From positions 2,882-66,261 of the forward strand of contig NYZE01000009.1 in NCBI GenBank assembly GCA_002685965.1: a DNA stretch of 63,380 nucleotides, given 5' to 3'. Source of the DNA: Planctomycetota bacterium. Its GTDB lineage: Bacteria; Planctomycetota; UBA1135; GCA-002748355. Below are positions 1-63,380 of the stretch, piece by piece (position 1 is the first letter of the stretch; each line of letters starts with the position of its first letter). Under the pieces are notes generated by a model, which was not told where the DNA came from, made no database searches, and saw nothing but the letters and a program-made list of their open reading frames with translations. The translations under genes were made by a program, and so were the position numbers.

Positions 1-488
1 GAAACTACGGCGTGTGCATCGCATTCGAGTACGCTGCTTCCTCCAGCAACGTGCAGACCTTCGCCACCCCGGGCTCGACCCTCTATCTCGGCGGCCTCTA
101 CGAGGAAGGCGCGCAGCGCTTCTACGTCAGTTCGACTGCCTACGGTCCGCGCGAGAACCTCTTCGGCGCCGAGTCGCCCTTCCCGGATCCGACGCGCGGC
201 GACACGTTCGGGCTGTCGCTGTCGCACGCGGGCTTCAAGAACAAGTTGGCCATCCCCATCCTGAGCGTCGGCTACGCGCCGCCGTTGCCGGCACCGTTCG
301 GCACCCTTTTGGTCAACCCCGCGCTACTGTTCGTCCTGCCCCCAGCCAACCTCGACGCCAAGGGCGACGCACTGATGAGGCCCCTCCCCCTCGTGCGCGG
401 CATCACATTGGCGATGCAAACGATGTTCCTCGACGCAAAGACCTTGAACCTCCGGCTGTCGGATGCAGCACGCTTGACAGCGCGCTAG
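1..488 (+). CDS. secreted hypothetical protein, 3' part only (5' end outside window), ending in the recurrent beta-rich C-terminal module
   Basis: The frame is open from nt 3 (NYGVCIAFEY...) and stops at TAG 486-488. The tail PFGTLLVNPALLFVLPPANLDAKGDALMRPLPLVRGITLAMQTMFLD resembles segments of ORFs 636-1994, 32768-33439 and 62790-63380. Confidence 0.5.
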   Translation, partial: NYGVCIAFEYAASSSNVQTFATPGSTLYLGGLYEEGAQRFYVSSTAYGPRENLFGAESPFPDPTRGDTFGLSLSHAGFKNKLAIPILSVGYAPPLPAPFGTLLVNPALLFVLPPANLDAKGDALMRPLPLVRGITLAMQTMFLDAKTLNLRLSDAARLTAR

Positions 489-635
489 CTACACCCCTCA
501 GCCGACAGGTCCTCGACGACCCGCGCCTCGATCGGTTGCGCCTACCGGATCTCAGGGTCGCCGGCGTCGGCGCACGCGGCTTCTCGGTGCTCGTGTCGGG
601 CACCTGTCGCAAGTTCCGCTCATCGCCTGACGCGG

Positions 636-1994
636 TCAGTTAGGGACGATCGGCACGACCATCGGCCGCGGGAAGTCACCGCTGGCGCCGCCGAACAAGA
701 CGCGCAGGCCCTGCACGTAGATCGGCAGACCGATCAGCTTGTTGTCGTTCGGCACACCGAACGACAGCTTGAGCTCGCTATTGGCCCCGGAGCCGAGCAC
801 GAACAGGCCCTTTACCAGGTCCAGTTCGAACTGACCCTTCAGGCCGGGCAGCGTGATCGGCGTCTTGGCGAGGCCGAAGCCCATGAACATGGCGCCGACT
901 TCGCGCGGGTTGAGCGGCAGCGTCACTTGGCTGACCTTGCCCGGCCGCACCGCTGGCGCGAGGCGGGTCAACCGCGACAGGTCATAGAGGCGGACGTCCG
1001 CGCCCTTGTTGCGCTGCGGGTGCCCGACATAGACGACCGACTTGCCGTTGGGCGACCAGCGAATGCGATCCCCCATCTGGAAGTAGATGTCACTCAGCAG
1101 CGTCAGGCCACCGCCATCGGCCGGCAGGATCACCGCGCGCGAGGTGCCCAGGCCGGGACGGTGCTCGGGGATCACGATCGACTTGCGATCGCTCGAGAGC
1201 ATCGGCACTCCCCTGACCTGATGCGGCATCCAGCCCAACGGCCTTGCTGTGCCCGTCGCGACTGCCATCTGCCACACCTGGAAGCCCGAGTGGAGCGCGG
1301 CGTAGGCACCCGTGTGCGAGAACACGAAGTTCTTGCCATCGTCGAGCCAGCGCCCGTGGTTGGTCACCGACGCCAACGCTTTGGTGTTGAGCGTGACGAC
1401 GTTCTTCCCGTCGAGGTCCGCCGTGAAGAAGCGATACGTCCACAAGAACTCGGTGGCCGTGATCAGCAGTTTCTTGCCCGACGGATCCACGTCGACACTG
1501 CTGACCCCGGGAATGACCGTGATCAGATCCTCCAGCGCACCGTTGCCGAGCCGAACGCGTATGACAAACGTCTTGAAGCCCACGCGGCGCACGCCGTAGA
1601 CGAAGGTCTGGGTCGGACCGATGAAGAAGAAGTCCGACACGCCCTTGCCATCGAGCTTGGCCAGGCGCCTGGTCGTACCGCCGTCGCGGCTGGTCTGAAA
1701 TAGCTCGTCCTTGGAGAACACGAGCAACGAGGCGCTGTTGGCCTGCCACAGGTAGGTCATTTGCTGACCTGCATCAAAGGCCGTCAGCTCGATGCCACCC
1801 GCGGCTGGCTTGACGTGGAGCTTGCCCAGAGCCTGGTAGGCCACCCACACACCATCAGGCGAGAAGCTCGGGTCGGTATGAGTACGCAAGCCGGCGGTCA
1901 GAACCCGCTCCTGCGCTGCCAGGGAGGCGTTCAGCGCCAAGCCGAGGACCGGCGCCACCAGGAAAAGAATCGCCGTACGGAGGGTGGTTTGCAT
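636..1994 (-). CDS. secreted TolB-like / PD40 beta-propeller repeat protein with the recurrent C-terminal module
   Basis: 452-aa ORF with signal peptide AILFLVAPVLGLALNASLAAQ. PD40-like repeats are DPSFSPDGVWVAY, DVDPSGKKLLI and IRWSPNGKSVVYV. The C-terminal ~100 aa (FMGFGLAKTPITLPGLKGQFELDL...LIGLPIYVQGLRV) match the shared module. Confidence 0.65.
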   Translation of the reverse strand: MQTTLRTAILFLVAPVLGLALNASLAAQERVLTAGLRTHTDPSFSPDGVWVAYQALGKLHVKPAAGGIELTAFDAGQQMTYLWQANSASLLVFSKDELFQTSRDGGTTRRLAKLDGKGVSDFFFIGPTQTFVYGVRRVGFKTFVIRVRLGNGALEDLITVIPGVSSVDVDPSGKKLLITATEFLWTYRFFTADLDGKNVVTLNTKALASVTNHGRWLDDGKNFVFSHTGAYAALHSGFQVWQMAVATGTARPLGWMPHQVRGVPMLSSDRKSIVIPEHRPGLGTSRAVILPADGGGLTLLSDIYFQMGDRIRWSPNGKSVVYVGHPQRNKGADVRLYDLSRLTRLAPAVRPGKVSQVTLPLNPREVGAMFMGFGLAKTPITLPGLKGQFELDLVKGLFVLGSGANSELKLSFGVPNDNKLIGLPIYVQGLRVLFGGASGDFPRPMVVPIVPN

Positions 1995-2217
1995 GCTCGT
2001 TCACCGGAAGGGAAGGCCAGCCCTCTGTATGCTACCCCGCTCGGCAGGTCACGGGTCGACACATCGATGATGTCGACGATAGGCTGTGCCGCGGCTCTCC
2101 CATCGCCCACGGAGAGGTCACGCCGGCAAGGGGAAAACAGCTCCTCCTGCCAGCCCGGATTCCGTAACTACGGACCCGCCGGCGTCTCCCGGCGTGTCTC
2201 GCTATCTACGCCACTCG

Positions 2218-3870
2218 ATGAACCGCCTCCTACTCAATCCACTGCTCGCTCTCTTCCTCCCCATTGCCTCTACGGCCGCCCAGGGAGCCTTCAAGCCCGA
2301 CAAGCTGCCAGAAACGTGGCCCGAAGCGGGTAAGACCAAGAAGGCGGCCAAGAAGCCCGGCGCCACCAAGGACACCGCCGCGTTGCGCAAGCTGCTCGGC
2401 GATGCGAGCGTCACGCTCGTCCGCGCCGGCAAGCTGTTCCTCCCGGGGAAGCTGGGCAAGACGCCCCGCATCGTCGATGGCAAGAAATCTTGGCTGGCCT
2501 ATCGCGCCGGCGGCGTGGTCGGCCTCTTCGCGGCACCGGATCAGCCGCTGGAGATCGCTGCCAACGAAGTCAAAGCCAAGATGCTCGACTTCTCGGACAA
2601 GCCGGACAGCTTTGCCGGGCCAGGGCTGTGTGACGCGGACAGCCGGTGGTTCGTCGCCAGCGACGCCGGCGACCTGTCGGTCGGCGCCAAGGGTCAGCTC
2701 GAAATCTGGCAGGAGGGGTGGAAGGACCTCGTCTTGAAATCGGGCATCACGACGGTCTTCGTGCCTGCCGGCGGCGCCGTCGGCACGTCCGGTCCCGGCG
2801 TGCTGGTCAAGCTGGACCCCGAGAAGGGCGCGACGCAGCTTGGTCGCCCCGGCGCCAGCTACTACCAGCTCGAGCGGCTCGCTACGCGTAGCACCAACCT
2901 GACCCGCGGCGCGGTCGTCAAGTCGCTGCGCAAGGCCCTCGAGGGCGCCAAGAACTACAAGAAGGCCGACGAGAAGTGGAAGAAGGACTTCGAGGCGTAC
3001 CAGAAAAAGCGCAAGGACTTCCTTGCCCACTACAAGAAGAACCCCCTGAAGGCAGGCGAAGAGGTCAAGGCTGCCCCGGCCCGTCCGACACGGCGCGGCC
3101 GCGGGCGCGGCAGGATTCCGAGGACAAAGGAAGAGCTTGAGAAGATGCTTGAGCGCGTGCCGCCGGCGATGCGGGATCGCATCCGCAAGCAGATGGAGGC
3201 GCGCATGAAGGCGGCCGCCGACAAGGCGAAAGCCGACGCCGCCAAAGCCCCGAAAAAGACAGGAGACAAGGCCAAGCCCGACGACAAGAAGAAGGCGCCA
3301 CCGCGGCCCAAGTACCCGAAGAAGCCCAAGCACGACCGCACCAAGGAGGCGTTGCTGCGCATCCTCGACGGCAAGACCGTGCTGCGCATCGAGGCGCACC
3401 GCGCCGCTGAGATCAAGGCCGTGACCAAGCTCGCGCTCGAGTTCAAGCTGCCGCGGATCGTGCTCGTCGGCGCAACGGAGGCCTTCAAGGCCGCCGACGA
3501 ACTGCGCAAGGCAGGCGCCTTGGTCGTGATCACGCCCCAGACCCTGCCGAGACAAGGCATGGACACGCTCGAAGAACACTTCGCGGCGAACGCAGCCAAG
3601 CTCGCCGCCGCCGGCGTGCCGGTCGCGTTCGGCTCGCGAGGCAAGGAACAGGGCGCAATGCTGTCGCTCTACGCCGCTCGCTCGGTCGCGCACGGGATGC
3701 CCGAGGCGCAAGCCCTGCAAGCCCTGACCCAGAACGCGATCGACGCAGCTGGGACCTCGAAGGTCGACACCGGCATGGTCGTGTTCTCGGCCAACCCGCT
3801 GTCGCCCACGGCACACGTGCTCTGCCTGATCCGCGGTAGCCAAGTCGTCCGACTGCAAGGAGACAAGTAG
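2218..3870 (+). CDS. amidohydrolase-superfamily paralogue 1 (degenerate, no HxH), secreted, with a long Lys/Arg/Ala/Pro-rich insert
   Basis: ATG 2218 was chosen for the signal peptide MNRLLLNPLLALFLPIASTAAQG; the ORF opens at 2086. It shares the SGITTVFVPAGG..GPGVLVKL block and the helical C-terminal half with downstream paralogues. The HxH position reads PGLCDADS. A ~140-aa polycationic insert lies at nt ~2925-3350. Stop TAG 3868-3870 overlaps the next GTG. Confidence 0.6.
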   Translation: MNRLLLNPLLALFLPIASTAAQGAFKPDKLPETWPEAGKTKKAAKKPGATKDTAALRKLLGDASVTLVRAGKLFLPGKLGKTPRIVDGKKSWLAYRAGGVVGLFAAPDQPLEIAANEVKAKMLDFSDKPDSFAGPGLCDADSRWFVASDAGDLSVGAKGQLEIWQEGWKDLVLKSGITTVFVPAGGAVGTSGPGVLVKLDPEKGATQLGRPGASYYQLERLATRSTNLTRGAVVKSLRKALEGAKNYKKADEKWKKDFEAYQKKRKDFLAHYKKNPLKAGEEVKAAPARPTRRGRGRGRIPRTKEELEKMLERVPPAMRDRIRKQMEARMKAAADKAKADAAKAPKKTGDKAKPDDKKKAPPRPKYPKKPKHDRTKEALLRILDGKTVLRIEAHRAAEIKAVTKLALEFKLPRIVLVGATEAFKAADELRKAGALVVITPQTLPRQGMDTLEEHFAANAAKLAAAGVPVAFGSRGKEQGAMLSLYAARSVAHGMPEAQALQALTQNAIDAAGTSKVDTGMVVFSANPLSPTAHVLCLIRGSQVVRLQGDK

Positions 3871-5054
3871 TGGTATCGCGACGCATCGCCTTCGGCTTGG
3901 TGGTCGGGGGTGCACTGGCGCTGCTGGCGCAGAGTGCGACTGCACAGAACGCCGCGCCGAACGGACTGCTGATCCGAGCCGGCAAGGCATGGGTCGCTCC
4001 GGGCCAGGCGCTCGTGCGCGCGAGTCTCCTCGTCAAGAACGGCAAGATCGTCGATGCGGTTGCACGTCCGACGAACGACGCCAAAGAGACCTTTCTCGAT
4101 CAAGCCGACAGCGTGCGCGACTTCGGCAAGAACGCGGTGCTGACCGCCGGATTCGTCGACGTGCACACGCACGCCGGCAGCGACGGTGAACTCGCCGAGC
4201 CGGTCGAGTCGTTCACGCCGGAGCTGCGCGCGTCACGCGCGTACGACGCCTGGGCGAGCGCTTGGAAGCGCATCACGGCGCGCGGCGTGACCTCCGCCGT
4301 GCTCGCGCCCGACGACCGCAACCTCGCCGGAGGTATCGCGGCCTTCGTCGACCCCGGACTGGCGGCCGGCAGCGACGCCGACAACTACTTCAAGATGTCG
4401 CTCACCGGGGCGGCCCTCAACCGGGAACGACGGCCGACCAGCCTCATGGGCGCGGCCGACTACCTGCGCGAACGCGCTACCGAGCTACAGAACTTGGCAC
4501 CAGCCAAGATGACGCCGGCGCAGCGCGCCCTCGCCGCAGTGATCGGCGGCGGCCAGTCGGTTGGCATCGCTTGCAGCACCGTACGCGAGATCCACGCCGC
4601 GCTGGACGCGACCACGACCTACCAGCTACGGACTTTCCTGATCCACGCTGACGAAGCCGAAGAGTGCCTCGCGCGCATCGTCGGCGCCAAGGTCCCGGTC
4701 GTGTTGCGTCCGCTCGGCCTGCAGTCGTCACGCAAGCAGCTACGGTTGCCCGGCGTCTTGCAGAAGGCCGGCGTCGCGTTCGCATTCGCGGGCGAGAACG
4801 ACCAGGACAGCGGCCTGCCGGGCCTGCAAACGAGTCTCGCGATCGCGGTCCGACAGGGCATCACTGCCGCCGATGCACTCGCCTCAGTCACCACCCGCCC
4901 AGCTCAGATCGCTGGACAGTCCGAGCGCGTCGGCACTCTCTTCACCGGCCGCGACGCCGACATTCTGGTCTGGTCCGGCGAGCCGTGGGACCTGCGCTCG
5001 CGCCTGTTGGCGGTCATCCGCAACGGCACCATCCTCCACGAGAACAAGCAATGA
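3870..5054 (+). CDS. amidohydrolase-family protein 2 (HxH retained), secreted
   Basis: The GTG start overlaps the previous stop (TAGTG). Signal peptide ALALLAQSATAQ. Motifs are GFVDVHTHAG (HxH at nt 4164-4172) and C-terminal GTLFTGRDADILVWSGEP, typical of COG1228-like amidohydrolases. Confidence 0.8.
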   Translation: MVSRRIAFGLVVGGALALLAQSATAQNAAPNGLLIRAGKAWVAPGQALVRASLLVKNGKIVDAVARPTNDAKETFLDQADSVRDFGKNAVLTAGFVDVHTHAGSDGELAEPVESFTPELRASRAYDAWASAWKRITARGVTSAVLAPDDRNLAGGIAAFVDPGLAAGSDADNYFKMSLTGAALNRERRPTSLMGAADYLRERATELQNLAPAKMTPAQRALAAVIGGGQSVGIACSTVREIHAALDATTTYQLRTFLIHADEAEECLARIVGAKVPVVLRPLGLQSSRKQLRLPGVLQKAGVAFAFAGENDQDSGLPGLQTSLAIAVRQGITAADALASVTTRPAQIAGQSERVGTLFTGRDADILVWSGEPWDLRSRLLAVIRNGTILHENKQ

Positions 5055-6250
5055 GAATCGCTCTAGCTCTCCTGCTGCTGAGCTCGGCGCTCGCCGCTCA
5101 AGGTGACACCCTGGTCCTGCGCGGCGCGCGCGTCTTCACGGGCCAAGGCGACTTCCAGAAGGGGCTCGTTGTCATCGTCAAGGACGGCAAGATCGCGGCA
5201 ATCGGCCGCGACATCCCGGTGCCGCAGGGCGCCAAGGAAGTCGACTGCAAGGACAAGTGGATCACTCCGGGTTTCGTCGATGCCATGACCGCCCTCGGTC
5301 TCACCTCGATGAACGAGAACGAGGAGTCGAACGAAGTCACGCCACAGGTGCGGGCGATCAACGCGATCGACCCCGAGGCGCAGAACTTCAAGCGTGCCGT
5401 CGCTGGCGGCGTGACCACGGCCTACATCATGCCCGGACAGATGAACGTCTTCGGCGGCCTCGGCGTCGTCTACAAGACGGCCGGCAAGAGCCGCGTCGTG
5501 CGCGAAGACGCCGGCGTGCGCATGACGCTCGGGCAGATGCCCGGCTCCGGCAACCGATCGTTCCGCGGCTTCGGTGGCAGCCCGACCAGCATCTACTACC
5601 GCCGGCCGAACAACCGCATGGGTACGATCTGGGAAGTGCGACGCGCGTTCTATGACGCCATGGATGTGCGTGAAACCAACCTCGGCCCACAGCTCGAGCC
5701 GACCGCCGCCCAGCGCGTGCTGATCTCGGCTCTCGACAGGAAGATGAAGGTGCGCACGACCGCGCGCCACGGCCAGGACATCCGCACGGCGCTTCGCCTG
5801 GCAGAGGAGTTCGGCATCGCAGTGATCCTCGACGACGCCACCGAGGCCTACAAGACGCTCGACTACGTCGTTGCGGCAGGCGTGCCAGTGGTCGCCGGTC
5901 CGCCGTCGGTACAAGCCGGCTTCGACGGCTCGACCCCCCACCTTGACACCCTGGCGCTGTTGGCCAGGGCTGGCGTCGAGGTGGCGATTTCCACCGCACA
6001 GCGCCCCGACGCACTGCCACTCGTGCGCGAAGCCGGCTTCGCCGTGCGCGGGGGTATGGACCGTGCCGCAGCGCTCGCTGCGGTGACCTCGGTGCCCGCC
6101 AAGATCCTCGGAGTCGACGCCCGCGTCGGCTCTCTCGACAAAGGTAAGGACGCCGATATTGTTCTTTGGTCGCGGCACCCGCTGAGCCCGTACAGCCGCG
6201 CCGTTCGTGTTTGGGTAGACGGAGTTCCGGTCACGAAACCGAGTAGATAG
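5051..6250 (+). CDS. amidohydrolase-superfamily paralogue 3 (HxH lost), secreted
   Basis: ATG 5051 sits in an ATGA overlap with the previous stop; the longer ORF from 4664 overlaps gene 2. Signal peptide MRIALALLLLSSALAAQ. Motifs are PGFVDAMTAL in place of HxH, GVTTAYIMPG...GVVYKTAGK and GSLDKGKDADIVLWSRHP. Confidence 0.8.
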   Translation: MRIALALLLLSSALAAQGDTLVLRGARVFTGQGDFQKGLVVIVKDGKIAAIGRDIPVPQGAKEVDCKDKWITPGFVDAMTALGLTSMNENEESNEVTPQVRAINAIDPEAQNFKRAVAGGVTTAYIMPGQMNVFGGLGVVYKTAGKSRVVREDAGVRMTLGQMPGSGNRSFRGFGGSPTSIYYRRPNNRMGTIWEVRRAFYDAMDVRETNLGPQLEPTAAQRVLISALDRKMKVRTTARHGQDIRTALRLAEEFGIAVILDDATEAYKTLDYVVAAGVPVVAGPPSVQAGFDGSTPHLDTLALLARAGVEVAISTAQRPDALPLVREAGFAVRGGMDRAAALAAVTSVPAKILGVDARVGSLDKGKDADIVLWSRHPLSPYSRAVRVWVDGVPVTKPSR

Positions 6251-6260
6251 TGACAAGAAG

Positions 6261-7595
6261 ATGATGCGTATCACCCTGCTGATCGCGGCCAACGCCGCTC
6301 TCGTTTCTCTCACCCCTGCACAGCGCGTCGCCGAAGAGATCACCGCCATCAAGGCGGGCACGGTCTGGATCGGCAACGGCAAGACGCTCAAGAACGCCGT
6401 CATCCTGATCAAGGACGGCCGCATCGAGAAGGTCGGGCAGGGCCTTGAGATTCCCTGGAACGCCAAGGTCCTCGACGCGGGCAAGCGTTGGGTCATGCCG
6501 GCATGGGTAAACGCCCACACGTCGGGCGGCATGGACCAGGCGAACGAGAACATCCAGGTCACTCCGTACCTGACCGTGCTCGACTCGGTCGATCCGTCGC
6601 AGGCCTTCTTCGAGGCGAGCCGCCGCTACGGCGTCGGAACCCTGCACGTCGTGCCGGGCAACGCCTGCGCCGTCGGTGGACGCGGCATGGTCGTGCGCCC
6701 CGCGGGCAAGACGCCGGAGCAAATGGCACTCGTGTTGCGCGCGGGAATGAAGATGTCGCTGCAACCCAAGCGCGGTAGCAGCCGCAGCCGGCACATCGCC
6801 GAGATCATGAAGGCCTTCGAGGACGCCAAGGCGCACCGCGCCGAGTGGGAGCGCAAGAAGAAGGAGTTCGACGAGGACAAGAAGAACGGCGCGACGACCA
6901 AGAAGGAGTTCGAGGACAAGATCGACAAGCTCAAGCAGCCCCTGCTCGATCTGCTCGACCGCAAGACCACGGCGTATCTCTACATACCGCGCGCGTCCGA
7001 CGTTCCGGCAGCCCTCGAGCTGGTCAAGACCTACCGGTTGTCGGCGGTGTTCGTGCTCGGCGGCGACTGCTACAAGGCGATCGACCTGCTCACTGCAGCC
7101 CATCGGCAGGCTATTCCGTTGATCCTCGGCGAAACGCTTGAGATCACCGACAAGGACCCGGTCACCGAAGAAGAGAAGATCGTCTGCCCGGCGCGCATCC
7201 TCTACGACGCCGGCATCCCGTTCGCGTTGACGGCGACCGGTTCGGGTGGCCGTGGCTCTCGAGGGCGCGGCGCATCGGGCGGCACTCACCCGGCAATGGC
7301 GATGCCTTGGTGGCAGGTCGCAACCTGCGTGCGCCACGGGGTACCGGAGCGGGCGGCGCTCGAAGCCTTCACCACCATTCCCGCGCGCATCCTCGGTCTG
7401 ACCAAGCGCGTCGGCCAGATCAGCGAAGGTCTCGACGCCAACCTGCAGGTGTTGTCGGCCGCGCCCATGGAACCAGAGTGTCAGGTCGAGAACCTCGTCG
7501 TCGACGGCATACTGATCTACGACCGCAAACGTGACCCGCGCGTCAGTGAACTGACCGGCCAGACCACGACCGGTGCGAGCAAGGAGCAGAAGTGA
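6261..7595 (+). CDS. amidohydrolase-superfamily paralogue 4 (HxS), secreted
   Basis: It starts 10 nt after the previous stop. Signal peptide MMRITLLIAANAALVSLTPAQ. Motifs are PAWVNAHTSGG, the Lys/Glu-rich insert KKKEFDEDKKNGATTKKEFEDKIDKLK, and GQISEGLDANLQVLSAAP. Confidence 0.8.
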   Translation: MMRITLLIAANAALVSLTPAQRVAEEITAIKAGTVWIGNGKTLKNAVILIKDGRIEKVGQGLEIPWNAKVLDAGKRWVMPAWVNAHTSGGMDQANENIQVTPYLTVLDSVDPSQAFFEASRRYGVGTLHVVPGNACAVGGRGMVVRPAGKTPEQMALVLRAGMKMSLQPKRGSSRSRHIAEIMKAFEDAKAHRAEWERKKKEFDEDKKNGATTKKEFEDKIDKLKQPLLDLLDRKTTAYLYIPRASDVPAALELVKTYRLSAVFVLGGDCYKAIDLLTAAHRQAIPLILGETLEITDKDPVTEEEKIVCPARILYDAGIPFALTATGSGGRGSRGRGASGGTHPAMAMPWWQVATCVRHGVPERAALEAFTTIPARILGLTKRVGQISEGLDANLQVLSAAPMEPECQVENLVVDGILIYDRKRDPRVSELTGQTTTGASKEQK

Positions 7596-10300
7596 AACGT
7601 CTGCTTCTCTTTGCGCTAGCGCTGGCGACTTGTCTCTCGGCGCAGCAGCAAACCGTGATTCGAGCTGGCCGCCTCCACGTAGGTGACGGCCGCGTGCTTG
7701 AGAACACGCGCGTGCGCATCCAGGACGGCCGCATCATTGCCATCGAGAAGGACCAAGGACCGCTACCCACCGGCGTCAAGCTTCTGGACCTGCGCAAGCA
7801 GACGCTGATCCCCGGTCTCGTCGCGACGCACACGAGCCTCGCCGCGTTGGACCAGGCGCCCAACGTGTCTCCCGATGTCATCGCGGCCGACCAGTTCGAC
7901 TTCTACAAGAAGTACCCGCGGCTGGTCGCGTCGGGACTGACGACTGTCTACCTCGCGCCGGGCAAGGCGCGGCTCGTGCCGGGTCAAGGCTCGGTCGTGA
8001 AACTGGCCGGCAAGAACCCGGGCACGCGCCTGCTCAAGGAAGGGTCGGCGCTGCACTTCAACCTGCTGCCGGCCTCGCGCCGCTCGATCCCAGCGATCTT
8101 CGAGCCGACTCCGGAGCCAACGTCCGACGACCCGCTGAAGGCGGCACGCCGGCAACGCGGCGCCACGCGGCACAGCCAGATCGCCGTACTCGAGCGGGTG
8201 TTCGACGAAGCCCGCGATGCCGAGCGAACCGAAGGTGGCGAAGGCAAGCGGGCCTACGACCTGACCGCCCTGCGTTCGGTGATGCGCCGCGAGCTCCCGA
8301 TTCGACTCGCGGCATGGACCGCAGCCGACCTCGCGACCGGGCTCGATCTCGTTCGCGAACTCGGCGGCACCGCGATCGTCGAACAGCTGGCGCAACCGCT
8401 GCCGCTAGCCTCACGATTGGCCAAGGAAGGCGTCGCAGCCGTACTGCAAATGCCACTAGAACCAGCGCGCGCAGAGCGTGGCGACTGGCGGCGTGGTGAC
8501 GAGCGGACGCCGCGGCCGACGCCCGATGCGCCCGGCAAACTCGCCAACGCAGGCGTGCGCGTCGCGATCGTGCCACCGACCGACAACGACCTCGATAAGC
8601 TGCGCCTGCTCGCCGGGCTGGCCTGCCGCTGGGGCATGCAGGACAAGGACGCGCTCGCGGCCGTGACCGCGGAAGCGGCGCGGATCCTCGGTGTCGCCGA
8701 TCGCGTAGGCTCGATCGAAGTCGGCAAGGATGCCGACTTCGTCGCGCTGTCGGGGCCGCCGTTCGATGCGCGCAGCCTCGTCGAGCGCGTGATCGTCGAC
8801 GGCTCGACGGTATTCAAGCGTGAACGGCCAAGCGTGCCGTTCGCGATCCGCGCCAAGCGCATCCTCGTAGGTGACGGCACGGCGCACCACGACGCGATGA
8901 TCGTCGTCGCCAACGGCAAGATCGTCGACGTTGGCGCCCACGCCTACGTGCCGGCGGGTTCGGACATCGTCGACGCCGGTGACGCGGTCATCGTGCCCGG
9001 CTTCGTCGCCGCTGCGTCCAAGCTCGGCTTGCACGGCGACACGAAGGCCCGCTTCGCGACTGCGACGACGGTCGACGTCGCCGGCGCGCTCGATTACGAC
9101 GATCCCGCGTTCCGACACGCACTGAAGGCAGGCGTCACGACTCTGTTCGTGACCCCTGGCGACCAAGGGTTGGTCGGACCGCGTGTCTGTGCGGTCAAGA
9201 CCCATGGTAACAAGGACAACTTCGTGGTCCGCAGCGTCACCGCACTGCGCCTGACGCTGTCGGCTGGCGGCGATGCCGGCAAGAAGCAGCTACTCGGCGC
9301 CATCAAGAAGGCCCGCGACTACATCACGCCACCCAAGACGGCAGTGAAGAAGCCAACACCGAAACCGACCGCCACCAAAGAAGATCTCGATCCGATCACC
9401 GGCAGCTGGGAGGGCACGGTAAGTGGCGGCCCGCTGCCGACACCGTCGCCCTTCGACTGCGAGATGAAACTCGAGGGCGACACCGTCAACGCGACGTTGG
9501 TGACGCAGGCGATTCCGGTGCCGATCACGTTCAAGGGCACATGGGACAAGGCCAAGAAAGAGCTGGCCATGAAAGGCGACACGCCGCTCGGCGAAATCAC
9601 CTGCAACGGAACGCTCGTCGGAGTGACCCTGTCCGGGACCATCGCGAGCGCACAAGGGACCTTGCAGTTCACGATGACTCGCGCCAGTGCCGCGGTCGCC
9701 AAGAAGGCCACGAAGAAGGACGAGACCAAGAAGAAGAACGAAGCCCTCGAGCCATGGCGCCCGGTCCTCGCCGGCGACGCGCCGGTCGTTGTCCGCGTCA
9801 GCAGCGACACGGCGGCCTTGGCGGCGATCGCCGCCGTCGCAGTCGAGAGCAAGCTCAAGCTGGTGCTCGCAGGCAGTCCATTGATGCTCGTGCAGAAGGG
9901 CGTGCGTCCACCGAAGGGCACGCCGGTCGGATTCCTGATCGCGACCAACGAGGTCCTCCACGAGTCCAAGGGCAAGAAGCGCAACCTCGCGCAGGAGCTG
10001 GCGCAGCTCGGCTTCGAGGTTGTGCTCGTAACGCGCGCCCAGTTGGGCACGCGTTACCTCCCAGTGCATGCGGCTTGGGCCGTGGCAACGGGTTTCGATG
10101 CACGCAGAGCACTGCAAGCCATCACCGGCACGCCAGCAACCTGCTTCGGCCTCGGTGACCGGATCGGCCGCCTCGTCGAGGGTGCCGATGCAGACTTCGT
10201 GCTGATGTCCAGCGATCCATTCGACCTTCGGTCGCGGATCCTCGGTGTGTGGGTCGACGGCGTCAGGCACGTCGACAACGAGAACAAGGAGGGCCGATGA
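7592..10300 (+). CDS. tandem double amidohydrolase-like protein (two fused modules, HxS and no HxH), secreted
   Basis: GTG 7592 sits in a GTGA overlap, with AAGGAG at 7581-7586. Signal peptide VKRLLLFALALATCLSAQ. Module a has PGLVATHTSLA ... GSIEVGKDADFVALSGPP. Module b has PGFVAAASKLG ... GRLVEGADADFVLMSSDP. A ~100-aa beta-rich insert lies inside module b. Confidence 0.8.
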   Translation: MKRLLLFALALATCLSAQQQTVIRAGRLHVGDGRVLENTRVRIQDGRIIAIEKDQGPLPTGVKLLDLRKQTLIPGLVATHTSLAALDQAPNVSPDVIAADQFDFYKKYPRLVASGLTTVYLAPGKARLVPGQGSVVKLAGKNPGTRLLKEGSALHFNLLPASRRSIPAIFEPTPEPTSDDPLKAARRQRGATRHSQIAVLERVFDEARDAERTEGGEGKRAYDLTALRSVMRRELPIRLAAWTAADLATGLDLVRELGGTAIVEQLAQPLPLASRLAKEGVAAVLQMPLEPARAERGDWRRGDERTPRPTPDAPGKLANAGVRVAIVPPTDNDLDKLRLLAGLACRWGMQDKDALAAVTAEAARILGVADRVGSIEVGKDADFVALSGPPFDARSLVERVIVDGSTVFKRERPSVPFAIRAKRILVGDGTAHHDAMIVVANGKIVDVGAHAYVPAGSDIVDAGDAVIVPGFVAAASKLGLHGDTKARFATATTVDVAGALDYDDPAFRHALKAGVTTLFVTPGDQGLVGPRVCAVKTHGNKDNFVVRSVTALRLTLSAGGDAGKKQLLGAIKKARDYITPPKTAVKKPTPKPTATKEDLDPITGSWEGTVSGGPLPTPSPFDCEMKLEGDTVNATLVTQAIPVPITFKGTWDKAKKELAMKGDTPLGEITCNGTLVGVTLSGTIASAQGTLQFTMTRASAAVAKKATKKDETKKKNEALEPWRPVLAGDAPVVVRVSSDTAALAAIAAVAVESKLKLVLAGSPLMLVQKGVRPPKGTPVGFLIATNEVLHESKGKKRNLAQELAQLGFEVVLVTRAQLGTRYLPVHAAWAVATGFDARRALQAITGTPATCFGLGDRIGRLVEGADADFVLMSSDPFDLRSRILGVWVDGVRHVDNENKEGR

Positions 10301-11700
10301 GGCTTCATCACCTACTAGCCGCGCTGTTGTGCACCGCACCGTTGGCAGCACAGACCGCCGCCGCAAAGGCCACTCCGGCAAACAAGAAGCCGGACGATCC
10401 GCCGCCCTTCAAGATCGACTACGGCAACCGCCCGGCGCCGAAGGACTGCAAGGTCGCCAAGTGGGGTCCTGACGACTACGACTCCCCGGACTACGCCGTC
10501 TACTCCAAAAAGATCCTGACGGTGACCGGCCAGCCGATCATCGACGGCATCGTGCTCGTGCACCGCGGCAAGGTCACGGCCATCGGCAAGCAAGGCGAGG
10601 TCGAGGTGCCCGACGGCTACCAGAAGATCGACGGTGGCGACGGTTGGCTCGTGCCCGGCTTCATCGACCTGCACTGCCACGTGGCGGGTGACGGTTTCGA
10701 CCTCAATGACATGGTCCACCCGACCAACCCGGAGATGCGCACGGTCGACCTCGTGGGTCTCCACCACGATCAGATCAAGCTCGCGATTCAGGGCGGCGTG
10801 ACCTGCGTGCTCTACATCCCCGGTTCGGGCACGAACATGGGTGGCTTCGGCACGCTGACCAAGACCGCCGGCAAGAACGTCGAGGAGGCGCTCGTACGCT
10901 TCCCGGGCAGCCTGAAGATCGCCCAGGCCGGCAACCCTGAGCGCCGCATGGGTGACATGGGCGCTGGCCGCATCGGTATGAACTTCGGGCTACGCTCGAT
11001 GCTGACACGCGGACGGGACTACTACCAAGCGTGGGAGGACTACGACGCCGGCAAGCGCACCGAAAAGCCCAAGTTCCGGGCCGACCTGCATTACCTGCGC
11101 GGGCTGTTCCGTCACGAGTTCCCGTGCAGCGTACACACGCAGATCTACCAGGTGTGCCTTGAGACGTTGCGCTTGCTGCACGACGAACTGGGACTGTGGG
11201 TGTTCATCGATCACGGCACCTTCGATGCCTACCGCATGTCAGGCGAAGCGCGCAAGCGTGGCGTGCCGGTGTGCAACGGGCCGCGCCAGTTCCAACTCGA
11301 CTACGACACCGGCGCGGTGATCGGCAACGCAGCGGCATGGGCGCTGGGCGGCCGGCACGGCTGGGACAAGGACGTCCTTGGCGTCGGTCGTGACGGCATC
11401 TCGATCAACACCGACTCGCCGGTGGTGCCAGAAGAGCAACTGACGGTGCAGGCGGCAATGGCGGTTCGCCTCGGCCTCCCGGACGAGTGGGCGCTGCGCG
11501 GTCTCACGATCAACGCGGCACGCTTCGTCGGTATCGACCACAAGGTCGGCAGCATCACAGTAGGCAAGGACGCCGACATGGTGCTCTGGACAGGGGATCC
11601 GATCGACCCGCGCAGCCACGTGCGCAAGATGATGGTATCGGGGACGATCTACTACGACTGCGATCCAGGTGGCAAGGACCACGGGAAGAGGAGACTGTGA
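10297..11700 (+). CDS. amidohydrolase-family protein 6 (full metal-site motifs), secreted
   Basis: ATG 10297 sits in an ATGA overlap, with AAGGAGGG at 10286-10293. Signal peptide MRLHHLLAALLCTAPLAAQ. Motifs are PGFIDLHCHVAG (HxH at nt 10672-10680), then VHTQ, IDHG, NTDSP and GSITVGKDADMVLWTGDP. Confidence 0.85.
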   Translation: MRLHHLLAALLCTAPLAAQTAAAKATPANKKPDDPPPFKIDYGNRPAPKDCKVAKWGPDDYDSPDYAVYSKKILTVTGQPIIDGIVLVHRGKVTAIGKQGEVEVPDGYQKIDGGDGWLVPGFIDLHCHVAGDGFDLNDMVHPTNPEMRTVDLVGLHHDQIKLAIQGGVTCVLYIPGSGTNMGGFGTLTKTAGKNVEEALVRFPGSLKIAQAGNPERRMGDMGAGRIGMNFGLRSMLTRGRDYYQAWEDYDAGKRTEKPKFRADLHYLRGLFRHEFPCSVHTQIYQVCLETLRLLHDELGLWVFIDHGTFDAYRMSGEARKRGVPVCNGPRQFQLDYDTGAVIGNAAAWALGGRHGWDKDVLGVGRDGISINTDSPVVPEEQLTVQAAMAVRLGLPDEWALRGLTINAARFVGIDHKVGSITVGKDADMVLWTGDPIDPRSHVRKMMVSGTIYYDCDPGGKDHGKRRL

Positions 11701-13160
11701 TGCTCACGCTCCGAGTTTCGCTCGCCCTCGTCGCGGCGCTGTCGGTTCCTTTGCCGGTGACGGCACAGGACAGCGATGTGCTCAAGACTCCGGCCGAGAA
11801 GCTGCTGTCCGAGGCAAAGGCGACGGCATTCATCGGCGTCGACGTCTGGGTCGGGGACGGCAAGAAGAAGCTGACCGGCGTCACCGTGCTCGTCGAGGAC
11901 GGCAAAGTGAAGGAGGTCGGCAAGGACCTTTCGGTGCCGCCATCCTACGAGCGCGTCGTAGGCGGTTGTCTCACGCCAGGCATCGTCATGCTCGGCAGCA
12001 CGGTCGGCCAGTCCGGCTCGCGGCCGGCGGCCGCGAGGTCATTTGTGGTCCGAGGTCGCCGCTTCCGTGGCATGCCGTCGCGCGGCGGCAGTTCGCGCGC
12101 AACCTACACGCCCAACGTGAAAGTCACGTCGAAGCTGCGTCCGATGGACGGCGGCTGGGCTGAGTTCCTCAAGGCCGGCGTGACCACGCACGCGGTCAGG
12201 CCGGTAAAGAGCGGCCTGTCCGGACTCGGCGGCGTCGTGCGCCCGCTCGGTCGCAAGGTCGAAGACATGGTGCTCGCCGACGAGCGCTACCTCTACATCG
12301 GCATGGCAAGCAACACCGCGCACAAGAAGCTCCTCAGGGACAACTTCAAGAAGGCCAAGGAGCTGATCGAGGCGCGCAAGAAGAAACCCGCCGCCAAGAC
12401 CCCGGCCAAGCCAGCTACGAAGCCCGGCGCCAAGCCGACGACGACGCCGAAGGCAGCGACAACGAAGGCGGTGCCGCAGCCCAAGCCGCAGCCCAAGCCC
12501 GGCGGCGACAAGCCGAAGCCGGTACAGAGCAAGCCCACGCAGGCGACACCCACGACGGCTAAGAAGCCGGCCGCACCGAAGAAGAAGCCCGAAGACCCCA
12601 AGCTGGTCGTGCTCGCCAAGGCGATCGAGAAGAAGCTCGCGGTCATGCTGAGCATCAACAGCGGCGGTGACTTGCTTCACGCGCTGGACGCGCTCAGCGA
12701 CACCGACTTCCCGTTGGTCCTCATGCACCAGTTCAGCCGTGGTGCCACAGACACGCCCGACCACATGGTGGCGCAGTTGAAGAAGCGCAAGGTGCGTTGC
12801 GTGCTGTCAGCCGACCTCGGCTACGCCCCCAACACGCGCTACTTCGTCAACCCTATCGCCAAGCTCATGAAGGCCGGCGTCGAGGTCGTGTTGGTGCCGG
12901 GACGGCAACACGAACTCAAAACGCTCTGGTTCCGACTGAACGAACTGGCCCGCGCGGGCATCTCGCGGGCGAAGCTGGTGGAGGCCATCAGCGGTGCACC
13001 GGCCAAGCTCGTCGGCGTACAGAACAGAGTTGGCACGATCGCGAAGGGTATGGACGCCAATCTCCTGCACTTCAGCCGCGATCCATTCAGTCCGGCCACG
13101 CACCTCGTGCGCGTCTACTTCGAAGGACGCGCCGTCAAAGGCGTCTCGACGAAGCACTAA
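11700..13160 (+). CDS. amidohydrolase-superfamily paralogue 7 (HxH lost), secreted, with a ~90-aa Lys/Pro/Ala/Thr-rich linker
   Basis: ATG 11700 overlaps the previous TGA (TGATG), with GGAAGAGGAG upstream. Signal peptide MLTLRVSLALVAALSVPLPVTAQ. Motifs are PGIVMLGSTVG, AGVTTHAVRP...GGVVRPLGRK and GTIAKGMDANLLHFSRDP. The linker is KKKPAAKTPAKPATKPGAKP...KKPAAPKKKPEDPK. Confidence 0.7.
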   Translation: MLTLRVSLALVAALSVPLPVTAQDSDVLKTPAEKLLSEAKATAFIGVDVWVGDGKKKLTGVTVLVEDGKVKEVGKDLSVPPSYERVVGGCLTPGIVMLGSTVGQSGSRPAAARSFVVRGRRFRGMPSRGGSSRATYTPNVKVTSKLRPMDGGWAEFLKAGVTTHAVRPVKSGLSGLGGVVRPLGRKVEDMVLADERYLYIGMASNTAHKKLLRDNFKKAKELIEARKKKPAAKTPAKPATKPGAKPTTTPKAATTKAVPQPKPQPKPGGDKPKPVQSKPTQATPTTAKKPAAPKKKPEDPKLVVLAKAIEKKLAVMLSINSGGDLLHALDALSDTDFPLVLMHQFSRGATDTPDHMVAQLKKRKVRCVLSADLGYAPNTRYFVNPIAKLMKAGVEVVLVPGRQHELKTLWFRLNELARAGISRAKLVEAISGAPAKLVGVQNRVGTIAKGMDANLLHFSRDPFSPATHLVRVYFEGRAVKGVSTKH

Positions 13161-13171
13161 CCGAGAGCATC

Positions 13172-14575
13172 ATGCGATACACGACCCTGTTGACTGCACT
13201 CTGCGCGACGTCGCTCGTCGTCGCCGACCTCTCCGCTCAGCGGCGCCGTGGCCGCCGGGGCGACCGCGGCGGTCCCCCGACCGCCCAGGTCCCGACCAAA
13301 CCGGAGAAGAAGAAGGCAGCGCCGAAGAAGCCCAAGCCTCTCGTCGCCTACACGAACGCGACCGTGCATGTCGGTGACACCACGGTCTACCGGCGCGCGA
13401 CCGTCCTGCTCGAAGGAGACAAGATCTCCGAGGTCGGACCGCAGGTCGAGATCCCGAAGAGGGCGAAGACCATCGACTGCAAGGGGCAGCACATCTGCCC
13501 GGGCTTCTTCATTCTCAAGGGTGTGAACGTCGGCGCTCCGCGTAGCGTGCGCGGCGAGGAGAAGTACGGGGACGGCATCAACCCGTTCCACCCGATGATG
13601 AAGCGGGCGCTCGCGGTCGGCATCACGAGTTACCTGACGATGTCTGCAACGAGCGGCAAAGCGCCGACTGGTTCGTCGGCGGTGATCAAGCTCGTGCCGG
13701 GCTCGATCGAAGGCATCGTGGTCAAGTCGCCGGCGATCCACGCGATGTCAGTGCCGCTCGGACCGGAGGGATGGCGCAAACTCAAGGCGAGCGTCGAGAA
13801 GGCCAAGAAGTACAAGAAGGAACTGGCCGACTACGAGAAGAAAAAGGCCGCCGGCGACAAGGCTGCGAAGAAGCCCAAGGAAGACAAGTCGCTTGCCGCG
13901 CTGCTCTCGGTCATGGACGGCAAGACGAGGCTACAGATCAACTCGTCATCGACACCGATGTTCCGCTCCGGTGGCAGAATGCGCTTCGGCGGATCCGCGA
14001 TGAGCATGCGCGTGCCGCATATCCGTGAGGCGCTGCAGGTCGGCAAGCTCTTTGGTGCCCCGGTCGTGCTCGACAACCCGAGCGAGGCTTGGATCGTCGC
14101 CGACGAGATAGCTGCAGCAAAGGGCGCCTGCGTGCTCCTGCCCCGCTCGCAGGTCGCACCAGATCCCAAGGTCTCCGAGCCAAACGGCTCGACGATCCAC
14201 GCCTGTGCGATTCTGTCCGAAGCCGGCGTGCCAGTCGCCGTCTTGCCCGGTGGCGGCATGTTCGGCAGCGGCATCGGCAACGGCGGGATTCTGGGCCAGG
14301 ATTTGAACACGCCAACACTGGACCCTTGCTTTGCGATCCGCGGTGGCATGGACGCCAAGGAAGCACTGTCCACGATTACGCTCTATCCGGCCATGCTCGC
14401 CGGCGTCGACGACCGAATCGGCTCCCTGGAGGTGGGCAAGGACGCCGACCTCTTGATCCTGGACGGCGACCCGTTGCACTATAAGACCTTCGTACAAACG
14501 GCCGTGGTAAACGGTAAAGTGGTCTACGAGAAGGCCAAGGAGCCCTTCTACCGCCACGTCCGACCGCGGAACTGA
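13172..14575 (+). CDS. amidohydrolase-superfamily paralogue 8 (HxH lost), secreted
   Basis: ATG 13172 lies 11 nt after the previous stop. The signal peptide MRYTTLLTALCATSLVVADLSAQ is followed by a basic RRRGRRGDRGG...KPEKKKAAPKKPKP stretch. Motifs are CPGFFILKGVNVG, EKAKKYKKELADYEKKKAAGDKAAKKPKEDK and GSLEVGKDADLLILDGDP. Confidence 0.75.
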   Translation: MRYTTLLTALCATSLVVADLSAQRRRGRRGDRGGPPTAQVPTKPEKKKAAPKKPKPLVAYTNATVHVGDTTVYRRATVLLEGDKISEVGPQVEIPKRAKTIDCKGQHICPGFFILKGVNVGAPRSVRGEEKYGDGINPFHPMMKRALAVGITSYLTMSATSGKAPTGSSAVIKLVPGSIEGIVVKSPAIHAMSVPLGPEGWRKLKASVEKAKKYKKELADYEKKKAAGDKAAKKPKEDKSLAALLSVMDGKTRLQINSSSTPMFRSGGRMRFGGSAMSMRVPHIREALQVGKLFGAPVVLDNPSEAWIVADEIAAAKGACVLLPRSQVAPDPKVSEPNGSTIHACAILSEAGVPVAVLPGGGMFGSGIGNGGILGQDLNTPTLDPCFAIRGGMDAKEALSTITLYPAMLAGVDDRIGSLEVGKDADLLILDGDPLHYKTFVQTAVVNGKVVYEKAKEPFYRHVRPRN

Positions 14576-14664
14576 CGTCTCTCAAACGACAACCCCGTCA
14601 CGATCCCAGATCCGCGTCCCTGACCCAAGACACCGGGGGAGCCCCCTCAAGGAGCATCCTTAGG

Positions 14665-15084
14665 ATGAACCCAGAGATCATCCGCGAGATCGAAGACATC
14701 CTTCGGTCGATGCGACAGGCCTACAACAACCAGGACATGAAGTCCTACCGCAGCTTCTTCTGGACCAACCCTCGCTTCCTGCACGTCGACTCGTCCGGTC
14801 GGGTCGACAAGGGCTGGGGGGCGTTCGAAGAGGTGCTCGATCAGGAGTTCCGTTATCTCGACAAGGTCGATCTGACGGTGCGTGGGCCCCAGATCCAGGT
14901 GTTTGAGGACAAGTTCGCCGTCGTGTTCGCCGAGTGGCGCTTGGTCACGGTTGACCCCTCGGGACGGGAGCAAGACACGGGCGGTCATGTGACGTATTCG
15001 CTCGTCCGCTTCGGCAAGGACTGGAAGATCGTCAAGACGCACTACGCGAGTCTCGAGCAGGTCCCGAACGAGTCAGGCGGGTAG
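14665..15084 (+). CDS. SnoaL/NTF2-like (DUF4440-like) small protein
   Basis: 139-aa ORF with AAGGAG 11 nt upstream. The pattern MRQAYNNQDMKSYRSFF...FAVVFAEWRLV...VRFGKDWKIVKTH is typical of an NTF2-fold cone. Confidence 0.65.
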   Translation: MNPEIIREIEDILRSMRQAYNNQDMKSYRSFFWTNPRFLHVDSSGRVDKGWGAFEEVLDQEFRYLDKVDLTVRGPQIQVFEDKFAVVFAEWRLVTVDPSGREQDTGGHVTYSLVRFGKDWKIVKTHYASLEQVPNESGG

Positions 15085-15196
15085 AGGGCTTACCTCCGGC
15101 AACTCCCGTCGAGCCAGCGGTCTTCCCAACGCCGGCAAGCAGAGTGATCAAGACCGGCCGTGCGATGCCCCACACCATGGCGACGTCGTAGCCCGC

Positions 15197-16978
15197 CTAG
15201 CCGCCGAGAAACTTCTTGATCGCGTCCGCGAAGGCCGGGGTCACGCTGAAGCTGGCCCTCACGTAGCGATCTCCTTCCTTCCAGAACAGGAAGACCGGAC
15301 TGCCCTTCGCCAGGTCGAAGTGGTTCCAGAGGACCTGCAAGATGAAGGCATCCTTCGACGGGACAAGCACGCGGTTGAGCGGAAGGAGGCCGTCCTTGGC
15401 CTGCACCTCAACCTGGGCGGCACCAATAGAGCTGGCGATCGCAACCTGTCCGGCGAAGTCGGGGCCAACGCGGTAGCCGATGGTCTTCTTCGCCAGCGCA
15501 TGCACTGCCGGTTCGTCGAGGGTTCCATCGAAACCGACCGGCACGGCAACCTCCCGCGTGCTGTCCGGTGCAAGCACTGGCTCGACGTCGGTGCGGCCGG
15601 CGCGGATCCACGCCTTCAGCCCACCGCATACGAGCGCCCGTGTTGCGGGCGGGAACCGAGGGTGTAGAGGGGTGAGCGTCACGAGCTCGCGCGCGCGTTC
15701 GGCGAACGGCGGTTTGGCACACGAGCCAAGCCCCCACAGGAAGCGATACGGGTCACGTCCCGCATCGGCGAGCACGACCGGGTCCCCTGGCTCGAGTTGC
15801 TCGGCGCAGGTGGCCGCGCTGTCGAGCACGGCTCGAACAAAGCCATCGTGCACGCGAAACTCGGCGCGGCGGTCGCGATGCGCGGGCCAGAGGAAGATGA
15901 TCGGCAGCATCGCCAAGACCAGGGTCGGCAGCGGCCGTCCGCGCGTGAAGCGTGCCGCAGCCACTGCCCAAACGGCTAGCACGCCGGCACATGCAAGATA
16001 TGCGAACCGTTGGTCGCCGCTGCGCATTGCCGGCAGGACCTGGGCCAGTGGTCCGAACAGGCCACCGGCGAGCAACAACACACCGGCGAGTTGTCGCTTC
16101 CACGCCGAGCGCACCATCAGGACGCCGAGCAGAGCAAGGACTGCAACTGCCACGAGCTTGCGGCCCTGATCGGGCAGCCCCGGGTTGAGCGCGCCGCCAA
16201 TCGTATTCAGCAAGCCGCCGGTCATGCCAGCGAGATCGAAGCCGGCCAGCGCCTGGAAGCGATAGCCGCCAACGATGTGACCAAGCACGACGAGCCGTAG
16301 CAGCAGGAAGGCGGGGATCAGGAGCAAGTATGGCAACGCCGGTAGCGCTCGCCCGAACAGCGCCGGCGCTGGGCGGTAGCTCGGATGTGGATCGAGCAGG
16401 TCGATACCGAGCGCAAGCAACGGAAAACCTATCGCAGATTCCTTCGTGGCAAGGGCAACGAGGACGGCCGCCCAAACGGGCCAGCGCTTGCCGCCGCGGC
16501 GCAGGCGCAGGTGGAACCACAGCGCGAGCAACAACGGCGGTGCAACGTGCGTGTCGACGCGTCCGGCACCCCAAGCAGCGGACGGAACAACGATCGGGTG
16601 CGCGATCCACAGCAGCGCGACGGCTGCAGCGAGCGCCAGGCCGGTGGCCCCGCCGACGAGTTCACGAAGGAGTGTGAACAGCAGCACTGCGGCGACGCCG
16701 ACCGCGAGTGCGTTCATGAGCAGAAAACCGAACGGATCGGCGCCAAACAACAGGTTGTCGAGCCCAAACGACAGCGTGATGAACGGCCGGTAGAAGCTGA
16801 AGAAGGTCAGGTCGTACTGCGGGCCAGCGAAGTCGGCGAGGCAGTTGGTCAGGTCGGAAGCGTAGCGGATCGCGACGTAGTCATCGGACTTGAGCTCGGC
16901 GCCGCCGGGCCAGTGCAGCGCGAGCGCGGCAGCGACGAGTGCCAAGCAGACGAACGGGACGAGGCGGGGGCCGAACAC
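15197..16978 (-). CDS. polytopic membrane protein, GT-C fold glycosyltransferase (PMT_2/TMTC-like, no TPR tail)
   Basis: 593-aa ORF with at least 10 hydrophobic segments. The N-terminal DDYVAIRYA...FYRPFITLSFGLDNLLFGADPFGFLLMNALAV matches the YRP..LS...D......P.G.H..N signature of PMT_2/TMTC-type mannosyltransferases. The GTG start lies immediately after the upstream stop. Confidence 0.6.
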   Translation of the reverse strand: MFGPRLVPFVCLALVAAALALHWPGGAELKSDDYVAIRYASDLTNCLADFAGPQYDLTFFSFYRPFITLSFGLDNLLFGADPFGFLLMNALAVGVAAVLLFTLLRELVGGATGLALAAAVALLWIAHPIVVPSAAWGAGRVDTHVAPPLLLALWFHLRLRRGGKRWPVWAAVLVALATKESAIGFPLLALGIDLLDPHPSYRPAPALFGRALPALPYLLLIPAFLLLRLVVLGHIVGGYRFQALAGFDLAGMTGGLLNTIGGALNPGLPDQGRKLVAVAVLALLGVLMVRSAWKRQLAGVLLLAGGLFGPLAQVLPAMRSGDQRFAYLACAGVLAVWAVAAARFTRGRPLPTLVLAMLPIIFLWPAHRDRRAEFRVHDGFVRAVLDSAATCAEQLEPGDPVVLADAGRDPYRFLWGLGSCAKPPFAERARELVTLTPLHPRFPPATRALVCGGLKAWIRAGRTDVEPVLAPDSTREVAVPVGFDGTLDEPAVHALAKKTIGYRVGPDFAGQVAIASSIGAAQVEVQAKDGLLPLNRVLVPSKDAFILQVLWNHFDLAKGSPVFLFWKEGDRYVRASFSVTPAFADAIKKFLGG

Positions 16979-19567
16979 TCAGTCCTTGATAGCGCCTTGC
17001 TCGATCCAGAGCTTGATGATCCTGCGCGCAGTTGGTGACATCGGCGGTCTGTTCTCGGGCATCTGCACGCCGAACGGCGGAAAACGGTCTTCCACCTTGC
17101 GCCAGAACAAGCTCGCCGCGGGATCGGCCGGCACGACGATCTTCATCTGGTCACGGAACGCCCCGCCGCGCAGCAGGTCGCCCCAGGTATCGCACTGGAA
17201 CTCGCCCTGGTTGGCGCCACCGGTGTGACAGTCGGCGCAGTGCAGGATCAGGAGCGGCAGAACGTCTCGGCTGTAGTGCACGCGCCGCGTCGGGATGTCG
17301 AGGCCTGCCCGTTGCGCTCCATTCTCGAGGGCGTTGGCGAAGAGCGGCGGCAAGGAGCCCGTTCCAACTTCGACGACACCATCGCCATCGGTGTCGGGAT
17401 TGCCGTCGGCGAACACTTCGCCAGTCGCAGGCCACTCGGATAGCACGATGCCGGCCGAACGCAGGGTGAGATAGAGCTGCTCGACGTCAGCGAGGCGGGC
17501 GCTGTTGTTGGTACGTGCGTACCACGCGGAAAACGCTTCGAAGAGGCGCGCGGCGTCGGCAGGCGTAATCCGACTGGAACGCGCTCCGACGAAGGTCCGC
17601 GGACGCCCGTCGAGATACCGCAGGAGATACTTCCCGGCTCGCTCGGCCGCGTTTTCGAGCGCGGAGCTGTCAAGCACGCGTGCGGCTTCGAAGAGACCAG
17701 CAACGACGGCGGCGGCGCCGCCGATCGATGCGGGCGCGGTCGCCAGTTCGTCGGTGTCGATTCGGTAGCTCTCGTGGATCGTGCCGTCGAGGGCGACGAG
17801 CTTCTCGGCAACGAAGGTCGCATGCGAACGCAGGACGGGCTCTATCGTCATCGCTAGCTGGGGCGAAGCTTCGTGCGCGCCTGCGAGGGCCTGCAGCGCT
17901 TCCCCAGCCGAGTCGGCCATGACGAGCACGCCGGGACCGGTGAGATCGGCCCGATCGATCAAGGCGCCGGACTTACTGTCGAGGTGCTGCGTGACCAGGT
18001 TGCGCACGACGACGACGACGCCGTCGAGGCCGTGTTTCGCATCGACTTGTTTCTTGTTCGGATCCTTCTCGAGGGCGCCGGTATCGATCCACTCGGCGAT
18101 CAGATCCGTCGAGGCCTTCGACAGGTAGGGTCCGCCGTCCGGCATGCGTCGTGAAACGGGCGGCTTGGCGAGCGCAGTGATCTGCCAGAGCAGGCTCTGC
18201 GCCGACTGAGTCTTGACCACTGTGGGGTTGGTGCTCGCGTGGTCGCCACCGGCGAGCACGGATGCGTAGTCCTTGACGGAGAAGCCGCCCTGGTTGCCCG
18301 GGTTGTGGCAGAAACTCCCGCTACAACTGCCGGCCAGGAGGCCTTTGAGGTGGGTGTTCCAAGTGATCGCCTCGGCGACCGGCGATACTTGGCCCGTGCC
18401 GCTGCCCTCGTCACTGTTGCCGTTGAGAGTCTGCGGGCCTTTCCCGAACGGATCGCCTTCGAACAACCGGCGCAGGAGATGGTTCGGCTGTTGCGGCGAC
18501 GCAAGCCAGGCGAGCTCGGCGAAGCCACGCAGGAGACGAGCCTGGTCGATCAGATTGGAACCACGATCCTTGAGATAGAACGAAGGTCGCTGCGGCAGTC
18601 CGGGGCCTTCATCGGCAAGCGTGTAGGAGATGCGCGCAGGGAAGACGATGGCGTTCTTGGCCGGATCATAAGCCTGGGGATCGGCGATGCCGCCAACCGT
18701 TGCGCCGTCGAAGGCGAGCTCTTGGATCATCAACCGCTCGGCAGCGATCGCCTTCTCGAGCAGGAGCAGGCCGCGCATGCCTTCTTCCGGTGTGCGTCCG
18801 TAGAGGTCACCGCGGCCGAACGACAGCAGGCCGGCGGCGCGCCGCGTCAGCGCGAGGATCGCTGCACCGACGTCGCCGGGCGTGAAGTTCAGGTCGGTAG
18901 CCGGGGTCGACGAAAGGCGCAGCCCCTTGGCGTCGGTGCGTGAGGCGGGAGTCCCGGCGAGTCGGTCGGGCAGCAGCGTCGGCAGCACGAAGCCCTGACC
19001 GAGACCGGCGGGCACTGGAGCGTTGCTGCGAAACACGAAGCGGTCGCGGAGCTTGGTCAGCGTTTCATCGCGGTTGGTGCCGTTCTTGTTGTCATCGCCG
19101 GGCGCACCAGAACGTTGCGAGAGCTCCGCGACGAGCGGCGACCAAACCGGGTCGATCCCGGCACCGCTCTCGAGGGTCAGAAACCGCAGCGCACCGCTCG
19201 CCGTCAGCACGAGTTCTCGCGCCAGCACCGCGTCGATCGGCGGCAACTTGGCCCCTGTTCCACCCGGCCGGGCCACGTCGCCCGCCAACAGGGCCGCCGC
19301 GAGCCCGAAGGCACCACCGGACGGGAGCCGGCCAGCGACACGCCTCAGGGTGAGCAGATCCGCGCGATTCTCCGCCGTCGTCGAGCCGTTGGAGCAGGCT
19401 CCGGCGAGCAGGGCGAGGGCACAGCCCAGGGGACAGAGGAAGCGCTTCGGGGTCACTTCTTCAGAATAACGTCTTCCACGGTCAGCGGCCGCCAGCTCAC
19501 CCGCGAGATCCTCGTAACCGAGGTCGCTTTCCATGAAACGCCGGTGGCACAGGTGGCGATGACGCAC
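16979..19567 (-). CDS. large lipoprotein with two Planctomycete cytochrome c (PSCyt1-like) domains
   Basis: Lipobox LALLAGAC. The start is uncertain: ATG 19567, ATG 19534 or GTG 19456. The internal domain is SCSGSFCHNPGNQGGFSVKDYASVLAGG...RRMP...LIAEWIDTGA. The C-terminal domain is VLPLLILHCADCHTGGANQG...VQMPENRPPMS...IIKLWIEQGA. Confidence 0.75.
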   Translation of the reverse strand: MRHRHLCHRRFMESDLGYEDLAGELAAADRGRRYSEEVTPKRFLCPLGCALALLAGACSNGSTTAENRADLLTLRRVAGRLPSGGAFGLAAALLAGDVARPGGTGAKLPPIDAVLARELVLTASGALRFLTLESGAGIDPVWSPLVAELSQRSGAPGDDNKNGTNRDETLTKLRDRFVFRSNAPVPAGLGQGFVLPTLLPDRLAGTPASRTDAKGLRLSSTPATDLNFTPGDVGAAILALTRRAAGLLSFGRGDLYGRTPEEGMRGLLLLEKAIAAERLMIQELAFDGATVGGIADPQAYDPAKNAIVFPARISYTLADEGPGLPQRPSFYLKDRGSNLIDQARLLRGFAELAWLASPQQPNHLLRRLFEGDPFGKGPQTLNGNSDEGSGTGQVSPVAEAITWNTHLKGLLAGSCSGSFCHNPGNQGGFSVKDYASVLAGGDHASTNPTVVKTQSAQSLLWQITALAKPPVSRRMPDGGPYLSKASTDLIAEWIDTGALEKDPNKKQVDAKHGLDGVVVVVRNLVTQHLDSKSGALIDRADLTGPGVLVMADSAGEALQALAGAHEASPQLAMTIEPVLRSHATFVAEKLVALDGTIHESYRIDTDELATAPASIGGAAAVVAGLFEAARVLDSSALENAAERAGKYLLRYLDGRPRTFVGARSSRITPADAARLFEAFSAWYARTNNSARLADVEQLYLTLRSAGIVLSEWPATGEVFADGNPDTDGDGVVEVGTGSLPPLFANALENGAQRAGLDIPTRRVHYSRDVLPLLILHCADCHTGGANQGEFQCDTWGDLLRGGAFRDQMKIVVPADPAASLFWRKVEDRFPPFGVQMPENRPPMSPTARRIIKLWIEQGAIKD

Positions 19568-19745
19568 GGTTTGACGGGGCAGGTCTGGCGCCGACCGATC
19601 GCTACGAGCGACGTCGTGGCCGGGTCGAGAAGGAGGCCGCTCCCCATGGCCTGCCGATCATGGAGCTCTTGCCTCACTGCTAGAGACAGAACGTCAACAC
19701 CTCCCCTTCCCTACAAAACACCGTCGAGTAGCATCGTGACGGCGG

Positions 19746-19822
19746 GCGCCCGTAGCTCAGCTGGATAGAGCACGGCATTCCTAATGCCGGGGTCGCAGGT
19801 TCGAATCCTGCCGGGCGTACCA
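19746..19822 (+). tRNA. tRNA-Arg (anticodon CCT)
   Basis: It folds by hand into a cloverleaf: acceptor GCGCCCG/CGGGCGT, D arm GCTC-AGCTGGATA-GAGC, anticodon arm CGGCA-TTCCTAA-TGCCG, variable loop GGGTC, T arm GCAGG-TTCGAAT-CCTGC, discriminator A and an encoded CCA. Length is 77 nt. Confidence 0.9.
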
Positions 19823-19943
19823 CTTGTATTCCCCGCGGATCGACCCCGGTCGCCCAGACCCGCCACCGTCCAAGCGCGCCAGCACCGAAAGTGCGGCGAG
19901 TGCATCTCTTGAAATCCTGAATCTCGAGGACCCCGGGGCCTTG

Positions 19944-20795
19944 TTAGCGGGGAATCCGCAGGCTAGCCGTGACAGGCAGGTGGTCGGACGGCCAGCGACC
20001 CTCGAAGCACGAACGGTCGATCGCAGCTTCGATCACGGTCCCGGCACCGTGCACGAGCACATAGTCGATCTTGCGACCGCCGGACCTTGGCTTGAAACCG
20101 GTGAACGTGCCGACGTCCTTGGCTGTCGGATGCGCCACGCGGAACGCGTCACGGAACCCCGCGCTTCGCAGGCGCTCCAGTGGCCGGCTGCTTTCGGCGG
20201 CGTTGAAATCACCAGTGAGGATCAAGGTCTTGCCGCCGGGTCGCTGAGCAAGCAGTCGCTGTGCGATCAGATCGGCACTCTCTCGGCGGGCCTGACGACC
20301 ACGATGGTCGAAGTGGGTATTCGCGAACACGAACTCACACCCCGTACGACGATCGTGCAAGCGCACCCAGCTACAGATCCTCGGTAGCGCGGCATCCCAC
20401 CCACGGCTCGCCGTCTTGTCCGGCGTCGGCGACAGCCAGAAGGTGGCCTTGGCCATGACCTCGAAACGGTCGCGGCGCCAGAAGAGCGTGCACGATTCTC
20501 CATTCGCGCCCTGTCGGCTCGGGCCGTACGAGTCGTGGCCCGTCAGAGCCCGTTGCATGTGCCGCGCCTGGAACGGCAGCACCTCCTGCAAGCCGAGCAG
20601 ATCGGGGTCGTAGGTCCGCACGGTGCGAACGACGAGCCCCTTGCGCTTGTTCCAGTGATTGGCGCCGTCCCGCGCGGTGCCGTAGCGAATATTGAAACTC
20701 ATGACCCGGAACGAATCGTCAGCTGGCACAGCGTCGCCGCTGGCGCATGCGCTCAACACGAGCAGCCCGATCGGAGTGATCGCCAGTCGGAACAT
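19944..20795 (-). CDS. endonuclease/exonuclease/phosphatase (EEP) family lipoprotein
   Basis: Motifs are FRVMSFNIRYG...DPDLLGLQEV...NTHFDH...GDFN...SDHLPV. ATG 20795 gives the lipoprotein signal MFRLAITPIGLLVLSAC; ATG 20843 is an alternative. The longer ORF to 21113 overlaps the upstream gene. Confidence 0.8.
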   Translation of the reverse strand: MFRLAITPIGLLVLSACASGDAVPADDSFRVMSFNIRYGTARDGANHWNKRKGLVVRTVRTYDPDLLGLQEVLPFQARHMQRALTGHDSYGPSRQGANGESCTLFWRRDRFEVMAKATFWLSPTPDKTASRGWDAALPRICSWVRLHDRRTGCEFVFANTHFDHRGRQARRESADLIAQRLLAQRPGGKTLILTGDFNAAESSRPLERLRSAGFRDAFRVAHPTAKDVGTFTGFKPRSGGRKIDYVLVHGAGTVIEAAIDRSCFEGRWPSDHLPVTASLRIPR

Positions 20796-20988
20796 CACGC
20801 CGCTCAGTCTACTTCCCTCCAGCCTACGCTGGATCACATCCATGACTCGAATCCGCACCGTCGTAGCGCCGCGATACTGAGTGGCTAGACGTGACGCTCG
20901 CGCACCAAGTTCGAGCAACGTATCGCCGGCCATCCACTCGTTCCGACGATCCAGGAACAGGCGGCGCAGCACGTGAGAACTTGCGTCG

Positions 20989-22044
20989 CTATCGTGGCAG
21001 GATGCCGCGCAGCACACGCAAGAACGCCGCGGCCTGCCGCTGGAACCCGAGGTCGGTCGGATGCGAACCGTCCACAGTGTCGTCGCCGTCGACGCCGAGC
21101 AACTCTTCACCACGCAGGTAGTGCAGGTTCTTTTGCCCAGCCGTGACGAGCACGTCGAAGGCCGCGCGCAGTGACTTGCGGTTCTCGGAGTTGCGCTTGC
21201 GTAGATGGCTCACGAGGAAGCTGCTCGGATACGTACGATCCTCGACCACGAGGATCGGCGTCGCGGGGTGCTTGGCGCGGAGCGCACGCACGCAAGGGCC
21301 AAGCCGCTTGCCCGCCTCGTCGCCACTGAGATTGGGACAACAGTCGAGGATGTAGACGGCGGCATCTACCTCGGCCATGAGTTCGGCGACTTCGGTCTCG
21401 AGGCGGCCGTTGCCCGAGAAGCCGAGGTTGACGATCGGGTAGCCGAGACGGCGACCGACAATCGCCGGGTGCGCCATCCCGGGCCGCGAAGCGCATGCAC
21501 CGTGCGTGATCGACGTTCCGTAGAAAACGATCGGTTTGTGCTTGGGCGCCTTCCCCTTCTCGATCTTCGCGTCGGAGGGCACGCCGATTTCGACCGAGCT
21601 CACGCCGTTGTAGAGCGGAAGGTACAGCAGGTATTGCCGCTGCGTCTTGGCGAGATGGGCGACGAGCCGGGCCGAACTGACCGGGAACTCGGGCCACCCG
21701 ACCGCGAGCCACCGCCACTGGCCTTCGTGTCGCACGTAGAGGTCGACGCCGCTGACACCCGTCGCCGGCATCTGCGACATCGCCAACCTCTTCTTGGTCA
21801 GCTTCCACCGCACATGGATTGCCGTCGCGTCCGTCGCGAAACGCACACACATGCCAGCCGAATCACGACTCAGATCCCACACCGCCTTACGCACCTTGGC
21901 CTCGGCCTTCGCCGGCAGGCGATCGAACGGCGCCTTGGTGCCCTTCCACGCCTTGCCCTCGACGCCGAAGGCGTGCACATCGTGCCAAACAACGCCCCCT
22001 CCCTGCAGGACGAGAAGCGCGAAAAACAGCGCTGCTTGCATCAC
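20989..22044 (-). CDS. SGNH/GDSL-type hydrolase (Lipase_GDSL_3-like) with an N-terminal beta domain, secreted
   Basis: Signal-like N-terminus MMQAALFFALLVLQ. Motifs are IVFYGTSITHGACAS, NLGFSGNG and DGSHPTDLG (SGNH blocks). The start overlaps the stop of the upstream peptidase gene. Confidence 0.75.
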   Translation of the reverse strand: MMQAALFFALLVLQGGGVVWHDVHAFGVEGKAWKGTKAPFDRLPAKAEAKVRKAVWDLSRDSAGMCVRFATDATAIHVRWKLTKKRLAMSQMPATGVSGVDLYVRHEGQWRWLAVGWPEFPVSSARLVAHLAKTQRQYLLYLPLYNGVSSVEIGVPSDAKIEKGKAPKHKPIVFYGTSITHGACASRPGMAHPAIVGRRLGYPIVNLGFSGNGRLETEVAELMAEVDAAVYILDCCPNLSGDEAGKRLGPCVRALRAKHPATPILVVEDRTYPSSFLVSHLRKRNSENRKSLRAAFDVLVTAGQKNLHYLRGEELLGVDGDDTVDGSHPTDLGFQRQAAAFLRVLRGILPR

Positions 22045-23891
22045 TTGGTGCCCGCCCTCTTCAGCGCTGCGGCGCCACCGACGACCGGCAACTCAAGCGA
22101 AGTCGCATCCAGGTCGATGGTCAATTCCGTGCCAGGCTGCGGCCACAACGTGAAGTCGCGATCGCTCGAGAAGATCATCAGGCCGATCTTCTGCCCGACC
22201 GGGATGATCTGGTCGTCGGGCTGCAGGTCGAAGGCCAGGTCATAGAACTTGCCGGGCTCGAGCGGCGCGCTCTGGTTCAGTGACGCGTAATTCTGCGGGT
22301 CAGCCCAACCGCGAGTGATCAGGTTGCGGTTGGGACGACGACGCTGCGCCGGATCCCACGGCAGCGACACGAGCCAGACAGACAGGTTCGCTGCGGCCTT
22401 GCTGCTCGCGACGCGAATCTTGATGCTAGGCGTCCCCGACAAGTGCACGGCTTTCGTCAACTTTGGCGTCGCGTAGAGCAGTCGGTGCGACAAGTCGACC
22501 TGCGCAAGCTCCGCGCCTGGAAAGGTCACGTCGTCGACGAGCGTCTCCTTCCCTTGCTTGGGTTTGCGCTTGGTGCCCATCTTGGCGAGGCCGCCGCCGC
22601 CCTTGCGCGGATATAGCATCACCGGCGCAGCCTTCGGGTTCGGGTAGTCGGCGTAGGGCGTTGGCTTGGTGCGACGCTCGTCCTCACGCACGATCCAGGC
22701 ACGTGGGTCCTTCTCGACGCCGTTCTCGACACCGTAGAGGTAGCGCGTGAACCAGCGGTTCATGAGCTTGAGCGGCGGCGCGCCGCCGTGGCCTCCCTGG
22801 TGGAAGTAGCATTGCACCGGCACACCCTTTTTCCTGAGCGACGTGTAGATGGACGTGCTATGCGCGGGCATGACGTTCCAGTCGTTGAACCCATGCGCTA
22901 TCAGGGTAGCGGCCTTGTACTTCTGCAGCTGAATGCGGTAGTTGCGACCGGCCCAGAAGTCGTTGTAGTCGCCAGTGACGCGGTCGAACCCCTCTGCGAG
23001 CACCTTGTCCCGCACCTCGCAGTCGCAATGCTCACGCCGTTCGGGGTTGCCGCTGTGGATGAAGTTGAACAACACATCGATGTCCTCCCCCATCCATCCA
23101 CCCGGGTGCCGGACCAGGCCGTTCGAGCGGTAGTAGTGGTAGTAGGACGTATTCGGCGCGACAGGAATGACCGCCTCGAGACCATCGACTCCAGTCGTCG
23201 CAGCCGCGATCGGCAGCGTGCCGTTGTACGACGTGCCGGTCATGCCAACCTTGCCGGTACACCAGAACGCATTCACCTCTTCACCACCGAAAGGCTCCGT
23301 GTACCCCTTGGCGCGCCCGTTCAGCCAGTCGATGACAGCCTTTGGCGCCAGCGACTCGTTCTTGCCGCCGACGGTCGGGCAGCCTTGCGACAGGCCGGTA
23401 CCCGGAGATGCCGAGTGAACGACCGCGAAACCGCGCGGCACCCAGACCCGGACTTGCGAACGGTTCATGAGTGGTCGGTTGTTGCGCGCCTTGATCTGCG
23501 GCGGATTCGGGCGTTTCTTCGGCTGCGCGCCGACCTCTTGTCTTGGGTTCCAGAAGAACCGACGGTCTGTCGACGAGGTTCCCGAAAAGTATGGGCTCGT
23601 CTCGTAGACGACCGGGACCTTGAGCTTCTGCGAGTCGGTCTGCCCCTGTCTCGTCACGTCGACGTGCACACGGTCGAGCTTGCCATCGCCGTCAGTGTCG
23701 AACTCGGTCTCGACCCACAGGTCGTGTTGGATCCACTTGCCGGGGCTCTTGAAGCCGTCGACGACTTGCGCCTGACCGTCGCGGAAAACCGGCCGGGCGC
23801 GCCGCTGCGCTGGCAAACCCTCGAGTAACACGGCGACTGCCAGCGTCGGCAGGCCGAACGCGTAGATCCTGAACAGGCGTATGGGCGTCAT
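22041..23891 (-). CDS. Xaa-Pro dipeptidyl-peptidase / CocE-NonD (S15) family serine hydrolase, secreted
   Basis: 616 aa with a signal peptide. It has the nucleophile elbow VGMTGTSYNGTLP (GxSYxG), AHGFNDWNV and a C-terminal beta-sandwich region. Confidence 0.85.
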   Translation of the reverse strand: MTPIRLFRIYAFGLPTLAVAVLLEGLPAQRRARPVFRDGQAQVVDGFKSPGKWIQHDLWVETEFDTDGDGKLDRVHVDVTRQGQTDSQKLKVPVVYETSPYFSGTSSTDRRFFWNPRQEVGAQPKKRPNPPQIKARNNRPLMNRSQVRVWVPRGFAVVHSASPGTGLSQGCPTVGGKNESLAPKAVIDWLNGRAKGYTEPFGGEEVNAFWCTGKVGMTGTSYNGTLPIAAATTGVDGLEAVIPVAPNTSYYHYYRSNGLVRHPGGWMGEDIDVLFNFIHSGNPERREHCDCEVRDKVLAEGFDRVTGDYNDFWAGRNYRIQLQKYKAATLIAHGFNDWNVMPAHSTSIYTSLRKKGVPVQCYFHQGGHGGAPPLKLMNRWFTRYLYGVENGVEKDPRAWIVREDERRTKPTPYADYPNPKAAPVMLYPRKGGGGLAKMGTKRKPKQGKETLVDDVTFPGAELAQVDLSHRLLYATPKLTKAVHLSGTPSIKIRVASSKAAANLSVWLVSLPWDPAQRRRPNRNLITRGWADPQNYASLNQSAPLEPGKFYDLAFDLQPDDQIIPVGQKIGLMIFSSDRDFTLWPQPGTELTIDLDATSLELPVVGGAAALKRAGTK

Positions 23892-24004
23892 GCCGCGCTA
23901 GGCTACCCGCTTCGTGAGCCCTTACGATCCGCACGCTCCATGAAGTTCTGCCCTCGGACCCGGTGGCTGCTAGTCGCCGTCCCCACGATCGGCGAGTAGC
24001 AGCA

Positions 24005-25132
24005 ATGCGCATCGCCGCTTACGTCTACTCCGGTTGGCACCCGATCCCCGAGCGCGACGAGAGCTTTCACGAAGGCTTCACCGAGTGGCAGCTCGTTCGC
24101 GACTGCCGGCCACGCTTCGAGGGCCATGCGCAACCGCGCGTGCCGTTGCTCGGCGAATACGATGATCGCGACCCGACCGAAGTTGGCGCCCGCGTGCGGC
24201 TGGCCACGAGCTACGGCGTCGACGCGCTCGTCTACGGCGTGTTCTGGTGCCGCGGCAAGCGCGTGTTCGAGGCGGGGCTCGACCGTGGGTTCCTCGGGTC
24301 GCCCGAGGGACAGACCGTTCCGTTCGCTTGCATGTGGGCCAATCGCATGCCGCGCCGGGTCCTACCGGTGCGACGCACCCATGCGCCAGTCATCGACGCG
24401 ACGCGCCTTGTGCCCTCCGACGTCGACGACTTCGTGCGCTTCGTGGAAGTCTTGGCTGAGTCCTACTTCGTCCGGGCGAACTACTTGACCGTCGAGGGCC
24501 GGTCCTACTTCTCGATCTACGACTCGACCTTCTTCCTGCGCGAGTTGGGTGTCGACAATGCACAGAAGGCGATCGCCGAAGCCCGCCGCTGGCTCACGTC
24601 GCACGGCCACCGCGACATCCACCTCGCCGCCATCGAGCCCAACGCCGCGTGCCTTCCGCTCGTCCGCGAAGCCGGGTTCGACAGCGTCACGCACTACGTC
24701 TTTCTCCCGGACTGGAAGGGACCGCCGCGGCAAGACTACCGCGAGCATGCGCAGGCGCGTGCGGCGGAGTGGAGTGAATTCGCGGCAGGCTCCGGGCTGC
24801 CCTACATGCCAAGCGTCGCGCCTGGTTGGGACGCTTCGCCCCGCGCCGCGGACTTCGGCGACGAACAGTCCGACAAGTACCCGTGGTCTCCAGTGGTCGT
24901 CGGTGAGCACCCAGAGCTGTTCCATGAAGCCCTCGGTCGCGCGCGCTCGTTCCGCGCGAGGGTCTCCGTCGACGACCCGCTCGTGTTTGTCGCGTCGCTC
25001 AACGAATGGAGCGAGGGGCACTACATCGAACCCGACCAACGCTTCGGCCACGGCTGGCTGGAGGCCATTGCGGGTGCAACTGGACAAGGAAGCCACCGCA
25101 GGTGTGATCTACGGGATGGTGGCCGCCAATAG
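24005..25132 (+). CDS. WbsX-like (Glyco_tran_WbsX / GH99-like) polysaccharide-related protein
   Basis: ATG 24005 gives MRIAAYVYSGWHPIPERDESFHEGFTEWQLV, the typical N-terminus of the WbsX family. Also present: NEWSEGHYIEPD. Confidence 0.7.
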   Translation: MRIAAYVYSGWHPIPERDESFHEGFTEWQLVRDCRPRFEGHAQPRVPLLGEYDDRDPTEVGARVRLATSYGVDALVYGVFWCRGKRVFEAGLDRGFLGSPEGQTVPFACMWANRMPRRVLPVRRTHAPVIDATRLVPSDVDDFVRFVEVLAESYFVRANYLTVEGRSYFSIYDSTFFLRELGVDNAQKAIAEARRWLTSHGHRDIHLAAIEPNAACLPLVREAGFDSVTHYVFLPDWKGPPRQDYREHAQARAAEWSEFAAGSGLPYMPSVAPGWDASPRAADFGDEQSDKYPWSPVVVGEHPELFHEALGRARSFRARVSVDDPLVFVASLNEWSEGHYIEPDQRFGHGWLEAIAGATGQGSHRRCDLRDGGRQ

Positions 25133-25164
25133 TTGCGCTCGCACGGCAGGTGCGACGTAGCCCA

Positions 25165-26925
25165 TCACCCAGCGCGGCGTGGGTCGGGCTCGCGCGAACC
25201 CTCGTAGGGCAGCACCTCGGCAGCGCCGCTGCTGCGGATCTTCTCCTGCAACTGAAGCCAGAAGTCCACCGTGAGCAAGTCGGCGTGCTTTTCCATGAAC
25301 AGCGCGCGCGACTCGTCGTCCAGGCCGAGGAAGGCGCCAAACTGTTCCGGGAACACGTCGTGGGCACCGACGAAGAACGATGGCTCAGCGGCCACCTCGT
25401 CGTCGTAGCTGGTTGGCGCCGGCAACGCACGGAAGCAGCAGCTATCGATGAGGCACAGCTCGTCATAGTCATAGAAAATCACGCGCCCGTGGCGGCTGAC
25501 GCCGAAGTTCTTGAGCAGCATGTCGCCAGCGAAGATGTTCGTCGCCGCCAGATCCCGGATCGCCTGGCCGTACTCGCGCACCGCACTTCGCGCCGATTCG
25601 CGGTTAGCTTCCCTCAGGTAGAGGTTGAGTGGCCGCAGGCGGCGCTCGATGTAGGCATGGCCGATCACGACATTGTCGCCCTCGACCCGCACCGTCCGCG
25701 CAGCGCTCGCAAGAAGCTGCTGTAACAGATCGGGAGAGAAGCGATCCTTCGGGAACTCGAGCGACCGGAACTCCTGCGCATCGACGAGCCGACCCGCCTT
25801 GTCGTGCCTGAAGACGAGGTCGTAGGCCGCCTCGACGCGCTCGCGCGTCGTGTCCTTTGGATAGTCGAACTCGTCGCGGATCACCTTGAAAACGACGTCA
25901 TAGGACGGAAGCGTGAACACGAGCATGACCATGCCCTCGTCACCCGGCGCAACGATGAACCGGTCGCTCGATGCCCTGAGGTGGCGCACGAAGTCGCGAT
26001 AGCGCTCGGTCTTGCCCTGCTTGTAGCGGCCGAGCGCGGTGAACAGCTCCGCCAGGCGTTTGCGCGGCAGCAGCGTGCGCAAGAAACCGATCGCGGCGCC
26101 GACAGCTTTGAGGTCGACGTGGAAGTGCGAGCGAGTGAAGCCGAACAGCACACTGACCCCCTGCTCGGTCTGGATGACTGCATCGACTCGCACGCCTCGG
26201 TCCGTGTTCGCCAACACGATCACGAGCGGTGTGTGCGTCGTCCACCCGGTGACCCGACCCACGATGTAGGCACGCGTATCGCGGTAGAACACGGCGTCCA
26301 TGACGTCGATGCCGAGCACGGGATCGTTGTCGGCCTGCTGCCGCCGATGCACAACGATCTCGTCGCAGACGAACGCCGCACATCGGGCCAGGTCCTCGTA
26401 CGGCACTTGCCACTGGAAGTCCCTGAGCAACTCGCCGATCGCCGACGCGAGTGGACCTTTGTTCAGGTAGCTGCGGCCAACCAGCGGAGCGCCGACGTTC
26501 TGTAGCGGTTTGGATTCCGTGCCCGCGAACTGGAGGGTCGTGTCTACACCGACGGTCTGGAACAGACGCCGGGTCACCGAACTGAAGTAGGTTTTGAAGA
26601 ACTCGGCATCAACCAAGCTCACGACCAACGAGCAATAGCGCGCCTTGATGCGCGCCCACAGTTGGCGATCTCGGCTGCGTTCACCGAGCAGAGCTTCCAT
26701 CCGCTGGACCGACGCAGCAACGCACTCCCCCCATAGCTCGATGCGCTCGACGGCGTCACGCCGGCCAGCCGCCCAATCCCGTTGCTCGAACGTCGAACGG
26801 GCTCGCCGTGTGATCACGCGGAACGCATCGTCGTAGGCAACGAAGCCGGCACGCATCTCTTCGACGCACTGCTCGATCAGCGCCTCGTCACCGCCAGCTC
26901 GGTTGGAGTCCGTGCATTCCGCCAC
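25165..26925 (-). CDS. aceK: bifunctional isocitrate dehydrogenase kinase/phosphatase
   Basis: 586 aa with a GTG start at 26925. FAGDMLLKNFGVSRHGRVIFYDYDELC...VFPEQF closely matches the AceK kinase core, and the length matches E. coli AceK. Confidence 0.9.
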   Translation of the reverse strand: MAECTDSNRAGGDEALIEQCVEEMRAGFVAYDDAFRVITRRARSTFEQRDWAAGRRDAVERIELWGECVAASVQRMEALLGERSRDRQLWARIKARYCSLVVSLVDAEFFKTYFSSVTRRLFQTVGVDTTLQFAGTESKPLQNVGAPLVGRSYLNKGPLASAIGELLRDFQWQVPYEDLARCAAFVCDEIVVHRRQQADNDPVLGIDVMDAVFYRDTRAYIVGRVTGWTTHTPLVIVLANTDRGVRVDAVIQTEQGVSVLFGFTRSHFHVDLKAVGAAIGFLRTLLPRKRLAELFTALGRYKQGKTERYRDFVRHLRASSDRFIVAPGDEGMVMLVFTLPSYDVVFKVIRDEFDYPKDTTRERVEAAYDLVFRHDKAGRLVDAQEFRSLEFPKDRFSPDLLQQLLASAARTVRVEGDNVVIGHAYIERRLRPLNLYLREANRESARSAVREYGQAIRDLAATNIFAGDMLLKNFGVSRHGRVIFYDYDELCLIDSCCFRALPAPTSYDDEVAAEPSFFVGAHDVFPEQFGAFLGLDDESRALFMEKHADLLTVDFWLQLQEKIRSSGAAEVLPYEGSREPDPRRAG

Positions 26926-26980
26926 ATGTCCTTCTTCGGCGAATACGGAGCCCCTTCCCCAGAAGAAGATACGCCAGGGT

Positions 26981-27934
26981 TCAGCCTAGCAGCCGCTGCA
27001 GTGCCGCGGCGAACGCATCACCCATGCCAGCGCCCTGTTCGGGATAGAAGTAGGGCTCGATCAGCTCGAGTTCCAGGAGCACTAGCCCGCCGCTCGGGTC
27101 ACGCAGCATGTCGACGCGCGCATAGAGCAGGGTCTCGCCGACGGCGGCAATCACACTTTTCGCCAGGTCGAGCTCCCGCACCGACGGCTCGTGCACGCAC
27201 TCCCTTCCGCCATACATCGACTGCACGCGGTAGTCGCCGACCGAGGGCATCTTGCGCGCGCAATGCGAAAAGACGCTGCCGAAGAAGATGAACGACAGTT
27301 CACCTTCGCTGATCACGGCGGGCAGGAAGGGTTGGATCATCGTCCGCCCGGGCGGCAAGGCAGAGGCGGGAGGCAGCGCCATGCCGCGGCGCACGCGGGC
27401 CTGACGCCAGGCCGAGGCGCCGACTTCGGGTTTGACGATGATCTCATCGGACTCGAGTTCATCGAACGCTGCCGCGATCGTCGCCGTATCGGCGCGCTCG
27501 CACCACAGCGTGCGGACCACGGGCGCACCCTTCGCCGCGAGGTCCTTCAGGTAGGTCTTCCGGAGATTCCACGTGACGACCGGCAGTGGATTGAACAACG
27601 GAACACGCGCCGCGAGCCGTTCGAGCGTGGCCAGGAACGCTTCCGGCCGCTCGGGATAGTCCCAGGTCGTACCAATCACGATCGCCTCGAAAGCGTCCGG
27701 GTCCAGGGACGGATCGTCCCACACCGTGGCGTGCAGCTCGATCCCGTGCGCCCGGCAGGCCGTGCGCAACGGAAGGAACTCAAGGTCATGTTCCCAATAG
27801 TCCTCCCGCAGGTCGGGATGACCATCGAACACGCAAGCGGCGGTGAGGAAGGCGATGGAGGTCAGTCGAGACAGCCTACCCACGAGACCAGGTCGTTCAC
27901 GTACCCTGCCCCGTCGACATTGGGACTGACGCAC
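26981..27934 (-). CDS. ATP-grasp fold ligase (RimK/GshB-like)
   Basis: Motifs are IIVKPEVGASAW, GELSFIFFG, YRVQSMYGG, LYARVDMLRD and LLELELIEP. The start is uncertain; GTG 27883 is an alternative. Confidence 0.6.
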   Translation of the reverse strand: MRQSQCRRGRVRERPGLVGRLSRLTSIAFLTAACVFDGHPDLREDYWEHDLEFLPLRTACRAHGIELHATVWDDPSLDPDAFEAIVIGTTWDYPERPEAFLATLERLAARVPLFNPLPVVTWNLRKTYLKDLAAKGAPVVRTLWCERADTATIAAAFDELESDEIIVKPEVGASAWRQARVRRGMALPPASALPPGRTMIQPFLPAVISEGELSFIFFGSVFSHCARKMPSVGDYRVQSMYGGRECVHEPSVRELDLAKSVIAAVGETLLYARVDMLRDPSGGLVLLELELIEPYFYPEQGAGMGDAFAAALQRLLG

Positions 27935-28107
27935 ACGAGGCCAGGGCGAGATACCATCGACGGCTAGGCGGCAGCGTTGCGCATCGATGAGGAGTGGCTC
28001 GCCGACCAGCGGGGCGGGAACGCAGGCGATGTCGACCTAGTGGCAGACGACGATGTTCGACCCGGTCAGCGTCAATCGCCGACCGCGCCACAGCGGGCTA
28101 GCACTCG

Positions 28108-29301
28108 CTACTTGCGAGTGTTCTTCTTCGCCTTGTTCTTGCTGGCCGGTCTGCTCGCCGGCCTGCTCGTCGGCCTGCTCGTCGGCCTGCTCGTCGGCTT
28201 ACCAAACAGCTGGACAAGGTCCGCGTAGCCGTGCTTGGCGAGGTCCTCGGCCGGAATGAAGCGCAAGGACGCCGAGTTGATGCAGTAGCGCAGCCCGGTC
28301 GGCGCCGGGCCGTCGTTGAAGACGTGGCCGAGGTGCGAGTCACCGTGTTTCGAGCGCACCTCTACCCGCGCCACACCGAGCTTGCGCTCGACGACCTGGA
28401 CGATGTGCTTGGCGACTAGAGGTTTGTAGAACGACGGCCAACCGGTACCGGATTTGAACTTGTGCTTCGAACTGAACAACGGCTCACCTGAGGCGATGTC
28501 TACGTAGAGGCCGTCGCGCTTGTTGTCCCAGTAATCGTTGTTGAACGGCTTCTCGGTGTCGTCGTGCTGCGTGACTTGGTACTGCAGCGGCGTCAGGCGC
28601 TTCTTGAGCTCGACCCGGGACGGCTTCTTCCATCGCTCTTCTGCCGCCCTGGCCGCGGCAATCTCGTCCTTCCAGACCCGCTTCAAGAAGCCCTCGCGAC
28701 CAGACCCGAGACGGTACGACTTGTAGTGCCTCGGGTTGGTCTTGTAGTAGTCCTGGTGATAGTCCTCGGCCGGATAGAACGCGTCGAACTTGGTGACCGG
28801 AACGACAATCGGCTTCTTGAAGCGACCGCTCTGGGCCAGTTGCTCCTTGGAACGCTCGGCGACTTTCCGCTGCACTTCGTCGTGGAAGAAGATCACCGGA
28901 CGGTACTGCCGGCCACGGTCCGCGAACTGACCGCCCGCATCGGTCGGATTCATGCTGCGCCAAAACACTGACACCAGCTTGTCGTAGCTGACACGTTTCG
29001 GGTCGAACACGATCTGGATCGCTTCGGTATGCCCGGTGCGACCGCTGGAAACCTGCTTGTAGGTCGGCCTCTTCTCGAGTCCGCCGCTGTAGCCGGAGAT
29101 CACCGAGCGCACGCCTTCGAGCTTCTCGAACGGTGGCTCCATGCACCAGAAACAACCACCCGCGAAGGTGGCGACCCGGTCGCCCTTCTGCTGCTTGGCG
29201 ACCTTGGCAGGCTTGCTGCCAGGCCGGGAGTCCTGAGCATGGACGGCCACGGCCGCGACTCCGGCCATGGCAAGGAGGAACATCTTTGATCGTTGTGACA
29301 T
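28108..29301 (-). CDS. msrAB: secreted fused peptide-methionine (S)- and (R)-S-oxide reductase MsrA-MsrB with a basic repeat tail
   Basis: ATG 29301 gives signal peptide [23 protein letters not shown]. The MsrA motif is [11 protein letters not shown]. The MsrB motifs are GTGWPSF and [10 protein letters not shown]...RYCINS. The C-terminus reads [29 protein letters not shown]. Confidence 0.9.
28151..28198 (-). repeat. four tandem 12-nt units (CTGCTCGTCGGC, first unit with 1 mismatch) inside the msrAB 3' end
   Basis: Read directly at 28151-62, 28163-74, 28175-86 and 28187-98. A degenerate fifth unit lies at 28139-50. The units encode the (P-T/A-S-R)n tail. Confidence 0.85.
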
Positions 29302-29542
29302 GAATGGCACCGCCTGCACGAGCGTCGGTCTACGACGCTCCACTGCACCCGTTCCCGACCTGCAACGCCGACGAGGATACAGATGATACAACGGTTACTG
29401 GCACCGAGGGATACGAAGGCGTGAGGCAAGCGACTTGTAGCCATCTCCGAGCGGGTGGCTCGCGTCGGCATAGAGGCTCTCGGCAGCGCGTTCGGAACGA
29501 TCACCAAGCTCATCCGCGCCACGATCAAATCGCTGCGCAAAT

Positions 29543-30451
29543 CTACTTACGCTGCACGTTCAGCGACCAGTCGTAGTCGAGCCAGGAGATACTGAGGCGG
29601 CGTCCCTGCTTGTGCGCCGCCGCCAACGCCGGCGCGAAGCGCGCGGCATACTCCAGCACGGTGCCGCCGACCTGCACGAAGTCACCTGCATACCATTCGT
29701 ATAGCTTCGTCAGGTACACCACATCGCCCTCTAGGCGCAACCACCGCGCGTCGCCGTGCATGGCCAGAGCCTGTTCCTGCAACTGTTGTTCGAGACGCTT
29801 GGCGTCATAGGCGTCGCGGCGGAGCGGCGGACAACCGACACTGGCACAGTTGATCGCAAAGTGCACGCGCGGCTCGACGAAGCGGTTGCGCAGATACTCG
29901 TGCTCGATCTGGGTCAGCGACAGCTTCTTGCCGCCGACGTCCCACCGCACGGCGTTCCAACGCTCAGACGAGGGAATGTCGCGAATCGAAGCCACCGGCC
30001 AGTGGTCGAGAATCAGCCGCAGCGTGAAAGCGTTGTACGCGTTGATCAAGAACGCCAGCTTCTCGTCGCGGCCCAACGCTTCGAACGGCGCCTTCTGCAC
30101 CTGCTCGAGGTAGCGGTTCAGTTTGCTCGAGTTCTTGCGCAGGCCGGCATAGTCGACACCCCCGCGCGCATCAACGTAGTCAGCCAGGATCGAGGTGAAG
30201 GCGGCGTGATCGAAACGGCCCGTCCCGGCCCCGGCCTTGTAGTGTTCCTTGAGATCGACCGTCGGCGGGCCGAACCAACTGCGCAGCGCGCACGAGCCAC
30301 CCCACAGCGCCAACAGGACGGTGCACGGGGTAGCGACGATCAAGATCACGGCACGTCGAACAGACACGATGCCATTGTGCCGATCCGACGGTACAAGAGG
30401 TAGGATCGCCCCGCCCGAGCCCAAGTCACCAACGCTGCCACGCGCACCCAC
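29543..30451 (-). CDS. DUF547 domain protein, membrane-anchored
   Basis: Motifs are AFLINAYNAFTLRLIL, RWNAVRWDVGG, LSLTQIEHEYLR and EPRVHFAINCASVGCPPLR, the DUF547 signature. There is an N-terminal TM segment. Confidence 0.8.
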   Translation of the reverse strand: MGARGSVGDLGSGGAILPLVPSDRHNGIVSVRRAVILIVATPCTVLLALWGGSCALRSWFGPPTVDLKEHYKAGAGTGRFDHAAFTSILADYVDARGGVDYAGLRKNSSKLNRYLEQVQKAPFEALGRDEKLAFLINAYNAFTLRLILDHWPVASIRDIPSSERWNAVRWDVGGKKLSLTQIEHEYLRNRFVEPRVHFAINCASVGCPPLRRDAYDAKRLEQQLQEQALAMHGDARWLRLEGDVVYLTKLYEWYAGDFVQVGGTVLEYAARFAPALAAAHKQGRRLSISWLDYDWSLNVQRK

Positions 30452-30484
30452 ACCGGCACCCGTGGTCGTGGTCGAAGCCCCCCT

Positions 30485-31321
30485 TTACTTGACCGTCAGC
30501 GTCACAGAACCGTTGCTCGACCGCAAGCTCGACTGCGTCGACCCATCGCCGAACCTCACCGAGCCACTCCGCTTCTTGAGTTGCTCCCGGACATCAACAC
30601 CAGCCTCGTTCTTGAACCGAACCCGGCCGTTGCTGGTGCGCATCGTCACCTTGCCGCGGAAGGCGGTGCCGACCGTCGCCTCGATGCCGCCATTGCTCGT
30701 CTGTGCGTTCAGCGGGCCGGCGTTGTCGTCGGCCAGCACGACGCGCACGCGGCCATTGCTCGTGCGGATCTTCGTGGCTCCAACGACGCCGCTCACGGTG
30801 ACACGACCGTTCGACGTGCTCAGATCTGCGCTGCCGTCGTGGCTCGACACGACGATCCTTCCGTTCCTCGTGGTCGCGACGAGTTGGCCGCCGATCGAGC
30901 CGACCGTGATCGATCCGTTCGACGTATTGAGTCGCGCGCCATTGGCGGAGGGCAACCGGATGACAAAGCTCGCACCGTCACGGCCGCGCCGCTTCTCCGG
31001 AAAGACCGCATAGACCAGCAGACGGTCATCGCTCTCCCTGGCGCAGTGCACCTCGACCTCGTCCTGCCTGGCGTCGGCTTCCTCTTGCGACCTTCCGCCC
31101 GCAACGAGCTTGGCCTCCACCTCCACGTCCTGCCTCGAAGGCTCGCCGAGCACCTTGATCGAGCCGTTGCGCGAACGGACTTCGACGGAGGCATCGTTCA
31201 CTTGACCGAGCCGCCAGGTTTGGTGTCTCGTTGCCGTGTGGGGGTCGGTGAAGACGCATGAACCGGCCAAGAGCATGAAGACGGCGAGAGCGCGAGCGAG
31301 ACTGGTCACTGGAACCTCCAA
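30485..31321 (-). CDS. DUF4097-type beta-strand repeat lipoprotein (putative adhesin fold)
   Basis: Lipobox LLAGSC. The repeated motifs are SNGSIKV, SNGSITV, RNGRIVV, SNGRVTV, SNGRVRV, SNGGIEA, SNGRVRF and SNGSVTL. Confidence 0.8.
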   Translation of the reverse strand: MEVPVTSLARALAVFMLLAGSCVFTDPHTATRHQTWRLGQVNDASVEVRSRNGSIKVLGEPSRQDVEVEAKLVAGGRSQEEADARQDEVEVHCARESDDRLLVYAVFPEKRRGRDGASFVIRLPSANGARLNTSNGSITVGSIGGQLVATTRNGRIVVSSHDGSADLSTSNGRVTVSGVVGATKIRTSNGRVRVVLADDNAGPLNAQTSNGGIEATVGTAFRGKVTMRTSNGRVRFKNEAGVDVREQLKKRSGSVRFGDGSTQSSLRSSNGSVTLTVK

Positions 31322-31586
31322 GTCGCGGGATATCTTAGGGCCCTACCGAGATTTCAAACCGAGGTTTTGGGGCGTGAAACAGCGCCGACTCGACCTGCGC
31401 CGGATTCGCCGCAGCCGCGGCCCGCTTGGCCACGTCGTCCGGGCTGGCTCGCCACGTCCCTGGGTTCTGGAGAAGACGCGAACGCTGGCGCCGGCGAGCA
31501 AACAAACGAGTGCGATCGTGAACCTGCCCCGCATGCGCACAAGCCACGCGAGACGCGCGGCCACTGTCGCTCGATATGCTGCGCGA

Positions 31587-32540
31587 ATGAAAGCAGCCAC
31601 AGATATCACCGAACTGGTTGGCAATACCCCCCTGCTGCGCCTCGGTCGCCTGTGTCCGGACCGCGAGGTCTACGCCAAGTGCGAGTTCATGAACCCGCTC
31701 AGCGTCAAGGATCGACCGGTGCTGCAGATCGTCACGGATGCGGAAAGCGACGGAAGGCTGCAACCAGGCGCGACCCTGATCGAAGCAACCAGCGGCAACA
31801 CCGGAATGGCGGTGGCGCAGATCGCGGCCATTCGCGGCTACCGCGCCGTGCTCGTCATGTCGGAGATCCAGAGCCTCGAACGACGCCGCGTGCTGGCCGC
31901 ACTCGGTGCGGAACTCGTGCTCACGCCCGCGGCCGAGGGAACGAAGGGTGCCAAGCGACGGCTCGACGGACTGTGCCGTGAGCACCCCGATTGGTTCTAC
32001 GTCGGTCAACACCAGAACCCGTCCAACCCACGCGCTCACTACGCGACGACCGGGCCCGAACTGTGGCGCGACACGGACGGAACCATCGACGTCCTGATCG
32101 CCGGTTTGGGTACAGGTGGCACGATCTGTGGCGCAGGCCGCTACCTGAAGGAACAGAACCCAGCTGTGCACCTCGTCGGCGTCGAGCCACGGGAGGCTCC
32201 GTTTATCTCGCGCGGTGAGTTCAAGCCACACCGCATCATGGGCACGGCGCCAGGCTTCGTGCCGGAGACCCTCGACCGGGATTTCATCGACGAGATCATC
32301 CTCGTGTCCGAGGAGCAGTCCTTCGACATGGCTCGACGCATGGCCCAGACCGAGGGTGTGCTCGTCGGCATCTCGAGCGGCGCGACGGCGCACGCGGCAG
32401 TCGAGATAGCGAACCGACCGGGCAACGAAGAGAGCGTGGTCGTCTGCGTGCTCGCCGACAGCGGCGAGCGTTACCTGAGCGTCGACGGCCTGTTCGCCAA
32501 ACCGCCTTCCACGGCTGCCGGAGGTCACGCTCGAGGATGA
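31587..32540 (+). CDS. cysK: cysteine synthase (PLP-dependent, CysK/CysM family)
   Basis: ATG 31587 gives MKAATDITELVGNTPLLRL. Motifs are NPLSVKDRP (PLP lysine), TSGNTG and SSGA. The upstream in-frame extension from 31236 overlaps the neighbouring gene. Confidence 0.85.
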   Translation: MKAATDITELVGNTPLLRLGRLCPDREVYAKCEFMNPLSVKDRPVLQIVTDAESDGRLQPGATLIEATSGNTGMAVAQIAAIRGYRAVLVMSEIQSLERRRVLAALGAELVLTPAAEGTKGAKRRLDGLCREHPDWFYVGQHQNPSNPRAHYATTGPELWRDTDGTIDVLIAGLGTGGTICGAGRYLKEQNPAVHLVGVEPREAPFISRGEFKPHRIMGTAPGFVPETLDRDFIDEIILVSEEQSFDMARRMAQTEGVLVGISSGATAHAAVEIANRPGNEESVVVCVLADSGERYLSVDGLFAKPPSTAAGGHARG

Positions 32541-32767
32541 CCACGTTCGGCTCGAGGCACTGCCACAGGGGCACGTGGACGCGCTTTGGGAGGTGTCCGA
32601 CGACAACAACCGGAGGTGCTACATGAGTCGCGACGTCCAGCGTCGTGACGATTTCGCCCTCTAGGCGACCGACTGCGTGAGCAGGCCGCCGGTTTTCTCG
32701 ACTCCGGTCGGCGGCCCCCGACCGCTGTGGGTGGTGAACACAAGACCACCGACCAAAGGAGAGACAG

Positions 32768-33439
32768 ATGTTCCACGCCACCACGACCATCCGCCGCAGC
32801 GTCCTGAACGCCGTCTTCGGCCTGACTCTGACCACCGCAATGGCCAGCGCCCAGATCCTCGACGCCACCGTCGTCCAGGATCCCACCCTCGGGACCGCGA
32901 CCTACACGATCGACGTCGGCGGCCCGCCGCGCGGTGCCATGGTCATTTTCGGCTCGACCAACCTGTCGACCGCCCCGCTCATGACCCCCTACGGCCGTTG
33001 GGACCTCGACACGAGGTCCCAACTGTCGCTCGGCGTCGTCCCGATGGACGAGCAGGGCTACGGCCAGTGGGAAATCACGGTGCCGATCGACCTGACCACC
33101 AACATGAACCTCTGCTTCCAGGGCATCGCGATCGACCCCAGCCACACGGTCCGCTGCTCGAGCTGGAGCTCGGCCTACCAAAGCTACGAGTCCAAGTTCA
33201 TCGGCGGGCGTGGCCTCGCCGGCGACTACTGCTCGCAATGCGGTCGCTACCGCTTCGTCGGCATCGGCCTGCCGAAGGGCAGCAAACTCGTCGTCAAGGT
33301 CAACGGCGTGCCGGTTTGCCTGGTCTACGCCATGTCCAACGGCCGCGCCGCTGGCCGCTTCAACCACAAGGGTCTGAAGGCCGGCGACAAGATCAGTTTC
33401 TGGGTCGACGGCAAGCTCGCCTCGACGCTGACGCACTGA
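32768..33439 (+). CDS. secreted hypothetical protein containing the recurrent beta-rich module
   Basis: AAAGGAGAG lies upstream of ATG 32768. Signal peptide VLNAVFGLTLTTAMASAQ. The module at nt ~32900-33137 reads PYGRWDLDTRSQLSLGVVPMDEQGYGQWEITVPIDLTTNMNLCFQGIAID. Confidence 0.6.
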   Translation: MFHATTTIRRSVLNAVFGLTLTTAMASAQILDATVVQDPTLGTATYTIDVGGPPRGAMVIFGSTNLSTAPLMTPYGRWDLDTRSQLSLGVVPMDEQGYGQWEITVPIDLTTNMNLCFQGIAIDPSHTVRCSSWSSAYQSYESKFIGGRGLAGDYCSQCGRYRFVGIGLPKGSKLVVKVNGVPVCLVYAMSNGRAAGRFNHKGLKAGDKISFWVDGKLASTLTH

Positions 33440-33454
33440 TCATACGGAGTTCTG

Positions 33455-33489
33455 CACGGCCCCGCGGCGCGCAGCGTCGCGGGGCCGTG
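33455..33489. terminator. GC-rich 16-bp hairpin between convergent genes (probable bidirectional terminator)
   Basis: CACGGCCCCGCGGCGC-GCA-GCGTCGCGGGGCCGTG forms 15 Watson-Crick pairs plus one G.U with a 3-nt loop. It starts 16 nt after stop 33439 and ends 12 nt before stop 33501. There is no U-tract. Confidence 0.45.
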
Positions 33490-33500
33490 TCCGTCAAGGG

Positions 33501-33947
33501 CTACGACCCCGACGTCGTGTAGTCCGCAACAACCTTCCACCCGTCGTCGAAACGGCGTAGCACGATCACGAACCGGCCCCACGGCGCGTCCTTTGCGCGG
33601 TTGAGCTGCCAGCGACCGCGGCAGACGACCGTGTCATCGGCCAACATCGACATGCTCAGCTCGGAGAAGGCGAGCTGCCCCATCGTCTCACGATCGGTGT
33701 AGCGGCTCCTGTAGCGGTCCCTCATGGCCTCCCAGCCGACGGCGGTGCTCGACGCAGTGGCAAAGACGAGGTCCTCGCTGTTCCAGTAGTCGGCACAGAA
33801 GGCGTCGAGGTCACCGCGGTTCCAAGCTGCCTGCTGGCGCAGAATGACCGTACGACACTCCCCGAACTCGGGCGGCGTCACGCACGAAGCGAGTAAGATC
33901 GGCATGACCCGGAGACATTTCACCATCGGCGCCATCTTAGGCGACAT
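33501..33947 (-). CDS. DUF4440 / SnoaL-like lipoprotein
   Basis: Lipobox ILLASC. The pattern QQAAWNRGDLDAFCADYW...RGRWQL...FVIVLRRFDDGWKVVADY indicates an NTF2-like fold. Confidence 0.7.
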   Translation of the reverse strand: MSPKMAPMVKCLRVMPILLASCVTPPEFGECRTVILRQQAAWNRGDLDAFCADYWNSEDLVFATASSTAVGWEAMRDRYRSRYTDRETMGQLAFSELSMSMLADDTVVCRGRWQLNRAKDAPWGRFVIVLRRFDDGWKVVADYTTSGS

Positions 33948-33976
33948 GCGTCTCCAAGTCGGGGGACCTCTCTCTG

Positions 33977-36178
33977 CTACCGCCCCCGCCTCGCGTTGCG
34001 GCCACGGCGCCCTTGCCCTTCGTACGCCGGCAACTCCAGCATCTTCGGGTCTAGCTTCCCCAGCGCAGCCTGAAGCTCCTCGGCGAGTCCGTCGCGCTTC
34101 TCTTGCCTCAGTGCTGCGAGCACCATCTTGGCCGTGTCGACCGGCGAGAGGCTAAGACCATCGAGCGTCGCGGCAGCCGACGCCTTGCGTGCGAACGAGG
34201 CGAGCAACAGGTCCAGCGCTAGCTCGTTGTCGGTGCGCTCGAAGGCAAGTCGCGCCTTGCCGGCGATCGCAAGCGCAATGTAGTGGTCGGCGGAAGGCTT
34301 GCTGCCGGGTTTGGCCTTGATCGCCTGCTCGTAGTGGGCAACCGCACGGTTGTAGGCGGCAATCGCGTCGGCATCACTGCCGGCGCGGCGATGGAACTCC
34401 GCCGCAACGATCGACGTGTAACCCGCAAACCAGCTCAGCGTCGGCGACGCACCGGGCTTCTTGAGCATGGCTTCATACGTTTCCTCGAGCCCGGCGATGC
34501 CCTTGTCCTTGAGCAGCATGCTGCGCAAGCGATCGTGCAGAACCCAAGACTCCGGGAACTTCGTAAGGCCTTGGTTGAGACAGCGGGCTGCCTTGCCCTT
34601 GGCGCCGAGCCAAACAAGGAAGTCGTAGTGATTGGCCGCGTGCGTCGCAGTGCCGAGCGGGTGCCGCGCAATGACCGCATAGGTCGAGTGAACGTCGGTC
34701 ACCCAGTTCGGCGCCCAGTCTTGTTTCCTGCGCCAGGCGCCAACGATCGCCCGTTGGCGCGCAGCAGCGAACAACTCGAGCGTCGTCAGCGCCTTCTTGC
34801 CGTTGGCCCGCGCCGGCATGCTCTTGATTGCGGCCTCAGCACGCTTGTCCGCCTCCGTGCGGTCACCGAGGTGCTTCGAGGCGATGGCCAGAGTCGAGTC
34901 GACGCGCCAGCCCTTGGCACCAAGCCGCTCTGCTTCGAGAGCAGCCGTCCGGGCATCCTCGAACATCAGCCTGGCGTAGCTCTGCGCCGAACGCACGCCA
35001 ACGATTCGAGTGCGAGCCGTCTCGGGATCGAGGGCGAGGGCGAGCGATGCCTCGGCAAGCTCGAGCTTGGCATTCGGATCGGCTGGCCGCTTGCGCGACG
35101 CTTTGTCGCCGGCCTCGAGCCGCGACTCGATCCTGGCGCGATCTGCCGGCGCCGGATACTCGGATCCGGCCAGCGCCGATGACCAGCTGCCCACGTCCAG
35201 TCCGCTGGCCTTGGAGGCGAGCCCCTTGTGCACGACCGCCAGCGTGCGCGCGCGACGCGACGACTTACCGAGCCGGCCGAGGGCAGCGATGAGCGACTCA
35301 CGCTCCTTCACCCCCATCGGTACACGCAGGGCTTCGTTGATGACGTCGATCGATCCTGCCGAGGTCGACGAAGAGAGGGCCTGGCGCGCTAGTCGACTGA
35401 GGTCCGGTTCGAAACCGAAGATCGCGAGTCGGAGCAAGTCGTCGGGCGCAGCAACGGCGTTCTGCAGCGCGGCTTCGAGCAGGCGCCGACGCAGCGCGGC
35501 ATCGCCCTTGGTGTAGGCCTTCTCCACGGCCTTGCGGTCATCGAGATCACGGCTCGCAACACGCTCAACGATCGTGCGGTCGCCACGGACAATGATCGGC
35601 GGTGGACCGTTCCGTTTGGACATGCCCTCGTCGATGGCCTTGAACACCGAATCGGTATCGAAGGCGTAGTAGACATCGTAGGCCTCCTTGCCATCGAGCT
35701 CGACCATGATGTGGCGTGGCGCGATGCGCTTGCCGTCGAAGAACTTCTCGTAGAGGATCGGCTCGATCGCGATGTGCTCGCCGCAGGTCACGCTGCCGAA
35801 GCGCGGGCAGAGCACGCGATGTCCGTGCTCGTCGTAGTCGCGCGGCGTGTGCCGGTAGACCGACGCGATCACGCAGACATAGGGATCGTAGAGCTTGGCC
35901 TTGGCTGGCTCGCGATAGCGGACCCCCGCGTAGTGCTCACTGGCGATCTCGCCGTCCATGTTGATGCAGATCAGGATGGGGCGGCGCGTCTCCTTCGAGA
36001 CAGCCAGGGCGTCCTCCCACGTGCGCTGGAACTTGATCAGGACCGGCTTCTTCCAGCCAGCGGCGGTTGCGGCGGGCCACATGCGTTCGCGCGCGGTCTG
36101 GGCCACCGACGGGTCGCAGGCGGCGGCGAAAAACAGGGCGGCGAGCAGGGCTCTCTTGTGCGGTATCTGCGTCATCAT
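33977..36178 (-). CDS. secreted thioredoxin-fold (no redox Cys pair) plus TPR-like helical repeat protein
   Basis: 733 aa with signal/lipobox FFAAAC. The N-terminal KKPVLIKFQRTWEDALAVSKETRRPILICINMDGE resembles the N-terminus of ORF 52887-53114. The remainder is all-helical and Ala/Leu-rich. Confidence 0.6.
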   Translation of the reverse strand: MMTQIPHKRALLAALFFAAACDPSVAQTARERMWPAATAAGWKKPVLIKFQRTWEDALAVSKETRRPILICINMDGEIASEHYAGVRYREPAKAKLYDPYVCVIASVYRHTPRDYDEHGHRVLCPRFGSVTCGEHIAIEPILYEKFFDGKRIAPRHIMVELDGKEAYDVYYAFDTDSVFKAIDEGMSKRNGPPPIIVRGDRTIVERVASRDLDDRKAVEKAYTKGDAALRRRLLEAALQNAVAAPDDLLRLAIFGFEPDLSRLARQALSSSTSAGSIDVINEALRVPMGVKERESLIAALGRLGKSSRRARTLAVVHKGLASKASGLDVGSWSSALAGSEYPAPADRARIESRLEAGDKASRKRPADPNAKLELAEASLALALDPETARTRIVGVRSAQSYARLMFEDARTAALEAERLGAKGWRVDSTLAIASKHLGDRTEADKRAEAAIKSMPARANGKKALTTLELFAAARQRAIVGAWRRKQDWAPNWVTDVHSTYAVIARHPLGTATHAANHYDFLVWLGAKGKAARCLNQGLTKFPESWVLHDRLRSMLLKDKGIAGLEETYEAMLKKPGASPTLSWFAGYTSIVAAEFHRRAGSDADAIAAYNRAVAHYEQAIKAKPGSKPSADHYIALAIAGKARLAFERTDNELALDLLLASFARKASAAATLDGLSLSPVDTAKMVLAALRQEKRDGLAEELQAALGKLDPKMLELPAYEGQGRRGRNARRGR

Positions 36179-36264
36179 GCGGCTTTGAGAATGGGTCCCT
36201 GATCGCCCTCAGGATACGCGCTTCGCGTCGTTCTTGAGAGCCCGACCAAAGTGTCTATTGTCCA

Positions 36265-37257
36265 GTGGTGACCGAGATCTCCGCAGTCGCCGAGCGTATC
36301 GCGCAGGAATGCGCGTTTCTGGACGAGGTAGCCCGCGAGGTCGAAGGGGTGGTGGTCGGCCAGCGCGCCCTGCTCGACGGCATGCTGATCGGGCTGCTCG
36401 CAGATGGACACGTCCTCGTCGAAGGCGTTCCGGGCCTCGCCAAATCGCTCGCCGTGCAGTCGTTCGCGACCGCGCTCGGCGGCACCTTCCGACGATTGCA
36501 GTTCACGCCGGACCTCCTGCCTTCGGACGTGGTCGGCACGCAGGTCTACAACCCAAAGAGCGGTGAGTGGAGCGTGCGTGAGGGTCCGGTGTTCGCGAAC
36601 TTCGTGCTCGCCGACGAGGTCAACCGCGCGCCGGCCAAGGTGCAGTCGGCTCTGCTCGAGGCCATGCAAGAGCGACAGGTGACACTGTCTGGCGAGACCC
36701 ATGCCCTACCGGCACCCTTCCTCGTATTGGCGACCCAGAACCCGCTCGAGCAGGAAGGCACCTACGTGCTGCCCGAGGCGCAGATCGACCGCTTCATGCT
36801 CAAGGTCGTTGTCGACTACCCCTCGAAGGAGGACGAGGATCGCATCATCTTGCGCATGGCCACCAACGCCGAAAAGCCGCAGGCGAGCGTGGTCGCATCA
36901 CCGGAAAAAGTCCTGGCAGCGCGTGCCCTTCTCGATTCGATCTACGTCGACGACCTCGCGCGCGGCTACGTCGTCGACCTCGTGTTCGCGACGCGGAAGC
37001 CTGCCGACTACGGCATCGGTGAGTTGGCGCCACTCATCCTGTACGGCGCGTCGCCACGCGCCTCGATCGCCCTGACTCAGGCCGCGCGGGCACATGCCCT
37101 TCTGCATGGGCAAGCCTTCGTGACGCCGAACGACATCAAGTCCGTCGCCATGAACGTGCTGCGCCACCGCATCATCACGACCTACGAGGCGGAAGCCGAA
37201 GCCGTGACGGCCGACCAGATCGTGCAGAAGGTGCTCGACTCGGTCGCCGTTCCGTAG
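36265..37257 (+). CDS. moxR: MoxR-family AAA+ ATPase
   Basis: Motifs are [13 protein letters not shown] (Walker A), [31 protein letters not shown] (Walker B / sensor) and [12 protein letters not shown]. Confidence 0.9.
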
Positions 37258-37284
37258 GTCGGGAGAAGTTGCTTGTCCCCGGAG

Positions 37285-38430
37285 TCAGACCCCGTTGACC
37301 AACGAAACCACACCTTTGACGTAGCCGGGACGCTGGTGATCGCCTTCGAAGGCTGACGGTAAGGCGGCGAGCCCCCTGTAGCGATGCGTCAAGAGCGGGT
37401 CGACCTCAATGCGACCTTCCTGGAGCAAGCGCAGGCTGTCGCGATAGACGGTCGGGCGGCCATCGTCATCGAAGCCGCCCGAGCCACCGACCGAGACAAC
37501 GAGCGTCGGCTCCTTCCACTGGAGTTCGTTGAGCACGTCGAGCGACGCGTCGCCGTGGCCGATGCCATACATGCACACGGTCGCTTGCTTGCGCATCCAG
37601 CGCGGGATGTCGGCATAGATCGTGCCGGAGCCGGTGCATTCGACGACCAACTCGACACGGCGGCCGGACGTGGCATCGAGCACCGCCGCCGTCACGTCCG
37701 TGGTGGTCGGATCGATCACTTCCGCGCCGAAGCTCCTCGCCAACTCGCGTTTCGCCGCGTCGAGTTCGGTCACGAGGGCGAGGCCGTCGAAGCCCACGAC
37801 GTGCCGCAAGGTCTGCAGGAACAACAATCCGGCTGGACCGGCGCCGCAAATCAGGACGCTCTGCACGGGTCGCTGACCCCCGAACGAGTAGCGCGAGTTG
37901 GCTTGCCCAACCGCATCCCAGGTGTGCAGGATGCAGGCGAGCGGCTCGGTCAGTGCCGCCCGTGCCGACGACAGGTCGCTGTCGATGCGCACGGCATTGC
38001 GCGCCGAGATACCGATGAACTCGGCGAAGCCCCCCGGCAGGCCGGTGATGCCGTGCTCGCCATAGTGCGCACACTGGTGCGAGTCACCGCTCAGACAGTA
38101 CTCGCACGGCGGCTCACGCATCATGCTCATGCACGTGATGCCCTGATCGAGCACGACTCGGTCACCGATGTCGAGGTCGTGCACCTGGTTGCCTATAGCT
38201 TCGACTGTCCCCGCGATCTCATGCCCGAGCACCTGCGGCGACTCGGACAGAGGGACGGGCCTGCCGGCGGCATCGAAGTTGTAGTTGGACTCGCCGGAGA
38301 AGATGTGGAAGTCGGTGCCACAGACGCCGACGGTGTGCGGGCGCACGATCACATCATTCGAACCCAGCTCAGGGTCGGCGACCTCCTGAATCTCCATGCG
38401 GCGAACGCCGACGAGAACGCTGGCAAGCAT
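37285..38430 (-). CDS. Zn-dependent medium-chain dehydrogenase/reductase (sorbitol/threonine dehydrogenase-like)
   Basis: ATG 38430 gives MLASVLVGVRRMEIQEV. Motifs are GVCGTDFHI, GHEIAGTV, CEYCLSGDSHQC (structural Zn) and ICGAGPAG (Rossmann fold). Confidence 0.8.
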   Translation of the reverse strand: MLASVLVGVRRMEIQEVADPELGSNDVIVRPHTVGVCGTDFHIFSGESNYNFDAAGRPVPLSESPQVLGHEIAGTVEAIGNQVHDLDIGDRVVLDQGITCMSMMREPPCEYCLSGDSHQCAHYGEHGITGLPGGFAEFIGISARNAVRIDSDLSSARAALTEPLACILHTWDAVGQANSRYSFGGQRPVQSVLICGAGPAGLLFLQTLRHVVGFDGLALVTELDAAKRELARSFGAEVIDPTTTDVTAAVLDATSGRRVELVVECTGSGTIYADIPRWMRKQATVCMYGIGHGDASLDVLNELQWKEPTLVVSVGGSGGFDDDGRPTVYRDSLRLLQEGRIEVDPLLTHRYRGLAALPSAFEGDHQRPGYVKGVVSLVNGV

Positions 38431-38468
38431 CCGGTAAGCTTGCGACCCCGAAGACGCCTTGTCGAACA

Positions 38469-39392
38469 ATGACACAAACCGACCACCACGAATCCGAGCT
38501 GGCTGAGCTCCTCGAAGAAGTTCGCCGGATCGAAGCCCAGAGCAGCCGACTCGTCGCGGGCGTCATGGCAGGCGGCTACAGCTCGGTGTTTCGTGGCTCG
38601 GGCATCGAGTTTGACCAGATCCGCGAGTACGTCGACGGCGATGATCCGCGTGCGGTCGATTGGAACGTCACGGCACGCGCCGGCCGGCCCTTCATCAAGG
38701 AACACGTCGAGGAACGCGAACGCACGCTGCTCTTCCTGCTCGACCTGTCGGCGTCGATGACTGGCGGCTTCGGCGTATGGTCGGCGCGCCAGACGGCGGC
38801 GCGCGTCTGCGCTTGCCTGGCCCTATCGGCCGTACAGAACGACGACCGGGTCGGGCTCATCGGCTTCAGCAATCGCGTCGACAAGTTCGTGCCGGCGCGC
38901 AAGGGCGTGCGGCACCAGCTCCGCATCCTGCGCGACTGCTTGACTCTGCCCGGAAGTAGCGCAACCACCGACATGACGCCGGCGATCGAGTTCGCGGCGC
39001 GCATCGTGCGCCGGCGCTCGATCCTCTTCCTCGTCTCGGACTTCCTGTGTGACGGATGGCAGCAAGCACTGACGTTGTGCGCGCGCCACCACGACGTGGT
39101 CGCGGTACGACTCTCGACGCCCGAACTGACGCCCGCGGATGATGCAGATCTGGTGCGATGCCGCGACCCCGAGACGGGGCAGGACACGATCATCGACTGG
39201 GGTAGTCGACACGTGCGCGCGGCCTGGACCGATCGCGTGGCCGAGTGGCAGGCACGGACCAGCGCCGACCTGCGCCGGGCGAAGGTGGACCTGATGGACG
39301 TCGCCGTGCCGCGTGAGCCCGACCATGACGCGATCGCCCGGCCGATCCTGCGTTTCTTCCGCTTGCGCGAGCTGCGCGCTGCCAAACGGTGA
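38469..39392 (+). CDS. DUF58 protein (MoxR-associated, VWA-like)
   Basis: EYVDGDDPRAVDWNVTARAGRPFIKEHVEERERTLLFLLDLSASM is the canonical DUF58 core. Confidence 0.85.
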   Translation: MTQTDHHESELAELLEEVRRIEAQSSRLVAGVMAGGYSSVFRGSGIEFDQIREYVDGDDPRAVDWNVTARAGRPFIKEHVEERERTLLFLLDLSASMTGGFGVWSARQTAARVCACLALSAVQNDDRVGLIGFSNRVDKFVPARKGVRHQLRILRDCLTLPGSSATTDMTPAIEFAARIVRRRSILFLVSDFLCDGWQQALTLCARHHDVVAVRLSTPELTPADDADLVRCRDPETGQDTIIDWGSRHVRAAWTDRVAEWQARTSADLRRAKVDLMDVAVPREPDHDAIARPILRFFRLRELRAAKR

Positions 39393-40186
39393 TCGCCCTC
39401 GCCCTGATCGTCCTCGTAGCAGCGGGACCAGACGTCGAGTTGCGCATTACCGCTGAGTCGACCCGCGTCGACTTCGGCAAGGCGTTCGAGCTCACCGTCG
39501 TGCGCACTTGGAACAAGAAAACCTCAGCCGCCCCTTGGCTCGACGATGCGTTGACGCCGCTCGTCGTGCGACTGGTCGAACGATCGCAGCGCGAAGTCGG
39601 CGACCGGTTCGAGGAAACACGTCGCTACCGCGCCTACGCATTCAAGACTGGCACGGTGACCTTGCACGTTGCGCCAGCACCGGCGCTGCAGTTCCAGGTG
39701 CGACCCGTGCTCGAAACATCGACTACGGGAGCAGTCGAGTTGCCGCGCGGACCGTTCCGCCTGCCGACGCCGTGGCCGCTATGGCCGCTTCCCGCGGCGG
39801 CCGCAACCATCGCCGTGGCTTGGTTCCTTCGACGTAGCATGGGCCACCGCGGCACCGGAACAGTTGGACTGAGAGGACCTGCCTTGCAACGCCTCGCTGC
39901 GCTCCACGAGCGGCAACCGACGAACCCCGACGAACTGCGAGCCTGGCACGTCGAAGCGTCCGCCGTCCTGCGCGGCTACGTCGACGCCCGCTTCCAGATC
40001 GGTGTTCCCCAAATGACGACGGAGCAGGTGGCGCGGGTGACCGGGCTCGTTCCGCGCACGACGCTCGTAACGTTGCTGGCACCCTGCGACCTCGCCAAGT
40101 TCGCGCGACACCAGCCGTCGGCCAACGACCGCGACGCGCTCGTTACCCGGATCCAGCAGTTCATCGAGGCCAAACACGGGCCATGA
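39389..40186 (+). CDS. DUF4381-like single-pass membrane protein of the Bat operon
   Basis: GTG sits in a GTGA overlap. The central TM segment PLPAAAATIAVAWFLRR is followed by ALQRLAALHER...LRGYVDARF, the pattern seen between DUF58 and batA in Bat loci. Confidence 0.55.
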   Translation: MIALALIVLVAAGPDVELRITAESTRVDFGKAFELTVVRTWNKKTSAAPWLDDALTPLVVRLVERSQREVGDRFEETRRYRAYAFKTGTVTLHVAPAPALQFQVRPVLETSTTGAVELPRGPFRLPTPWPLWPLPAAAATIAVAWFLRRSMGHRGTGTVGLRGPALQRLAALHERQPTNPDELRAWHVEASAVLRGYVDARFQIGVPQMTTEQVARVTGLVPRTTLVTLLAPCDLAKFARHQPSANDRDALVTRIQQFIEAKHGP

Positions 40187-41157
40187 CCACGATCCTCGAT
40201 CCCTGGATGTTGCTGCTCGGCCTGCTCGTTCCAATCGCAGCAGGGCTAAAGGCGCGGCGCGGAACAGCGGCAGTGCGCTTCGCGCCTGCACGCCTGGCCG
40301 GCCGCGACCTGCCCCGCTCGTGGCGCACGCTTCTGGTTCCTCTACCACGCGTGCTGCAAGTCCTCGGCTTGCTCGGCATCGTCATCGCCCTGTCGCGCCC
40401 GGCGTACCGCGTGCCGCTGCCACGCACGACCGAGGGCATCGATATCCTGTTGTGCCTCGACGTGTCGTCGTCGATGGCCACCAACGACATGGATCCGAAG
40501 CTGACGCGACTCGACCTGGCGAAGCAGGCCGCGACGAGTTTCTCTGCGGGCCGGCCACACGATCGCATCGGCCTGTTGTGCTTCGCGCGGTACCCGGATC
40601 TGGTTTGCCCATTGACGCTCGACCAAACGGCGCTCGCGGACTTCCTCGCTGGCGTCGGCCACGTCGAGGCAGACGGCGCCGAGGACATGACAGGTATCGG
40701 CACCGCGGTCGCGCGCGCGGCACAGGTGCTGCGAACCAGCCTCGCCAACTCCAAAGTCGTCATCCTCTTGACCGACGGTGAAGAGAACGTCGCAACCCGC
40801 GAAACACCGAACGAGATCGGACCAGCCAAGGCGGCACGCCTGTGCGAGCGGCTTGGCGTGCGCGTGTACACCGTCGCCGCCGGAATCGGCAAGCGCCGCC
40901 GCACGGGCGAGTGGGTGCCCGTCGACACGACACAAGTGTCACGACTCGCGGAACGCACGGGTGGCGCCTTCTTCGCGGCACGCGACGCAACCGCGATCGC
41001 CGCTGTCTACACGACGATCGACGAGCTGGAACGGTCACGGTTCGAGGGCCCGCGCTACCGCATCGAGGACCGTTTCCTGCCCTTCCTCTCGACCGCCGTC
41101 CTGCTCCTGCTACTCGGCAGGTGCCTCGCCGGGACCGTGTTCAGGGTGCTGCCGTGA
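40183..41157 (+). CDS. batA: VWA-domain membrane protein BatA
   Basis: ATGA overlap. It has an N-terminal TM segment, MIDAS LCLDVSSSM, LLTDGEEN and a C-terminal TM segment. Confidence 0.8.
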   Translation: MTTILDPWMLLLGLLVPIAAGLKARRGTAAVRFAPARLAGRDLPRSWRTLLVPLPRVLQVLGLLGIVIALSRPAYRVPLPRTTEGIDILLCLDVSSSMATNDMDPKLTRLDLAKQAATSFSAGRPHDRIGLLCFARYPDLVCPLTLDQTALADFLAGVGHVEADGAEDMTGIGTAVARAAQVLRTSLANSKVVILLTDGEENVATRETPNEIGPAKAARLCERLGVRVYTVAAGIGKRRRTGEWVPVDTTQVSRLAERTGGAFFAARDATAIAAVYTTIDELERSRFEGPRYRIEDRFLPFLSTAVLLLLLGRCLAGTVFRVLP

Positions 41158-42134
41158 TCTGGCCGGAAGCGATGCTCTTCCTGTTGTTGGTGCCGCTGAC
41201 GTGGCTGCTGTTGCAGAGATTGGACCGCGTTCGCCGCGACCGCCTCAAGCGCTACGTCGGAACGCGGATTGGCGCGGCCGTGGGCGATAGCGGCGGGGAT
41301 CGCTGCCGCGTGCTATTCAGCAGCGCCCTGCTGCTCGCAGTGGTGGCGGTCATGCAACCCACATGGGGAACCGCAGTGCGGCACATCGACCAACTCGACG
41401 TCGACGTCGTGGTCTGCCTCGACGTATCACGCTCGATGCTCGCGCGCGACGTAGCCCCGAGTCGGCTAGCGCACGCACACACACAACTGCGCGAACTATC
41501 GGGAGCAGTGCGGGGCGGCCGGCTCGGCCTCGTCGCCTTCGCGGGGTCGGCGCGGCTGCGTGCACCGTTGACCAAGGACATGCAGTCGTTCGCGCAACTC
41601 GCCGAGCAAACCGACTCGCTGACGGTCGAACTCGGCGGCACCAACCTCGGCGCCGCGCTCGAGGTCGCACTGAAGGCCCTGCCGGATCCCGGCGACAACC
41701 CGGCCGCGGTGCTCCTGATCACCGACGGCGAGGACAACGAACAGCGCGGCCTTGCTGTCGCAGCGACGTGCAAGGAGCGCGGCATCACTGTTCACTGCGC
41801 CGGGATCGGCTCGGAGCTCGGCAGCAAGATCGTTGTCAGGGATGGCGACCGCGACACCTTCCTGCGTTCGCGGGGCGGCGACGAGGTCGTTTCCGCCATG
41901 GACGCCCCAGGCCTGCGCGGCATCGCGTCGAGCAGCAGAGGGACCTTCATCGACGCGAGCGCTTCCGAGCAAGCACTCGCCGACCTGTACGCCGCTCGCA
42001 TCCTGCCGATGGCTCGCAAATCACACGCCGAGCGTGACGGAAGCGAGCGCAAGAACCGCTTCCAGTGGCCGCTCTTGGCAGCATTCCTCCTGTGGCTGAT
42101 AGAGCTGTTCCTATCCGACCGGAGACGATCGTGA
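41154..42134 (+). CDS. batB: VWA-domain membrane protein BatB
   Basis: The GTG in a GTGA overlap gives VIWPEAMLFLLLVPLTWLLL. It has MIDAS VCLDVSRSM, LITDGEDN and a C-terminal TM segment. Confidence 0.8.
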   Translation: MIWPEAMLFLLLVPLTWLLLQRLDRVRRDRLKRYVGTRIGAAVGDSGGDRCRVLFSSALLLAVVAVMQPTWGTAVRHIDQLDVDVVVCLDVSRSMLARDVAPSRLAHAHTQLRELSGAVRGGRLGLVAFAGSARLRAPLTKDMQSFAQLAEQTDSLTVELGGTNLGAALEVALKALPDPGDNPAAVLLITDGEDNEQRGLAVAATCKERGITVHCAGIGSELGSKIVVRDGDRDTFLRSRGGDEVVSAMDAPGLRGIASSSRGTFIDASASEQALADLYAARILPMARKSHAERDGSERKNRFQWPLLAAFLLWLIELFLSDRRRS

Positions 42135-42766
42135 GACTCGCTTTCTCGATCGCCCTGCTGGCACTGACCTCGGCATGCACGCACGAGGAGTCGCCAGAGA
42201 CATTGTTCAATCACGCCCTCGCGGCGATGACGGACGACAGCATGCGCGCCGCGGAGATCGCGGCCGAGAAGGCCGCTGCCCGTGGCGGCTCGGACTTCAC
42301 GGCGCTGCGCGACTTCCTGCTCGGCAACGCCGCGTTTCGGCGCTGCGAACGGGCCGCGCCTCAGTCGGACACCCGCCAAGCGGATCCAACGACCTACGAC
42401 GACGCCATCGCCAACGTCGAACGCGCGCTGGGCTTCTGGCAACGATCGGCGGCCAGCCGGGCCGACTGGCCGGAAGCGAGGCGCAACGTCGAACGCGGCC
42501 TCCGCATGCGCAAGGCCCTGCGCAGCAGACGCGAACAAGCTGAGAAGGAACGACGCAAGACGCTCAAACAACCCGAGCGCAACAAGGAGCAGGGCGAAGA
42601 AGAAGAGCAGACTCGGAACGCTCTCGCGCAACGTGACCCACGGGCTCTGTCGCGAACTCAGCTCGAGCAACTTCTGGCCTGGCTCGACGCCAAAGAACAG
42701 CAGAAGCGTGCACTACGCAGCGCGCGGCAACGCGGTCGCTCACGCGATGTGGAGCGGGACTGGTGA
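42131..42766 (+). CDS. batC: BatC-like lipoprotein with a highly charged C-terminal region
   Basis: GTGA overlap. Lipobox LLALTSAC. It has a helical TPR-like N-half and a Lys/Arg/Glu/Gln-rich tail (EKERRKTLKQPERNKEQGEEEEQ...QLEQLLAWLDAKEQQKR). Confidence 0.5.
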   Translation: MRLAFSIALLALTSACTHEESPETLFNHALAAMTDDSMRAAEIAAEKAAARGGSDFTALRDFLLGNAAFRRCERAAPQSDTRQADPTTYDDAIANVERALGFWQRSAASRADWPEARRNVERGLRMRKALRSRREQAEKERRKTLKQPERNKEQGEEEEQTRNALAQRDPRALSRTQLEQLLAWLDAKEQQKRALRSARQRGRSRDVERDW

Positions 42767-44148
42767 AGCGACTTCTCATCAGCGTTTGTGCGCTCGCGTC
42801 CGTTGCTGGCTCGCAGAGCGGTCGCGTCCTGGTCGAGGTCAAGGCCGACCGCAGTCGCTACTTCGTGCAGCAGGTCGTTCGTGTCACGCTGCGCGTGCGC
42901 GTGGAGCGGAGCTTTCTCGAGAAGAACCTCATCCAACCGTTCCGGCGTGAACTCCAGCTCCCGCTGCGCGTCGACGCGCAGTGGCTCGATCGACTGCCAC
43001 ACGCGGCCATACTGCCAACCACAAAGGGCGCTCCCGTGCTCGTGGTCAACGGCAAGCTGGCGACCGCGAGGCGCATCGACGACGGCACGCAGTCGTTGGT
43101 CGTGTTCGAGTTGGTGCGCAGCTACCTGCCCGAACGACCCGGCACGCTCTCACTCGCTGCGCCGCGGGTTCGCTATTCCTATGCAACGAAGTTCCGCGAC
43201 GACTTCCTGAACGGCCGCCTGCCGGACGACCGACACGAGGGAGACGCGGTTGGGCCGAAACTGGAGCTCGACGTCGCTGTATTGCCCGACGGGGCGCCGA
43301 CAGAGTTCACGGGAGCGGTCGGACGCTTCACCGTGCGCGCCGACGCGGCGCCACGCGAGCTGCGTGCTGGCGAGAGCCTCAAGCTGAGCGTCACGATCGA
43401 GGGCAAGGGCAACCTGATGCAGTTCGCGCCGCCATCACTGGCGGAGCTCGACGGGTTTCACGTCCGCGGCAGCGTGGAGGCCAGCGACGCCAACCAACGC
43501 ACAATCGTCTACGACCTCGCGGCATTGCGCAGCGACGTGCACCAGGTTCCGCCCATCAGCTTCGCCTTCTTCGATCCAGGGCCGCCGCCGGGCTACCTGA
43601 CACTGCACACGCGAGCGATCGCCATCAAGGTCAGCGGCACTACAGCCGCAATAGTGGAGCCCGTACGATCCACGCCAGAGCGGCGACCGATTGCCGGCGT
43701 GAACGACATCTTCGGCATCAGAACCTCGCACGCTGCCGAACCCAACAAACTGTCGGTCGGCGCGGTCGCGGTCGCGATCACCTCACCGTGGCTACTTGCG
43801 GTCCTCGCCTTCGGCCTGTGGCGGTACGCCGAGCAACGACGTCGACGCGGACCGCCGCCACCGGATGGGGTCGCGTTGTTCCGCGAGCGTGCCAAGACGG
43901 CGAGTGTGCGCACGGCCTTCGTCGAGTTCCTCGCGGCACGATTGGCATGCCCGGCGGCGGCGGTGATCGGCCCCGAACTATCGAAGCGACTTGCCAACGC
44001 TGGGGTCGACAACGAGTCGGCACGGCAGGCCGACGCGCTGACCGGCGAACTCGTCGCCGAGCTCTACGGCGGCACGCATGGTAATCGCTCGACCGAAGCT
44101 GCCACTCTCGTGGCAAAGCTCGACGCTGCCTGGCGGGAGACACCGTGA
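42763..44148 (+). CDS. batD: BatD-like (oxygen tolerance) protein
   Basis: GTGA overlap. It has a signal peptide, a beta-rich body and a TM segment near the C-terminus (AVAITSPWLLAVLAFGLWRY), in the operon position after batA-C. Confidence 0.65.
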   Translation: MKRLLISVCALASVAGSQSGRVLVEVKADRSRYFVQQVVRVTLRVRVERSFLEKNLIQPFRRELQLPLRVDAQWLDRLPHAAILPTTKGAPVLVVNGKLATARRIDDGTQSLVVFELVRSYLPERPGTLSLAAPRVRYSYATKFRDDFLNGRLPDDRHEGDAVGPKLELDVAVLPDGAPTEFTGAVGRFTVRADAAPRELRAGESLKLSVTIEGKGNLMQFAPPSLAELDGFHVRGSVEASDANQRTIVYDLAALRSDVHQVPPISFAFFDPGPPPGYLTLHTRAIAIKVSGTTAAIVEPVRSTPERRPIAGVNDIFGIRTSHAAEPNKLSVGAVAVAITSPWLLAVLAFGLWRYAEQRRRRGPPPPDGVALFRERAKTASVRTAFVEFLAARLACPAAAVIGPELSKRLANAGVDNESARQADALTGELVAELYGGTHGNRSTEAATLVAKLDAAWRETP

Positions 44149-44831
44149 TCGCACTGGTATTCGCGTTGCTGTTCGCCGGCGACCTCGACCGGGCCAACCG
44201 CGCCTACGAGGCCGGCCGCTGGGCCGAGGCTGCCGCGCTCTATCGTGCTGCGCTCGACGGACCGGGGTCGTCGCACGCCACGCTGTGGCACAACCTGGGC
44301 AACTGCGCGTTTCGCCTCGACCGTTCGCCCGAAGCGATCCTCTACTACCGGCGCGCTCTACACTACGCGCCGGACAATACCCAAGCGCAGTGGAACCTTC
44401 ACCTCGCCGAGCGGCGACTCGGTGTGACGAGGGCGCCGCCGTCGCTGCCGCGCCGACTGTTAGCGGGAATCGACGCCTACCCACGGCTCGCGCTCGCGTT
44501 GGCGGCACTGCTGCAGGCTGCAGGTCTCGTGGCGGTGCTGCGCACCAGCGGACGCGCGCGCCGCTTGCAGTTGGCCGCGGTCATCGCGGTCGGACTCGCA
44601 CTCGGTAGCCGCGTGGCCATGACCCAATGCTTCGCCCAGCCGACCGCGGGAGTGATCCTCGAGCCGAGCATCGCCGTCCGCCCCGACCCGCACGCGACCC
44701 TTCCAGTGATCGCCCGCCTCGACGCAGGCCAGCTCGTGCGTGTCGAAGAAGCCTCCGATCGGTGGGCCCGCATCACGCATGCCGCCGGCAGCGGCTGGGT
44801 CGAGCGGGCCGTAGTGGGCCTAGTCGAGTAG
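44145..44831 (+). CDS. batE: BatE-like TPR plus SH3b protein
   Basis: GTGA overlap. The TPR segment is WHNLGNCAFRLDRSPEAILYYRRALHYAPDN, followed by two TM segments and a C-terminal SH3-like QLVRVEEASDRWARITHAAGSGWV. Confidence 0.6.
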   Translation: MIALVFALLFAGDLDRANRAYEAGRWAEAAALYRAALDGPGSSHATLWHNLGNCAFRLDRSPEAILYYRRALHYAPDNTQAQWNLHLAERRLGVTRAPPSLPRRLLAGIDAYPRLALALAALLQAAGLVAVLRTSGRARRLQLAAVIAVGLALGSRVAMTQCFAQPTAGVILEPSIAVRPDPHATLPVIARLDAGQLVRVEEASDRWARITHAAGSGWVERAVVGLVE

Positions 44832-46091
44832 CGGACGCAGCCCGCTCGCAAACTTCTTGGCCAGGAACTCCGCCCCATCCCACGCCGGGTGGTAGTGATC
44901 CTCGAAGAAGAGACTCCCGCGATCGGTCACGCGTTCGAACGGCTGCCAAACGTCGATCAGCGTCAGTCCCTCGGTCCGCGCGACTTCACGCAGCACATCG
45001 TTGTGGTGGCTCAACGCGGCGCGTTCATAGGCGGGAATCGACGCCTCGTCGAACAGGAACGTCGCCAGCACGAAGCGCACACCGACACGCTTGCACATGT
45101 CAGCCATCGTCTTGAGGTTGCGCGCGAAGCGCCTGCCGTTCTCCTGGATCATCGCACGCGCCGCCGCGTCGACCTCGTCATCCGTCTCCGGCTCCGGATC
45201 ACCGAGCAAGGCGGCGAAGAGCCCGGGCCTCTTCTTGCGCAGGATGTGCGCGAGCATCGTGCGCGCGTAGTAGTTGCTGCCGCGGAACTTATTGGACAAG
45301 TACGCGGCCTGCGAGGCTGCGAGAGCGATCTTGCCTTGCTCCTGGATCTTGTCGAGCTCATTGCCCGCGTTGTATACGTCGTTGACCGAACCGTAGTAGA
45401 GCACGTGCGTCGGTCGGTGCGGGAGAACCTTGAGGTAGAGCCGCGTCATGAGCTGTAGCGAGGCGTGGCCGTTGTTGCCAGCGTTGACGATGGTGACTTT
45501 CGAGCTCGACTTGCGCAGCTCGTGCTCGAGAAGATGCGGCCATGTCTTGTCGTCGTTGAGCCCAAAGCCAAACACGGACGAACCGCCAATAGCAATCACG
45601 AGCCCGCCGTCGCGTTTCTTCCGCCAATCCGGATTGTCGACGTGGGTGCGAAAGCCCTCAATGTCGGTCGAGTAGGTGCCGCCGGCCGCCTTCCACGAGT
45701 GTGACGGTTTCGCTTCGTAGGTGTAGATCGTCGACTTGTGTTGGCCCCAGCTGCGATAGGTTACAAACGCATCGCCGAACAACGCGCGCGCGACGAGTTC
45801 GAGGCCGACACCGCAGACACAGATCACCGCGATCACCGCGAGCACGCGTTTCGCCGGCCGCATGGACGACTGACGGCGGCATCGCCGACCGACCACGATG
45901 GCGATCACGATCACCGCGACCAGAGCGATCACCAGCGTTCGCAGGTAGGCCGTGTCGTAGCCGAGCACAGCCGGGTTGATCGAGCGGTGGAACAGCAACG
46001 GCAACCACAGCGCAGCAAGCGGGAAGAAAACCAGGAATAACCCCCGCTGGAGAGATGCCGGGCGTTCTGTTGAATCTTCGAGGAGCCGCAT
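44820..46091 (-). CDS. membrane-anchored SGNH/GDSL hydrolase (acyl-esterase/acyltransferase-like)
   Basis: It has three N-terminal TM segments. The SGNH blocks are IAIGGSSVFGFG, IVNAGNNGHAS and FEDHYHP. Confidence 0.7.
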   Translation of the reverse strand: MRLLEDSTERPASLQRGLFLVFFPLAALWLPLLFHRSINPAVLGYDTAYLRTLVIALVAVIVIAIVVGRRCRRQSSMRPAKRVLAVIAVICVCGVGLELVARALFGDAFVTYRSWGQHKSTIYTYEAKPSHSWKAAGGTYSTDIEGFRTHVDNPDWRKKRDGGLVIAIGGSSVFGFGLNDDKTWPHLLEHELRKSSSKVTIVNAGNNGHASLQLMTRLYLKVLPHRPTHVLYYGSVNDVYNAGNELDKIQEQGKIALAASQAAYLSNKFRGSNYYARTMLAHILRKKRPGLFAALLGDPEPETDDEVDAAARAMIQENGRRFARNLKTMADMCKRVGVRFVLATFLFDEASIPAYERAALSHHNDVLREVARTEGLTLIDVWQPFERVTDRGSLFFEDHYHPAWDGAEFLAKKFASGLRPLLD

Positions 46092-46106
46092 GTCGTTCCG
46101 TTGGGC

Positions 46107-46137
46107 GCTACTTGGACGCTACTTGGACGCTAGCGTC
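46107..46137. repeat. 11-nt tandem repeat (GCTACTTGGAC x2.4) ending in a 12-nt perfect palindrome GACGCTAGCGTC
   Basis: Read directly: units at 46107-17, 46118-28 and 46129-32, with the palindrome at 46126-46137. It lies 16-46 nt upstream of ATG 46091 of the minus-strand SGNH gene. Confidence 0.8.
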
Positions 46138-46405
46138 TCCCACATGCTAAGGAGCGGAGCTCTTGGAGTCGCGTTCGCCGCACCCCTTACCACAGCTGGG
46201 CACAGCCTCAGCGTGCCGACTGGTCCGGGGACAGCCCGTCTGATGCCTCGCCGGCGCGTGAGCGAAATCTGGAACAAGGTCCCGCTTCAGCGCATCCCAC
46301 CCCGTCAGCGCCCGCACCCGAGCCCCCCACTCCAGGCGATGACCTCATCGTCATCCAACCGCCCACCGGGTCGATCTCGGACATCATCGGCGAAGTCGAG
46401 GACCC

Positions 46406-46422
46406 AACCGGGTAACCCGGTT
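46406..46422 (-). terminator. short hairpin 15 nt after the GT2 stop (weak terminator candidate)
   Basis: AACCGGG-TAA-CCCGGTT has a 7-bp stem and a 3-nt loop. There is no convincing U-tract on the minus strand. Confidence 0.3.
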
Positions 46423-46436
46423 TCAGGCGCTCCGTC

Positions 46437-47402
46437 TCAGATACCCCTGTGCATCCAGCGGTCGAGGCAGCGGTAGAACCACCCGAGCTTGCCGTGCATG
46501 AAGCGATCCGAGTTACCGCCGAGGTACATGCCCCACGCCGACCACTTGGCGTATGCGAGGGCCCAAGCGCGCAGGTCGCGTTTCTCAGCTTCCGGTAGCT
46601 CCAGCGCCAGCACGCGCTCGCCATAGTCCTTGCGGGCCCAGTTGATGTTCTCGCGCAGCTGCTGCCGCGTCGAAAGCAGGTGCACGCCGAAGAGGTCCTT
46701 GAGGTTCTGGTGATCGCAGTAGATGCGCTTGCCCTCGGCCTTCGGCGAACGATTGTGGCTGTGAATCACCGCCGACTGCGGTTGGAAGACGATCCGTTGC
46801 CCGGCCAGCAGCAGGCGCTTGCCGAAGGCAACGTCCTCGCCGAAGCGACGGTAGCCGAACGGGTGCTTCTGCCACACCGATCGACGCACGCTGCCGGCGA
46901 CGTTGTCGTAGGCGGACCTCTGCAACCGCTCGAGTGGTTCGAGCGCTACGAACTCGTCTTCTCCCTCGACCTCCTGAACGACGAGCTCCGTCTTGCCCGC
47001 AACCCACTCGCTCAGCCGTTGCGCGATGAACGGATTGCAGTCGGATCGCGGGATCTGCCGGCAATAGGCCGCGCCGACTTTCGGATCGTCGTAGACCTCA
47101 ACCAGACGCGGCAACCACTCATCGTCGGCGGGGATCGCGTCCTGCGTCAGGAGCAACACGACGTCGGCGTCTACCTGTGAGATCGCGAGGTCGCGCGTCG
47201 TGCCGTGGTTGAACTCGCGCTGCTCGATCGACTGCACCGCGAAGCCGTGGTCGCGCAGACACGTGACCGTCGCATCGCTGGACCCACTGTCGATCGCGAA
47301 CCGCACCAGGTCCGTGGCGCCCGGCTGGCGGTCGATGGCTCCCATGACCTCCTCGAGAAGAGGCATGCCGTTCCAGGTCGGGATGACTAAACCAACGCGC
47401 AT
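46437..47402 (-). CDS. family 2 glycosyltransferase
   Basis: The GT-A signature is MRVGLVIPTWNG...IDSGSSDAT...LLTQDA... Confidence 0.85.
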   Translation of the reverse strand: MRVGLVIPTWNGMPLLEEVMGAIDRQPGATDLVRFAIDSGSSDATVTCLRDHGFAVQSIEQREFNHGTTRDLAISQVDADVVLLLTQDAIPADDEWLPRLVEVYDDPKVGAAYCRQIPRSDCNPFIAQRLSEWVAGKTELVVQEVEGEDEFVALEPLERLQRSAYDNVAGSVRRSVWQKHPFGYRRFGEDVAFGKRLLLAGQRIVFQPQSAVIHSHNRSPKAEGKRIYCDHQNLKDLFGVHLLSTRQQLRENINWARKDYGERVLALELPEAEKRDLRAWALAYAKWSAWGMYLGGNSDRFMHGKLGWFYRCLDRWMHRGI

Positions 47403-47414
47403 GTGTAGCCCGAC

Positions 47415-48647
47415 CTAGCCTGCATAGGCGTCCAGAAACCGATCGTAGTTGTCAGCGATCGTACCCGCGGGTCGCGGATCGAGGCGCGCGACGGATTGGG
47501 GATCAGCGAGACAGCGCTCGATGACGCCTGCCATTGCCTCCGCGTTGCCGGCCTCGAAGCGGAAGCCATTCACGCCATCTTCGATGACTTCGACCATGCC
47601 GCCGAGGTCAGAGCAGATCACGCCAACGCCAGCTTCGAAGGCCTCGAGGATGACGAACGGCGTGTTCTCGTACCAGGTCGAGGGGACGACGAGGAGGTCG
47701 GTGTCCGCCATGACATCACTCACGGATGCGCGATCGAAGGCTCCGGGAAAACTGATGCGCTCGTCGCCCGCGGCGCGCTGTAACAGGTCCGCGATGTAGT
47801 CGCGGAACATGTATTCCTCGGTGCGACCGTGCACGGTGAGGTGCACGTCACCCGAAACCTTCCGCACGGCGTCAACCGCGACGTGCGCCGCCTTCCACGG
47901 CGACAGCACGCCGACAAACGCCAAGCGCAGGGGCGAGCGCGGTCGCTGCACCAATCGACGCTCGACGCGACCGGGCTCGAGTCCGTATCGCACGACCTCC
48001 ATGCGGTCGGCAGGGAAGCCGTTCTTCTCGAACATGCCGGCCAAGAACCGCGACGGCGCGATAACCGCGTCGACCGAGGCGAGTCGACCGAGCAACGTGT
48101 CCTTGCGTTGCAGAAGAGCGTCGTGGCGAGCATCGCCGGCGACGATGTCCGGATACGCGCACTCGATGCAGCCGCGGCCACCATCTGGTGGGCCTTCACA
48201 CACTTCGCCATCGCTACGTAGCAGCGTGAATCGTGGACAAAGGTACCAGAAGTCCATCAGGTTGACGACCGTGCGCACGCCGCGCGCGACCGCGACGTCG
48301 AGCAGGTCCGAGCCGAGGTTGCGGAGGTGAAAGAAGTGCACCGCGTCGGGCTGCTGCTGGTCGAGCACACTACCGAACAACCGCGCCACGTGCGGGTTCT
48401 CGTAGTCGCGCAGGACATCGTTCGGTTGCAGGCCCCGCCAGTGACGCAGACGCAGCACCGTGAAGCCGTCGTACGGCTGGTCGTAGAGCAAGAGCGGTGG
48501 ATCCTGCCGCGCGGGATCAGGGTCGAGCGACAACACGACGACTTCGTCGCCGCGGCGACGGGCTTCCCGCGACGCCGCAAGGCAATACTGCTCGGTCCCT
48601 GAGAAGCAGTCTGGAAAGTACTGGTGGATCACATAGAGCAGTTTCAC
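47415..48647 (-). CDS. family 4 (GT-B) glycosyltransferase, paralogue a
   Basis: GTG 48647 in a GTGA overlap gives VKLLYVIHQYFP. Motifs are the Cys-rich insert MDFWYLCPR...C..PPDGGRGCIEC and the C-terminal VVPSTWYENTPFVILEAFEAG (EX7E). Confidence 0.8.
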   Translation of the reverse strand: MKLLYVIHQYFPDCFSGTEQYCLAASREARRRGDEVVVLSLDPDPARQDPPLLLYDQPYDGFTVLRLRHWRGLQPNDVLRDYENPHVARLFGSVLDQQQPDAVHFFHLRNLGSDLLDVAVARGVRTVVNLMDFWYLCPRFTLLRSDGEVCEGPPDGGRGCIECAYPDIVAGDARHDALLQRKDTLLGRLASVDAVIAPSRFLAGMFEKNGFPADRMEVVRYGLEPGRVERRLVQRPRSPLRLAFVGVLSPWKAAHVAVDAVRKVSGDVHLTVHGRTEEYMFRDYIADLLQRAAGDERISFPGAFDRASVSDVMADTDLLVVPSTWYENTPFVILEAFEAGVGVICSDLGGMVEVIEDGVNGFRFEAGNAEAMAGVIERCLADPQSVARLDPRPAGTIADNYDRFLDAYAG

Positions 48648-49909
48648 ATCACTGCTCCGACTTCGGCGTAGACACCGCAAAGCTCGCGGGCGAGATCCTC
48701 GACCCGACGTACATTGCTCGGCGCGCCGCCGAGCCGAGCTGCCAACCCGGGCTCATCGACGAAGCGTTGCAGGATGCCCGCGAGTGCGTCGACGTCTCCG
48801 GCCGGAAAAGTGAACCCGTTGACGCCTTCCTCGATCCCATCGGTCAGCCCACCTACCTGCGACGCCACGACCGCACAGCCCGCCAACATGCCCTCGCGCA
48901 GGGTCAGCCCAAACACCTCGTGCCAGAGCGGCGGCACGACGAGTACATCGATACGCCCTAGCAGCGCCGGCAGGTCGCTGTGCGCATACGTGCCGAGAAG
49001 CTCGACCGGGTTCTCGGCCAGCACGCTCGCCACGAGCTCGCGGATGCGATCGCCGTAGTCCGTCACCTGGTAGAATGGAGGACAGTTGCCGGCAAGCAGC
49101 AGCGATGCACTGCCGGCTGGCAAACGGTCGAAGGCCTCGACGATCAAGTGCGTCCCCTTCGACGGAATTAGCGTGCCGACAAAACCGACGCGCAACCGGT
49201 CTGAAGGCGACCGCTGCACACCGACGAACGGCGCATGGTCCTGGCCCTGCAGCGCAACCCTGACGTGGTCAGGAGCGACACCAAAGCCGACGAAGCGCTC
49301 GCGGCAAGCGGCGGACGGCGTCACCAGGAGGTCGGGCTTCGCCAGCACCCCACGCAGCCAATCGTGCAACTCCGCGACGACCGTCACATCGTCCTGATCG
49401 GCGCTCGTCAAGTGCGGCCAGGTCGACGCGATGCACGGGCCGCACTGCACGGGCTCGGCTTGGTCGCACGACCGCAGCTCCGGGTGGAACATCTGTCCGC
49501 GCGGGCACATCAGGTAGTAGTCGTGCAGCGTCATGACGCATGGCACGCCCTGGGCACGGATCGCCTCCAGGCATGAGGCGCCGATGCCGGCAAAGTGGTG
49601 CACATGCACGACGTCGGGCTTGCTGCGCTCGAGAAAGGCGGCAAACGCCCGCCCCAGGGCGGGATCGTCATAGAGCTCTCGAAACGACCGCGTGCGGCTC
49701 CAACGGAACACGACGCGTGTCGTCGCAAAGCCGTCGAACTCAGTCTCGTAGGTCGCGAACTCGTCCACATCGTCGCGGGTACCGCGCGCGTAGAAGATGA
49801 CTTCGTGCCCATCACGACGCAACACGCGCGCGACCTCGAGCGTGTGTTGTTCGACGCCGCCGACCTGCTCCGGCGGAAAACCGCACGTGACGAAGAGCAC
49901 GCGGGTCAT
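48644..49909 (-). CDS. family 4 (GT-B) glycosyltransferase, paralogue b
   Basis: Motifs are MTRVLFVTCGFPPEQVGGVEQH, HDYYLMCPR...C...VQCGPC and VVPPLWHEVFGLTLREGMLAG (EX7E). Confidence 0.8.
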   Translation of the reverse strand: MTRVLFVTCGFPPEQVGGVEQHTLEVARVLRRDGHEVIFYARGTRDDVDEFATYETEFDGFATTRVVFRWSRTRSFRELYDDPALGRAFAAFLERSKPDVVHVHHFAGIGASCLEAIRAQGVPCVMTLHDYYLMCPRGQMFHPELRSCDQAEPVQCGPCIASTWPHLTSADQDDVTVVAELHDWLRGVLAKPDLLVTPSAACRERFVGFGVAPDHVRVALQGQDHAPFVGVQRSPSDRLRVGFVGTLIPSKGTHLIVEAFDRLPAGSASLLLAGNCPPFYQVTDYGDRIRELVASVLAENPVELLGTYAHSDLPALLGRIDVLVVPPLWHEVFGLTLREGMLAGCAVVASQVGGLTDGIEEGVNGFTFPAGDVDALAGILQRFVDEPGLAARLGGAPSNVRRVEDLARELCGVYAEVGAVM

Positions 49910-49924
49910 CAGCGGCGCTTCCGG

Positions 49925-51322
49925 CTACTTCTCGCGTAGCGCAATAACGTGGTGCCTCGTCCGTACGAACAACGTGCCGCCGGCAATCGCGGGCGTCGCC
50001 ATCAGCGTCGCGCCCATGTCGTTGACAGCCAGCAGCTTGAAGTCCTCACCCGCCTTGACCACGTGGACCTCGCCGACCTCACCTGACAGGTAGACCTTGC
50101 CACCCGCAGCCACAGGGGATCCCGAGAAGCCGGTCTTACCCGTGCCAAGGCGCTGGCGATAGACGCGCAAGCCTGTCTCCGCTTCGTAACAAGACAGGAT
50201 GCCGCCATCACTACAGGCATAGAGCTGATCACCGTAGGCGAGCGGTGTCTGCATGTAGACGCCACGTCGACGGTGCTCCCATTCGATGTACTCGTCAGCG
50301 TTGTCGTCTTTCAGTAACCGCCTGGCCGTGACCTTCACCGCGCGCAGCGGGCGTGAACGGCCGTGCGCGCTCGTCAAGAACACCAGTCCATGCGCGACGA
50401 CCGGCGTCGGCACCGGCACATCGCCACCACCGACCAGCTTCCAGACCTCATTGCCCGTGGCCAGGTCGTAGCCGCCGATGTGCTTGTACCCGTTGAGAAT
50501 CACCTGCGCGACGTTGTTCGGACCCGCCGGCAGGACCGTCGGCGTGCACCAGGTCGAGTCCTCGTCACGCGCAACCCGCCAGACGTCCTTGCCATTTTTC
50601 AGGTCGATCGAGGCGACGAACGACTCACCTTCGTGGTCGCACTGCACGAAGACGCGATCGCCGAACAGCACGGGCGAACTGGCAAAGCCCCACTGGTAGC
50701 CCTTCTTGCCGTAGCCCGGGGCACCGGAATCGAGGACGCCGAGATCCCGCTTCCACAGGAGCTCGCCGTCGTGATCGAAGCAGAACAACCCCTCGGATGC
50801 GAAGAACACGACAAGCCGCTCGGCGTCGCACGCCGGCGTGCAGTTGGCGTGGCTCGACTTGGGATGGCGCTTGGCCCGCGGCACGCCAACGTGTGCCGTC
50901 CGCTGCCATACCACCTTGCCACTGTTCTTGTCGAAGCAGTAGACCTTGAACTCGTGTGATGCCTCGTCAGCAACCGCGTCACCAGCACCGTAGCCCTTGG
51001 AGCCGTAGAGACTCGACAGCTTGGCCGCCTCACCCTTGCGCACTGCAGTGGTCACGAACACGCGGTCGCCCCACACGATCGGACTCGAATGGGCGAGGCC
51101 GGGAACTTCCGTCTTCCACGCGACGTTGGTGCCCTTGTCGACATCCCAGGTCGTCGGCACCGTGCAATCAGCGACGCCACCCGCGTGCGCCCCGCGAAAC
51201 TGCGGCCAGTGCTGCGGCTTGGCTGGAGAGGCCTCGGGCGGACCCTGCGCGGCGAGACCCTGCGCGGCGAGACTCGTCGCGACGAGAGTCAGACAACCGA
51301 AGGCGCGCTGCAAACCCGTCAT
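49925..51322 (-). CDS. secreted PQQ-like / BamB-like beta-propeller repeat protein
   Basis: The signal peptide is followed by WPQFRGAHAGGV, then repeated ...VW...G...SSP... blades. The ATG sits in an ATGA overlap with the slyD stop. Confidence 0.8.
   Translation of the reverse strand: MTGLQRAFGCLTLVATSLAAQGLAAQGPPEASPAKPQHWPQFRGAHAGGVADCTVPTTWDVDKGTNVAWKTEVPGLAHSSPIVWGDRVFVTTAVRKGEAAKLSSLYGSKGYGAGDAVADEASHEFKVYCFDKNSGKVVWQRTAHVGVPRAKRHPKSSHANCTPACDAERLVVFFASEGLFCFDHDGELLWKRDLGVLDSGAPGYGKKGYQWGFASSPVLFGDRVFVQCDHEGESFVASIDLKNGKDVWRVARDEDSTWCTPTVLPAGPNNVAQVILNGYKHIGGYDLATGNEVWKLVGGGDVPVPTPVVAHGLVFLTSAHGRSRPLRAVKVTARRLLKDDNADEYIEWEHRRRGVYMQTPLAYGDQLYACSDGGILSCYEAETGLRVYRQRLGTGKTGFSGSPVAAGGKVYLSGEVGEVHVVKAGEDFKLLAVNDMGATLMATPAIAGGTLFVRTRHHVIALREK
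51241..51273 (-). repeat. perfect 15-nt tandem duplication (GACCCTGCGCGGCGA x2.2) in the signal-peptide cleavage region
   Basis: Read directly at 51241-55, 51256-70 and 51271-73. It encodes LAAQG-LAAQG in TSLAAQGLAAQGPPE. Confidence 0.85.
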
Positions 51323-51819
51323 CCGTGGTCGTGGCCGCAGTCGTCATCGTGCGCGTGGCAGTTCTTGATTTCTTCCTGGGTCGCGACGCGGACGGCCAAG
51401 ATCTCGATCTCGAAGTGCAGCGTCTCGCCAGCCAGCGGATGATTGAAGTCGACGGTGACGTTCTCGTCGCCGAGCTCCACGACGCGCAACAGCATCGAAT
51501 CGCCGTCTTCCGTGCTGGCTTGCATGGCGAGGCCGACCTCAAGCTCGACATCGTCGGGAAACGCCGTACGCGGCACCTGCTGGATGGCCTCGGCGTCAGG
51601 CATCCCATAGCCCTCTTCTGCCGGCACCGACACCGAGAAACGATCGCCGACGGTCTTGCCAGTCGTCTGCTCCTCGAGGCCCGGCACGAGCGCGCCGTGG
51701 CCGTGCAGGTAGGTCAGCGGCTCGCCACCAGCCGAACTCTCGACGAGCTTGCCGTCATCGAGTTTCAAGCTGTAGTGGATATCGACGACAGTGTCGATCG
51801 CAACAGTGTTGTTATCCAT
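51319..51819 (-). CDS. slyD: FKBP-type peptidyl-prolyl cis-trans isomerase SlyD with a His/Cys/Asp-rich tail
   Basis: Motifs are VVDIHYSLKLDDGKLVESS...LTYLHGHGALVPGLEE...DFNHPLAGETLHFEIEIL. The tail is CHAHDDDCGHDHG. Confidence 0.9.
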   Translation of the reverse strand: MDNNTVAIDTVVDIHYSLKLDDGKLVESSAGGEPLTYLHGHGALVPGLEEQTTGKTVGDRFSVSVPAEEGYGMPDAEAIQQVPRTAFPDDVELEVGLAMQASTEDGDSMLLRVVELGDENVTVDFNHPLAGETLHFEIEILAVRVATQEEIKNCHAHDDDCGHDHG

Positions 51820-51864
51820 AGGCCGCCCACACTAGCCCGCCATGGCGGTTACAGCCATCGTCCG

Positions 51865-51883
51865 GGCCCCGGTTGTCGGGGCC
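51865..51883 (-). terminator. hairpin 5 nt after stop 51888 (terminator candidate)
   Basis: GGCCCCG-GTTGT-CGGGGCC has a 7-bp GC stem. A 12-nt palindrome CCGCCATGGCGG follows at 51837-51848. There is no U-tract on the minus strand. Confidence 0.35.
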
Positions 51884-51887
51884 AAGC

Positions 51888-52874
51888 TCATTGTTTGTAC
51901 GGATCCTTGACCCAATCGACGCCGTACATGTTGATGAACGTCGGCGCGATGCGCGCGCCCTTGGCGGCGAGCGAAAACTCGAATCCGATCGGCTCTGCGG
52001 CGGTGTACATGGCTCGCCCGTTCAGTTGCGTACGGCCCCAACGCTCGCCGAGCGCGACCATCTCAAACTTGGTGAACACGCCGCGCTTGCGGTCGTAGAC
52101 CGCGCGGCCGAGCAGCTTCGTTGCGACACCGTGCGGCCAATCCCGCTGAGGCTTCCAGTAGTTGCCGCCGAGCAACCACTTGTCCGACGATGCCTTCGTC
52201 GTGCCACTCAGCTGCACCTCCACGAGGTCTCCGTCCTGTCCGGTGACTTCACTCGTGATCTTGCTGCTCGTGACTTCGGACGGTGCGTAGGGAATCGTCT
52301 GCCCATGCACGTTGTCGACCAGGTGGAAGCGCGTGAGGCGTTCGACAATGAGTCGCGACACCGGCCCCTTTTGTCCCGGGGTAAGTTGATCGGGCAGGAA
52401 GCCGCGCGCTTCCTTTTTCGCGAACCAAACCTGATCCGGGTTAAACGGCATGACCGCAGCCGCAGCGGGATCGAGCTTCTTCGGCAGGTCACGTGCCGTG
52501 CGGACCAAAACGAGACCAGCGCTGGGATAGCTATCCTCCCAACGCGGGCCAACCTCGATGCTCGTGCCGACGGGCAAGGAGCGTTCCTCCGTGGACAGCT
52601 GGTCCCATTTCTCAAGCGCACCCTCGAGCATCTTGGCAACCAGGTCGGCGTTGAGCGAGTTTCGCCCGGCCAGGCGCGCACCGCCAGCCGTGCATACATA
52701 GATGCCCTGCATCGTTCCGCGGCTCGGTTCCTCCGTGCCACGGAAAATCTTGCGGAACACCCTGCACTCGGGTCCCGCATCGCGCTGCAGTCGGTAGACC
52801 TCGTCAGCAACAGGTACGAACTTCTTCGTCAGCTCGATCAGCTTCTCTTTGGACCAGACAGACCGTCGGCCCAC
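51888..52874 (-). CDS. hypothetical protein; probably the C-terminal 328 aa of a TGA-containing thioredoxin-like protein (see 52887-53114)
   Basis: It has a good-looking coding frame, a called GTG start and no signal peptide. It is in the same frame as the upstream 75-aa ORF, separated from it by TGA plus 4 sense codons. Confidence 0.65.
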   Translation of the reverse strand: MGRRSVWSKEKLIELTKKFVPVADEVYRLQRDAGPECRVFRKIFRGTEEPSRGTMQGIYVCTAGGARLAGRNSLNADLVAKMLEGALEKWDQLSTEERSLPVGTSIEVGPRWEDSYPSAGLVLVRTARDLPKKLDPAAAAVMPFNPDQVWFAKKEARGFLPDQLTPGQKGPVSRLIVERLTRFHLVDNVHGQTIPYAPSEVTSSKITSEVTGQDGDLVEVQLSGTTKASSDKWLLGGNYWKPQRDWPHGVATKLLGRAVYDRKRGVFTKFEMVALGERWGRTQLNGRAMYTAAEPIGFEFSLAAKGARIAPTFINMYGVDWVKDPYKQ

Positions 52875-52878
52875 GACG
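52864..52878 (-). promoter_or_regulatory. candidate SECIS-like hairpin downstream of the in-frame UGA
   Basis: The mRNA can form CGUCG-UGGGC-CGACG starting 9 nt after the last base of the UGA. It is a 5-bp GC stem with a G-rich 5-nt apical loop. It is short and not diagnostic on its own. Confidence 0.3.
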
Positions 52879-52886
52879 CCATTGCC

Positions 52887-53114
52887 TCAGGTGCAACCCA
52901 GTGGGTGACCGTTCATGACCCAAACCAGGACTGGCTTGTCCTCGGCGTTGGCGCGGCGTAGACCGGCCGCGAACGACGAGAGCCACGGGATCCGTTGCCA
53001 CCTGATCTCCTTCGCCGCGGGCCGCAAAGGGTCTCTCCATGCGGAGAAGTTGTCCTCGGAGAGCTGCGCGAGAATGGGCGACACAAGCAAGAGCGACACG
53101 AGCATGGAACGCAT
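52887..53114 (-). CDS. N-terminal signal peptide plus first half of a thioredoxin-like domain, ending C-T-TGA (candidate selenocysteine codon)
   Basis: MRSMLVSLLLVSPILAQ...IRWQRIPWLSSFAAGLRRANAEDKPVLVWVMNGHPLGCT followed by TGA at 52889-52887. On its own this ORF would encode a truncated fold. Confidence 0.55.
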   Translation of the reverse strand: MRSMLVSLLLVSPILAQLSEDNFSAWRDPLRPAAKEIRWQRIPWLSSFAAGLRRANAEDKPVLVWVMNGHPLGCT

Positions 53115-53137
53115 ACGCGAGAGTGTAACCTAGTGCC

Positions 53138-54241
53138 GTGACCATCCGCGCAGCAGTCATGCCGGGCGCCGGCCAACCGGTCGAAGTGCGCGACTTCGCC
53201 GAACCCAACCTCGAACCCGAGTCCGCTCTACTCGAAGTCGCCCTCAGCGAGGTGTGCGGCACCGACGTGCACCTCTTGCACTCGCGACTCGCCGGCGTGC
53301 CTTATCCGATCATCCCCGGCCACGTTTCGGTCGGCAGGCTGGCCAAGATCCGCGGCAACTTGCGCGACATCGAAGGCCTGCCCCTGAGCGAAGGCGACGC
53401 TGTCACGTTCCTGGACGTGCACCGCACTTGCCACGCTTGCTGGTACTGCCTCGTCGGCAAGGCGAGCACGCGTTGTCCCAAGCGCAAGGTCTACGGCATC
53501 ACCTACGGGCTCGAGGACGGCCTCACGGGTGGCTGGGCGACGCACATCCACCTCAAGCAGGGCGTCCATTGCATTCGCCTCGGCGCCGCCTCGTTCGAAC
53601 GCTTCATGGCGGGAGGTTGCGCACTCCCGACTTCCCTGCATGCGACTGACCTCGCCGAGATTCGCATCGGCGACACAGTGCTCGTTCTCGGCAGCGGACC
53701 GGTCGGGCTGTCCGCCGTCGCCCTCGCCAGGATGAGCGGTGCGCTGCGCGTGCTCTGCATCGGCGGGCCGGCGAACCGGCTGACCGCCGCCCACGCGATC
53801 GGCGCCAGCGACACCCTCGACTTCACGACGATGGACCCCGATGCGCGAGCGAAATGGGTTCGCGACCGCACGGTCGGCCGCGGTGCCGATGTCACGATCG
53901 AAGCCACCGGGGCACCCGGCGCGGTCACGGACGCGCTCCGCGCGACGCGCGACGCTGGCCGCGTGGTCGTCGTGGGTCAATACACCGACCATGGCGACGT
54001 CGCGCTCAACCCACACCTGGACCTGAACAAGAAGCACCTCGAGGTGCGCGGTTGCTGGGGCAGCGACTTCTCGCACTTCTACCGTGGTGTGCAGGTCATG
54101 GCGGATCCCGACCGCGCGGCGCCGTGGTCAGCCATCGCTCCCGAGCGTTTCGGGCTCGGCGACGCCAACGAAGCACTTGCCGCCGTCGCCGAGGGATCGG
54201 TCATCAAGGCCTTCATCGAGCCCGGGCGCGCCGACGCCTGA
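53138..54241 (+). CDS. Zn-dependent medium-chain dehydrogenase/reductase
   Basis: GTG start. Motifs are SEVCGTDVHL, IPGHVSVG, CHACWYCLVGKASTRC (structural Zn) and VLGSGPVG. Confidence 0.8.
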   Translation: MTIRAAVMPGAGQPVEVRDFAEPNLEPESALLEVALSEVCGTDVHLLHSRLAGVPYPIIPGHVSVGRLAKIRGNLRDIEGLPLSEGDAVTFLDVHRTCHACWYCLVGKASTRCPKRKVYGITYGLEDGLTGGWATHIHLKQGVHCIRLGAASFERFMAGGCALPTSLHATDLAEIRIGDTVLVLGSGPVGLSAVALARMSGALRVLCIGGPANRLTAAHAIGASDTLDFTTMDPDARAKWVRDRTVGRGADVTIEATGAPGAVTDALRATRDAGRVVVVGQYTDHGDVALNPHLDLNKKHLEVRGCWGSDFSHFYRGVQVMADPDRAAPWSAIAPERFGLGDANEALAAVAEGSVIKAFIEPGRADA

Positions 54242-54290
54242 TTCAGGGAAACCGATCGCGACGACCGAGGCTAAAGCTCAGCGCGAGTCG

Positions 54291-56387
54291 CTAGCGCACG
54301 TAGGACGGGAAGCGCTGCTGCAACTGCTTCATGAGCGGCGCGGCCGCTGCCTTTCCAACGACTGACTCGACCGCGACGGCGTGCACGTACAGGAACGACG
54401 GATCCGACGGATCGAGGCGCACGGCTTCGGTGAATGACGACAGCGCCGGCTTGCGCTCGCCAATGCGCACGAGGTACAGGCCGAGCGCGTGGTGCAACGC
54501 CGCGGCACGCGGATTGCGCGCCAGACCCTCACGCAAGAGGCGACCACACTCGGCCTCTCGACCCTGAGCTCGGTGCAGGTCCGCCAGGTTGGCGCGCGCC
54601 ACGACAAAATCGGGCTGCAGACGTAGAGCTTCCTCGTAGGCGTCCTGAGCTCTCGCCACGTCACCCTGCTGCGCGAAGAACACGCCGAGGTTGACGTGCG
54701 CCTGAGCTTGGTCCGCGGCGATCTTCTGCGCGTCCAGATACTCCTCGAGCGCCTTGGCCGGTAGCGCAGCACGGCCCGCCAGCGCGCGCACGGCGGCGAT
54801 GCGGACGCTGCGGATCGGGTCGGACAGCAGTGGCACGGCTGCGTCCGGCACGACCAGCCCCACGGCAGCCGCGCGCACGAGCGGATCCGCGTCCTCCACC
54901 GCGCGCCGGGCCACGCGTTCCGTCTTGGCATCGGCCCATGAGGCGAGCAGCCGCAACGCGGTCGCGCGCGCGATCGCCGGTCGGTCCGCGTTCTGCACGA
55001 GCGCACGCAGCATGTCGGGCGCACCCTTGCCGAAACTGCGCCCCGCGTTGAGCGCATGGGCGAACTCGGGTCCGCGCAGACGTTCCGCACCGAACCGCGT
55101 GCGCACCTCACCCGCCGCCCACGCCGCATCCTTGTCGGCATGGCAGCCAGTGCAAGCATTCGGCGTCCCGAGCTTCACGGACAAATCCGGGCGGGGCACC
55201 TGCAGCGCGTGATCGCGACGGCGGTCGACGCCCATGTAGACCCGTTCCGGCATGTGGCAGTCGACGCACTGGGCGCCAGGCGTAGCCGGCGCGTGAAAGT
55301 GATGCTGGCCCGTGTCGTAGCGGTTCGCGTCGTGACAACGCACGCACAGGGCGTTGCCCTCGGCGCGCAGGGCCAACCCATGCGGTTCGTGGCAGTCAGC
55401 GCAGGCGACGCCCTTGTGGTACATGCGGCTCTGCACAAATGAGCCGTAGACATAGACCTCGTCCTGGATCTGCCCGTCGGCACGGTAGAGCCCCTCGTCA
55501 AGCAAGGCGAGTTCGTGCGAGTCGGCAAGCGGCTGGCCGTGCCGATAGTCTTCGATCAAGGCCGTGCGCCGCGAGTGGCAGCGCGCACAAGTCTCGACCT
55601 GGGCGTTGGACTGTAGCGGCATGCGGCGTTGCGCCGTCTGCTCACCGGTCGCGAAGAACCACGCTTCCGCTTCCGAGGTCTTCAGGTGCAAGACCAGGCC
55701 GTCGTCAGGACCCTGGCGCGCCGGGTCCTGACGCGCCCATGCGACATGGCGCGAACCGGGTCCATGGCAGGCCTCGCACGCCACGTTGAGCTCTTCCCAC
55801 TTCGTGTCGTAGCGATCGGCCTTCGCGTCGTAGCGCTTTTGCAGCTGGGTCGAGTGACACTCGGCGCAGGTGTGGTTCCAGTTCTGCACGCGCCCGGTCC
55901 AGTGCAGTGGATCCGTGTGCGTCACGCGCTGTCCCGGATAGAGGTGGTACCAGCGTTGCCCGCCCTCGGCCTTGGGACGCGCGTCCCAGCACCAGGGAAG
56001 CGGCTGCAACCGACCGCCTTCGAAGGCGACCAGGTATTGCTGCAGCGGATGCACGCCAAAGGTGTAAGCCACTTCGAAGTCGGCGAGCACGCCGTCAGGA
56101 CCGTCGGTCTGGACGATGTGCTTGTCGCCGCGCCGCAGGAAGGTCGTTGTCACCTTCCCTTCGTTAGCAGTGGCGTTGCCGAAGTCACCGAGCACGGTCG
56201 AGGCCTTGGCCGGCTGCATCGCCAGATCGTGGTGCGAGCCACGCCAGCGTTGGTACTCGGCCGCGTGACACTCACGACACGAAGCCACTCCGACATAGGT
56301 CGGGGAGGCCTCCACGGCTTTGTCCTGGCTACATGAGGCGAGGACCGCGAGGAGCCACGCTGCTATCGGTCGGAGTGTTCGAGGCAC
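54291..56387 (-). CDS. octahaem c-type cytochrome (cytochrome c554/NrfA-like multihaem) fused to C-terminal TPR/HEAT repeats, lipoprotein
   Basis: GTG start with lipobox LAVLASC. There are eight CxxCH motifs: CRECH, CAECH, CEACH, CARCH, CADCH, CVRCH, CVDCH and CTGCH. The C-terminal ~250 aa have TPR-like repeats (NLGVFFAQQGDVARAQDAYEEALRLQPD...). Confidence 0.8.
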   Translation of the reverse strand: MPRTLRPIAAWLLAVLASCSQDKAVEASPTYVGVASCRECHAAEYQRWRGSHHDLAMQPAKASTVLGDFGNATANEGKVTTTFLRRGDKHIVQTDGPDGVLADFEVAYTFGVHPLQQYLVAFEGGRLQPLPWCWDARPKAEGGQRWYHLYPGQRVTHTDPLHWTGRVQNWNHTCAECHSTQLQKRYDAKADRYDTKWEELNVACEACHGPGSRHVAWARQDPARQGPDDGLVLHLKTSEAEAWFFATGEQTAQRRMPLQSNAQVETCARCHSRRTALIEDYRHGQPLADSHELALLDEGLYRADGQIQDEVYVYGSFVQSRMYHKGVACADCHEPHGLALRAEGNALCVRCHDANRYDTGQHHFHAPATPGAQCVDCHMPERVYMGVDRRRDHALQVPRPDLSVKLGTPNACTGCHADKDAAWAAGEVRTRFGAERLRGPEFAHALNAGRSFGKGAPDMLRALVQNADRPAIARATALRLLASWADAKTERVARRAVEDADPLVRAAAVGLVVPDAAVPLLSDPIRSVRIAAVRALAGRAALPAKALEEYLDAQKIAADQAQAHVNLGVFFAQQGDVARAQDAYEEALRLQPDFVVARANLADLHRAQGREAECGRLLREGLARNPRAAALHHALGLYLVRIGERKPALSSFTEAVRLDPSDPSFLYVHAVAVESVVGKAAAAPLMKQLQQRFPSYVR

Positions 56388-56475
56388 GTGCCCTTATCCT
56401 GGCACCCGCGCCAGCCTCCTTCGAGGATCTCGCCTTCAATCGAGGCCCCCGGGCTAACACCTCGCCAAAGCGAGC

Positions 56476-57507
56476 TCAGGCCAGGCTGACAGCCGGCGTT
56501 CCGCTCTCGCCGAGCACTTCGAGCAGATTCTTCATGAGCCGTCGCTCGAGACGCCGCAGACACCGCGGGCTGTCGTCGGCCACCGGGATGCTGCCGCCAC
56601 CGACCGTGCCGTGACCACCGAACGAACCTTCGCCGTCGAGGACGTCGCGCAGTAGCGACCAGGCGTCGCGACCGTAGCTGTTGGTACGGACGGAGATGTA
56701 GTAGATCCCTTCGTAGAGGCCGCCACAAACCACCCACTCGGCGCTTTGCAGACGCAGCAGGAGGTCCGCTAGTTCGGCGACGATCTCCGGGTTGTCGGTA
56801 CGGCCCAAGCTGCACACGACGACCTTGCCGTAGATGCGAGTCGCGTTGAGCGCCTTGCGGAACGCGCGAAAGTAGTTCTTGGGCAGCGACGGGCCTGTGA
56901 TCCGCGCCAGGGCCTTGCGATCGGCACGGGCCATCAGGCGCATGTAAGCGCCCTCGTCGAGCACCGAAGTGTTGCGCGACAGCTCTGCGGTATCCGTGCG
57001 AATCCCGTAGAGCAGGGCGGTGGCGACGCGCGGCGGAATCGAGATGCCGAGTCCCATCAAGTAGCTCGTCACGATCGAGCAGGTCGCGCCGACATCGGTG
57101 CGCACGTCGCGGAACCGCCCAATCTCCGGATCGTTGCTCGGCGGCACGTGGTGGTCAATCACGGCGTCGACCGGCAATCCCTCGGGCAGCACGGTGTGGC
57201 CGAAGCCCGGCTGCGTGTCAACAACGCAGAGGCCGTCGAACCGCGACAGGTCGAGGTCGGATACGTGGATCATCCCGATGCCGAGGCTGCGCACCATTTC
57301 GAGGTTCTCGGCGCGGAACACGTCGCCGCGATAACCGAAGGTCGTCGGCACCTTCAGGTGCTTCTCGATCAGGAAGCGCAGCCCAAACGCCCCGCCCATG
57401 GAATCCGGGTCGGGGTTGTTGTGGCTAAGTACGAGGATCCGGCGCCGTCCTTCCAGGACGGACAGGAGCTCCCGCACACGGCTGCTTTTCTCCAGGACTA
57501 GGCTCAT
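56476..57507 (-). CDS. DHH/DHHA1 family phosphoesterase (NrnA-like)
   Basis: ATG 57507 gives MSLVLEK. Motifs are LSHNNPDPDSMG, VIDHHV (DHH) and GGHGTVGGG (DHHA1 GGGH). Confidence 0.8.
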   Translation of the reverse strand: MSLVLEKSSRVRELLSVLEGRRRILVLSHNNPDPDSMGGAFGLRFLIEKHLKVPTTFGYRGDVFRAENLEMVRSLGIGMIHVSDLDLSRFDGLCVVDTQPGFGHTVLPEGLPVDAVIDHHVPPSNDPEIGRFRDVRTDVGATCSIVTSYLMGLGISIPPRVATALLYGIRTDTAELSRNTSVLDEGAYMRLMARADRKALARITGPSLPKNYFRAFRKALNATRIYGKVVVCSLGRTDNPEIVAELADLLLRLQSAEWVVCGGLYEGIYYISVRTNSYGRDAWSLLRDVLDGEGSFGGHGTVGGGSIPVADDSPRCLRRLERRLMKNLLEVLGESGTPAVSLA

Positions 57508-57591
57508 GGTCGGATTCAGACTCCCCCACCGGTTGGCGCCCACCCGGCGCCGTCCACGAACGGGCTTCTTCGGCTACGCCGTCCCCAAGCC

Positions 57592-58488
57592 TTAGAGGCC
57601 GAACGTCTCGAGGAAAGCGCGTCCTTGGCGGAGGTCGCCGTCGCGGCAAGCAGGATCGTAGTCAACAACGGTAGGGAGGCCCGAATGGAGGGATCTCATA
57701 TAGGGAGCCACCTCGGCATAGTCTACTCCCCCGCTTCCGGGAACCGCCTGCAGTCCACGACCGGAATAATCAGATAAGTCACTCCCTCCAAGGTACTTAG
57801 AGAGCATTTCCAGGGTCTCGCCGCTGCCCTCGCCCCCTAGACTGGCGCGCAAGGCGACGACCGCCGGACGATGCCAATAGGCGACCGCAAGCCCCCGCAA
57901 ATCGTCCATAACCTCCTGCAGATCCCTGGCTTGAGACGCTGAACAGAGATCCGGGGACTCGGTGAGGGCCAATCGGACCGGAGCGATGGCTGACGCGACC
58001 CCGTGCAACGCGCGACAGGCCCGATCGAGGTAGCGGCCACGGCAGGCAGTGAGCCGGTCACAAAGCACCGACAAGCGTTCTTCGTCCCAGCCATCCCCCC
58101 CATCTCGAAGATCCGTGCCGGCCATCGGCTCGCCCGTCAGCGCCACGCGGGGCGCCTCCACGATCAGGTATGGCGCACCAACCTGGCGCGCGACCGCAGC
58201 GCCCCGCTCGATGCGGGCGCGCGCCGCGAGCACTTCGTCGTCGCGGCTAGAGGCAAGCGATCCATCCGGGGTGGCGAACAGTCCATCCGCGCGCACCGCG
58301 GGGATGCGGATCGGCAGGTCCTCGATCACAGCCGGGAGGTCCTCCCACGGCACCCGTCGACCGCTCGGCGCGGGAACGATGCCGTCGTAGCCGAGTTCGA
58401 GGCAGCGAATACACATCGAGCGCACGTCGGCTGCGCCCTGGGACGAAAGCCAAACCGCACCGATCGCGACACACGCAGCGTCAGCCAC
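57592..58488 (-). CDS. hypothetical protein, possibly a xylose-isomerase-like TIM barrel (sugar phosphate isomerase/epimerase family)
   Basis: The ORF runs to 58770 but overlaps the AMMECR1 gene, so a GTG 58488 or ATG 58416 start is more likely. The fold call rests only on weak alternating beta/alpha pattern recognition (IGAVWLSS..., YLIVEAP...). Confidence 0.4.
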   Translation of the reverse strand: MADAACVAIGAVWLSSQGAADVRSMCIRCLELGYDGIVPAPSGRRVPWEDLPAVIEDLPIRIPAVRADGLFATPDGSLASSRDDEVLAARARIERGAAVARQVGAPYLIVEAPRVALTGEPMAGTDLRDGGDGWDEERLSVLCDRLTACRGRYLDRACRALHGVASAIAPVRLALTESPDLCSASQARDLQEVMDDLRGLAVAYWHRPAVVALRASLGGEGSGETLEMLSKYLGGSDLSDYSGRGLQAVPGSGGVDYAEVAPYMRSLHSGLPTVVDYDPACRDGDLRQGRAFLETFGL

Positions 58489-58531
58489 GGCGAGTGGTGT
58501 ACCTGGAGGTTCGAGGCATAGACAGGCGATT

Positions 58532-59071
58532 CTAGGTCGCCAGCTTCTGCCCTTCCATGACCCAGAGCTTGGCGGACGGCAAGAGCCACGATTCGGCGGG
58601 CAACTTGAGCTTCTTGGTGCACAGGTTTCCGAGCAGGTCGACCGCGTTCCAACCTTGCTCGACCGCGACTTGTGGCAGGAATACAGCAGTCCGATCATCC
58701 AACTCGAGCACGACGCCGTGGCGACCGATCTCGATGTCGCCAGGACCGTCGATGCGCTGGCGCGGGCCAAGCAGCATCAACTCCACCGTCAGGTTGGCAA
58801 GCTCATCGACGGTGACCCGTCGATCGGCGAAGCGACCATCGCGGAGCGCCGCCGCGGCGGTCTCGATCGCCGTCACGGCACTGTTTCGCGTCGGATCCAG
58901 CCTGCCGATGCACCCGCGCAGCTCACCACGTACGCGCACAGTAATGAACATCGGCTGTGGTTCGGCAAAGACCGGGTCGCAGGGATCGACCGGTGGCTGG
59001 CGACGGTGGACACAAGCCCGGATGGTTTCCTCTACGAGTTGCAGCAGACGCCACTGATCCTCGGCCGACAC
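58532..59071 (-). CDS. AMMECR1 domain protein
   Basis: PMFITVRVRGELRGCIGRL...DPRF...L..L.VELMLL...HGVVLE...AVFLPQV is the AMMECR1 signature. Confidence 0.8.
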   Translation of the reverse strand: MSAEDQWRLLQLVEETIRACVHRRQPPVDPCDPVFAEPQPMFITVRVRGELRGCIGRLDPTRNSAVTAIETAAAALRDGRFADRRVTVDELANLTVELMLLGPRQRIDGPGDIEIGRHGVVLELDDRTAVFLPQVAVEQGWNAVDLLGNLCTKKLKLPAESWLLPSAKLWVMEGQKLAT

Positions 59072-59193
59072 GGCATCGCTCCGCGGGTTGAAACGAGGTA
59101 GTGGTCATCCTAGTGGAGAACAAGCGCCTTCGCCGTACATTGGTCGATATCCTCGACGCCATCCTCGGCAGGCCCAAGCCGATCCAGAGCAAG

Positions 59194-61452
59194 ATGAAAG
59201 TGCCCCTCGAGATCGCCCGTTCCCGCTACCAGATTCAGGGCCAACTGCACGAGCAAGCGCGTGCGCTGCTGGCCCGTCCGTTGACCCTGGCCGAGAAAAT
59301 TCTGTTCGCGCACCGTGCCGAACCGGAGGACGCGCCGCCCAAGCGCGGCCACGACATGGGTCGCCTGCATCCAGACCGGGTGGTCATGCAGGACGCGACC
59401 GCCCAGATGGCGATCCTGCAGTTCATCTCGGCCGGTCTGCCCGAGGTGGCCCTGCCGACGACGGTGCACTGCGATCACTTGATCCAGGCACGCGACGGCG
59501 CCGCTGAGGATCTCGCCCGCGCCGAGAATGACAACGGTGAGGTCTATCGCTTCCTCGCGTCCGCGTCCGCGAAGTACGGGATGGGATTCTGGAAGCCAGG
59601 CTCGGGGATCATCCACCAGGTCGTGTTCGAGAACTATGCCTTCCCGGGCGGCCTGTTCATCGGCACCGACAGCCACACGCCAAACGCGGGCGGCCTCGGC
59701 ATGCTGGCGATCGGCGTCGGTGGCGCTGACGCAGTGGATGCGATGGTCGGCATGCCGTGGGAAGTGCTCTGGCCGAAGCTCGTCGGTGTCAAGCTGACGG
59801 GTGAGCTGAGCGGTTGGGCCGCTTCGAAGGACGTAATCCTGCGACTGCTCGACGTCCTGACGGTTGCCGGTGGCACCGGCAAGATCGTCGAGTACTTCGG
59901 ACCTGGCGCAGCGTCGCTGTCGTGCACGGGCAAGGGCACGATCACGAACATGGGCGCCGAACTCGGCGCAACGACATCGGTGTTCCCGTTCGACAGCCGC
60001 ATGCTCGACTATCTCAAGGCGACCGGCCGCGACGAGTTGGCCGCGCTCGCGCTCGAGCACGAGTCGGAACTCGTCGCCGATGCCGAGGTCCTCGACAACC
60101 CGAGCGATTTCTTCGACGAAGTCGTCGAGATCGATCTCTCGGAACTCGAAGCTGGCCTGGTCGGACCGCACACGCCGGACCTCCTGCACAACATGTCGGA
60201 GATGAAAGGGCACGCCGAGCAGGAGGGTTACCCAACGAATCTGTCGGCGGCGCTGATCGGCAGCTGCACCAACTCGTCGTACGAAGACCTCGGCCGTGCT
60301 GCGCACGTCGCACGCCAAGCGATCACCAAGGGCCTCTCGCCGAAGGTGCCGTTCTTCGTCAGTCCGGGCTCGGATGCCGTGCAGAGCACGACTGAGCGCG
60401 ATGGCCAACTCGCGACCTTGCGCGAGCTGGGTGCGACCATCCTGTCGAACTCCTGCGGGCCGTGCATCGGCCAATGGTCACGTCCCGAGCTCGAACCGGG
60501 CATTGCCAACTCCATCGTGTCGTCGTTCAACCGCAACTTCCCGGGACGAAACGACGGCAACCGCGAGACCCTGAGCTTCCTCGGCAGTCCGGAGCTTGTC
60601 ACCGCGCTGTCGCTCGCCGGCACGCTCGACTTCGACCCGGCAAACGACAGGCTCGTGGCCCAGGACGGGACCCAAGTGCAACTGGAGGCACCGACAGCGG
60701 ACGAACTGCCAGCCGCAGGCTTCGAGCGCGGTGATTCAGGCTATGTCGGGCCAGCGGAGGATCCGAGCGCCATGGCGGTCGAGGTCGCTGCCGACAGCAA
60801 CCGGCTCGCACTGCTGGAACCCTTCGCCGCGCCACAGCTGGAATGCGACTTCGAGAACCTGGCGCTACTGATCAAGGCGCAGGGCAAGTGCACGACCGAC
60901 CACATCTCGCCGGCCGGCTACTGGCTGCGCTTCCGCGGTCACATCGACAAGATCAGCGACAACATGTTCATCGGCGCGAACAACGCTTTCACCGAGAAGG
61001 TGGGCACCGCTCGCAACGTGCTGGACGCCGAGGTGGCGCCAGCAGCGTCGGTCGCGCGTGACTACAAGGCCAAGGGCCTGGGTTGGGTCGTCGTCGGCGA
61101 TCACAACTTCGGCGAAGGATCGAGCCGCGAGCACGCCGCCATGGAGCCGCGCCACCTCGGTGCGCGCGCCGTGATCGTCAAGAGCTTCGCCCGCATCCAC
61201 CAAACGAACCTGAAGAAGCAGGGCGTCCTGCCGCTGACATTCGTCGACGCCGCCGACTATGACAAGGTGCAGGACGGTGACCGCTTCGCGTTTCCGAACA
61301 TCGCCGAACTCGCCCCGGACCAAAACGTGACATGCGTGCTGCGCCACGTCGACGGCAACGAGGACCGCATCGATCTCGCCCATACCTTCACGGACGAGCA
61401 GATCGTCTGGTTCAAGGCGGGATCGGCCTTGAATGCCATCCGCGCGCTGTAG
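59194..61452 (+). CDS. aconitate hydratase (short, mitochondrial-type aconitase)
   Basis: ATG 59194. Motifs are LTLAEKILFAH, RVVMQDATAQMA, GTDSHTPNAGGLG, IGSCTNSSYED, NSCGPCIGQW and GEGSSREHAA. Length is ~752 aa. Confidence 0.9.
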   Translation: MKVPLEIARSRYQIQGQLHEQARALLARPLTLAEKILFAHRAEPEDAPPKRGHDMGRLHPDRVVMQDATAQMAILQFISAGLPEVALPTTVHCDHLIQARDGAAEDLARAENDNGEVYRFLASASAKYGMGFWKPGSGIIHQVVFENYAFPGGLFIGTDSHTPNAGGLGMLAIGVGGADAVDAMVGMPWEVLWPKLVGVKLTGELSGWAASKDVILRLLDVLTVAGGTGKIVEYFGPGAASLSCTGKGTITNMGAELGATTSVFPFDSRMLDYLKATGRDELAALALEHESELVADAEVLDNPSDFFDEVVEIDLSELEAGLVGPHTPDLLHNMSEMKGHAEQEGYPTNLSAALIGSCTNSSYEDLGRAAHVARQAITKGLSPKVPFFVSPGSDAVQSTTERDGQLATLRELGATILSNSCGPCIGQWSRPELEPGIANSIVSSFNRNFPGRNDGNRETLSFLGSPELVTALSLAGTLDFDPANDRLVAQDGTQVQLEAPTADELPAAGFERGDSGYVGPAEDPSAMAVEVAADSNRLALLEPFAAPQLECDFENLALLIKAQGKCTTDHISPAGYWLRFRGHIDKISDNMFIGANNAFTEKVGTARNVLDAEVAPAASVARDYKAKGLGWVVVGDHNFGEGSSREHAAMEPRHLGARAVIVKSFARIHQTNLKKQGVLPLTFVDAADYDKVQDGDRFAFPNIAELAPDQNVTCVLRHVDGNEDRIDLAHTFTDEQIVWFKAGSALNAIRAL

Positions 61453-61458
61453 GTAGCC

Positions 61459-62592
61459 CTAACGGATGAGGCGGTTCCGGGGGCTAAAGCACCTCAGGCT
61501 CAGCACGGCCATCGCCGTCGAGTAGATGCGCCCCCCAGACTTGCACCAGACCCCGATTGGATCCCAGGAGCCCGCTTCCTCATCGTTCTTGGACTGGTGC
61601 TGCAAGAGGGCCGGCTCGAGGGAGTCGCGCCAGATGGTGAGGAACGGTTCACCTAGGCTCGCGACGGCGTGTGAACCGTGGAACCAGTAGTAATAGTCGA
61701 TGCGGTCAGCCTGCCACCGAGGGGGCTTTGACAGCATCGTTCGCGCCGCGACAGCGAGCATTGGACTCTCGTCCGGCACGGCTCCCATGCGGAGACACGC
61801 CGCGAGCCCGAGCGCAGTCAAGGCCTCGGTCTTGTCCGCGGGGAACTTCTCGACCATGCCGACCTCCCGCGAAGACCTGCCGCCGCACCTGAGGTAGCCG
61901 ACGCGACGCGTCGTCGGGTCGGACACTTGGTCGTACCACGCCGCGGCGAACCGCAGTGCGTCCTTGTCAACGGCGAGGCCGTGGTCCTTGGCGGCTGTCA
62001 ACGCCAACACCATCCAACCGGTCATGGACGAGTCGTTCTGGCCATCGCGCGGGTAGTAGCGCCACACCTTGAACGGATTGCGAGCCTCCTGGATGTAGTT
62101 GACACTCAGCTGGCCGTGACGCTTGAGGGTTGCCAGCTTGGACAACCCGTAGCACTCGATCAGCGCCCAGGAACCGATTGCGTGGCAATACATGAACGTG
62201 CTCGCAGCCATGGTGCCGATGAGCCCGTTCTCGCCCTGCTGGTCCCGCAACCAGGCTGCACCGCGCTCCAATGCCTGTGCGTGGCGCCCCTCCCGCAATG
62301 TGGACCCATCAGCAAGCATCGCGAGCATCGTGAGCCCGGTGGTCGCGATGTCATGAATGCCGTTGGGCGACGGCCATCGGCCATCTTCTGCCTGGCCCCG
62401 GGCCAGCCAGTCCAGGCCCCTACGGACCGCGGCACGCGAGGAGGAACGGGACCGCCTCCGGCCCTTCGGGCGAACGATGATCGGCCCGTCTTTCGACGAA
62501 GCCTGCTGGCTCTTGCCGGGCTTTTCCTGCTTTCCCTGCTGTGCGGGCAAGGTGACACAAACAGCGAAGACACAAAGAGCTGCGACTGACAT
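61459..62592 (-). CDS. secreted prenyltransferase/squalene-oxidase repeat (terpenoid-cyclase-like alpha/alpha toroid) protein
   Basis: ATG 62592 gives signal peptide MSVAALCVFAVCVTLPAQ. Motifs are GLDWLARGQAEDGRW, TGLTMLAML, AAWLRDQQGENG and MTGWMVLAL. The ORF extension to 63195 is unlikely to be coding. Confidence 0.7.
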   Translation of the reverse strand: MSVAALCVFAVCVTLPAQQGKQEKPGKSQQASSKDGPIIVRPKGRRRSRSSSRAAVRRGLDWLARGQAEDGRWPSPNGIHDIATTGLTMLAMLADGSTLREGRHAQALERGAAWLRDQQGENGLIGTMAASTFMYCHAIGSWALIECYGLSKLATLKRHGQLSVNYIQEARNPFKVWRYYPRDGQNDSSMTGWMVLALTAAKDHGLAVDKDALRFAAAWYDQVSDPTTRRVGYLRCGGRSSREVGMVEKFPADKTEALTALGLAACLRMGAVPDESPMLAVAARTMLSKPPRWQADRIDYYYWFHGSHAVASLGEPFLTIWRDSLEPALLQHQSKNDEEAGSWDPIGVWCKSGGRIYSTAMAVLSLRCFSPRNRLIR

Positions 62593-62711
62593 GCATTTCT
62601 CCTGGCGGGCGATCACCCGCCGCACGAGAGCGTACCAGCCCCCAACGGCTCGTAACGTCGCTGGTTCAGAGGGAGCGCGAGGATTCCCGGTGGGGTGAGC
62701 TCGTACATGGA

Positions 62712-62745
62712 CGCGGCGTCCATGACCATCGTCATGGACGCCGCG
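62712..62745 (-). terminator. 13-bp perfect GC-rich hairpin between two minus-strand genes (terminator candidate)
   Basis: CGCGGCGTCCATG-ACCATCGT-CATGGACGCCGCG starts 45 nt downstream of stop 62790. A third copy of the arm (CATGGACGC, 62706-14) can pair alternatively. Confidence 0.4.
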
Positions 62746-62789
62746 CCGCATGTCGCCGGGCATCCTGCGCCCGGGTGACAATCGGTTGA

Positions 62790-63380
62790 TCAGTTGCCGA
62801 TGGAGCCTTCGCCACCGTTCGACAAGACCACGCCAAGCTTGTTGGCAGTCGGGTCGAAGACCAAGTACTGGAAGTACATCTTTAGGTTGCACAGCTTGGA
62901 CTCGGCGGGGACCGGGAACGAGACTGAGCCCGTGCCCGTACCGCTCGTCAGGAAGGCCATGACAACGTGACCGGCGGCGAGCACGCTGCAGCCCGGGGCT
63001 CCGGCCGATGTCAGATCCAGGGGCAGGTTCAGCGCACCCCACTTCGCCTTGGAGGCGCCCACCAAGAGGGCGGCGGCGCGGCTGGACGGCGCGAAACCGA
63101 GGTCGACGGAGAACGACTTTCCGTGGGACGGCAGACCGGTGTTGGTCAACGCGGGCACCTGGGCACCGGCATCGTTGTGGATCCGGTACTGCCACCTGAT
63201 GTTGCTCTGCAGCTCGCTCCAGTTGTTGCCGTTCCGCGCGTAGTGGTACGTCTGGTTGCCCGTGCTGACGGTCGACAGCACGAGCTTGTCGGCGTTGTCG
63301 AAGACGATCAGGAAGATGTCCGACTTGTTGACCTTCAACGTGGGCATCTTCGCCTGGTAGGTCTTGGCCGTCGTGCCAAC
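62790..63380 (-). CDS. secreted hypothetical protein, 3' part (frame stays open to the window edge), ending in the recurrent beta-rich module
   Basis: Stop TGA at 62790-92, with no stop upstream of MPTLKV up to nt 63380. The tail reads LNLPLDLTSAGAPGCSVLAAGHVVMAFLTSGTGTGSVSFPVPAESKLCNLKMYFQYLVFDPTANKLGVVLSNG. Confidence 0.55.
   Translation of the reverse strand, partial: VGTTAKTYQAKMPTLKVNKSDIFLIVFDNADKLVLSTVSTGNQTYHYARNGNNWSELQSNIRWQYRIHNDAGAQVPALTNTGLPSHGKSFSVDLGFAPSSRAAALLVGASKAKWGALNLPLDLTSAGAPGCSVLAAGHVVMAFLTSGTGTGSVSFPVPAESKLCNLKMYFQYLVFDPTANKLGVVLSNGGEGSIGN

Follow-up and report, generated by a model that had tools for sequence, protein, structure and literature searches.

An operon-like block of eight genes, about 12 kb long, appears from its sequence to encode nine exported modules of one enzyme fold, of which the ORF6 module is predicted to be the only catalytically competent one, carrying the ligand set of a binuclear metal centre, and the other eight to be pseudoenzymes. 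The block, here called the array, lies in the window, a stretch of 63,380 nucleotides from a Planctomycetota bacterium (contig NYZE01000009.1, positions 2,882 to 66,261). All nine modules are paralogues within one amidohydrolase subfamily, the closest solved member of which is the Thermotoga maritima protein 3OOQ, and the array is ancient, with a gene order that is fixed across the phylum Planctomycetota. In our judgement there is about an even chance that its products are exported and assemble into one hetero-oligomeric hydrolase in which catalysis falls to ORF6.

Gene layout and export signals

The array had been described in an earlier note on this DNA as eight ORFs on the plus strand, and all of the starts and stops given there were confirmed. 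From ORF1 to ORF8 the junction gaps are, in order, -1, -4, +10, -4, -4, -1 and +11 nt; the first of these overlaps places the GTG start of ORF2 across the stop of ORF1 (TAGTG), and ORF3 is joined to ORF2 by an ATGA overlap. The translational coupling of the ORFs proposed in that note is borne out in relatives, where the median gap at each junction is -4 to 0 nt and the overlaps are conserved. Its remark that the array lacks an internal terminator also stands, with 10 terminator-like sites counted in the array against 11.2 +/- 3.3 in shuffled sequence. Promoter-like sites within the array were likewise at background (1 against 1.1 in shuffled sequence), and a search of the array for known RNA elements gave nothing above background. 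The same strand, the stop/start overlaps or very short gaps and the lack of internal terminators above background are operon-like features of the block. Its promoter presumably lies in the intergenic region at 1995..2217 (plus strand), the 223 nt that separate ORF1 from a divergent PD40-like gene, where searches returned neither a sigma-70-like site nor an Rfam family.

A signal peptide had been read at the start of each ORF. By a hydrophobicity heuristic (not SignalP), A-Q does follow a hydrophobic N-terminus in all eight products, the core reaching a maximum 10-residue Kyte-Doolittle mean of 2.1-2.65. Among the orthologue N-termini that were detected, the share with the same core and A-Q pattern by this heuristic lies at about 30-70%, according to orthogroup; signal-peptide-like starts seem to be conserved in relatives of the array.

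One subfamily, one intact metal site

In all-against-all BLASTP comparisons the nine modules are 22-38% identical, and profile-profile alignment (hhalign) of each orthogroup with the ORF6 group gave a probability of 100% over the full length. The modules, ORF1 included, are thus paralogues of deep divergence, as had been proposed. A recent tandem duplication or assembly artefact is ruled out by this level of identity, by identical proteins on independent contigs from four sources and by the widespread orthologous arrays. The expected match to amidohydrolase Pfam models was obtained in part: ORF2, 3, 4, 5, 6 and 8 score 29.8-81.5 bits with PF01979 (gathering cut-off 25 bits), but ORF7 falls below the gathering cut-off (19.6 and 25.1 bits) and ORF1 has no match. 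ORF7 is nevertheless placed in the superfamily by its hhalign probability and ORF1 by hhalign together with its predicted fold. The COG1228-type assignment did not survive, since the prolidase, HutI and similar NCBIfam models all remained below their curated cut-offs. The best score with NF051886 (Xaa-Pro dipeptidase/Arg-Lys carboxypeptidase, COG1228 type) was 98.9 bits, for ORF5, and ORF6 reached 69.9 bits, against a cut-off of 500, and the maximum with the imidazolonepropionase model TIGR01224 (HutI) was 72.8 bits against 298; assignment to a curated NCBIfam family was accordingly rejected, each match being far below its own cut-off.

The closest solved structure is 3OOQ, a structural-genomics entry of unknown function, whose sequence was aligned as in the PDB entry, starting at the mature domain. 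BLASTP scores between 3OOQ and the modules range from 30 to 171 bits. ORF6 (467 aa; 10297..11700, plus strand) matches it over the full length at E 6.5e-46, the next structure reaching 1.5e-11, and ORF6, ORF5 and ORF1 are all closer to 3OOQ than to other solved amidohydrolases, which assigns them to a 3OOQ-like subfamily. Among PDB structures 3OOQ likewise has the fold closest to the AF2 models of ORF5 (pLDDT 86, pTM 0.62; TM 0.82) and ORF1 (pLDDT 80; TM 0.71, E 1.7e-17), with other structures at 0.6 or less.

Catalytic competence was judged from the metal ligands at the ends of beta1 (HxH), beta4 (Lys), beta5 (His), beta6 (His) and beta8 (Asp). Only ORF6 has the full set (H126, H128, K207, H280, H306 and D373), every residue of which aligns with 3OOQ, and the six ligands are intact in 66 of 67 ORF6 orthologues and in all 53 extra copies. 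ORF6 is also the most conserved member of the array, at about 500 bits compared with 60-400 for the others. The set is incomplete in ORF2, where two of the six ligands are replaced, and is lost in ORF1, 3, 4, 5a, 5b, 7 and 8, where four to six are replaced, mostly by A, G, V, L, M, T or R, residues unable to bind metal. A motif at the HxH position had been attributed to all nine modules; a real HxH is found in ORF6 (DLHCH) and ORF2 (DVHTH), and the position is degenerate in the other seven. Because the ligands are lost across the phylum, the eight non-ORF6 modules are read as pseudoenzymes, and the eight amidohydrolases of the earlier note stand as putatively exported superfamily paralogues by fold but not as eight enzymes, one module being predicted to be competent. 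All eight ligand-less modules have been retained and evolve as 1:1 orthogroups, several with conserved residues of their own at the former ligand sites (K164 and Y241 in ORF4, R138 in ORF5b, R101 in ORF7).

The most diverged pseudoenzyme module is ORF1 (550 aa; 2218..3870, plus strand), which aligns with the ORF6 group at E 4.7e-62 by hhalign and has D, R, Y, E, V and K at the ligand positions, all six lost. Its orthologues are annotated as hypothetical proteins and, in one source, as ribosomal protein S17. ORF2 (394 aa; 3870..5054, plus strand; PF01979 44.8 bits) is a degenerate module that in the window keeps HxH, the Lys and the beta6 His, with Ala in place of the beta5 His and Glu in place of the beta8 Asp; among its orthologues the second His is present in only 6 of 66 and the Lys in 19 of 66. 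ORF3 (399 aa; 5051..6250, plus strand) carries M, A, R, T, D and R at these positions and is the non-catalytic module closest to the 3OOQ-type ancestor (165 bits to 3OOQ by BLASTP). ORF4 (444 aa; 6261..7595, plus strand; Pfam 29.8 bits) retains the first His and the Lys (H86 in 63 of 75 orthologues, K164 in 71 of 75) and has lost the other four ligands. ORF5 consists of module a (residues 1-415; 7592..8836) and module b (residues 416-902; 8837..10300), both on the plus strand and both pseudoenzymes, the latter with A, K, R, R, A and R at the ligand positions; two-module proteins of this type, about 900-950 aa long, form 336 clusters at E<=1e-5 and are conserved throughout the Planctomycetota. 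ORF7 (486 aa; 11700..13160, plus strand) has G, T, Y, S, G and R, and ORF8 (467 aa; 13172..14575, plus strand), the last gene, has K, V, A, M, a gap and G; the PF01979 match of ORF8 (48.3 bits) covers its C-terminal part only.

Several array members carry inserts at the site where, in 3OOQ, a helix and linker connect the Lys strand with that of the beta5 His. The insert of ORF1 (residues 243-387; 2944..3378, plus strand) is a long helical hairpin with a Lys/Arg/Pro-rich linker of net charge +28, and that of ORF7 (residues 218-313; 12351..12638, plus strand) is a linker rich in Pro, Lys, Ala and Thr of net charge +20. In orthologues the length class of the ORF1 insert (median 99 aa) and both the Pro-richness (median 19%) and length (median 92 aa) of the ORF7 insert are conserved, but the charge of neither is; basic charge as a functional clue, e.g. 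to the binding of anionic polymers, was therefore set aside, the orthologue median net charge being about 0. Module 5b contains an eight-stranded all-beta domain according to AF2 secondary structure (residues 604-697; 9401..9682, plus strand), which opens with a conserved G-x-W and in which G604, W606, G649 and G682 are invariant among 25 homologues. A search with this domain found no PDB sequence match at E<=10 and no Pfam match.

Conservation across the Planctomycetota

The array was surveyed in 80 loci from species-level Planctomycetota genomes, 43 of which hold complete arrays. Essentially every sufficiently long locus shows the order ORF1 to ORF8 on one strand, and the array is also found in the cultured Tautonia plasticadhaerens. 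Recurrence of the same ordered array in dozens of species-level genomes puts the arrangement far beyond chance. The distribution of the array is nearly phylum-wide and appears to be confined to the phylum, and, as the earlier note had supposed, an account of such an array was not found in a literature search, which likewise returned no description of the function of 3OOQ.

Within this fixed order an array holds between 1 and 4 ORF6-type genes, usually two to four in relatives, and the commonest module count is ten (24 of 43 complete arrays). The ORF6 copies that adjoin ORF7 group in one clade of a rough neighbour-joining tree (42 of 43). One locus (L071) has ORF1-5 with ORF6-8 absent within 10 kb downstream. 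Modules 5a and 5b are fused in all arrays; ORF1 and ORF2 are fused in Tautonia and in some Gemmataceae and Phycisphaerae MAGs (loci L077, L083 and L084). Among the loci compared no conserved accessory gene was found in the flanks: PD40-like, SnoaL-like and S15 peptidase genes recur near the array in only 2-7 related loci, the S15 peptidase in five loci and in the window, and a TrpD-like gene, downstream of the array in two distant loci, was not found beside that of the window. Given this lack of conservation in the flanks, it is the array as such on which selection acts.

A simpler arrangement was found in all three of the non-array loci (L088, L090 and L091), in which the subfamily occurs as a coupled pair, gene A with all six ligands and gene B lacking five of them. 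The family members concerned bear Acidobacteria or Pyrinomonadaceae names. These pairs resemble the array in subfamily, in the signal-like N-termini of both products and in having overlapping or near-adjacent genes, but comprise two genes as against the eight to eleven of arrays and contain no two-module fusion. A Peptidase_S10 gene lies beside or near every pair, which together with the S15 peptidase weakly indicates a recurrent peptidase context of array and pairs; a literature search found no characterisation of the pairs.

A proposed hetero-oligomeric hydrolase

From these observations we infer that the array could be a single operon of this marine planctomycete and encode Sec-exported subunits of one periplasmic or cell-surface hetero-oligomeric hydrolase. 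The nine modules would descend from one 3OOQ-type amidohydrolase with a (beta/alpha)8 barrel and a composite beta-sandwich. Catalysis would be the task of ORF6, which would have a binuclear metal centre and a carboxylated lysine, and ORF1, 2, 3, 4, 5a, 5b, 7 and 8 would be non-catalytic paralogues that fill the other positions of the former homo-oligomer. Inserts that differ between modules but share one surface site (the helical hairpin, the Pro-rich linkers and the beta domain) may let these paralogues shape, gate or target the active subunit, and the stop/start overlaps would co-ordinate synthesis of the subunits. The substrate would probably be an amide of the peptide or N-acyl-amino-acid type.

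Large oligomers are the norm for this fold family. The second-tier sequence and fold matches of the array (E 1.5e-11; TM about 0.5-0.6), weaker than 3OOQ, are the COG1228-type exported carboxypeptidases and prolidases (Cc2672, 3MTW; Sgx9260b/c, 3FEQ/3N2C/3MKV) and the ochratoxinase-type amidohydrolases (4C5Y, 8IHQ). They share with the array the superfamily, the two-domain fold and, on the heuristic, export, and have binuclear metal sites and large homo-oligomers, but are encoded by single genes and have no pseudoenzyme partners. Ochratoxinase is a D4 homo-octamer (PMC11342369), and 3OOQ, labelled with dihedral symmetry in a docking benchmark (bioRxiv 10.64898/2026.08.06.736029), is a single protein crystallised as 10 identical chains, whereas the window encodes nine different, putatively exported modules, eight of them ligand-less. 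This 10-chain dihedral homo-oligomer, the phylum-wide gene order, the loss of ligands in eight of nine modules, the two fusions and the active/ligand-less pairs all strengthen the hetero-oligomer proposal, if indirectly. The variation in ORF6-type genes argues against a single rigid stoichiometry, and locus L071, with ORF1-5 but without ORF6-8, weakens the proposal.

A more specific form, which we regard as unlikely, is a fully differentiated hetero-decamer of pseudo-D5 symmetry derived from a 3OOQ-type homodecamer, with one gene per position. The ancestral ten would have been ORF1, 2, 3, 4, 5a, 5b, 7 and 8 together with two ancient catalytic paralogues, ORF6-alpha and ORF6-beta, the latter lost in the lineage of the window. 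This form draws on the modal count of ten modules and on the single clade of ORF7-adjoining ORF6 copies. If true, the complex would be a bacterial counterpart of the subunit differentiation of the proteasome and CCT, with one or two active sites per particle.

The residues that the pseudoenzyme orthogroups conserve at their former ligand positions would also fit independent ligand-binding proteins. ORF6 would then be one hydrolase co-regulated with eight non-catalytic binding proteins that form no stable complex and keep the old substrate pocket, e.g. to capture or sense related substrates in the periplasm or at the surface. The conserved beta domain of ORF5b could bind ligand, and the variable copy number of ORF6 is easily explained without a fixed complex. 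Against this, a strict phylum-wide order with overlapping codons, fusions of neighbouring modules and the repeated coupling of an active with an inactive gene are seen more typically in subunits of a complex, and 3OOQ, the nearest solved relative, forms a large homo-oligomer; we consider the explanation doubtful.

The near phylum-wide and apparently phylum-specific distribution, the long Pro-rich or helical arms of several members and the (heuristic) export signals on all products would suit a structural role, in which the pseudoenzymes build a Planctomycetota-specific envelope or periplasmic lattice or scaffold and ORF6 is a processing or maturation enzyme. This is improbable, as the array shows no link to envelope genes and its flanks are not conserved, ORF6 is the most conserved member, and the carboxypeptidase gene adjoining the active/inactive pairs elsewhere points to catabolism. 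Highly improbable is a multi-enzyme catabolic operon of eight active hydrolases for different substrates, the diverged ones using a non-canonical catalytic site. It is the default reading of database annotations ('amidohydrolase family protein'), and ORF2 of the window does keep four of six ligands; the replacements in the seven other non-ORF6 modules are, however, conserved phylum-wide, and we know of no amidohydrolase-superfamily enzyme that works without the beta1, beta5, beta6 and beta8 ligands.

The hetero-oligomeric hydrolase would have parallels elsewhere. The eukaryotic 20S proteasome, CCT and the pseudo-dihydroorotase of Pseudomonas ATCase are paralogue-differentiated assemblies with inactive subunits. 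Septin pseudoGTPases (PMC10731463) likewise belong to assemblies with inactive subunits. The proposed logic is alike, in that a homo-oligomer duplicates and most paralogues lose catalysis yet are kept as obligate partners; the likeness is one of analogy only, the folds being different.

The array represents a phylum-wide set of putatively exported proteins in Planctomycetota, a phylum that matters for the turnover of carbon and nitrogen in the sea and in soil. Its analysis also corrects a systematic annotation problem, the labels 'amidohydrolase' and 'imidazolonepropionase-like' being given although most of the products are predicted to be unable to act as enzymes. Should its products assemble, gene duplication would have led here to a differentiation of subunits that is unusually elaborate for bacteria, eight pseudoenzyme paralogues being retained alongside one to four that are catalytic, in an order fixed phylum-wide. 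With one cultured host known and simpler two-gene relatives for comparison, the array offers a tractable system for the transition from a homo-oligomer to an obligate hetero-oligomer and for the reasons why dead subunits are kept.

Gene layout and family membership of the array

Eight plus-strand ORFs occupy positions 2218-14575 of the window, exactly where the earlier note had placed them: ORF1 (2218-3870, ATG start, 550 aa), ORF2 (3870-5054, GTG start, 394 aa), ORF3 (5051-6250, ATG start, 399 aa), ORF4 (6261-7595, ATG start, 444 aa), ORF5 (7592-10300, GTG start, 902 aa, with two modules, 5a and 5b), ORF6 (10297-11700, ATG start, 467 aa), ORF7 (11700-13160, ATG start, 486 aa) and ORF8 (13172-14575, ATG start, 467 aa). 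The junctions measure, in order, -1, -4, +10, -4, -4, -1 and +11 nt, and each of the eight N-termini has a hydrophobic run followed by A-Q, a signal-peptide-like pattern. Terminator-like sites were no commoner within the array than in shuffled sequence; promoter-like sites in the array block likewise did not exceed the shuffled-sequence frequency and an Rfam search of the block gave no match. The G+C content is ~65% along the whole window. An assembly artefact was ruled out as the origin of the array, because the same array with identical proteins recurs on independent marine metagenome contigs.

The products had been described as eight amidohydrolase-superfamily paralogues. In Pfam, the PF01979 gathering score was reached by ORF2-6 and ORF8, mostly via the C-terminal 60-100 residues, while ORF7 fell under the cut-off and ORF1 had no amidohydrolase match. 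All NCBIfam matches of the array products were far under the curated cut-offs, the top one being the Caulobacter-type Xaa-Pro dipeptidase model NF051886 (98.9 bits vs a cut-off of 500), and the HutI model scored ≤72.8 bits vs a cut-off of 298; the database label 'imidazolonepropionase-like' is therefore unsupported. A protein identical to ORF1 is named 'ribosomal protein S17' in one public source, an artefact since the Pfam S17 match is below the cut-off (17.9 vs 25.9 bits) and confined to a Lys-rich helical insert.

Paralogy of the nine modules was confirmed by all-against-all BLASTP, with 22-38% identity between modules; ORF1 was joined weakly and only to ORF3, 4 and 8. Orthogroup profiles were then made from related loci in other genomes (L-numbers below) and aligned to the ORF6 profile, and every one aligned over its full length with a probability of 100% (ORF1 at E 4.7e-62). 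The top PDB match was 3OOQ, a Thermotoga maritima amidohydrolase, for the AlphaFold2 models of both ORF1 (pLDDT 80, pTM 0.72; TM 0.71, E 1.7e-17) and ORF5 (pLDDT 86, pTM 0.62; TM 0.82, E 2e-29), the next matches of the latter (3FEQ, 3MTW and 9KOV) trailing well behind. The ORF6 sequence also aligned with 3OOQ over its full length (E 6.5e-46; runner-up Cc2672 at 1.5e-11). The entire array therefore descends from a single 3OOQ-like subfamily.

Metal ligands and module inserts

Profile alignment was used to locate, in each orthogroup, the positions of the six metal ligands that ORF6 shares with 3OOQ (H126, H128, K207, H280, H306 and D373). All six are kept in 66 of 67 ORF6 orthologues and in each of 53 additional ORF6-type copies. 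Four to six are gone from ORF1, 3, 4, 5a, 5b, 7 and 8, both in the window and phylum-wide. ORF2 of the window retains the HxH, the Lys and one His, with Ala and Glu at the remaining two positions, and most of its orthologues have lost nearly all ligands. With the ligands intact only in the ORF6 type, the array reads, by sequence, as one predicted catalytic module and eight putative pseudoenzyme modules, a division that the earlier note had missed. No other member of the array is as well conserved as ORF6, which scores ~500 bits to its orthologues where the others give 60-400.

Most of the difference between the modules is concentrated at a single site, which lies between beta5 and the helix that comes after the Lys strand. 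The insert found here comprises 144 aa in ORF1 (helical hairpin and basic linker, net charge +28), 95 aa in ORF7 (Pro/Lys-rich linker, +20), 48 aa in ORF4 (+2), 42 aa in ORF8 (+7) and 157 aa in ORF5b (+4), the last including a conserved eight-stranded beta domain that starts with G-x-W and has no sequence match in PDB or Pfam. The length class is conserved in each orthogroup. The strong basic charge is not conserved among orthologues, and was therefore not used as a functional clue.

Conservation, simpler relatives and genomic context

Homologues of the two-module ORF5 protein fall into 336 clusters at 90% identity (E≤1e-5), and those with a named organism come from Planctomycetota, Phycisphaerales or Gemmataceae. 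When each GTDB species, represented by one genome, was scanned with a peptide pattern, 152 genomes held relatives, from which 80 loci were retrieved and all their ORFs assigned to the window's proteins to read gene order. The search for syntenic arrays suggested earlier was successful: the order ORF1-2-3-4-5-6-(extra ORF6 copies)-7-8 on a single strand was found in essentially every long-enough locus, 43 of the 80 carrying complete arrays. The median gap in these relatives is -4 to 0 nt at each junction, the coupled start leading into a signal-peptide-like N-terminus. The array is thus ancient and its order conserved. The cultured Tautonia plasticadhaerens ElP (CP036426.1, at ~3.027-3.050 Mb) carries it as seven genes with nine modules, ORF1 and ORF2 being fused into a 900-aa protein, a fusion also present in L077, L083 and L084. 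The only clear break among loci with enough flank is in L071, where ORF1-5 equivalents (5238-13521) are followed by 10 kb lacking ORF6-8 homologues, which could reflect either rearrangement or misassembly. Two MAGs labelled Chthonomonadaceae/Chthonomonadales (Armatimonadota) also carry the array (L057 and L064, complete in the latter), through either lateral spread or mis-binning.

The number of ORF6-type genes in the 43 complete arrays is one in 11, two in 24, three in seven and four in one, which makes ten modules the commonest total. Neighbour-joining gave a rough tree in which the copies adjoining ORF7 form a single 'beta' clade (42 of 43 copies) that holds the sole ORF6 of L064, and the window's ORF6 falls in the other clade. 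This suggests two ancient catalytic paralogues, of which the window's lineage, with L005 and L006, kept only one, a provisional reading because the tree is distance-based and deep.

Distant ORF1 matches led to ~440-aa proteins, some named Acidobacteria or Pyrinomonadaceae. In all three loci examined in full, two 3OOQ-like genes are coupled, one with all six ligands followed by one that has lost five, and a Peptidase_S10 gene lies next to or near the pair. An active paralogue paired with an inactive one is therefore a trait of the 3OOQ-like subfamily, taken to its extreme in the planctomycete array.

The genes flanking the array are not conserved between loci, and selection therefore works on the array itself. 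Directly upstream in the window is a divergent gene for a 452-aa PD40/Tricorn_N-like beta-propeller protein (636-1994, minus strand), a neighbour that among the related loci recurs only in L007 and L011. A SnoaL-like/DUF4440 gene (14665-15084, plus strand) lies 90 nt downstream of ORF8, and seven related loci have a homologue after the array; another DUF4440 paralogue (33501-33947, minus strand) is 19 kb from the first. An X-Pro dipeptidyl-peptidase gene (S15 and PepX_C; 22041-23891, minus strand) lies 7.5 kb from the array, and five related loci have S15 homologues close to theirs; the S10 and S15 neighbours form a recurrent, weak link to peptide breakdown. In two distant planctomycete genomes a TrpD-like gene (354 aa, Glycos_trans_3N and Glycos_transf_3) directly follows the array (L085, 18299-19363; L086, 21114-22178), L085 also having nucleoside-catabolism genes upstream.

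The rest of the window is ordinary chromosomal context. A gene for an 862-aa protein whose C-terminal part is a planctomycete cytochrome c domain (PSCyt1; 16979-19567, minus strand) adjoins one for a PMT_2-like membrane glycosyltransferase (15197-16978, minus strand), a pair that only the closest relative, L005, also has. PSCyt1-domain proteins are typical of Planctomycetota, and the pair supports such an origin of the window. Also present are a single tRNA gene (19746-19819, plus strand; RF00005, 68 bits), AceK, the isocitrate dehydrogenase kinase/phosphatase mostly associated with Proteobacteria (25165-26925, minus strand; both domains, E 5e-107 and 3e-86), a Bat/aerotolerance-like cluster (36265-44831, plus strand; MoxR AAA+ ATPase, DUF58, an ORF without family, VWA, BatD-like and TPR/SH3), a 698-aa protein with multihaem cytochrome c motifs and C-terminal TPR repeats (54291-56387, minus strand), MsrAB, glycosyltransferases and aconitase. 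No further amidohydrolase genes were found in the remaining window.

A possible hetero-oligomeric hydrolase

Our preferred reading, to which we give about even chances, is that the array products are subunits of one exported hetero-oligomeric hydrolase, in which ORF6 would serve as the catalytic subunit. This reading draws on the fixed gene order, the translational coupling, the keeping of eight ligand-less paralogues through the whole history of the phylum, the fusion of neighbouring modules, the coupled active/inactive pairs elsewhere and the fact that relatives of this fold are large homo-oligomers: the 3OOQ entry comprises 10 chains and is classed as dihedral (bioRxiv 10.64898/2026.08.06.736029), while a D4 octamer is formed by ochratoxinase (PMC11342369). 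The main rival, one enzyme accompanied by eight independent binding proteins, seems to us rather unlikely; the former ligand positions carry group-specific conserved residues, which would also fit such independent proteins. The varying number of ORF6 copies argues against a single rigid stoichiometry of the hetero-oligomer. The substrate may be a peptide or an N-acyl amino acid, to judge from the distant similarity to Cc2672-type carboxypeptidases and from the S10 and S15 peptidase genes nearby.

The amidohydrolase fold and superfamily are familiar, as is the evolutionary theme of pseudoenzyme partners. A full-text literature search turned up nothing that describes the array, reports pseudoenzyme partners in the 3OOQ-like subfamily or gives 3OOQ a function. 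A differentiated hetero-decamer, if shown, would be of high interest.

Follow-up and report, generated by a model that had tools for sequence, protein, structure and literature searches.

The array of amidohydrolase-like genes at positions 2218–14575 (plus strand) of the window, by which we mean the whole 63,380-nucleotide stretch of marine Planctomycetota DNA that was analysed, raises the question of how many of its products are enzymes and why the others are kept. Eight tightly packed genes (g1 to g8) encode nine amidohydrolase-fold modules in this region, and automatic annotation labels all of them "amidohydrolase family protein" or "imidazolonepropionase-like". The initial annotation had found the metal-binding HxH signature in only two modules, those of g2 and g6, and had proposed two catalytic subunits among mostly non-catalytic paralogues.

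The seven gene junctions from g1 to g8 measured -1, -4, +10, -4, -4, -1 and +11 nt; that is, five overlapped by 1 or 4 nt and the remaining two were gaps of 10–11 nt. A Sec-type signal-peptide-like N-terminus was recognized by eye on each of the eight window proteins. Pfam Amidohydro_1 (PF01979) or Amidohydro_3 (PF07969) matched all eight genes, with g1 and g7 below the curated cut-off, and hhalign against the g6 family gave a probability of 100% for each family over 375–410 columns. Homology to the (beta/alpha)8-barrel with its composite beta-sandwich was thus found by Pfam, by hhalign and by Foldseek comparison of AF2 models of g5 and g2 with the structure 3OOQ. Downstream of g8, beyond the region covered by the initial annotation, lies an NTF2-like gene (Pfam SnoaL_3/DUF4440; 14665–15084, plus strand) without a signal peptide, which directly followed g8 in 61 fetched loci (47–82% identity) and probably also belongs to the cluster. 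A promoter and terminator scan of positions 1800–15400 returned counts equal to the shuffled expectation, and therefore did not inform the operon boundaries. Basic charge was also considered as a functional clue, the dead subunits of the window having pI values of 9.1–10.3 against 7.0 for g6; the idea was dropped because the orthologue median pI was 5.6–6.9 (g1, g3, g4 and g5) and other genes in the window were basic too.

The strand-1 motifs of all nine modules read exactly as initially listed, with HxH only in g2 (HTH, nt 4164–4172) and g6 (HCH, nt 10672–10680), both of which translated as quoted. The same pattern recurred family by family in 49–81 orthologues each, and is therefore not due to chance. 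The six positions of the metal site (HxH, Lys, His, His and Asp) were then mapped by profile-profile alignment, in which each family was compared with g6 and 3OOQ (probability 100%); this mapping is profile-based and was checked against predicted secondary structure, and is not a coordinate superposition. In g6 (10297–11700, plus strand), the predicted catalytic subunit, a complete binuclear-type site was found, consisting of H126/H128, K207 (10915–10917), H280 (11134–11136), H306 (11212–11214) and D373 (11413–11415), the last three being held by the later motifs VHTQ, IDHG and NTDSP that had also been noted initially. The ligands were invariant across 81 orthologues, except that the strand-8 Asp was present in 79 of 81. 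HxH at the end of strand 1 was shared only by g6 (81/81) and g2 of the present genome, and the strand-5 and strand-6 His occurred together only in g6 (81/81). The strand-8 Asp was absent from the other modules, g2 having Glu or Asn there according to the alignment used. The strand-4 Lys was found in g6 (81/81), g2 (K175) and g4 (K164; 67/67), and was replaced elsewhere by Arg, His, Tyr, Ala or a gap. These alignments showed g6 to be the only module here with a predicted full binuclear amidohydrolase metal site, in which the bridging Lys K207 is expected to be carboxylated.

The g6 protein was 55–77% identical across Planctomycetota MAGs and matched 3OOQ with a phmmer E-value of 6.5e-46. When the array was scored against characterised families (HutI TIGR01224, the Caulobacter Xaa-Pro dipeptidase NF051886, NagA, PhnM and others), the best partial NCBIfam matches were XaaProDiPepCaul and hutI, and none of the eight proteins reached a cut-off (39–99 bits against 225–500, e.g. 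70 against 500). Scores so far below the equivalog cut-offs place g6 outside those specific families. The characterised cog1228 relatives are carboxypeptidases, dipeptidases and N-acyl-amino-acid hydrolases, and by analogy with these families the most likely reaction of g6 is hydrolysis of an amide bond at its binuclear centre.

The proposal of a second catalytic subunit fared less well, since the site of g2 (3870–5054, plus strand) was neither complete nor conserved. Besides H99-x-H101, g2 has K175 and H259, but one ligand of the second metal, the beta5 His, is missing (A234/C235), and the beta8 position reads Glu E309 by MAFFT and Asn N310 by hhalign, the register being uncertain by one residue. 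The count in the present genome is therefore five of six if Glu is accepted for Asp. In the AF2 model of g2 (16 sequences only; mean pLDDT 70.9), residues 100–193 were unreliable, so strands outside that stretch were used, and the mapped ligand residues lay at C-terminal strand ends. The best Foldseek match of this model was 3OOQ (TM 0.67), which was also the best sequence match of g2 (E=1.1e-17). Among 55 orthologues in the genome-locus set, the second His of HxH was kept in 7 and the beta6 His in 4; 31 retained no more than one ligand, most had lost 5–6 of the six, and one kept all six. The nearest relative in that set (L002, 46% identity) had none, although HxH was present in two of the four closest database relatives (52–53% identity). 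These losses indicate that the metal site is not under selection in the g2 family, and we regard g2 as a decaying ex-enzyme, borderline when classified as a pseudoenzyme. HxH by itself overstates g2.

A history of activity in g2 is nevertheless probable. The gene in the g2 slot was intact (HHKHHD) in the deep-branching arrays L079 and L081, from which we conclude that g2 was probably catalytic ancestrally and that the ancestral array probably had two active subunits. Two intact modules, g6 and its paralogue g6b, are also present in most crown-group arrays. Working metal centres in both g2 and g6, accompanied by seven dead modules, would fit these facts and the five retained positions of g2 in the window, including the acidic E309. 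The missing beta5 His, the replacement of Asp by Glu and the widespread ligand loss among orthologues make such an arrangement improbable for the present genome, where residual metal binding by g2 is conceivable. An inverse relation between the presence of g6b and retention of the g2 site was looked for across arrays, and no clear pattern emerged.

In the other seven modules, the loss of the metal site extended beyond HxH to most or all of the six positions, in keeping with the initial view that most of the array consists of pseudoenzymes, and the profile alignment revealed no alternative conserved His or Asp at the apparently degenerate sites. All are encoded on the plus strand and belong to proteins that are predicted to be exported. 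In g1 (2218–3870; 550 aa), the six positions read D, R, Y, E, V and R, the commonest orthologue residues being A/L, D, Q, E, E and G; g1 aligned to the g6 family over 405 columns and carries a low-complexity insert rich in Lys, Pro and Ala (aa 323–380, nt 3184–3357). The g3 protein (5051–6250; 399 aa) is the paralogue nearest to 3OOQ (36% identity) and has M, A, R, T, D and A, with Arg at the Lys position in 54 of 61 and Thr at beta5 in 55 of 61 family members. In g4 (6261–7595; 444 aa), only the first His (H86, 64/67 orthologues) and K164 are retained, beta5 being Y/F and beta6 L, and this HxS plus Lys pattern was found again in the distant array L083. The g5 gene (7592–10300) encodes two fused dead modules, g5a (about aa 1–412; H, S, H, A, Q, P) and g5b (about aa 413–902; A, K, R, R, A, gap), which correspond to two Pfam stretches and to two amidohydrolase-fold modules in the AF2 model (mean pLDDT 90.2, pTM 0.70; Foldseek match to 3OOQ with TM 0.82 normalised to the target). 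An eight-stranded beta domain is inserted in g5b (aa 604–700, nt 9401–9691), for which a Pfam search gave no significant match. The g7 protein (11700–13160; 486 aa) reads G, T, gap, S, H and V, none conserved as a ligand in 64 orthologues, the strand-6 His included, and contains a long insert rich in Lys, Pro, Ala and Thr (aa 209–312, nt 12324–12635). In g8 (13172–14575; 467 aa), the positions read K, V, A, N, gap and gap. Several former ligand positions hold conserved polar residues, namely His and Lys in g4, Asp-x-Asp in g5a and, in both g3 and g5b, an Arg in place of the Lys, and these could serve independent binding or non-canonical chemistry.

If the modules without HxH were functionless duplicates on their way to becoming pseudogenes, the loss of catalytic ligands and the 20–30% identity between paralogues would be readily explained. 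Summed over the same genome pairs, however, dN/dS was 0.16–0.23 in the dead genes (g1–g5, g7 and g8; 0.16 in g8), near the value of 0.13 found in the active g6, and 0.27 in the intact g6b; because NG86 probably underestimates dS in a 65% GC genome, these ratios are upper bounds. This same-pair comparison replaced an earlier calculation over all pairs above 70% identity, in which different genome pairs were compared for each gene. Reading frames were intact in 49–71 orthologues per family. Only 20 of 557 orthologue ORFs covered less than 85% of the family core, of which about 8 were cut by contig ends and about 11 belonged to a divergent, full-length type of slot-1 gene. Orthologues persisted down to about 30% identity, including those in the distant array type, and the confident g5 model (pLDDT 90) likewise argues against decay. 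The dN/dS and ORF results refute the pseudogene reading, to which we assign almost no weight. The selection estimates and alignments together showed g1, g3, g4, g5a, g5b, g7 and g8 to be predicted pseudoenzymes, which have lost their catalytic residues but retain the fold and intact ORFs under purifying selection, and these seven modules to be non-redundant.

The layout of a catalytic core surrounded by dead paralogues, as first suggested from the window, recurred in dozens of fetched species-level genomes and in the distant array variant. A relative of g6 is encoded in 226 species-level genomes, which come from uncultured Planctomycetota of marine and fresh waters, and the g1-to-g8 order was kept in dozens of the 80 loci that were fetched. 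An internal dead gene was missing from none of the fetched loci. Most relatives have the second intact paralogue g6b and hence ten modules, so that the commonest array has exactly 10; 28 complete loci showed this nine-gene form. The window and the basal arrays have nine modules. The distant array L083 consists of seven genes, two of them double-module genes, with nine modules and exactly one HHKHHD module. The g5 gene was always a two-module fusion, and g6b was fused to g7 in one complete genome.

The best explanation of these data as a whole, to which we give a probability of roughly 0.55, is an exported hetero-oligomer with g6 as its active core, g2 as a decaying remnant and seven dead but selected modules, descended from a 3OOQ-like ancestor. 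The array proteins would be exported and produced in fixed proportions, as the five overlapping junctions suggest, and would assemble into one hetero-oligomeric particle derived from a homo-oligomer, apparently a D5 decamer. The eight modules that are dead or nearly so would have structural places in it and would mould or control the approach to the active site, and one dimer position would be catalytic, g6–g6 here and g6–g6b in most relatives. Operon linkage, overlapping junctions and the few fusions are suggestive of association between the proteins. An alternative is that no complex exists and that independent exported proteins, whether non-catalytic binders of ligands or polymers or non-canonical enzymes, share the regulation of one hydrolase as members of a common pathway. 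Each gene does have its own signal-peptide-like N-terminus, the polar residues at former ligand positions (H86/K164 in g4, D-x-D in g5a, Arg in g3 and g5b) are distinct and conserved, and the beta domain of g5b and the Lys/Pro-rich loops of g1 and g7 could be binding elements. Independent proteins would not, however, be expected to keep gene order and full complement so strictly over deep divergence with no internal member lost, to overlap at most junctions or to be fused repeatedly, and their closest structural relative is itself apparently a large homo-oligomer. We therefore consider this alternative rather unlikely, if slightly less so than two working metal centres.

A more specific form of the hetero-oligomer is a fully asymmetric exported hetero-decamer in which each paralogue occupies a fixed position of the former D5 particle and the sole catalytic dimer position is g6–g6 or g6–g6b. 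The module count of the commonest array equals the ten chains of the 3OOQ entry; with nine modules in the window and in basal arrays, g6 would have to be used twice for the numbers to agree. We offer this form tentatively, as a speculative extension that is less likely than not. If true, it would be a single-operon bacterial counterpart of the proteasome- or CCT-style paralogue hetero-oligomers of eukaryotes, and one in which the history of subunit death can still be read, with g2 alive in the basal lineages, half-dead in the present genome and completely dead in others.

Eukaryotes offer well-known examples of dead enzyme paralogues that act as obligatory partners, whereas such cases are rare among bacteria. 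In the present array, one operon with one intact, one partly decayed and seven dead but selected modules suggests a multi-subunit particle around a single enzyme. The entire 12 kb operon is present in dozens of fetched loci, with eight of nine or ten modules site-less yet under purifying selection, and automatic annotation overstates the catalytic repertoire at the array locus roughly eight-fold. If the assembly is as proposed, the array would be an unusually clear natural experiment in which a homo-oligomeric enzyme became a hetero-oligomer whose paralogues cannot replace one another, and in which g2 still shows, in present-day lineages, intermediate steps in the loss of an active site. It would also give a first starting point for assigning function within the uncharacterised 3OOQ branch of the superfamily.

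Among known structures, 3OOQ ("amidohydrolase from Thermotoga maritima MSB8", a structural-genomics entry) was the best sequence and fold match of every module tested, all later Foldseek matches falling below 0.6. It shares a Lys-rich helical insert after strand 4 with the array modules and has the same HxH/K/H/H/D set as g6. In contrast, 3OOQ is a single gene with ten identical chains in the entry, whereas the array comprises 9–10 paralogues of 20–36% identity, each with a predicted signal peptide and most without a metal site. In a preprint, 3OOQ is treated as a dihedral homomer within a benchmark set of complexes with 10–30 chains, and from this label and the chain count it is apparently a D5 homodecamer; this docking benchmark was the sole mention of 3OOQ in the literature searched. 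Searches for amidohydrolase arrays or pseudoenzymes in Planctomycetes/Planctomycetota, for cog1228 and for 3OOQ returned no description of the array.

The second tier of Foldseek matches consisted of cog1228 amidohydrolases. Members such as the Cc2672 Arg/Lys carboxypeptidase (3MTW), the Sgx9260 prolidases (3FEQ/3N2C/3MKV), HutI and the ochratoxinase ADH3 belong to the same superfamily as the array and have the same architecture of composite domain plus barrel, but they are homo-oligomers with all subunits active, whereas most subunits of the array are dead. Loss of ligands from the amidohydrolase fold with retention of a non-catalytic oligomeric role is known from the dihydropyrimidinase-related proteins (CRMP/DPYSL), and from the inactive dihydroorotase-like PyrC' chain of some aspartate transcarbamoylase complexes. 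CRMPs were among the weak sequence matches of g6. Both belong to subfamilies other than that of the array, and each is one dead paralogue or a small dead family; we know of no bacterial operon among them in which one active paralogue is accompanied by eight different dead modules. The beta ring of the eukaryotic 20S proteasome has 7 subunits, of which 3 are active. The trypanosomatid "prozyme" partners of AdoMetDC and deoxyhypusine synthase are catalytically dead paralogues kept as obligatory partners (PMC5201418, PMC3663545). Assembly has been demonstrated for the proteasome and the prozymes and is inferred for the array; the folds are unrelated, but the concept is alike, a homo-oligomer that became a hetero-oligomer with dead partners.

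The array (window 2218-14575, forward strand) comprises eight genes, g1 (2218-3870), g2 (3870-5054), g3 (5051-6250), g4 (6261-7595), g5 (7592-10300), g6 (10297-11700), g7 (11700-13160) and g8 (13172-14575), with successive junctions of -1, -4, +10, -4, -4, -1 and +11 nt. They encode nine amidohydrolase-fold modules, two of them (g5a and g5b) within g5. The window has a G+C content of 65%, and the long antisense ORFs across the array are ordinary high-GC artefacts. A Planctomycete-type cytochrome gene (PSCyt1) lies near the array. All eight products matched Pfam Amidohydro_1/Amidohydro_3 (g1 and g7 below the cut-off), and for every one of the eight the scores against named NCBIfam families stayed below the curated cut-offs. 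Among the partial NCBIfam matches, the Caulobacter Xaa-Pro dipeptidase and HutI were the best; HutI, prolidases and other named families were rejected as the identity of the modules, with scores below the NCBIfam cut-offs. The AF2 model of g5 (pLDDT 90.2, pTM 0.70) contained two amidohydrolase-fold modules, and the best Foldseek match by far was the Thermotoga maritima amidohydrolase 3OOQ (TM 0.82 for g5 and 0.67 for g2, other structures at or below ~0.6). The modules belong to the amidohydrolase superfamily, in an uncharacterised branch that includes 3OOQ.

The initial annotation had proposed that two of the nine modules, g2 and g6, keep the HxH motif and are catalytic, and that the rest are probable pseudoenzymes. 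Its strand-1 motifs were confirmed: HxH occurs in two of nine modules, and the nucleotides quoted for it translate to HTH in g2 and HCH in g6. The whole metal site was then compared across 80 fetched loci around g6 orthologues of species-representative genomes, plus loci from assemblies, with orthologues assigned by best match and position in the array. Each family profile was aligned to the g6 family with hhalign (probability 100% in every comparison, 375-410 columns), using as reference positions g6 H126 and H128 (HxH, strand 1), K207 (beta4), H280 (beta5), H306 (beta6) and D373 (beta8); the residue mapping is profile-based and was compared with predicted secondary structure rather than superposed coordinates. 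The g6 set, HHKHHD, was invariant in 81/81 orthologues (Asp in 79/81), and 3OOQ carries the same six residues. At these positions the window reads D R Y E V R in g1; M A R T D A in g3, with the Lys replaced by Arg in 54/61 orthologues; H S K Y L gap/G in g4, whose H86 and K164 were present in 64/67 and 67/67 orthologues, the other positions not being kept; H S H A Q P in g5a (orthologues mostly D-x-D plus Arg); A K R R A gap in g5b (orthologues F-x-H plus Arg); G T gap S H V in g7; and K V A N gap gap in g8. Other His/Asp residues at the metal site of these modules had been named as evidence that would speak against pseudoenzymes; the family profile alignments contained no alternative conserved His/Asp set replacing the site in any of the seven. 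Judged from these alignments, g1, g3, g4, g5a, g5b, g7 and g8 have no metal site.

The description of g2 as intact did not hold. The window copy carries H99, H101, K175 and H259, the beta5 His is missing (A234/C235), and where the beta8 Asp should be, one aligner gives E309 and the other N310, the register being uncertain by one residue. The AF2 model of g2 placed the mapped ligand residues where the superfamily predicts them, at the C-terminal ends of strands. Of 55 g2 orthologues, 21 had the Lys, 7 the second His and 4 the beta6 His, and 31 retained only 0-1 of the six ligands. The nearest relative within the genome-locus set (L002, 46% identity) had none, P0242 and P0243 (53% identity), two of the four database sequences closest to the window's g2, kept HxH, and the slot-2 gene was fully intact (HHKHHD) in two deep-branching arrays, L079 and L081. 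Our reading is that ancestral g2 was an active subunit whose site was freed from selection and decayed to a varying degree by lineage. The window's g2 is one of the best-preserved copies; its remaining residues may still allow binding of one metal, and it is unlikely to be fully competent as a catalyst.

In the commonest form of the array (L013, L017-L077; 28 complete loci and partial ones), a further gene, g6b, separates g6 from g7 and brings the total to ten modules. g6b was 41-43% identical to g6 and its metal site was fully intact, with the same six residues in 47-48 of 48 orthologues. The window and its closest relatives have no g6b and hence nine modules; g6 and g7 overlap by 1 nt at window 11700, and therefore no g6b remnant is present there. 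A g6b-g7 fusion was found in one complete 8 Mb chromosome, OZ245006 (L001/L015). A far more distant array (L083, 10001-16746) carried its nine modules on seven genes, two of which were double-module genes; it had a g4-like HxS+K module and exactly one HHKHHD module, directly after a double-module gene. Each array examined had 1-2 intact and 7-9 dead modules (those whose metal site is lost or decayed). In all-against-all profile scores, g6 and g6b formed a pair and the remaining modules were roughly equidistant (20-30% identity); g3 was the most central and also the nearest to 3OOQ (36% identity).

Pseudogene-like decay of the dead genes, which the initial annotation had regarded as counting against its view, was not found, because dN/dS was low, reading frames were full and gene order was constant. 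The dN/dS ratios (NG86, summed over the five genome pairs that allowed a comparison of all genes) were 0.23, 0.23, 0.22, 0.20, 0.17, 0.20 and 0.16 for g1, g2, g3, g4, g5, g7 and g8, compared with 0.13 for g6 and 0.27 for g6b (three pairs); these are upper bounds, dS probably being underestimated by NG86 at this GC content. Coverage of the family core was below 85% in 20 of 557 orthologue ORFs; contig ends cut about 8 of them, and about 11 represent a divergent slot-1 gene type with a full-length frame and a best match to g3, g5 or g2, not g1. g6 relatives were found in 226 genomes in a scan of species-level genomes, the taxonomic labels being those of submitters on MAGs. The order g1 to g8 was identical across dozens of fetched species-level genomes, and loss of an internal member was never seen among the fetched loci. 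The dead genes are maintained.

The N-termini of all eight products have a short charged start, followed by a hydrophobic stretch and then a site of the A-x-A/Q type, and were read by eye as probable Sec signal peptides. The NTF2-like gene downstream (window 14665-15084, forward strand; 139 aa; SnoaL_3/DUF4440/AtzH-like Pfam matches) has no signal peptide. It lay directly 3' of g8 in 61 fetched loci (47-82% identity) and is probably a further conserved cluster member. A PD40/TolB-like beta-propeller gene (636-1994, reverse strand) is divergent from g1, and a weakly similar gene (23-34% identity) occupied its position in 9 fetched loci. Further downstream are tRNA-Arg(CCT) (19746-19822, forward strand), an S15 X-Pro dipeptidyl-peptidase gene (22041-23891, reverse strand) and an AceK isocitrate dehydrogenase kinase/phosphatase gene (25165-26925, reverse strand; E=5e-107).

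Lys/Pro/Ala/Thr-rich low-complexity inserts in g1 (window 3184-3357) and g7 (12324-12635) occupy the same barrel position as the short Lys-rich helical insert of 3OOQ. The basicity of the window's dead subunits (net charge up to +44) was set aside as a common feature, not being conserved among orthologues. After barrel strand 4, g5b has an 8-strand all-beta insert (window 9401-9691, forward strand; g5 aa 604-700; pLDDT >90). This insert carries the conserved motif DPITGxWE, gave no match in Pfam and might be a small barrel that binds a ligand.

The products might be independent, redundant enzymes or parts of one assembly. One assembly is favoured by the strict retention of the full, non-interchangeable paralogue set, by the overlap of five of the seven junctions by 1 or 4 nt, by the recurrent module-module fusions and by the apparent export of all the proteins. 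The nearest relative of known structure, 3OOQ, has ten identical chains in its single entry, and a 2026 preprint whose benchmark is limited to 10-30-chain complexes lists it among the dihedral homomers; 3OOQ is therefore apparently a decamer of D5 symmetry. The common array reaches this chain number with its ten modules, and a nine-module array would do so if g6 were present in two copies. We therefore propose that the array products form an exported hetero-oligomer whose ancestor was a homodecamer like 3OOQ; in the hetero-oligomer, one dimer position would be catalytic and eight positions structural. By analogy with cog1228 relatives, g6 would presumably cleave an amide bond at a binuclear centre.

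The literature searched contained no account of a bacterial operon in which eight or nine such paralogues surround a single active member, and the arrangement is apparently undescribed. Its components have precedents. Amidohydrolase-fold proteins that have lost the metal ligands are known, namely CRMPs and PyrC', and the dead modules of the array have both the fold and this loss in common with them. Dead-paralogue partners are likewise already known in other folds (PMC5201418, PMC3663545).

Follow-up and report, generated by a model that had tools for sequence, protein, structure and literature searches.

Cysteine (Cys) forms usually outnumber selenocysteine (Sec) forms in selenoprotein families. 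In the experimentally defined SECIS of E. coli fdhF, roles are assigned to G23, U24 and U17 (hairpin nucleotides are numbered throughout from the U of the UGA). Catalogued selenoproteins with a thioredoxin fold include Trx, Prx, DsbA-like, ‘Trx7/PDZ domain’ and thioredoxin-like Sec.1 (CxU) proteins (PMC13188914, Table 1). A bacterial SECIS is expected to form a stem-loop just past the UGA and to have a G in its small apical loop (PMC1088965), and complete selA/B/C/D sets have been reported in some Planctomycetes (PMC4807772). The locus described here is carried by the minus strand of a 63-kb stretch of Planctomycetota DNA (the window, meaning the whole stretch that was analysed). Judged from sequence comparison and modelling, positions 53114..51888 very probably constitute one gene, encoding an exported selenoprotein of ~408 residues, in which an in-frame UGA would be decoded as Sec.

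A reading frame with one internal TGA

The region from 53114 to 51888 (minus) is a single frame whose sole internal stop is the TGA at 52889-52887. A 75-aa ORF with an ATG start (52887-53114, minus) ends at this codon, and a 328-aa ORF with a GTG start (51888-52874, minus) follows in the shared frame; only the TGA and four sense codons (GGC AAT GGC GTC) lie between them. The frame, the coordinates, the four-codon spacing and the junction peptide (...VMNGHPLGCT-U-GNGVVGRR... upon read-through) given in an earlier note on this DNA were all reproduced exactly. The read-through CDS (51888..53114, minus) would encode a 408-residue protein in which Sec is residue 76, and it ends at a terminal stop, the TGA at 51890-51888. 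A Sec-type signal peptide, MRSMLVSLLLVSPILAQ, is predicted at residues 1-17 (53064..53114, minus) by reading of the sequence and a crude hydrophobicity test; applied to 78 homologous loci, the same crude test for a hydrophobic N-terminus gives a positive result in 71, which supports the signal peptide assigned earlier to the upstream ORF.

A TGA-split pair by itself is not above chance in this window. At 65.5% GC, the window contains 228 same-frame ORF pairs split by one TGA with at least 45 aa on either side, and no convincing candidate for another TGA-split selenoprotein gene was found among these chance-level pairs. TGA is an ordinary stop in this genome, terminating 24 window genes (TAG and TAA terminate 21 and 4, respectively). 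The locus could be read as two genuine genes, encoding a secreted peptide of ~58 residues and an independent cytoplasmic 328-aa protein initiated from the GTG at 52874, perhaps coupled: gene callers and databases all split them, same-frame pairs of this kind are frequent by chance, and a GTG is at hand four codons past the TGA. The pair 52887-53114/51888-52874 is accepted as one real gene because its TGA is conserved at the identical codon in 85 related loci and the window.

Conservation across the TGA

The comparison set comprised 85 related loci, retrieved mainly from Planctomycetota and Marinimicrobia. The proposed codon for U76 (52887..52889, minus) is TGA in 85/85 of these loci and in the window, with no instance of TAA, TAG or a sense codon and with zero entropy at all three positions. 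Cys74 (TGC, 52893..52895, minus), the proposed selenylsulfide partner in C-T-U, is kept in all related loci but L010, which has Pro, so that the C-T-U spacing is found in 84/85 loci and in the window. The family motif around the site reads W-x-M-N-G-H-P-L-G-C-T-[TGA]-x-N-G-x-x-G-R-R; family-invariant residues sit on both sides of the UGA, and the window copy has all of them. The homologues are colinear across the junction, their halves are joined without frame shifts or indels, and a codon-position entropy of ~0/0/1-2 bits, indicative of coding periodicity, continues unbroken through the TGA.

These patterns argue strongly against two genes. The codon is TGA in 86/86 sequences and TAA or TAG in none; indels between the halves are absent; and what would be a spacer shows conservation at the protein level, its codons varying synonymously. 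The GTG fares no better: the first possible start after the TGA varies from codon +4 to codon +92 among the loci, and codon +5 is usually GCG. A genuine start of the downstream ORF at the equivalent of 52874, the alternative that the earlier note had set against its own reading, is contradicted by the lack of any conserved start downstream of the TGA. In addition, uninterrupted homologues are known, and the cut would fall between β1 and α1 of one thioredoxin domain, leaving two halves neither of which could fold alone. Two separate genes are extremely improbable, and a single gene read through its TGA is the preferred reading.

A second downstream Cys, in an ‘EC..F’ motif, is present in 46 of 82 loci only, ruling it out as an obligate resolving residue.

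Domain organization

The thioredoxin-fold part was modelled with AlphaFold2 on an uninterrupted homologue, P0174, which has a C-T-A form of the site (pLDDT 91.9). The model has the topology β1-α1-β2-α2-β3-β4-α3, with β1 at residues 58-63, the Sec-equivalent position at 72 and α1 at 75-84, and thereby places the site in the β1-α1 loop. Its best Foldseek match in the PDB is human AGR3 (3ph9_B, probability 1.00, TM 0.64 on the target). Thioredoxin_7 (PF13899) is the only Pfam family at E ≤ 1, at 12.9 bits (E 0.13) and thus below the gathering cutoff of 27. Mapped by alignment onto the window protein, the predicted AGR/Thioredoxin_7-type domain would span approximately residues 40-178 (52581..52997, minus). 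Within the motif, His70, Cys74 and Sec76 lie near one another. The model agrees with the previous suggestion that the TGA occupies the redox site of a thioredoxin fold; the thioredoxin half is, however, not confined to the 75-aa upstream ORF, as had been assumed, but straddles the TGA. Termination at this codon would consequently halve the domain.

The C-terminal β-rich domain (residues 185-408; 51891..52562, minus) was modelled from the window's own sequence with high confidence (AlphaFold2, pLDDT 97.0, pTM 0.92). Foldseek with this domain alone found nothing in the PDB at E ≤ 1e-3 (best TM 0.27), nor did a PDB profile sequence search find any match, and precomputed Pfam annotation is ‘-’ for all 63 homologues. 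As modelled, the 224-residue domain is without a Pfam family or a solved structural relative. The earlier note was right to see a C-terminal domain of no recognised function here, although its extent is ~224 aa rather than ~300.

The hairpin downstream of the TGA

Generic fold stability is a weak test for a SECIS: the 45 nt past the TGA are barely more stable than a synonymous-codon null (mean z -0.34), and the validated fdhF SECIS itself reaches a z of only -1.33 against shuffles. Structure-specific tests were therefore used. They point to a family-conserved, SECIS-like hairpin, H-A (nt 16-32; 52858..52874, minus), which is 17 nt long, begins 12 nt past the UGA and has a 5-7 bp stem with an invariant G23 in the apical loop. 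The mean family ΔG of H-A is -7.2 kcal/mol vs -0.5 kcal/mol for the synonymous-codon null; 90.5% of cells pair, and three pairs show compensatory changes, including CG-to-UA. Its covariation exceeds that of 499/500 shuffles, a control that overstates significance as the loci are mutually related; H-A also beats slide controls, and RNAalifold independently recovers the H-A core. The covariation signal is confined to a few pairs because the hairpin overlaps the conserved peptide G-R-R-S-V-W.

Synonymous sites are constrained as well. Gly codon +6 is GGC in 64/64 cases while Gly codons -3 and +3 use all four synonyms, codon +8 is G-ending in 70/73, and Ser +9 is never encoded by AGY. In every locus, a stable hairpin of one kind or another places its loop at nt 22-30. 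Four Cys-form genes are without the hairpin, and one of them encodes the same G-R-R peptide as GGG-CGC-CGC. At the family level, a stem-loop with a G in a small apical loop is found just past the UGA, as in other bacterial SECIS elements.

The hairpin proposed earlier, CGUCG-UGGGC-CGACG (52864..52878, minus), exists in the window, at -4.7 kcal/mol, but is not conserved: its family mean ΔG is +1.9 kcal/mol, and it is rejected as a functional element, with 62.8% of cells pairing, no better than controls. Conservation instead marks an element displaced by 4 nt in the 3' direction, and the covariation analysis across homologues that had been suggested comes out in favor of H-A and not of the hairpin originally named.

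In the window, H-A is weak (-3.8 to -4.3 kcal/mol, with four G-U pairs) and among the family's weakest. Folding of the window's own 44 nt gives, as the minimum-energy structure, an extended, overlapping register, H-B (52850..52873, minus), in which a 9-bp stem with a single bulged U is capped by a GGUCU loop (core, -6.3 kcal/mol). H-B does not qualify as a family element, since it pairs in 82% of cells but without covariation and is broken in the G-D-R-R-S-V-F subfamily; it is the window's preferred register only. SelB may bind either register in the window.

The weakness of H-A in the window, at -3.8 to -4.3 against the family mean of -7.2 kcal/mol, raises the question of whether this copy is stranded, i.e., a member of a true selenoprotein family in a genome that has lost the Sec trait, or one whose SECIS has drifted, with poor or no expression. 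The absence of sel genes from the window would fit such a fate, yet 63 kb is too short to expect them. The 408-codon frame, moreover, is intact and retains every family-invariant residue, the alternative 9-bp register with the GGUCU loop is stable, and database records place the identical 75-aa fragment on 11 contigs, pointing to a gene that is being maintained. Stranding of the window copy is improbable, and a functional Sec-encoding gene is favored.

Selenium machinery and decoding of the UGA

No selA, selB, selD or tRNA-Sec was found within the 63-kb window (ARAGORN, Rfam and Pfam annotation of 49 mapped genes), and ARAGORN found no tRNA-Sec in 60 related loci. One related contig, L020, has selD 1.9 kb from its family gene, and this selD is itself TGA-interrupted at its catalytic Cys/Sec position.

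Could the UGA be read through without Sec, by a near-cognate Trp, Cys or Arg tRNA, by a suppressor tRNA or following UGA reassignment, to yield a full-length, selenium-free protein? The lack of sel genes and tRNA-Sec in the window, the unremarkable overall RNA stability past the TGA and the tolerance of Ser, Ala, Arg or Asp at the site in some homologues would all be compatible with this explanation. Reassignment, however, is contradicted by TGA ending 24/49 window genes, and the standard code is used by the several phyla to which the loci belong. Read-through of a selenium-free kind would also leave unexplained a hairpin with fdhF-like spacing that is under synonymous constraint and lost in Cys forms, the prevalence of Cys among sense-codon relatives, beside a Cys in the thioredoxin active-site loop, and a Sec-containing selD on a family contig. 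Sec-free decoding is very improbable; insertion of Sec accounts for the pattern better.

Extent of the family

An exhaustive HMMER search with the exact post-TGA 332 aa as query returned 871 representative clusters (50% identity), and the family, which is mostly marine, is found in no fewer than 310 GTDB species, the majority of them Planctomycetota and Marinimicrobia. Of the 150 top-ranking representative clusters, about 94% start just past the TGA position, and homologues of the 75-aa upstream ORF are all fragments, of 51-132 aa. Nine of these 150 are uninterrupted. Cys is aligned with the TGA in four of them, in the motifs C-N-C (P0190 and P0141), Q-A-C (P0183) and S-T-C (P0207); in the other five, the Sec site is occupied by Ser, Ala, Arg or Asp, which implies that the scaffold is able to function even where no redox residue is present. 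The comparison with homologues that the earlier note had called for thus yields TGA in 85/85 loci and, in the rarer uninterrupted relatives, most often Cys.

The family is not listed in the selenoprotein catalogues searched. A search of NCBIfam release 20 gave 0 matches at E ≤ 1, and neither the GOS supplementary sequences nor any indexed paper contains the family's signature peptides. Among the 119 prokaryotic selenoprotein families of a 2026 list, there is no entry of the same architecture and no matching model (PMC13188914, Table 1). No conserved redox partner gene was found near the family loci, which share clade-specific synteny only. The family is predominantly in the Sec form and without a Pfam or NCBIfam model, and databases carry it as two fragments. 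It is rather likely to be an unrecognised, large and almost obligately Sec-dependent family of exported proteins, in which a C-T-U thioredoxin-fold center is joined to a domain of novel fold. Such a family could have been missed so far because its Cys-form relatives are rare and distant.

A model for synthesis and function

The proposal that one exported protein of ~408 aa has been mis-split into two ORFs has gained support from the TGA or Cys in homologues, the thioredoxin fold straddling the site, the hairpin and the Sec-containing selD of a related contig. In the model favored here, a ribosome would arrive at the UGA at 52889-52887, where a short G+C-rich hairpin located 12-15 nt past the UGA, with its apical loop at nt 23-30, would recruit SelB with Sec-tRNA(Sec), and Sec would be inserted in place of termination. 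The predicted product consists of a signal peptide, an AGR/Thioredoxin_7-type thioredoxin-fold domain and a C-terminal β-rich domain, with the invariant N-G-H-P-L-G-C-T-U carried by the β1-α1 loop of the former. The fold and motif suggest that Cys74 and Sec76 may cycle via a selenylsulfide and that the protein may be a thiol/selenol oxidoreductase of the periplasm or the extracellular space, possibly a peroxidase-like enzyme; the novel C-terminal domain may supply substrate or ligand binding.

Recognition of this gene would correct a systematic annotation error, in which hundreds of ‘hypothetical protein’ fragments of 51-132 aa and ~300-340 aa represent one gene, and would add to the prokaryotic selenoproteome a widespread family that is unusual in being exported, C-x-U and overwhelmingly in the Sec form. 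The family matters for estimates of how much selenium is needed by two abundant marine phyla, Planctomycetota and Marinimicrobia, in which selenium use would have been under-counted, and may carry out an extracytoplasmic redox reaction in which sulfur substitutes poorly. It also exposes a possible blind spot of selenoprotein finders that rely on Sec/Cys homology. With at least 73 natural SECIS variants and two registers in competition, the family offers a useful data set for studies of SelB recognition outside Proteobacteria, and the C-terminal domain, confidently modelled but lacking a solved relative, invites structural and functional study.

Comparison with known systems

The resemblance to Sep15, noted earlier, is one of motif only. 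Sep15 shares a thioredoxin-like fold, the C-x-U spacing (C74-T75-U76 here) and the secretory pathway, and this part of the comparison stands; homology to Sep15/SelM is undetectable by Pfam search, the window protein is not a member of Sep15_SelM, and its nearest structural relative is of the AGR/Thioredoxin_7 type. Sep15/SelM, in addition, occur in eukaryotes and have their SECIS in the 3'-UTR, and they carry a UGGT-binding domain that is missing from the window protein.

AGR/ERp18 (TXNDC12) and Thioredoxin_7 (PF13899) proteins are closer in structure: AGR3 is the best structural match and Thioredoxin_7 the only Pfam signal. AGR/ERp18 are likewise secretory-pathway proteins with a single thioredoxin domain. 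By contrast, the window protein is bacterial, remains sub-threshold in sequence (12.9 vs 27 bits), has a longer active-site loop, with C-x-U instead of CxxC/CxxS, and carries an extra C-terminal domain.

In the RNA, the closest parallel is the E. coli fdhF SECIS. Both elements are 17-nt stem-loops, placed 11 nt (fdhF, nt 15-31) or 12 nt (H-A, nt 16-32) past the UGA; both loops are centered at nt 23-24 and have a G as nt 23, and both elements have GGUC at or near the apex. Unlike in fdhF, the loop here is 3-5 nt (G-N-C), U24 is not conserved, the 5' strand is without a bulged U, two overlapping registers are possible and SelB binding is predicted.

The protein also parallels the bacterial thioredoxin-fold selenoproteins whose SECIS lies within the coding region, which likewise have a UGA at the redox position in the β1-α1 loop, Cys homologues, a G-loop hairpin past the UGA and genes that are split or truncated by database annotation. 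None of the NCBIfam/Pfam models of the catalogued families (PMC13188914) match it, and its C-T-U lies within N-G-H-P-L-G-C-T-U. It further differs from the known members in being exported and fused to a 224-residue β-rich domain and in the dominance of its Sec form.

Reading frame and gene structure

Minus-strand 53114..51888 reads as 408 codons in one frame, in which the sole internal stop is the TGA at 52889-52887; the read-through junction is ...AEDKPVLVWVMNGHPLGCT*GNGVVGRRSVWSKEK.... An earlier note had joined the two ORFs split by this TGA into one secreted, thioredoxin-like C-x-U selenoprotein, and its coordinates for both are exact. The arrangement alone is unremarkable: in the window (65.5% G+C), 228 same-frame ORF pairs with at least 45 aa per side are split by a single TGA, so the case rests on comparative evidence. 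TGA is the normal stop in 24 of the 49 mapped window genes. An antisense ORF of 362 aa (51873-52961, plus strand), a typical high-GC artefact, overlies most of the selenoprotein gene and would be preferred to the real, TGA-split gene by an ORF picker that ranks by length.

Only 23 nt (53115-53137) separate the called ATG (53114, minus strand) from the GTG of a neighbouring, divergent Zn-dependent dehydrogenase (53138, plus strand). Given this gap, one or both genes probably have an inner start (Met4 at 53105 for the former, the ATG near 53159 for the latter), or their promoters overlap coding regions.

Homologues and conservation of the TGA codon

A search with the fused protein returned 63 homologues, all of 271-343 aa and none covering more than 80% of the query, each either unnamed or labelled "hypothetical protein"; the 75-aa upstream ORF has only fragments (51-132 aa) as homologues. 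Three distant contigs have a small same-frame ORF upstream of the called gene, with the read-through consensus W-[AV]-M-N-G-H-P-L-G-C-T-*-[GN]-N-G-x-x-G-R-R. Scanning GTDB, one genome per species, gave 310 loci; the best 80 of these, as recorded, comprise 43 from Planctomycetota, 10 from Marinimicrobia/Neomarinimicrobiota, 22 unclassified, 1 from Acidobacteriota and 4 others. The pattern of codon-position entropy (about 0, 0 and 1-2 bits) runs on through the TGA (entropy zero), and the first possible start codon past it varies from codon +4 to +92.

When the exact 332 residues after the TGA were searched exhaustively with HMMER, 871 representative clusters came up, of which 189 reached E ≤ 1e-30. 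Most start at the TGA position; nine uninterrupted homologues are found among the top 150 of the 871. The earlier note called for a check of homologues for Cys or TGA at the codon of the proposed Sec76, the last residue of the Cys74-Thr75-Sec76 (C-T-U) motif. TGA occupies it in 85/85 related loci as well as in the window, and Cys in four of the nine uninterrupted proteins (C-N-C in P0190 and P0141, Q-A-C in P0183, S-T-C in P0207), but the other five have Ser, Ala, Arg or Asp (S-A-S, A-T-S, C-T-A, C-G-R, T-G-D). Thus, Cys-for-Sec homologues exist but are rare and distant, and some family members have lost the redox residues wholly.

Two of these proteins are fusions: in P0150 (1541 aa), which has T-G-D and no Cys at either position, a family variant is fused to an N-terminal Ser/Thr protein-kinase part and a long stretch of repeats, and P0141 (738 aa) has a C-terminal extension matching SecDF_P1_head. 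C-terminal extensions are also present in several truncated calls (716-1169 aa).

A conserved hairpin downstream of the TGA

Synonymous choice is frozen 3' of the TGA: 64/64 sequences encode Gly +6 with GGC, whereas all four Gly codons occur at -3 and +3; the third base of codon +8 is G in 70/73 sequences, and Ser +9 is always UCN. Three hairpin models were compared on 73 sequences aligned without gaps. The SECIS-like hairpin H-A (nt 16-32, the U of UGA being nt 1; 52874-52858 in the window) pairs in 90.5% of cells, has three pairs that change in a compensatory way (21-27 is CG in 69 and UA in 3, never unpaired) and beats 499/500 shuffles, whereas slid registers pair in just 28-52% of cells. 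Its mean energy is -7.2 kcal/mol vs -0.5 for a synonymous-codon null, and RNAalifold recovers its core unaided. The overlapping register H-B (extended form 52873-52850) reaches 82% pairing and shows no covariation, and the hairpin chosen in the earlier note (52878-52864) pairs in 63% of cells, no better than controls, at a mean dG of +1.9 kcal/mol. H-A is absent from four Cys-form genes, one of which encodes the same G-R-R as GGG-CGC-CGC.

The register varies. All loci have a stable hairpin of some kind whose loop falls at nt 22-30, and in the AGA-type sequences it forms in a third register. In the window H-A is weak, at -3.8 to -4.3 kcal/mol, and an overlapping register is preferred, with 9 bp, one bulged U and GGUCU as its loop. 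A subfamily that lacks the Ser codon (G-R-R-V-W-S; L003, L008, L013, L015, L027, L066, L077) has an invariant GGCCGG-CGUGU-CUGGUC, a 6-bp hairpin with a 5-nt loop; GGCCGGCGTGTCTGGTC is nucleotide-identical in 7/7 of these loci (TGA +18 to +35), though the proteins diverge elsewhere, and looks like a second SECIS variant. Generic fold-stability tests of the sequence after the TGA do not discriminate, even for fdhF.

Protein fold and predicted function

P0174, an uninterrupted homologue, was modelled with AlphaFold2 on an alignment of 138 sequences, fragments as well as full-length forms (pLDDT 91.9, pTM 0.90). The model has a thioredoxin fold ordered beta1-alpha1-beta2-alpha2-beta3-beta4-alpha3, with the Sec-equivalent residue three residues ahead of alpha1; on this model, a stop at the TGA would sever the domain past beta1. 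The top PDB match, human AGR3 (probability 1.00, TM 0.64 on target), agrees with the sole Pfam signal, a sub-threshold Thioredoxin_7. A likeness to Sep15 had been proposed; it extends to the C-x-U spacing but not to homology. The C-terminal domain, modelled from the window's own 224 residues (pLDDT 97.0), is a sheet of long antiparallel strands, with no Foldseek neighbour in the PDB at E ≤ 1e-3 (best TM 0.27) and no homologue in a PDB profile sequence search. The earlier note saw no recognizable function in this domain and gave it about 300 aa; its boundaries move, since the thioredoxin domain straddles the TGA, leaving 224 residues.

The anticipated signal peptide is supported, N-termini being signal-peptide-like in at least 71/78 loci. 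The invariant centre is N-G-H-P-L-G-C-T-U, and a second downstream Cys is present in just 46/82 loci. Fold and motif together suggest an exported thiol/selenol oxidoreductase that would cycle via a Cys74-Sec76 selenylsulfide, its novel C-terminal domain predicted to bind substrate.

Genomic context and Sec machinery

Other neighbours in the window encode an FKBP-type isomerase, a BamB/PQQ-type propeller protein, three glycosyltransferases and a multihaem cytochrome c fused to TPR repeats (54291-56387, minus strand); across 82 unique loci, no neighbour is conserved beyond clade-level synteny. In the window (47415-49909), GT4-family glycosyltransferase genes lie no more than a few kb from the family gene, as they do in three unrelated loci (L005:12251-14617; L087:6141-7172; L089:963-1994 and 5136-6236), two of which carry Cys forms; this recurrence could be chance, since such genes abound in these genomes.

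Elsewhere in the window are five or six tandem amidohydrolase-family paralogues (Amidohydro_1/3; 4664-14575, plus strand), one a 902-aa double-domain form; an 862-aa protein with a planctomycete cytochrome c domain (PSCyt1; 16979-19567, minus strand), which supports Planctomycetota as the origin of the window; a fused MsrA-MsrB methionine sulfoxide reductase (PMSR and SelR domains; 28108-29391, minus strand), extended at its N-terminus by about 70 residues and lacking an in-frame TGA; and a BatA-D/MoxR-type cluster (36265-44831, plus strand) of an AAA_3 MoxR ATPase, DUF58, VWA proteins, BatD and a TPR/SH3 protein.

The 49 mapped window genes include no selA, selB or selD, and tRNA-Sec is found neither in the window nor nearby in sixty related loci. 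A motif scan of the window and related-locus DNA gave one exception, a selD on contig JAUIEE010000313.1 (L020:4600-5664, plus strand; TIGR00476 equivalog, 300.8 bits vs a cutoff of 125), which lies 1.9 kb away from that contig's family gene. It has an in-frame TGA (4651-4653) at the position of the E. coli SelD catalytic Cys (LTDYAACAG*AAK) and is annotated only from a Met past it. Its predicted product is a Sec-containing SelD, and the gene, sharing a contig with a family member, is evidence that one carrier has the Sec trait. Complete selA/B/C/D sets have been published for several Planctomycetes (PMC4807772).

Relation to known selenoproteins

The universal TGA, Cys homologues, thioredoxin fold and conserved hairpin support the core of the earlier reading, though not its hairpin, domain boundaries or Sep15 link: 53114..51888 is very likely a single Sec-decoded gene. 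None of the 119 prokaryotic selenoprotein families in a 2026 inventory matches it (PMC13188914, Table 1), nor does any NCBIfam release 20 entry match the window protein; its signature peptides are absent from the GOS supplementary sequences and any indexed paper. The scarcity and distance of its Cys-form relatives may be why the family was overlooked. The decoding mechanism is the standard bacterial one, so this is not a new kind of system. In the E. coli fdhF SECIS, whose sequence was confirmed within fdhF in 5,419/5,426 E. coli genomes, the upper stem-loop spans nt 15-31 with the loop at nt 22-25; in the family consensus, it spans nt 16-32 with the loop at nt 23-25.
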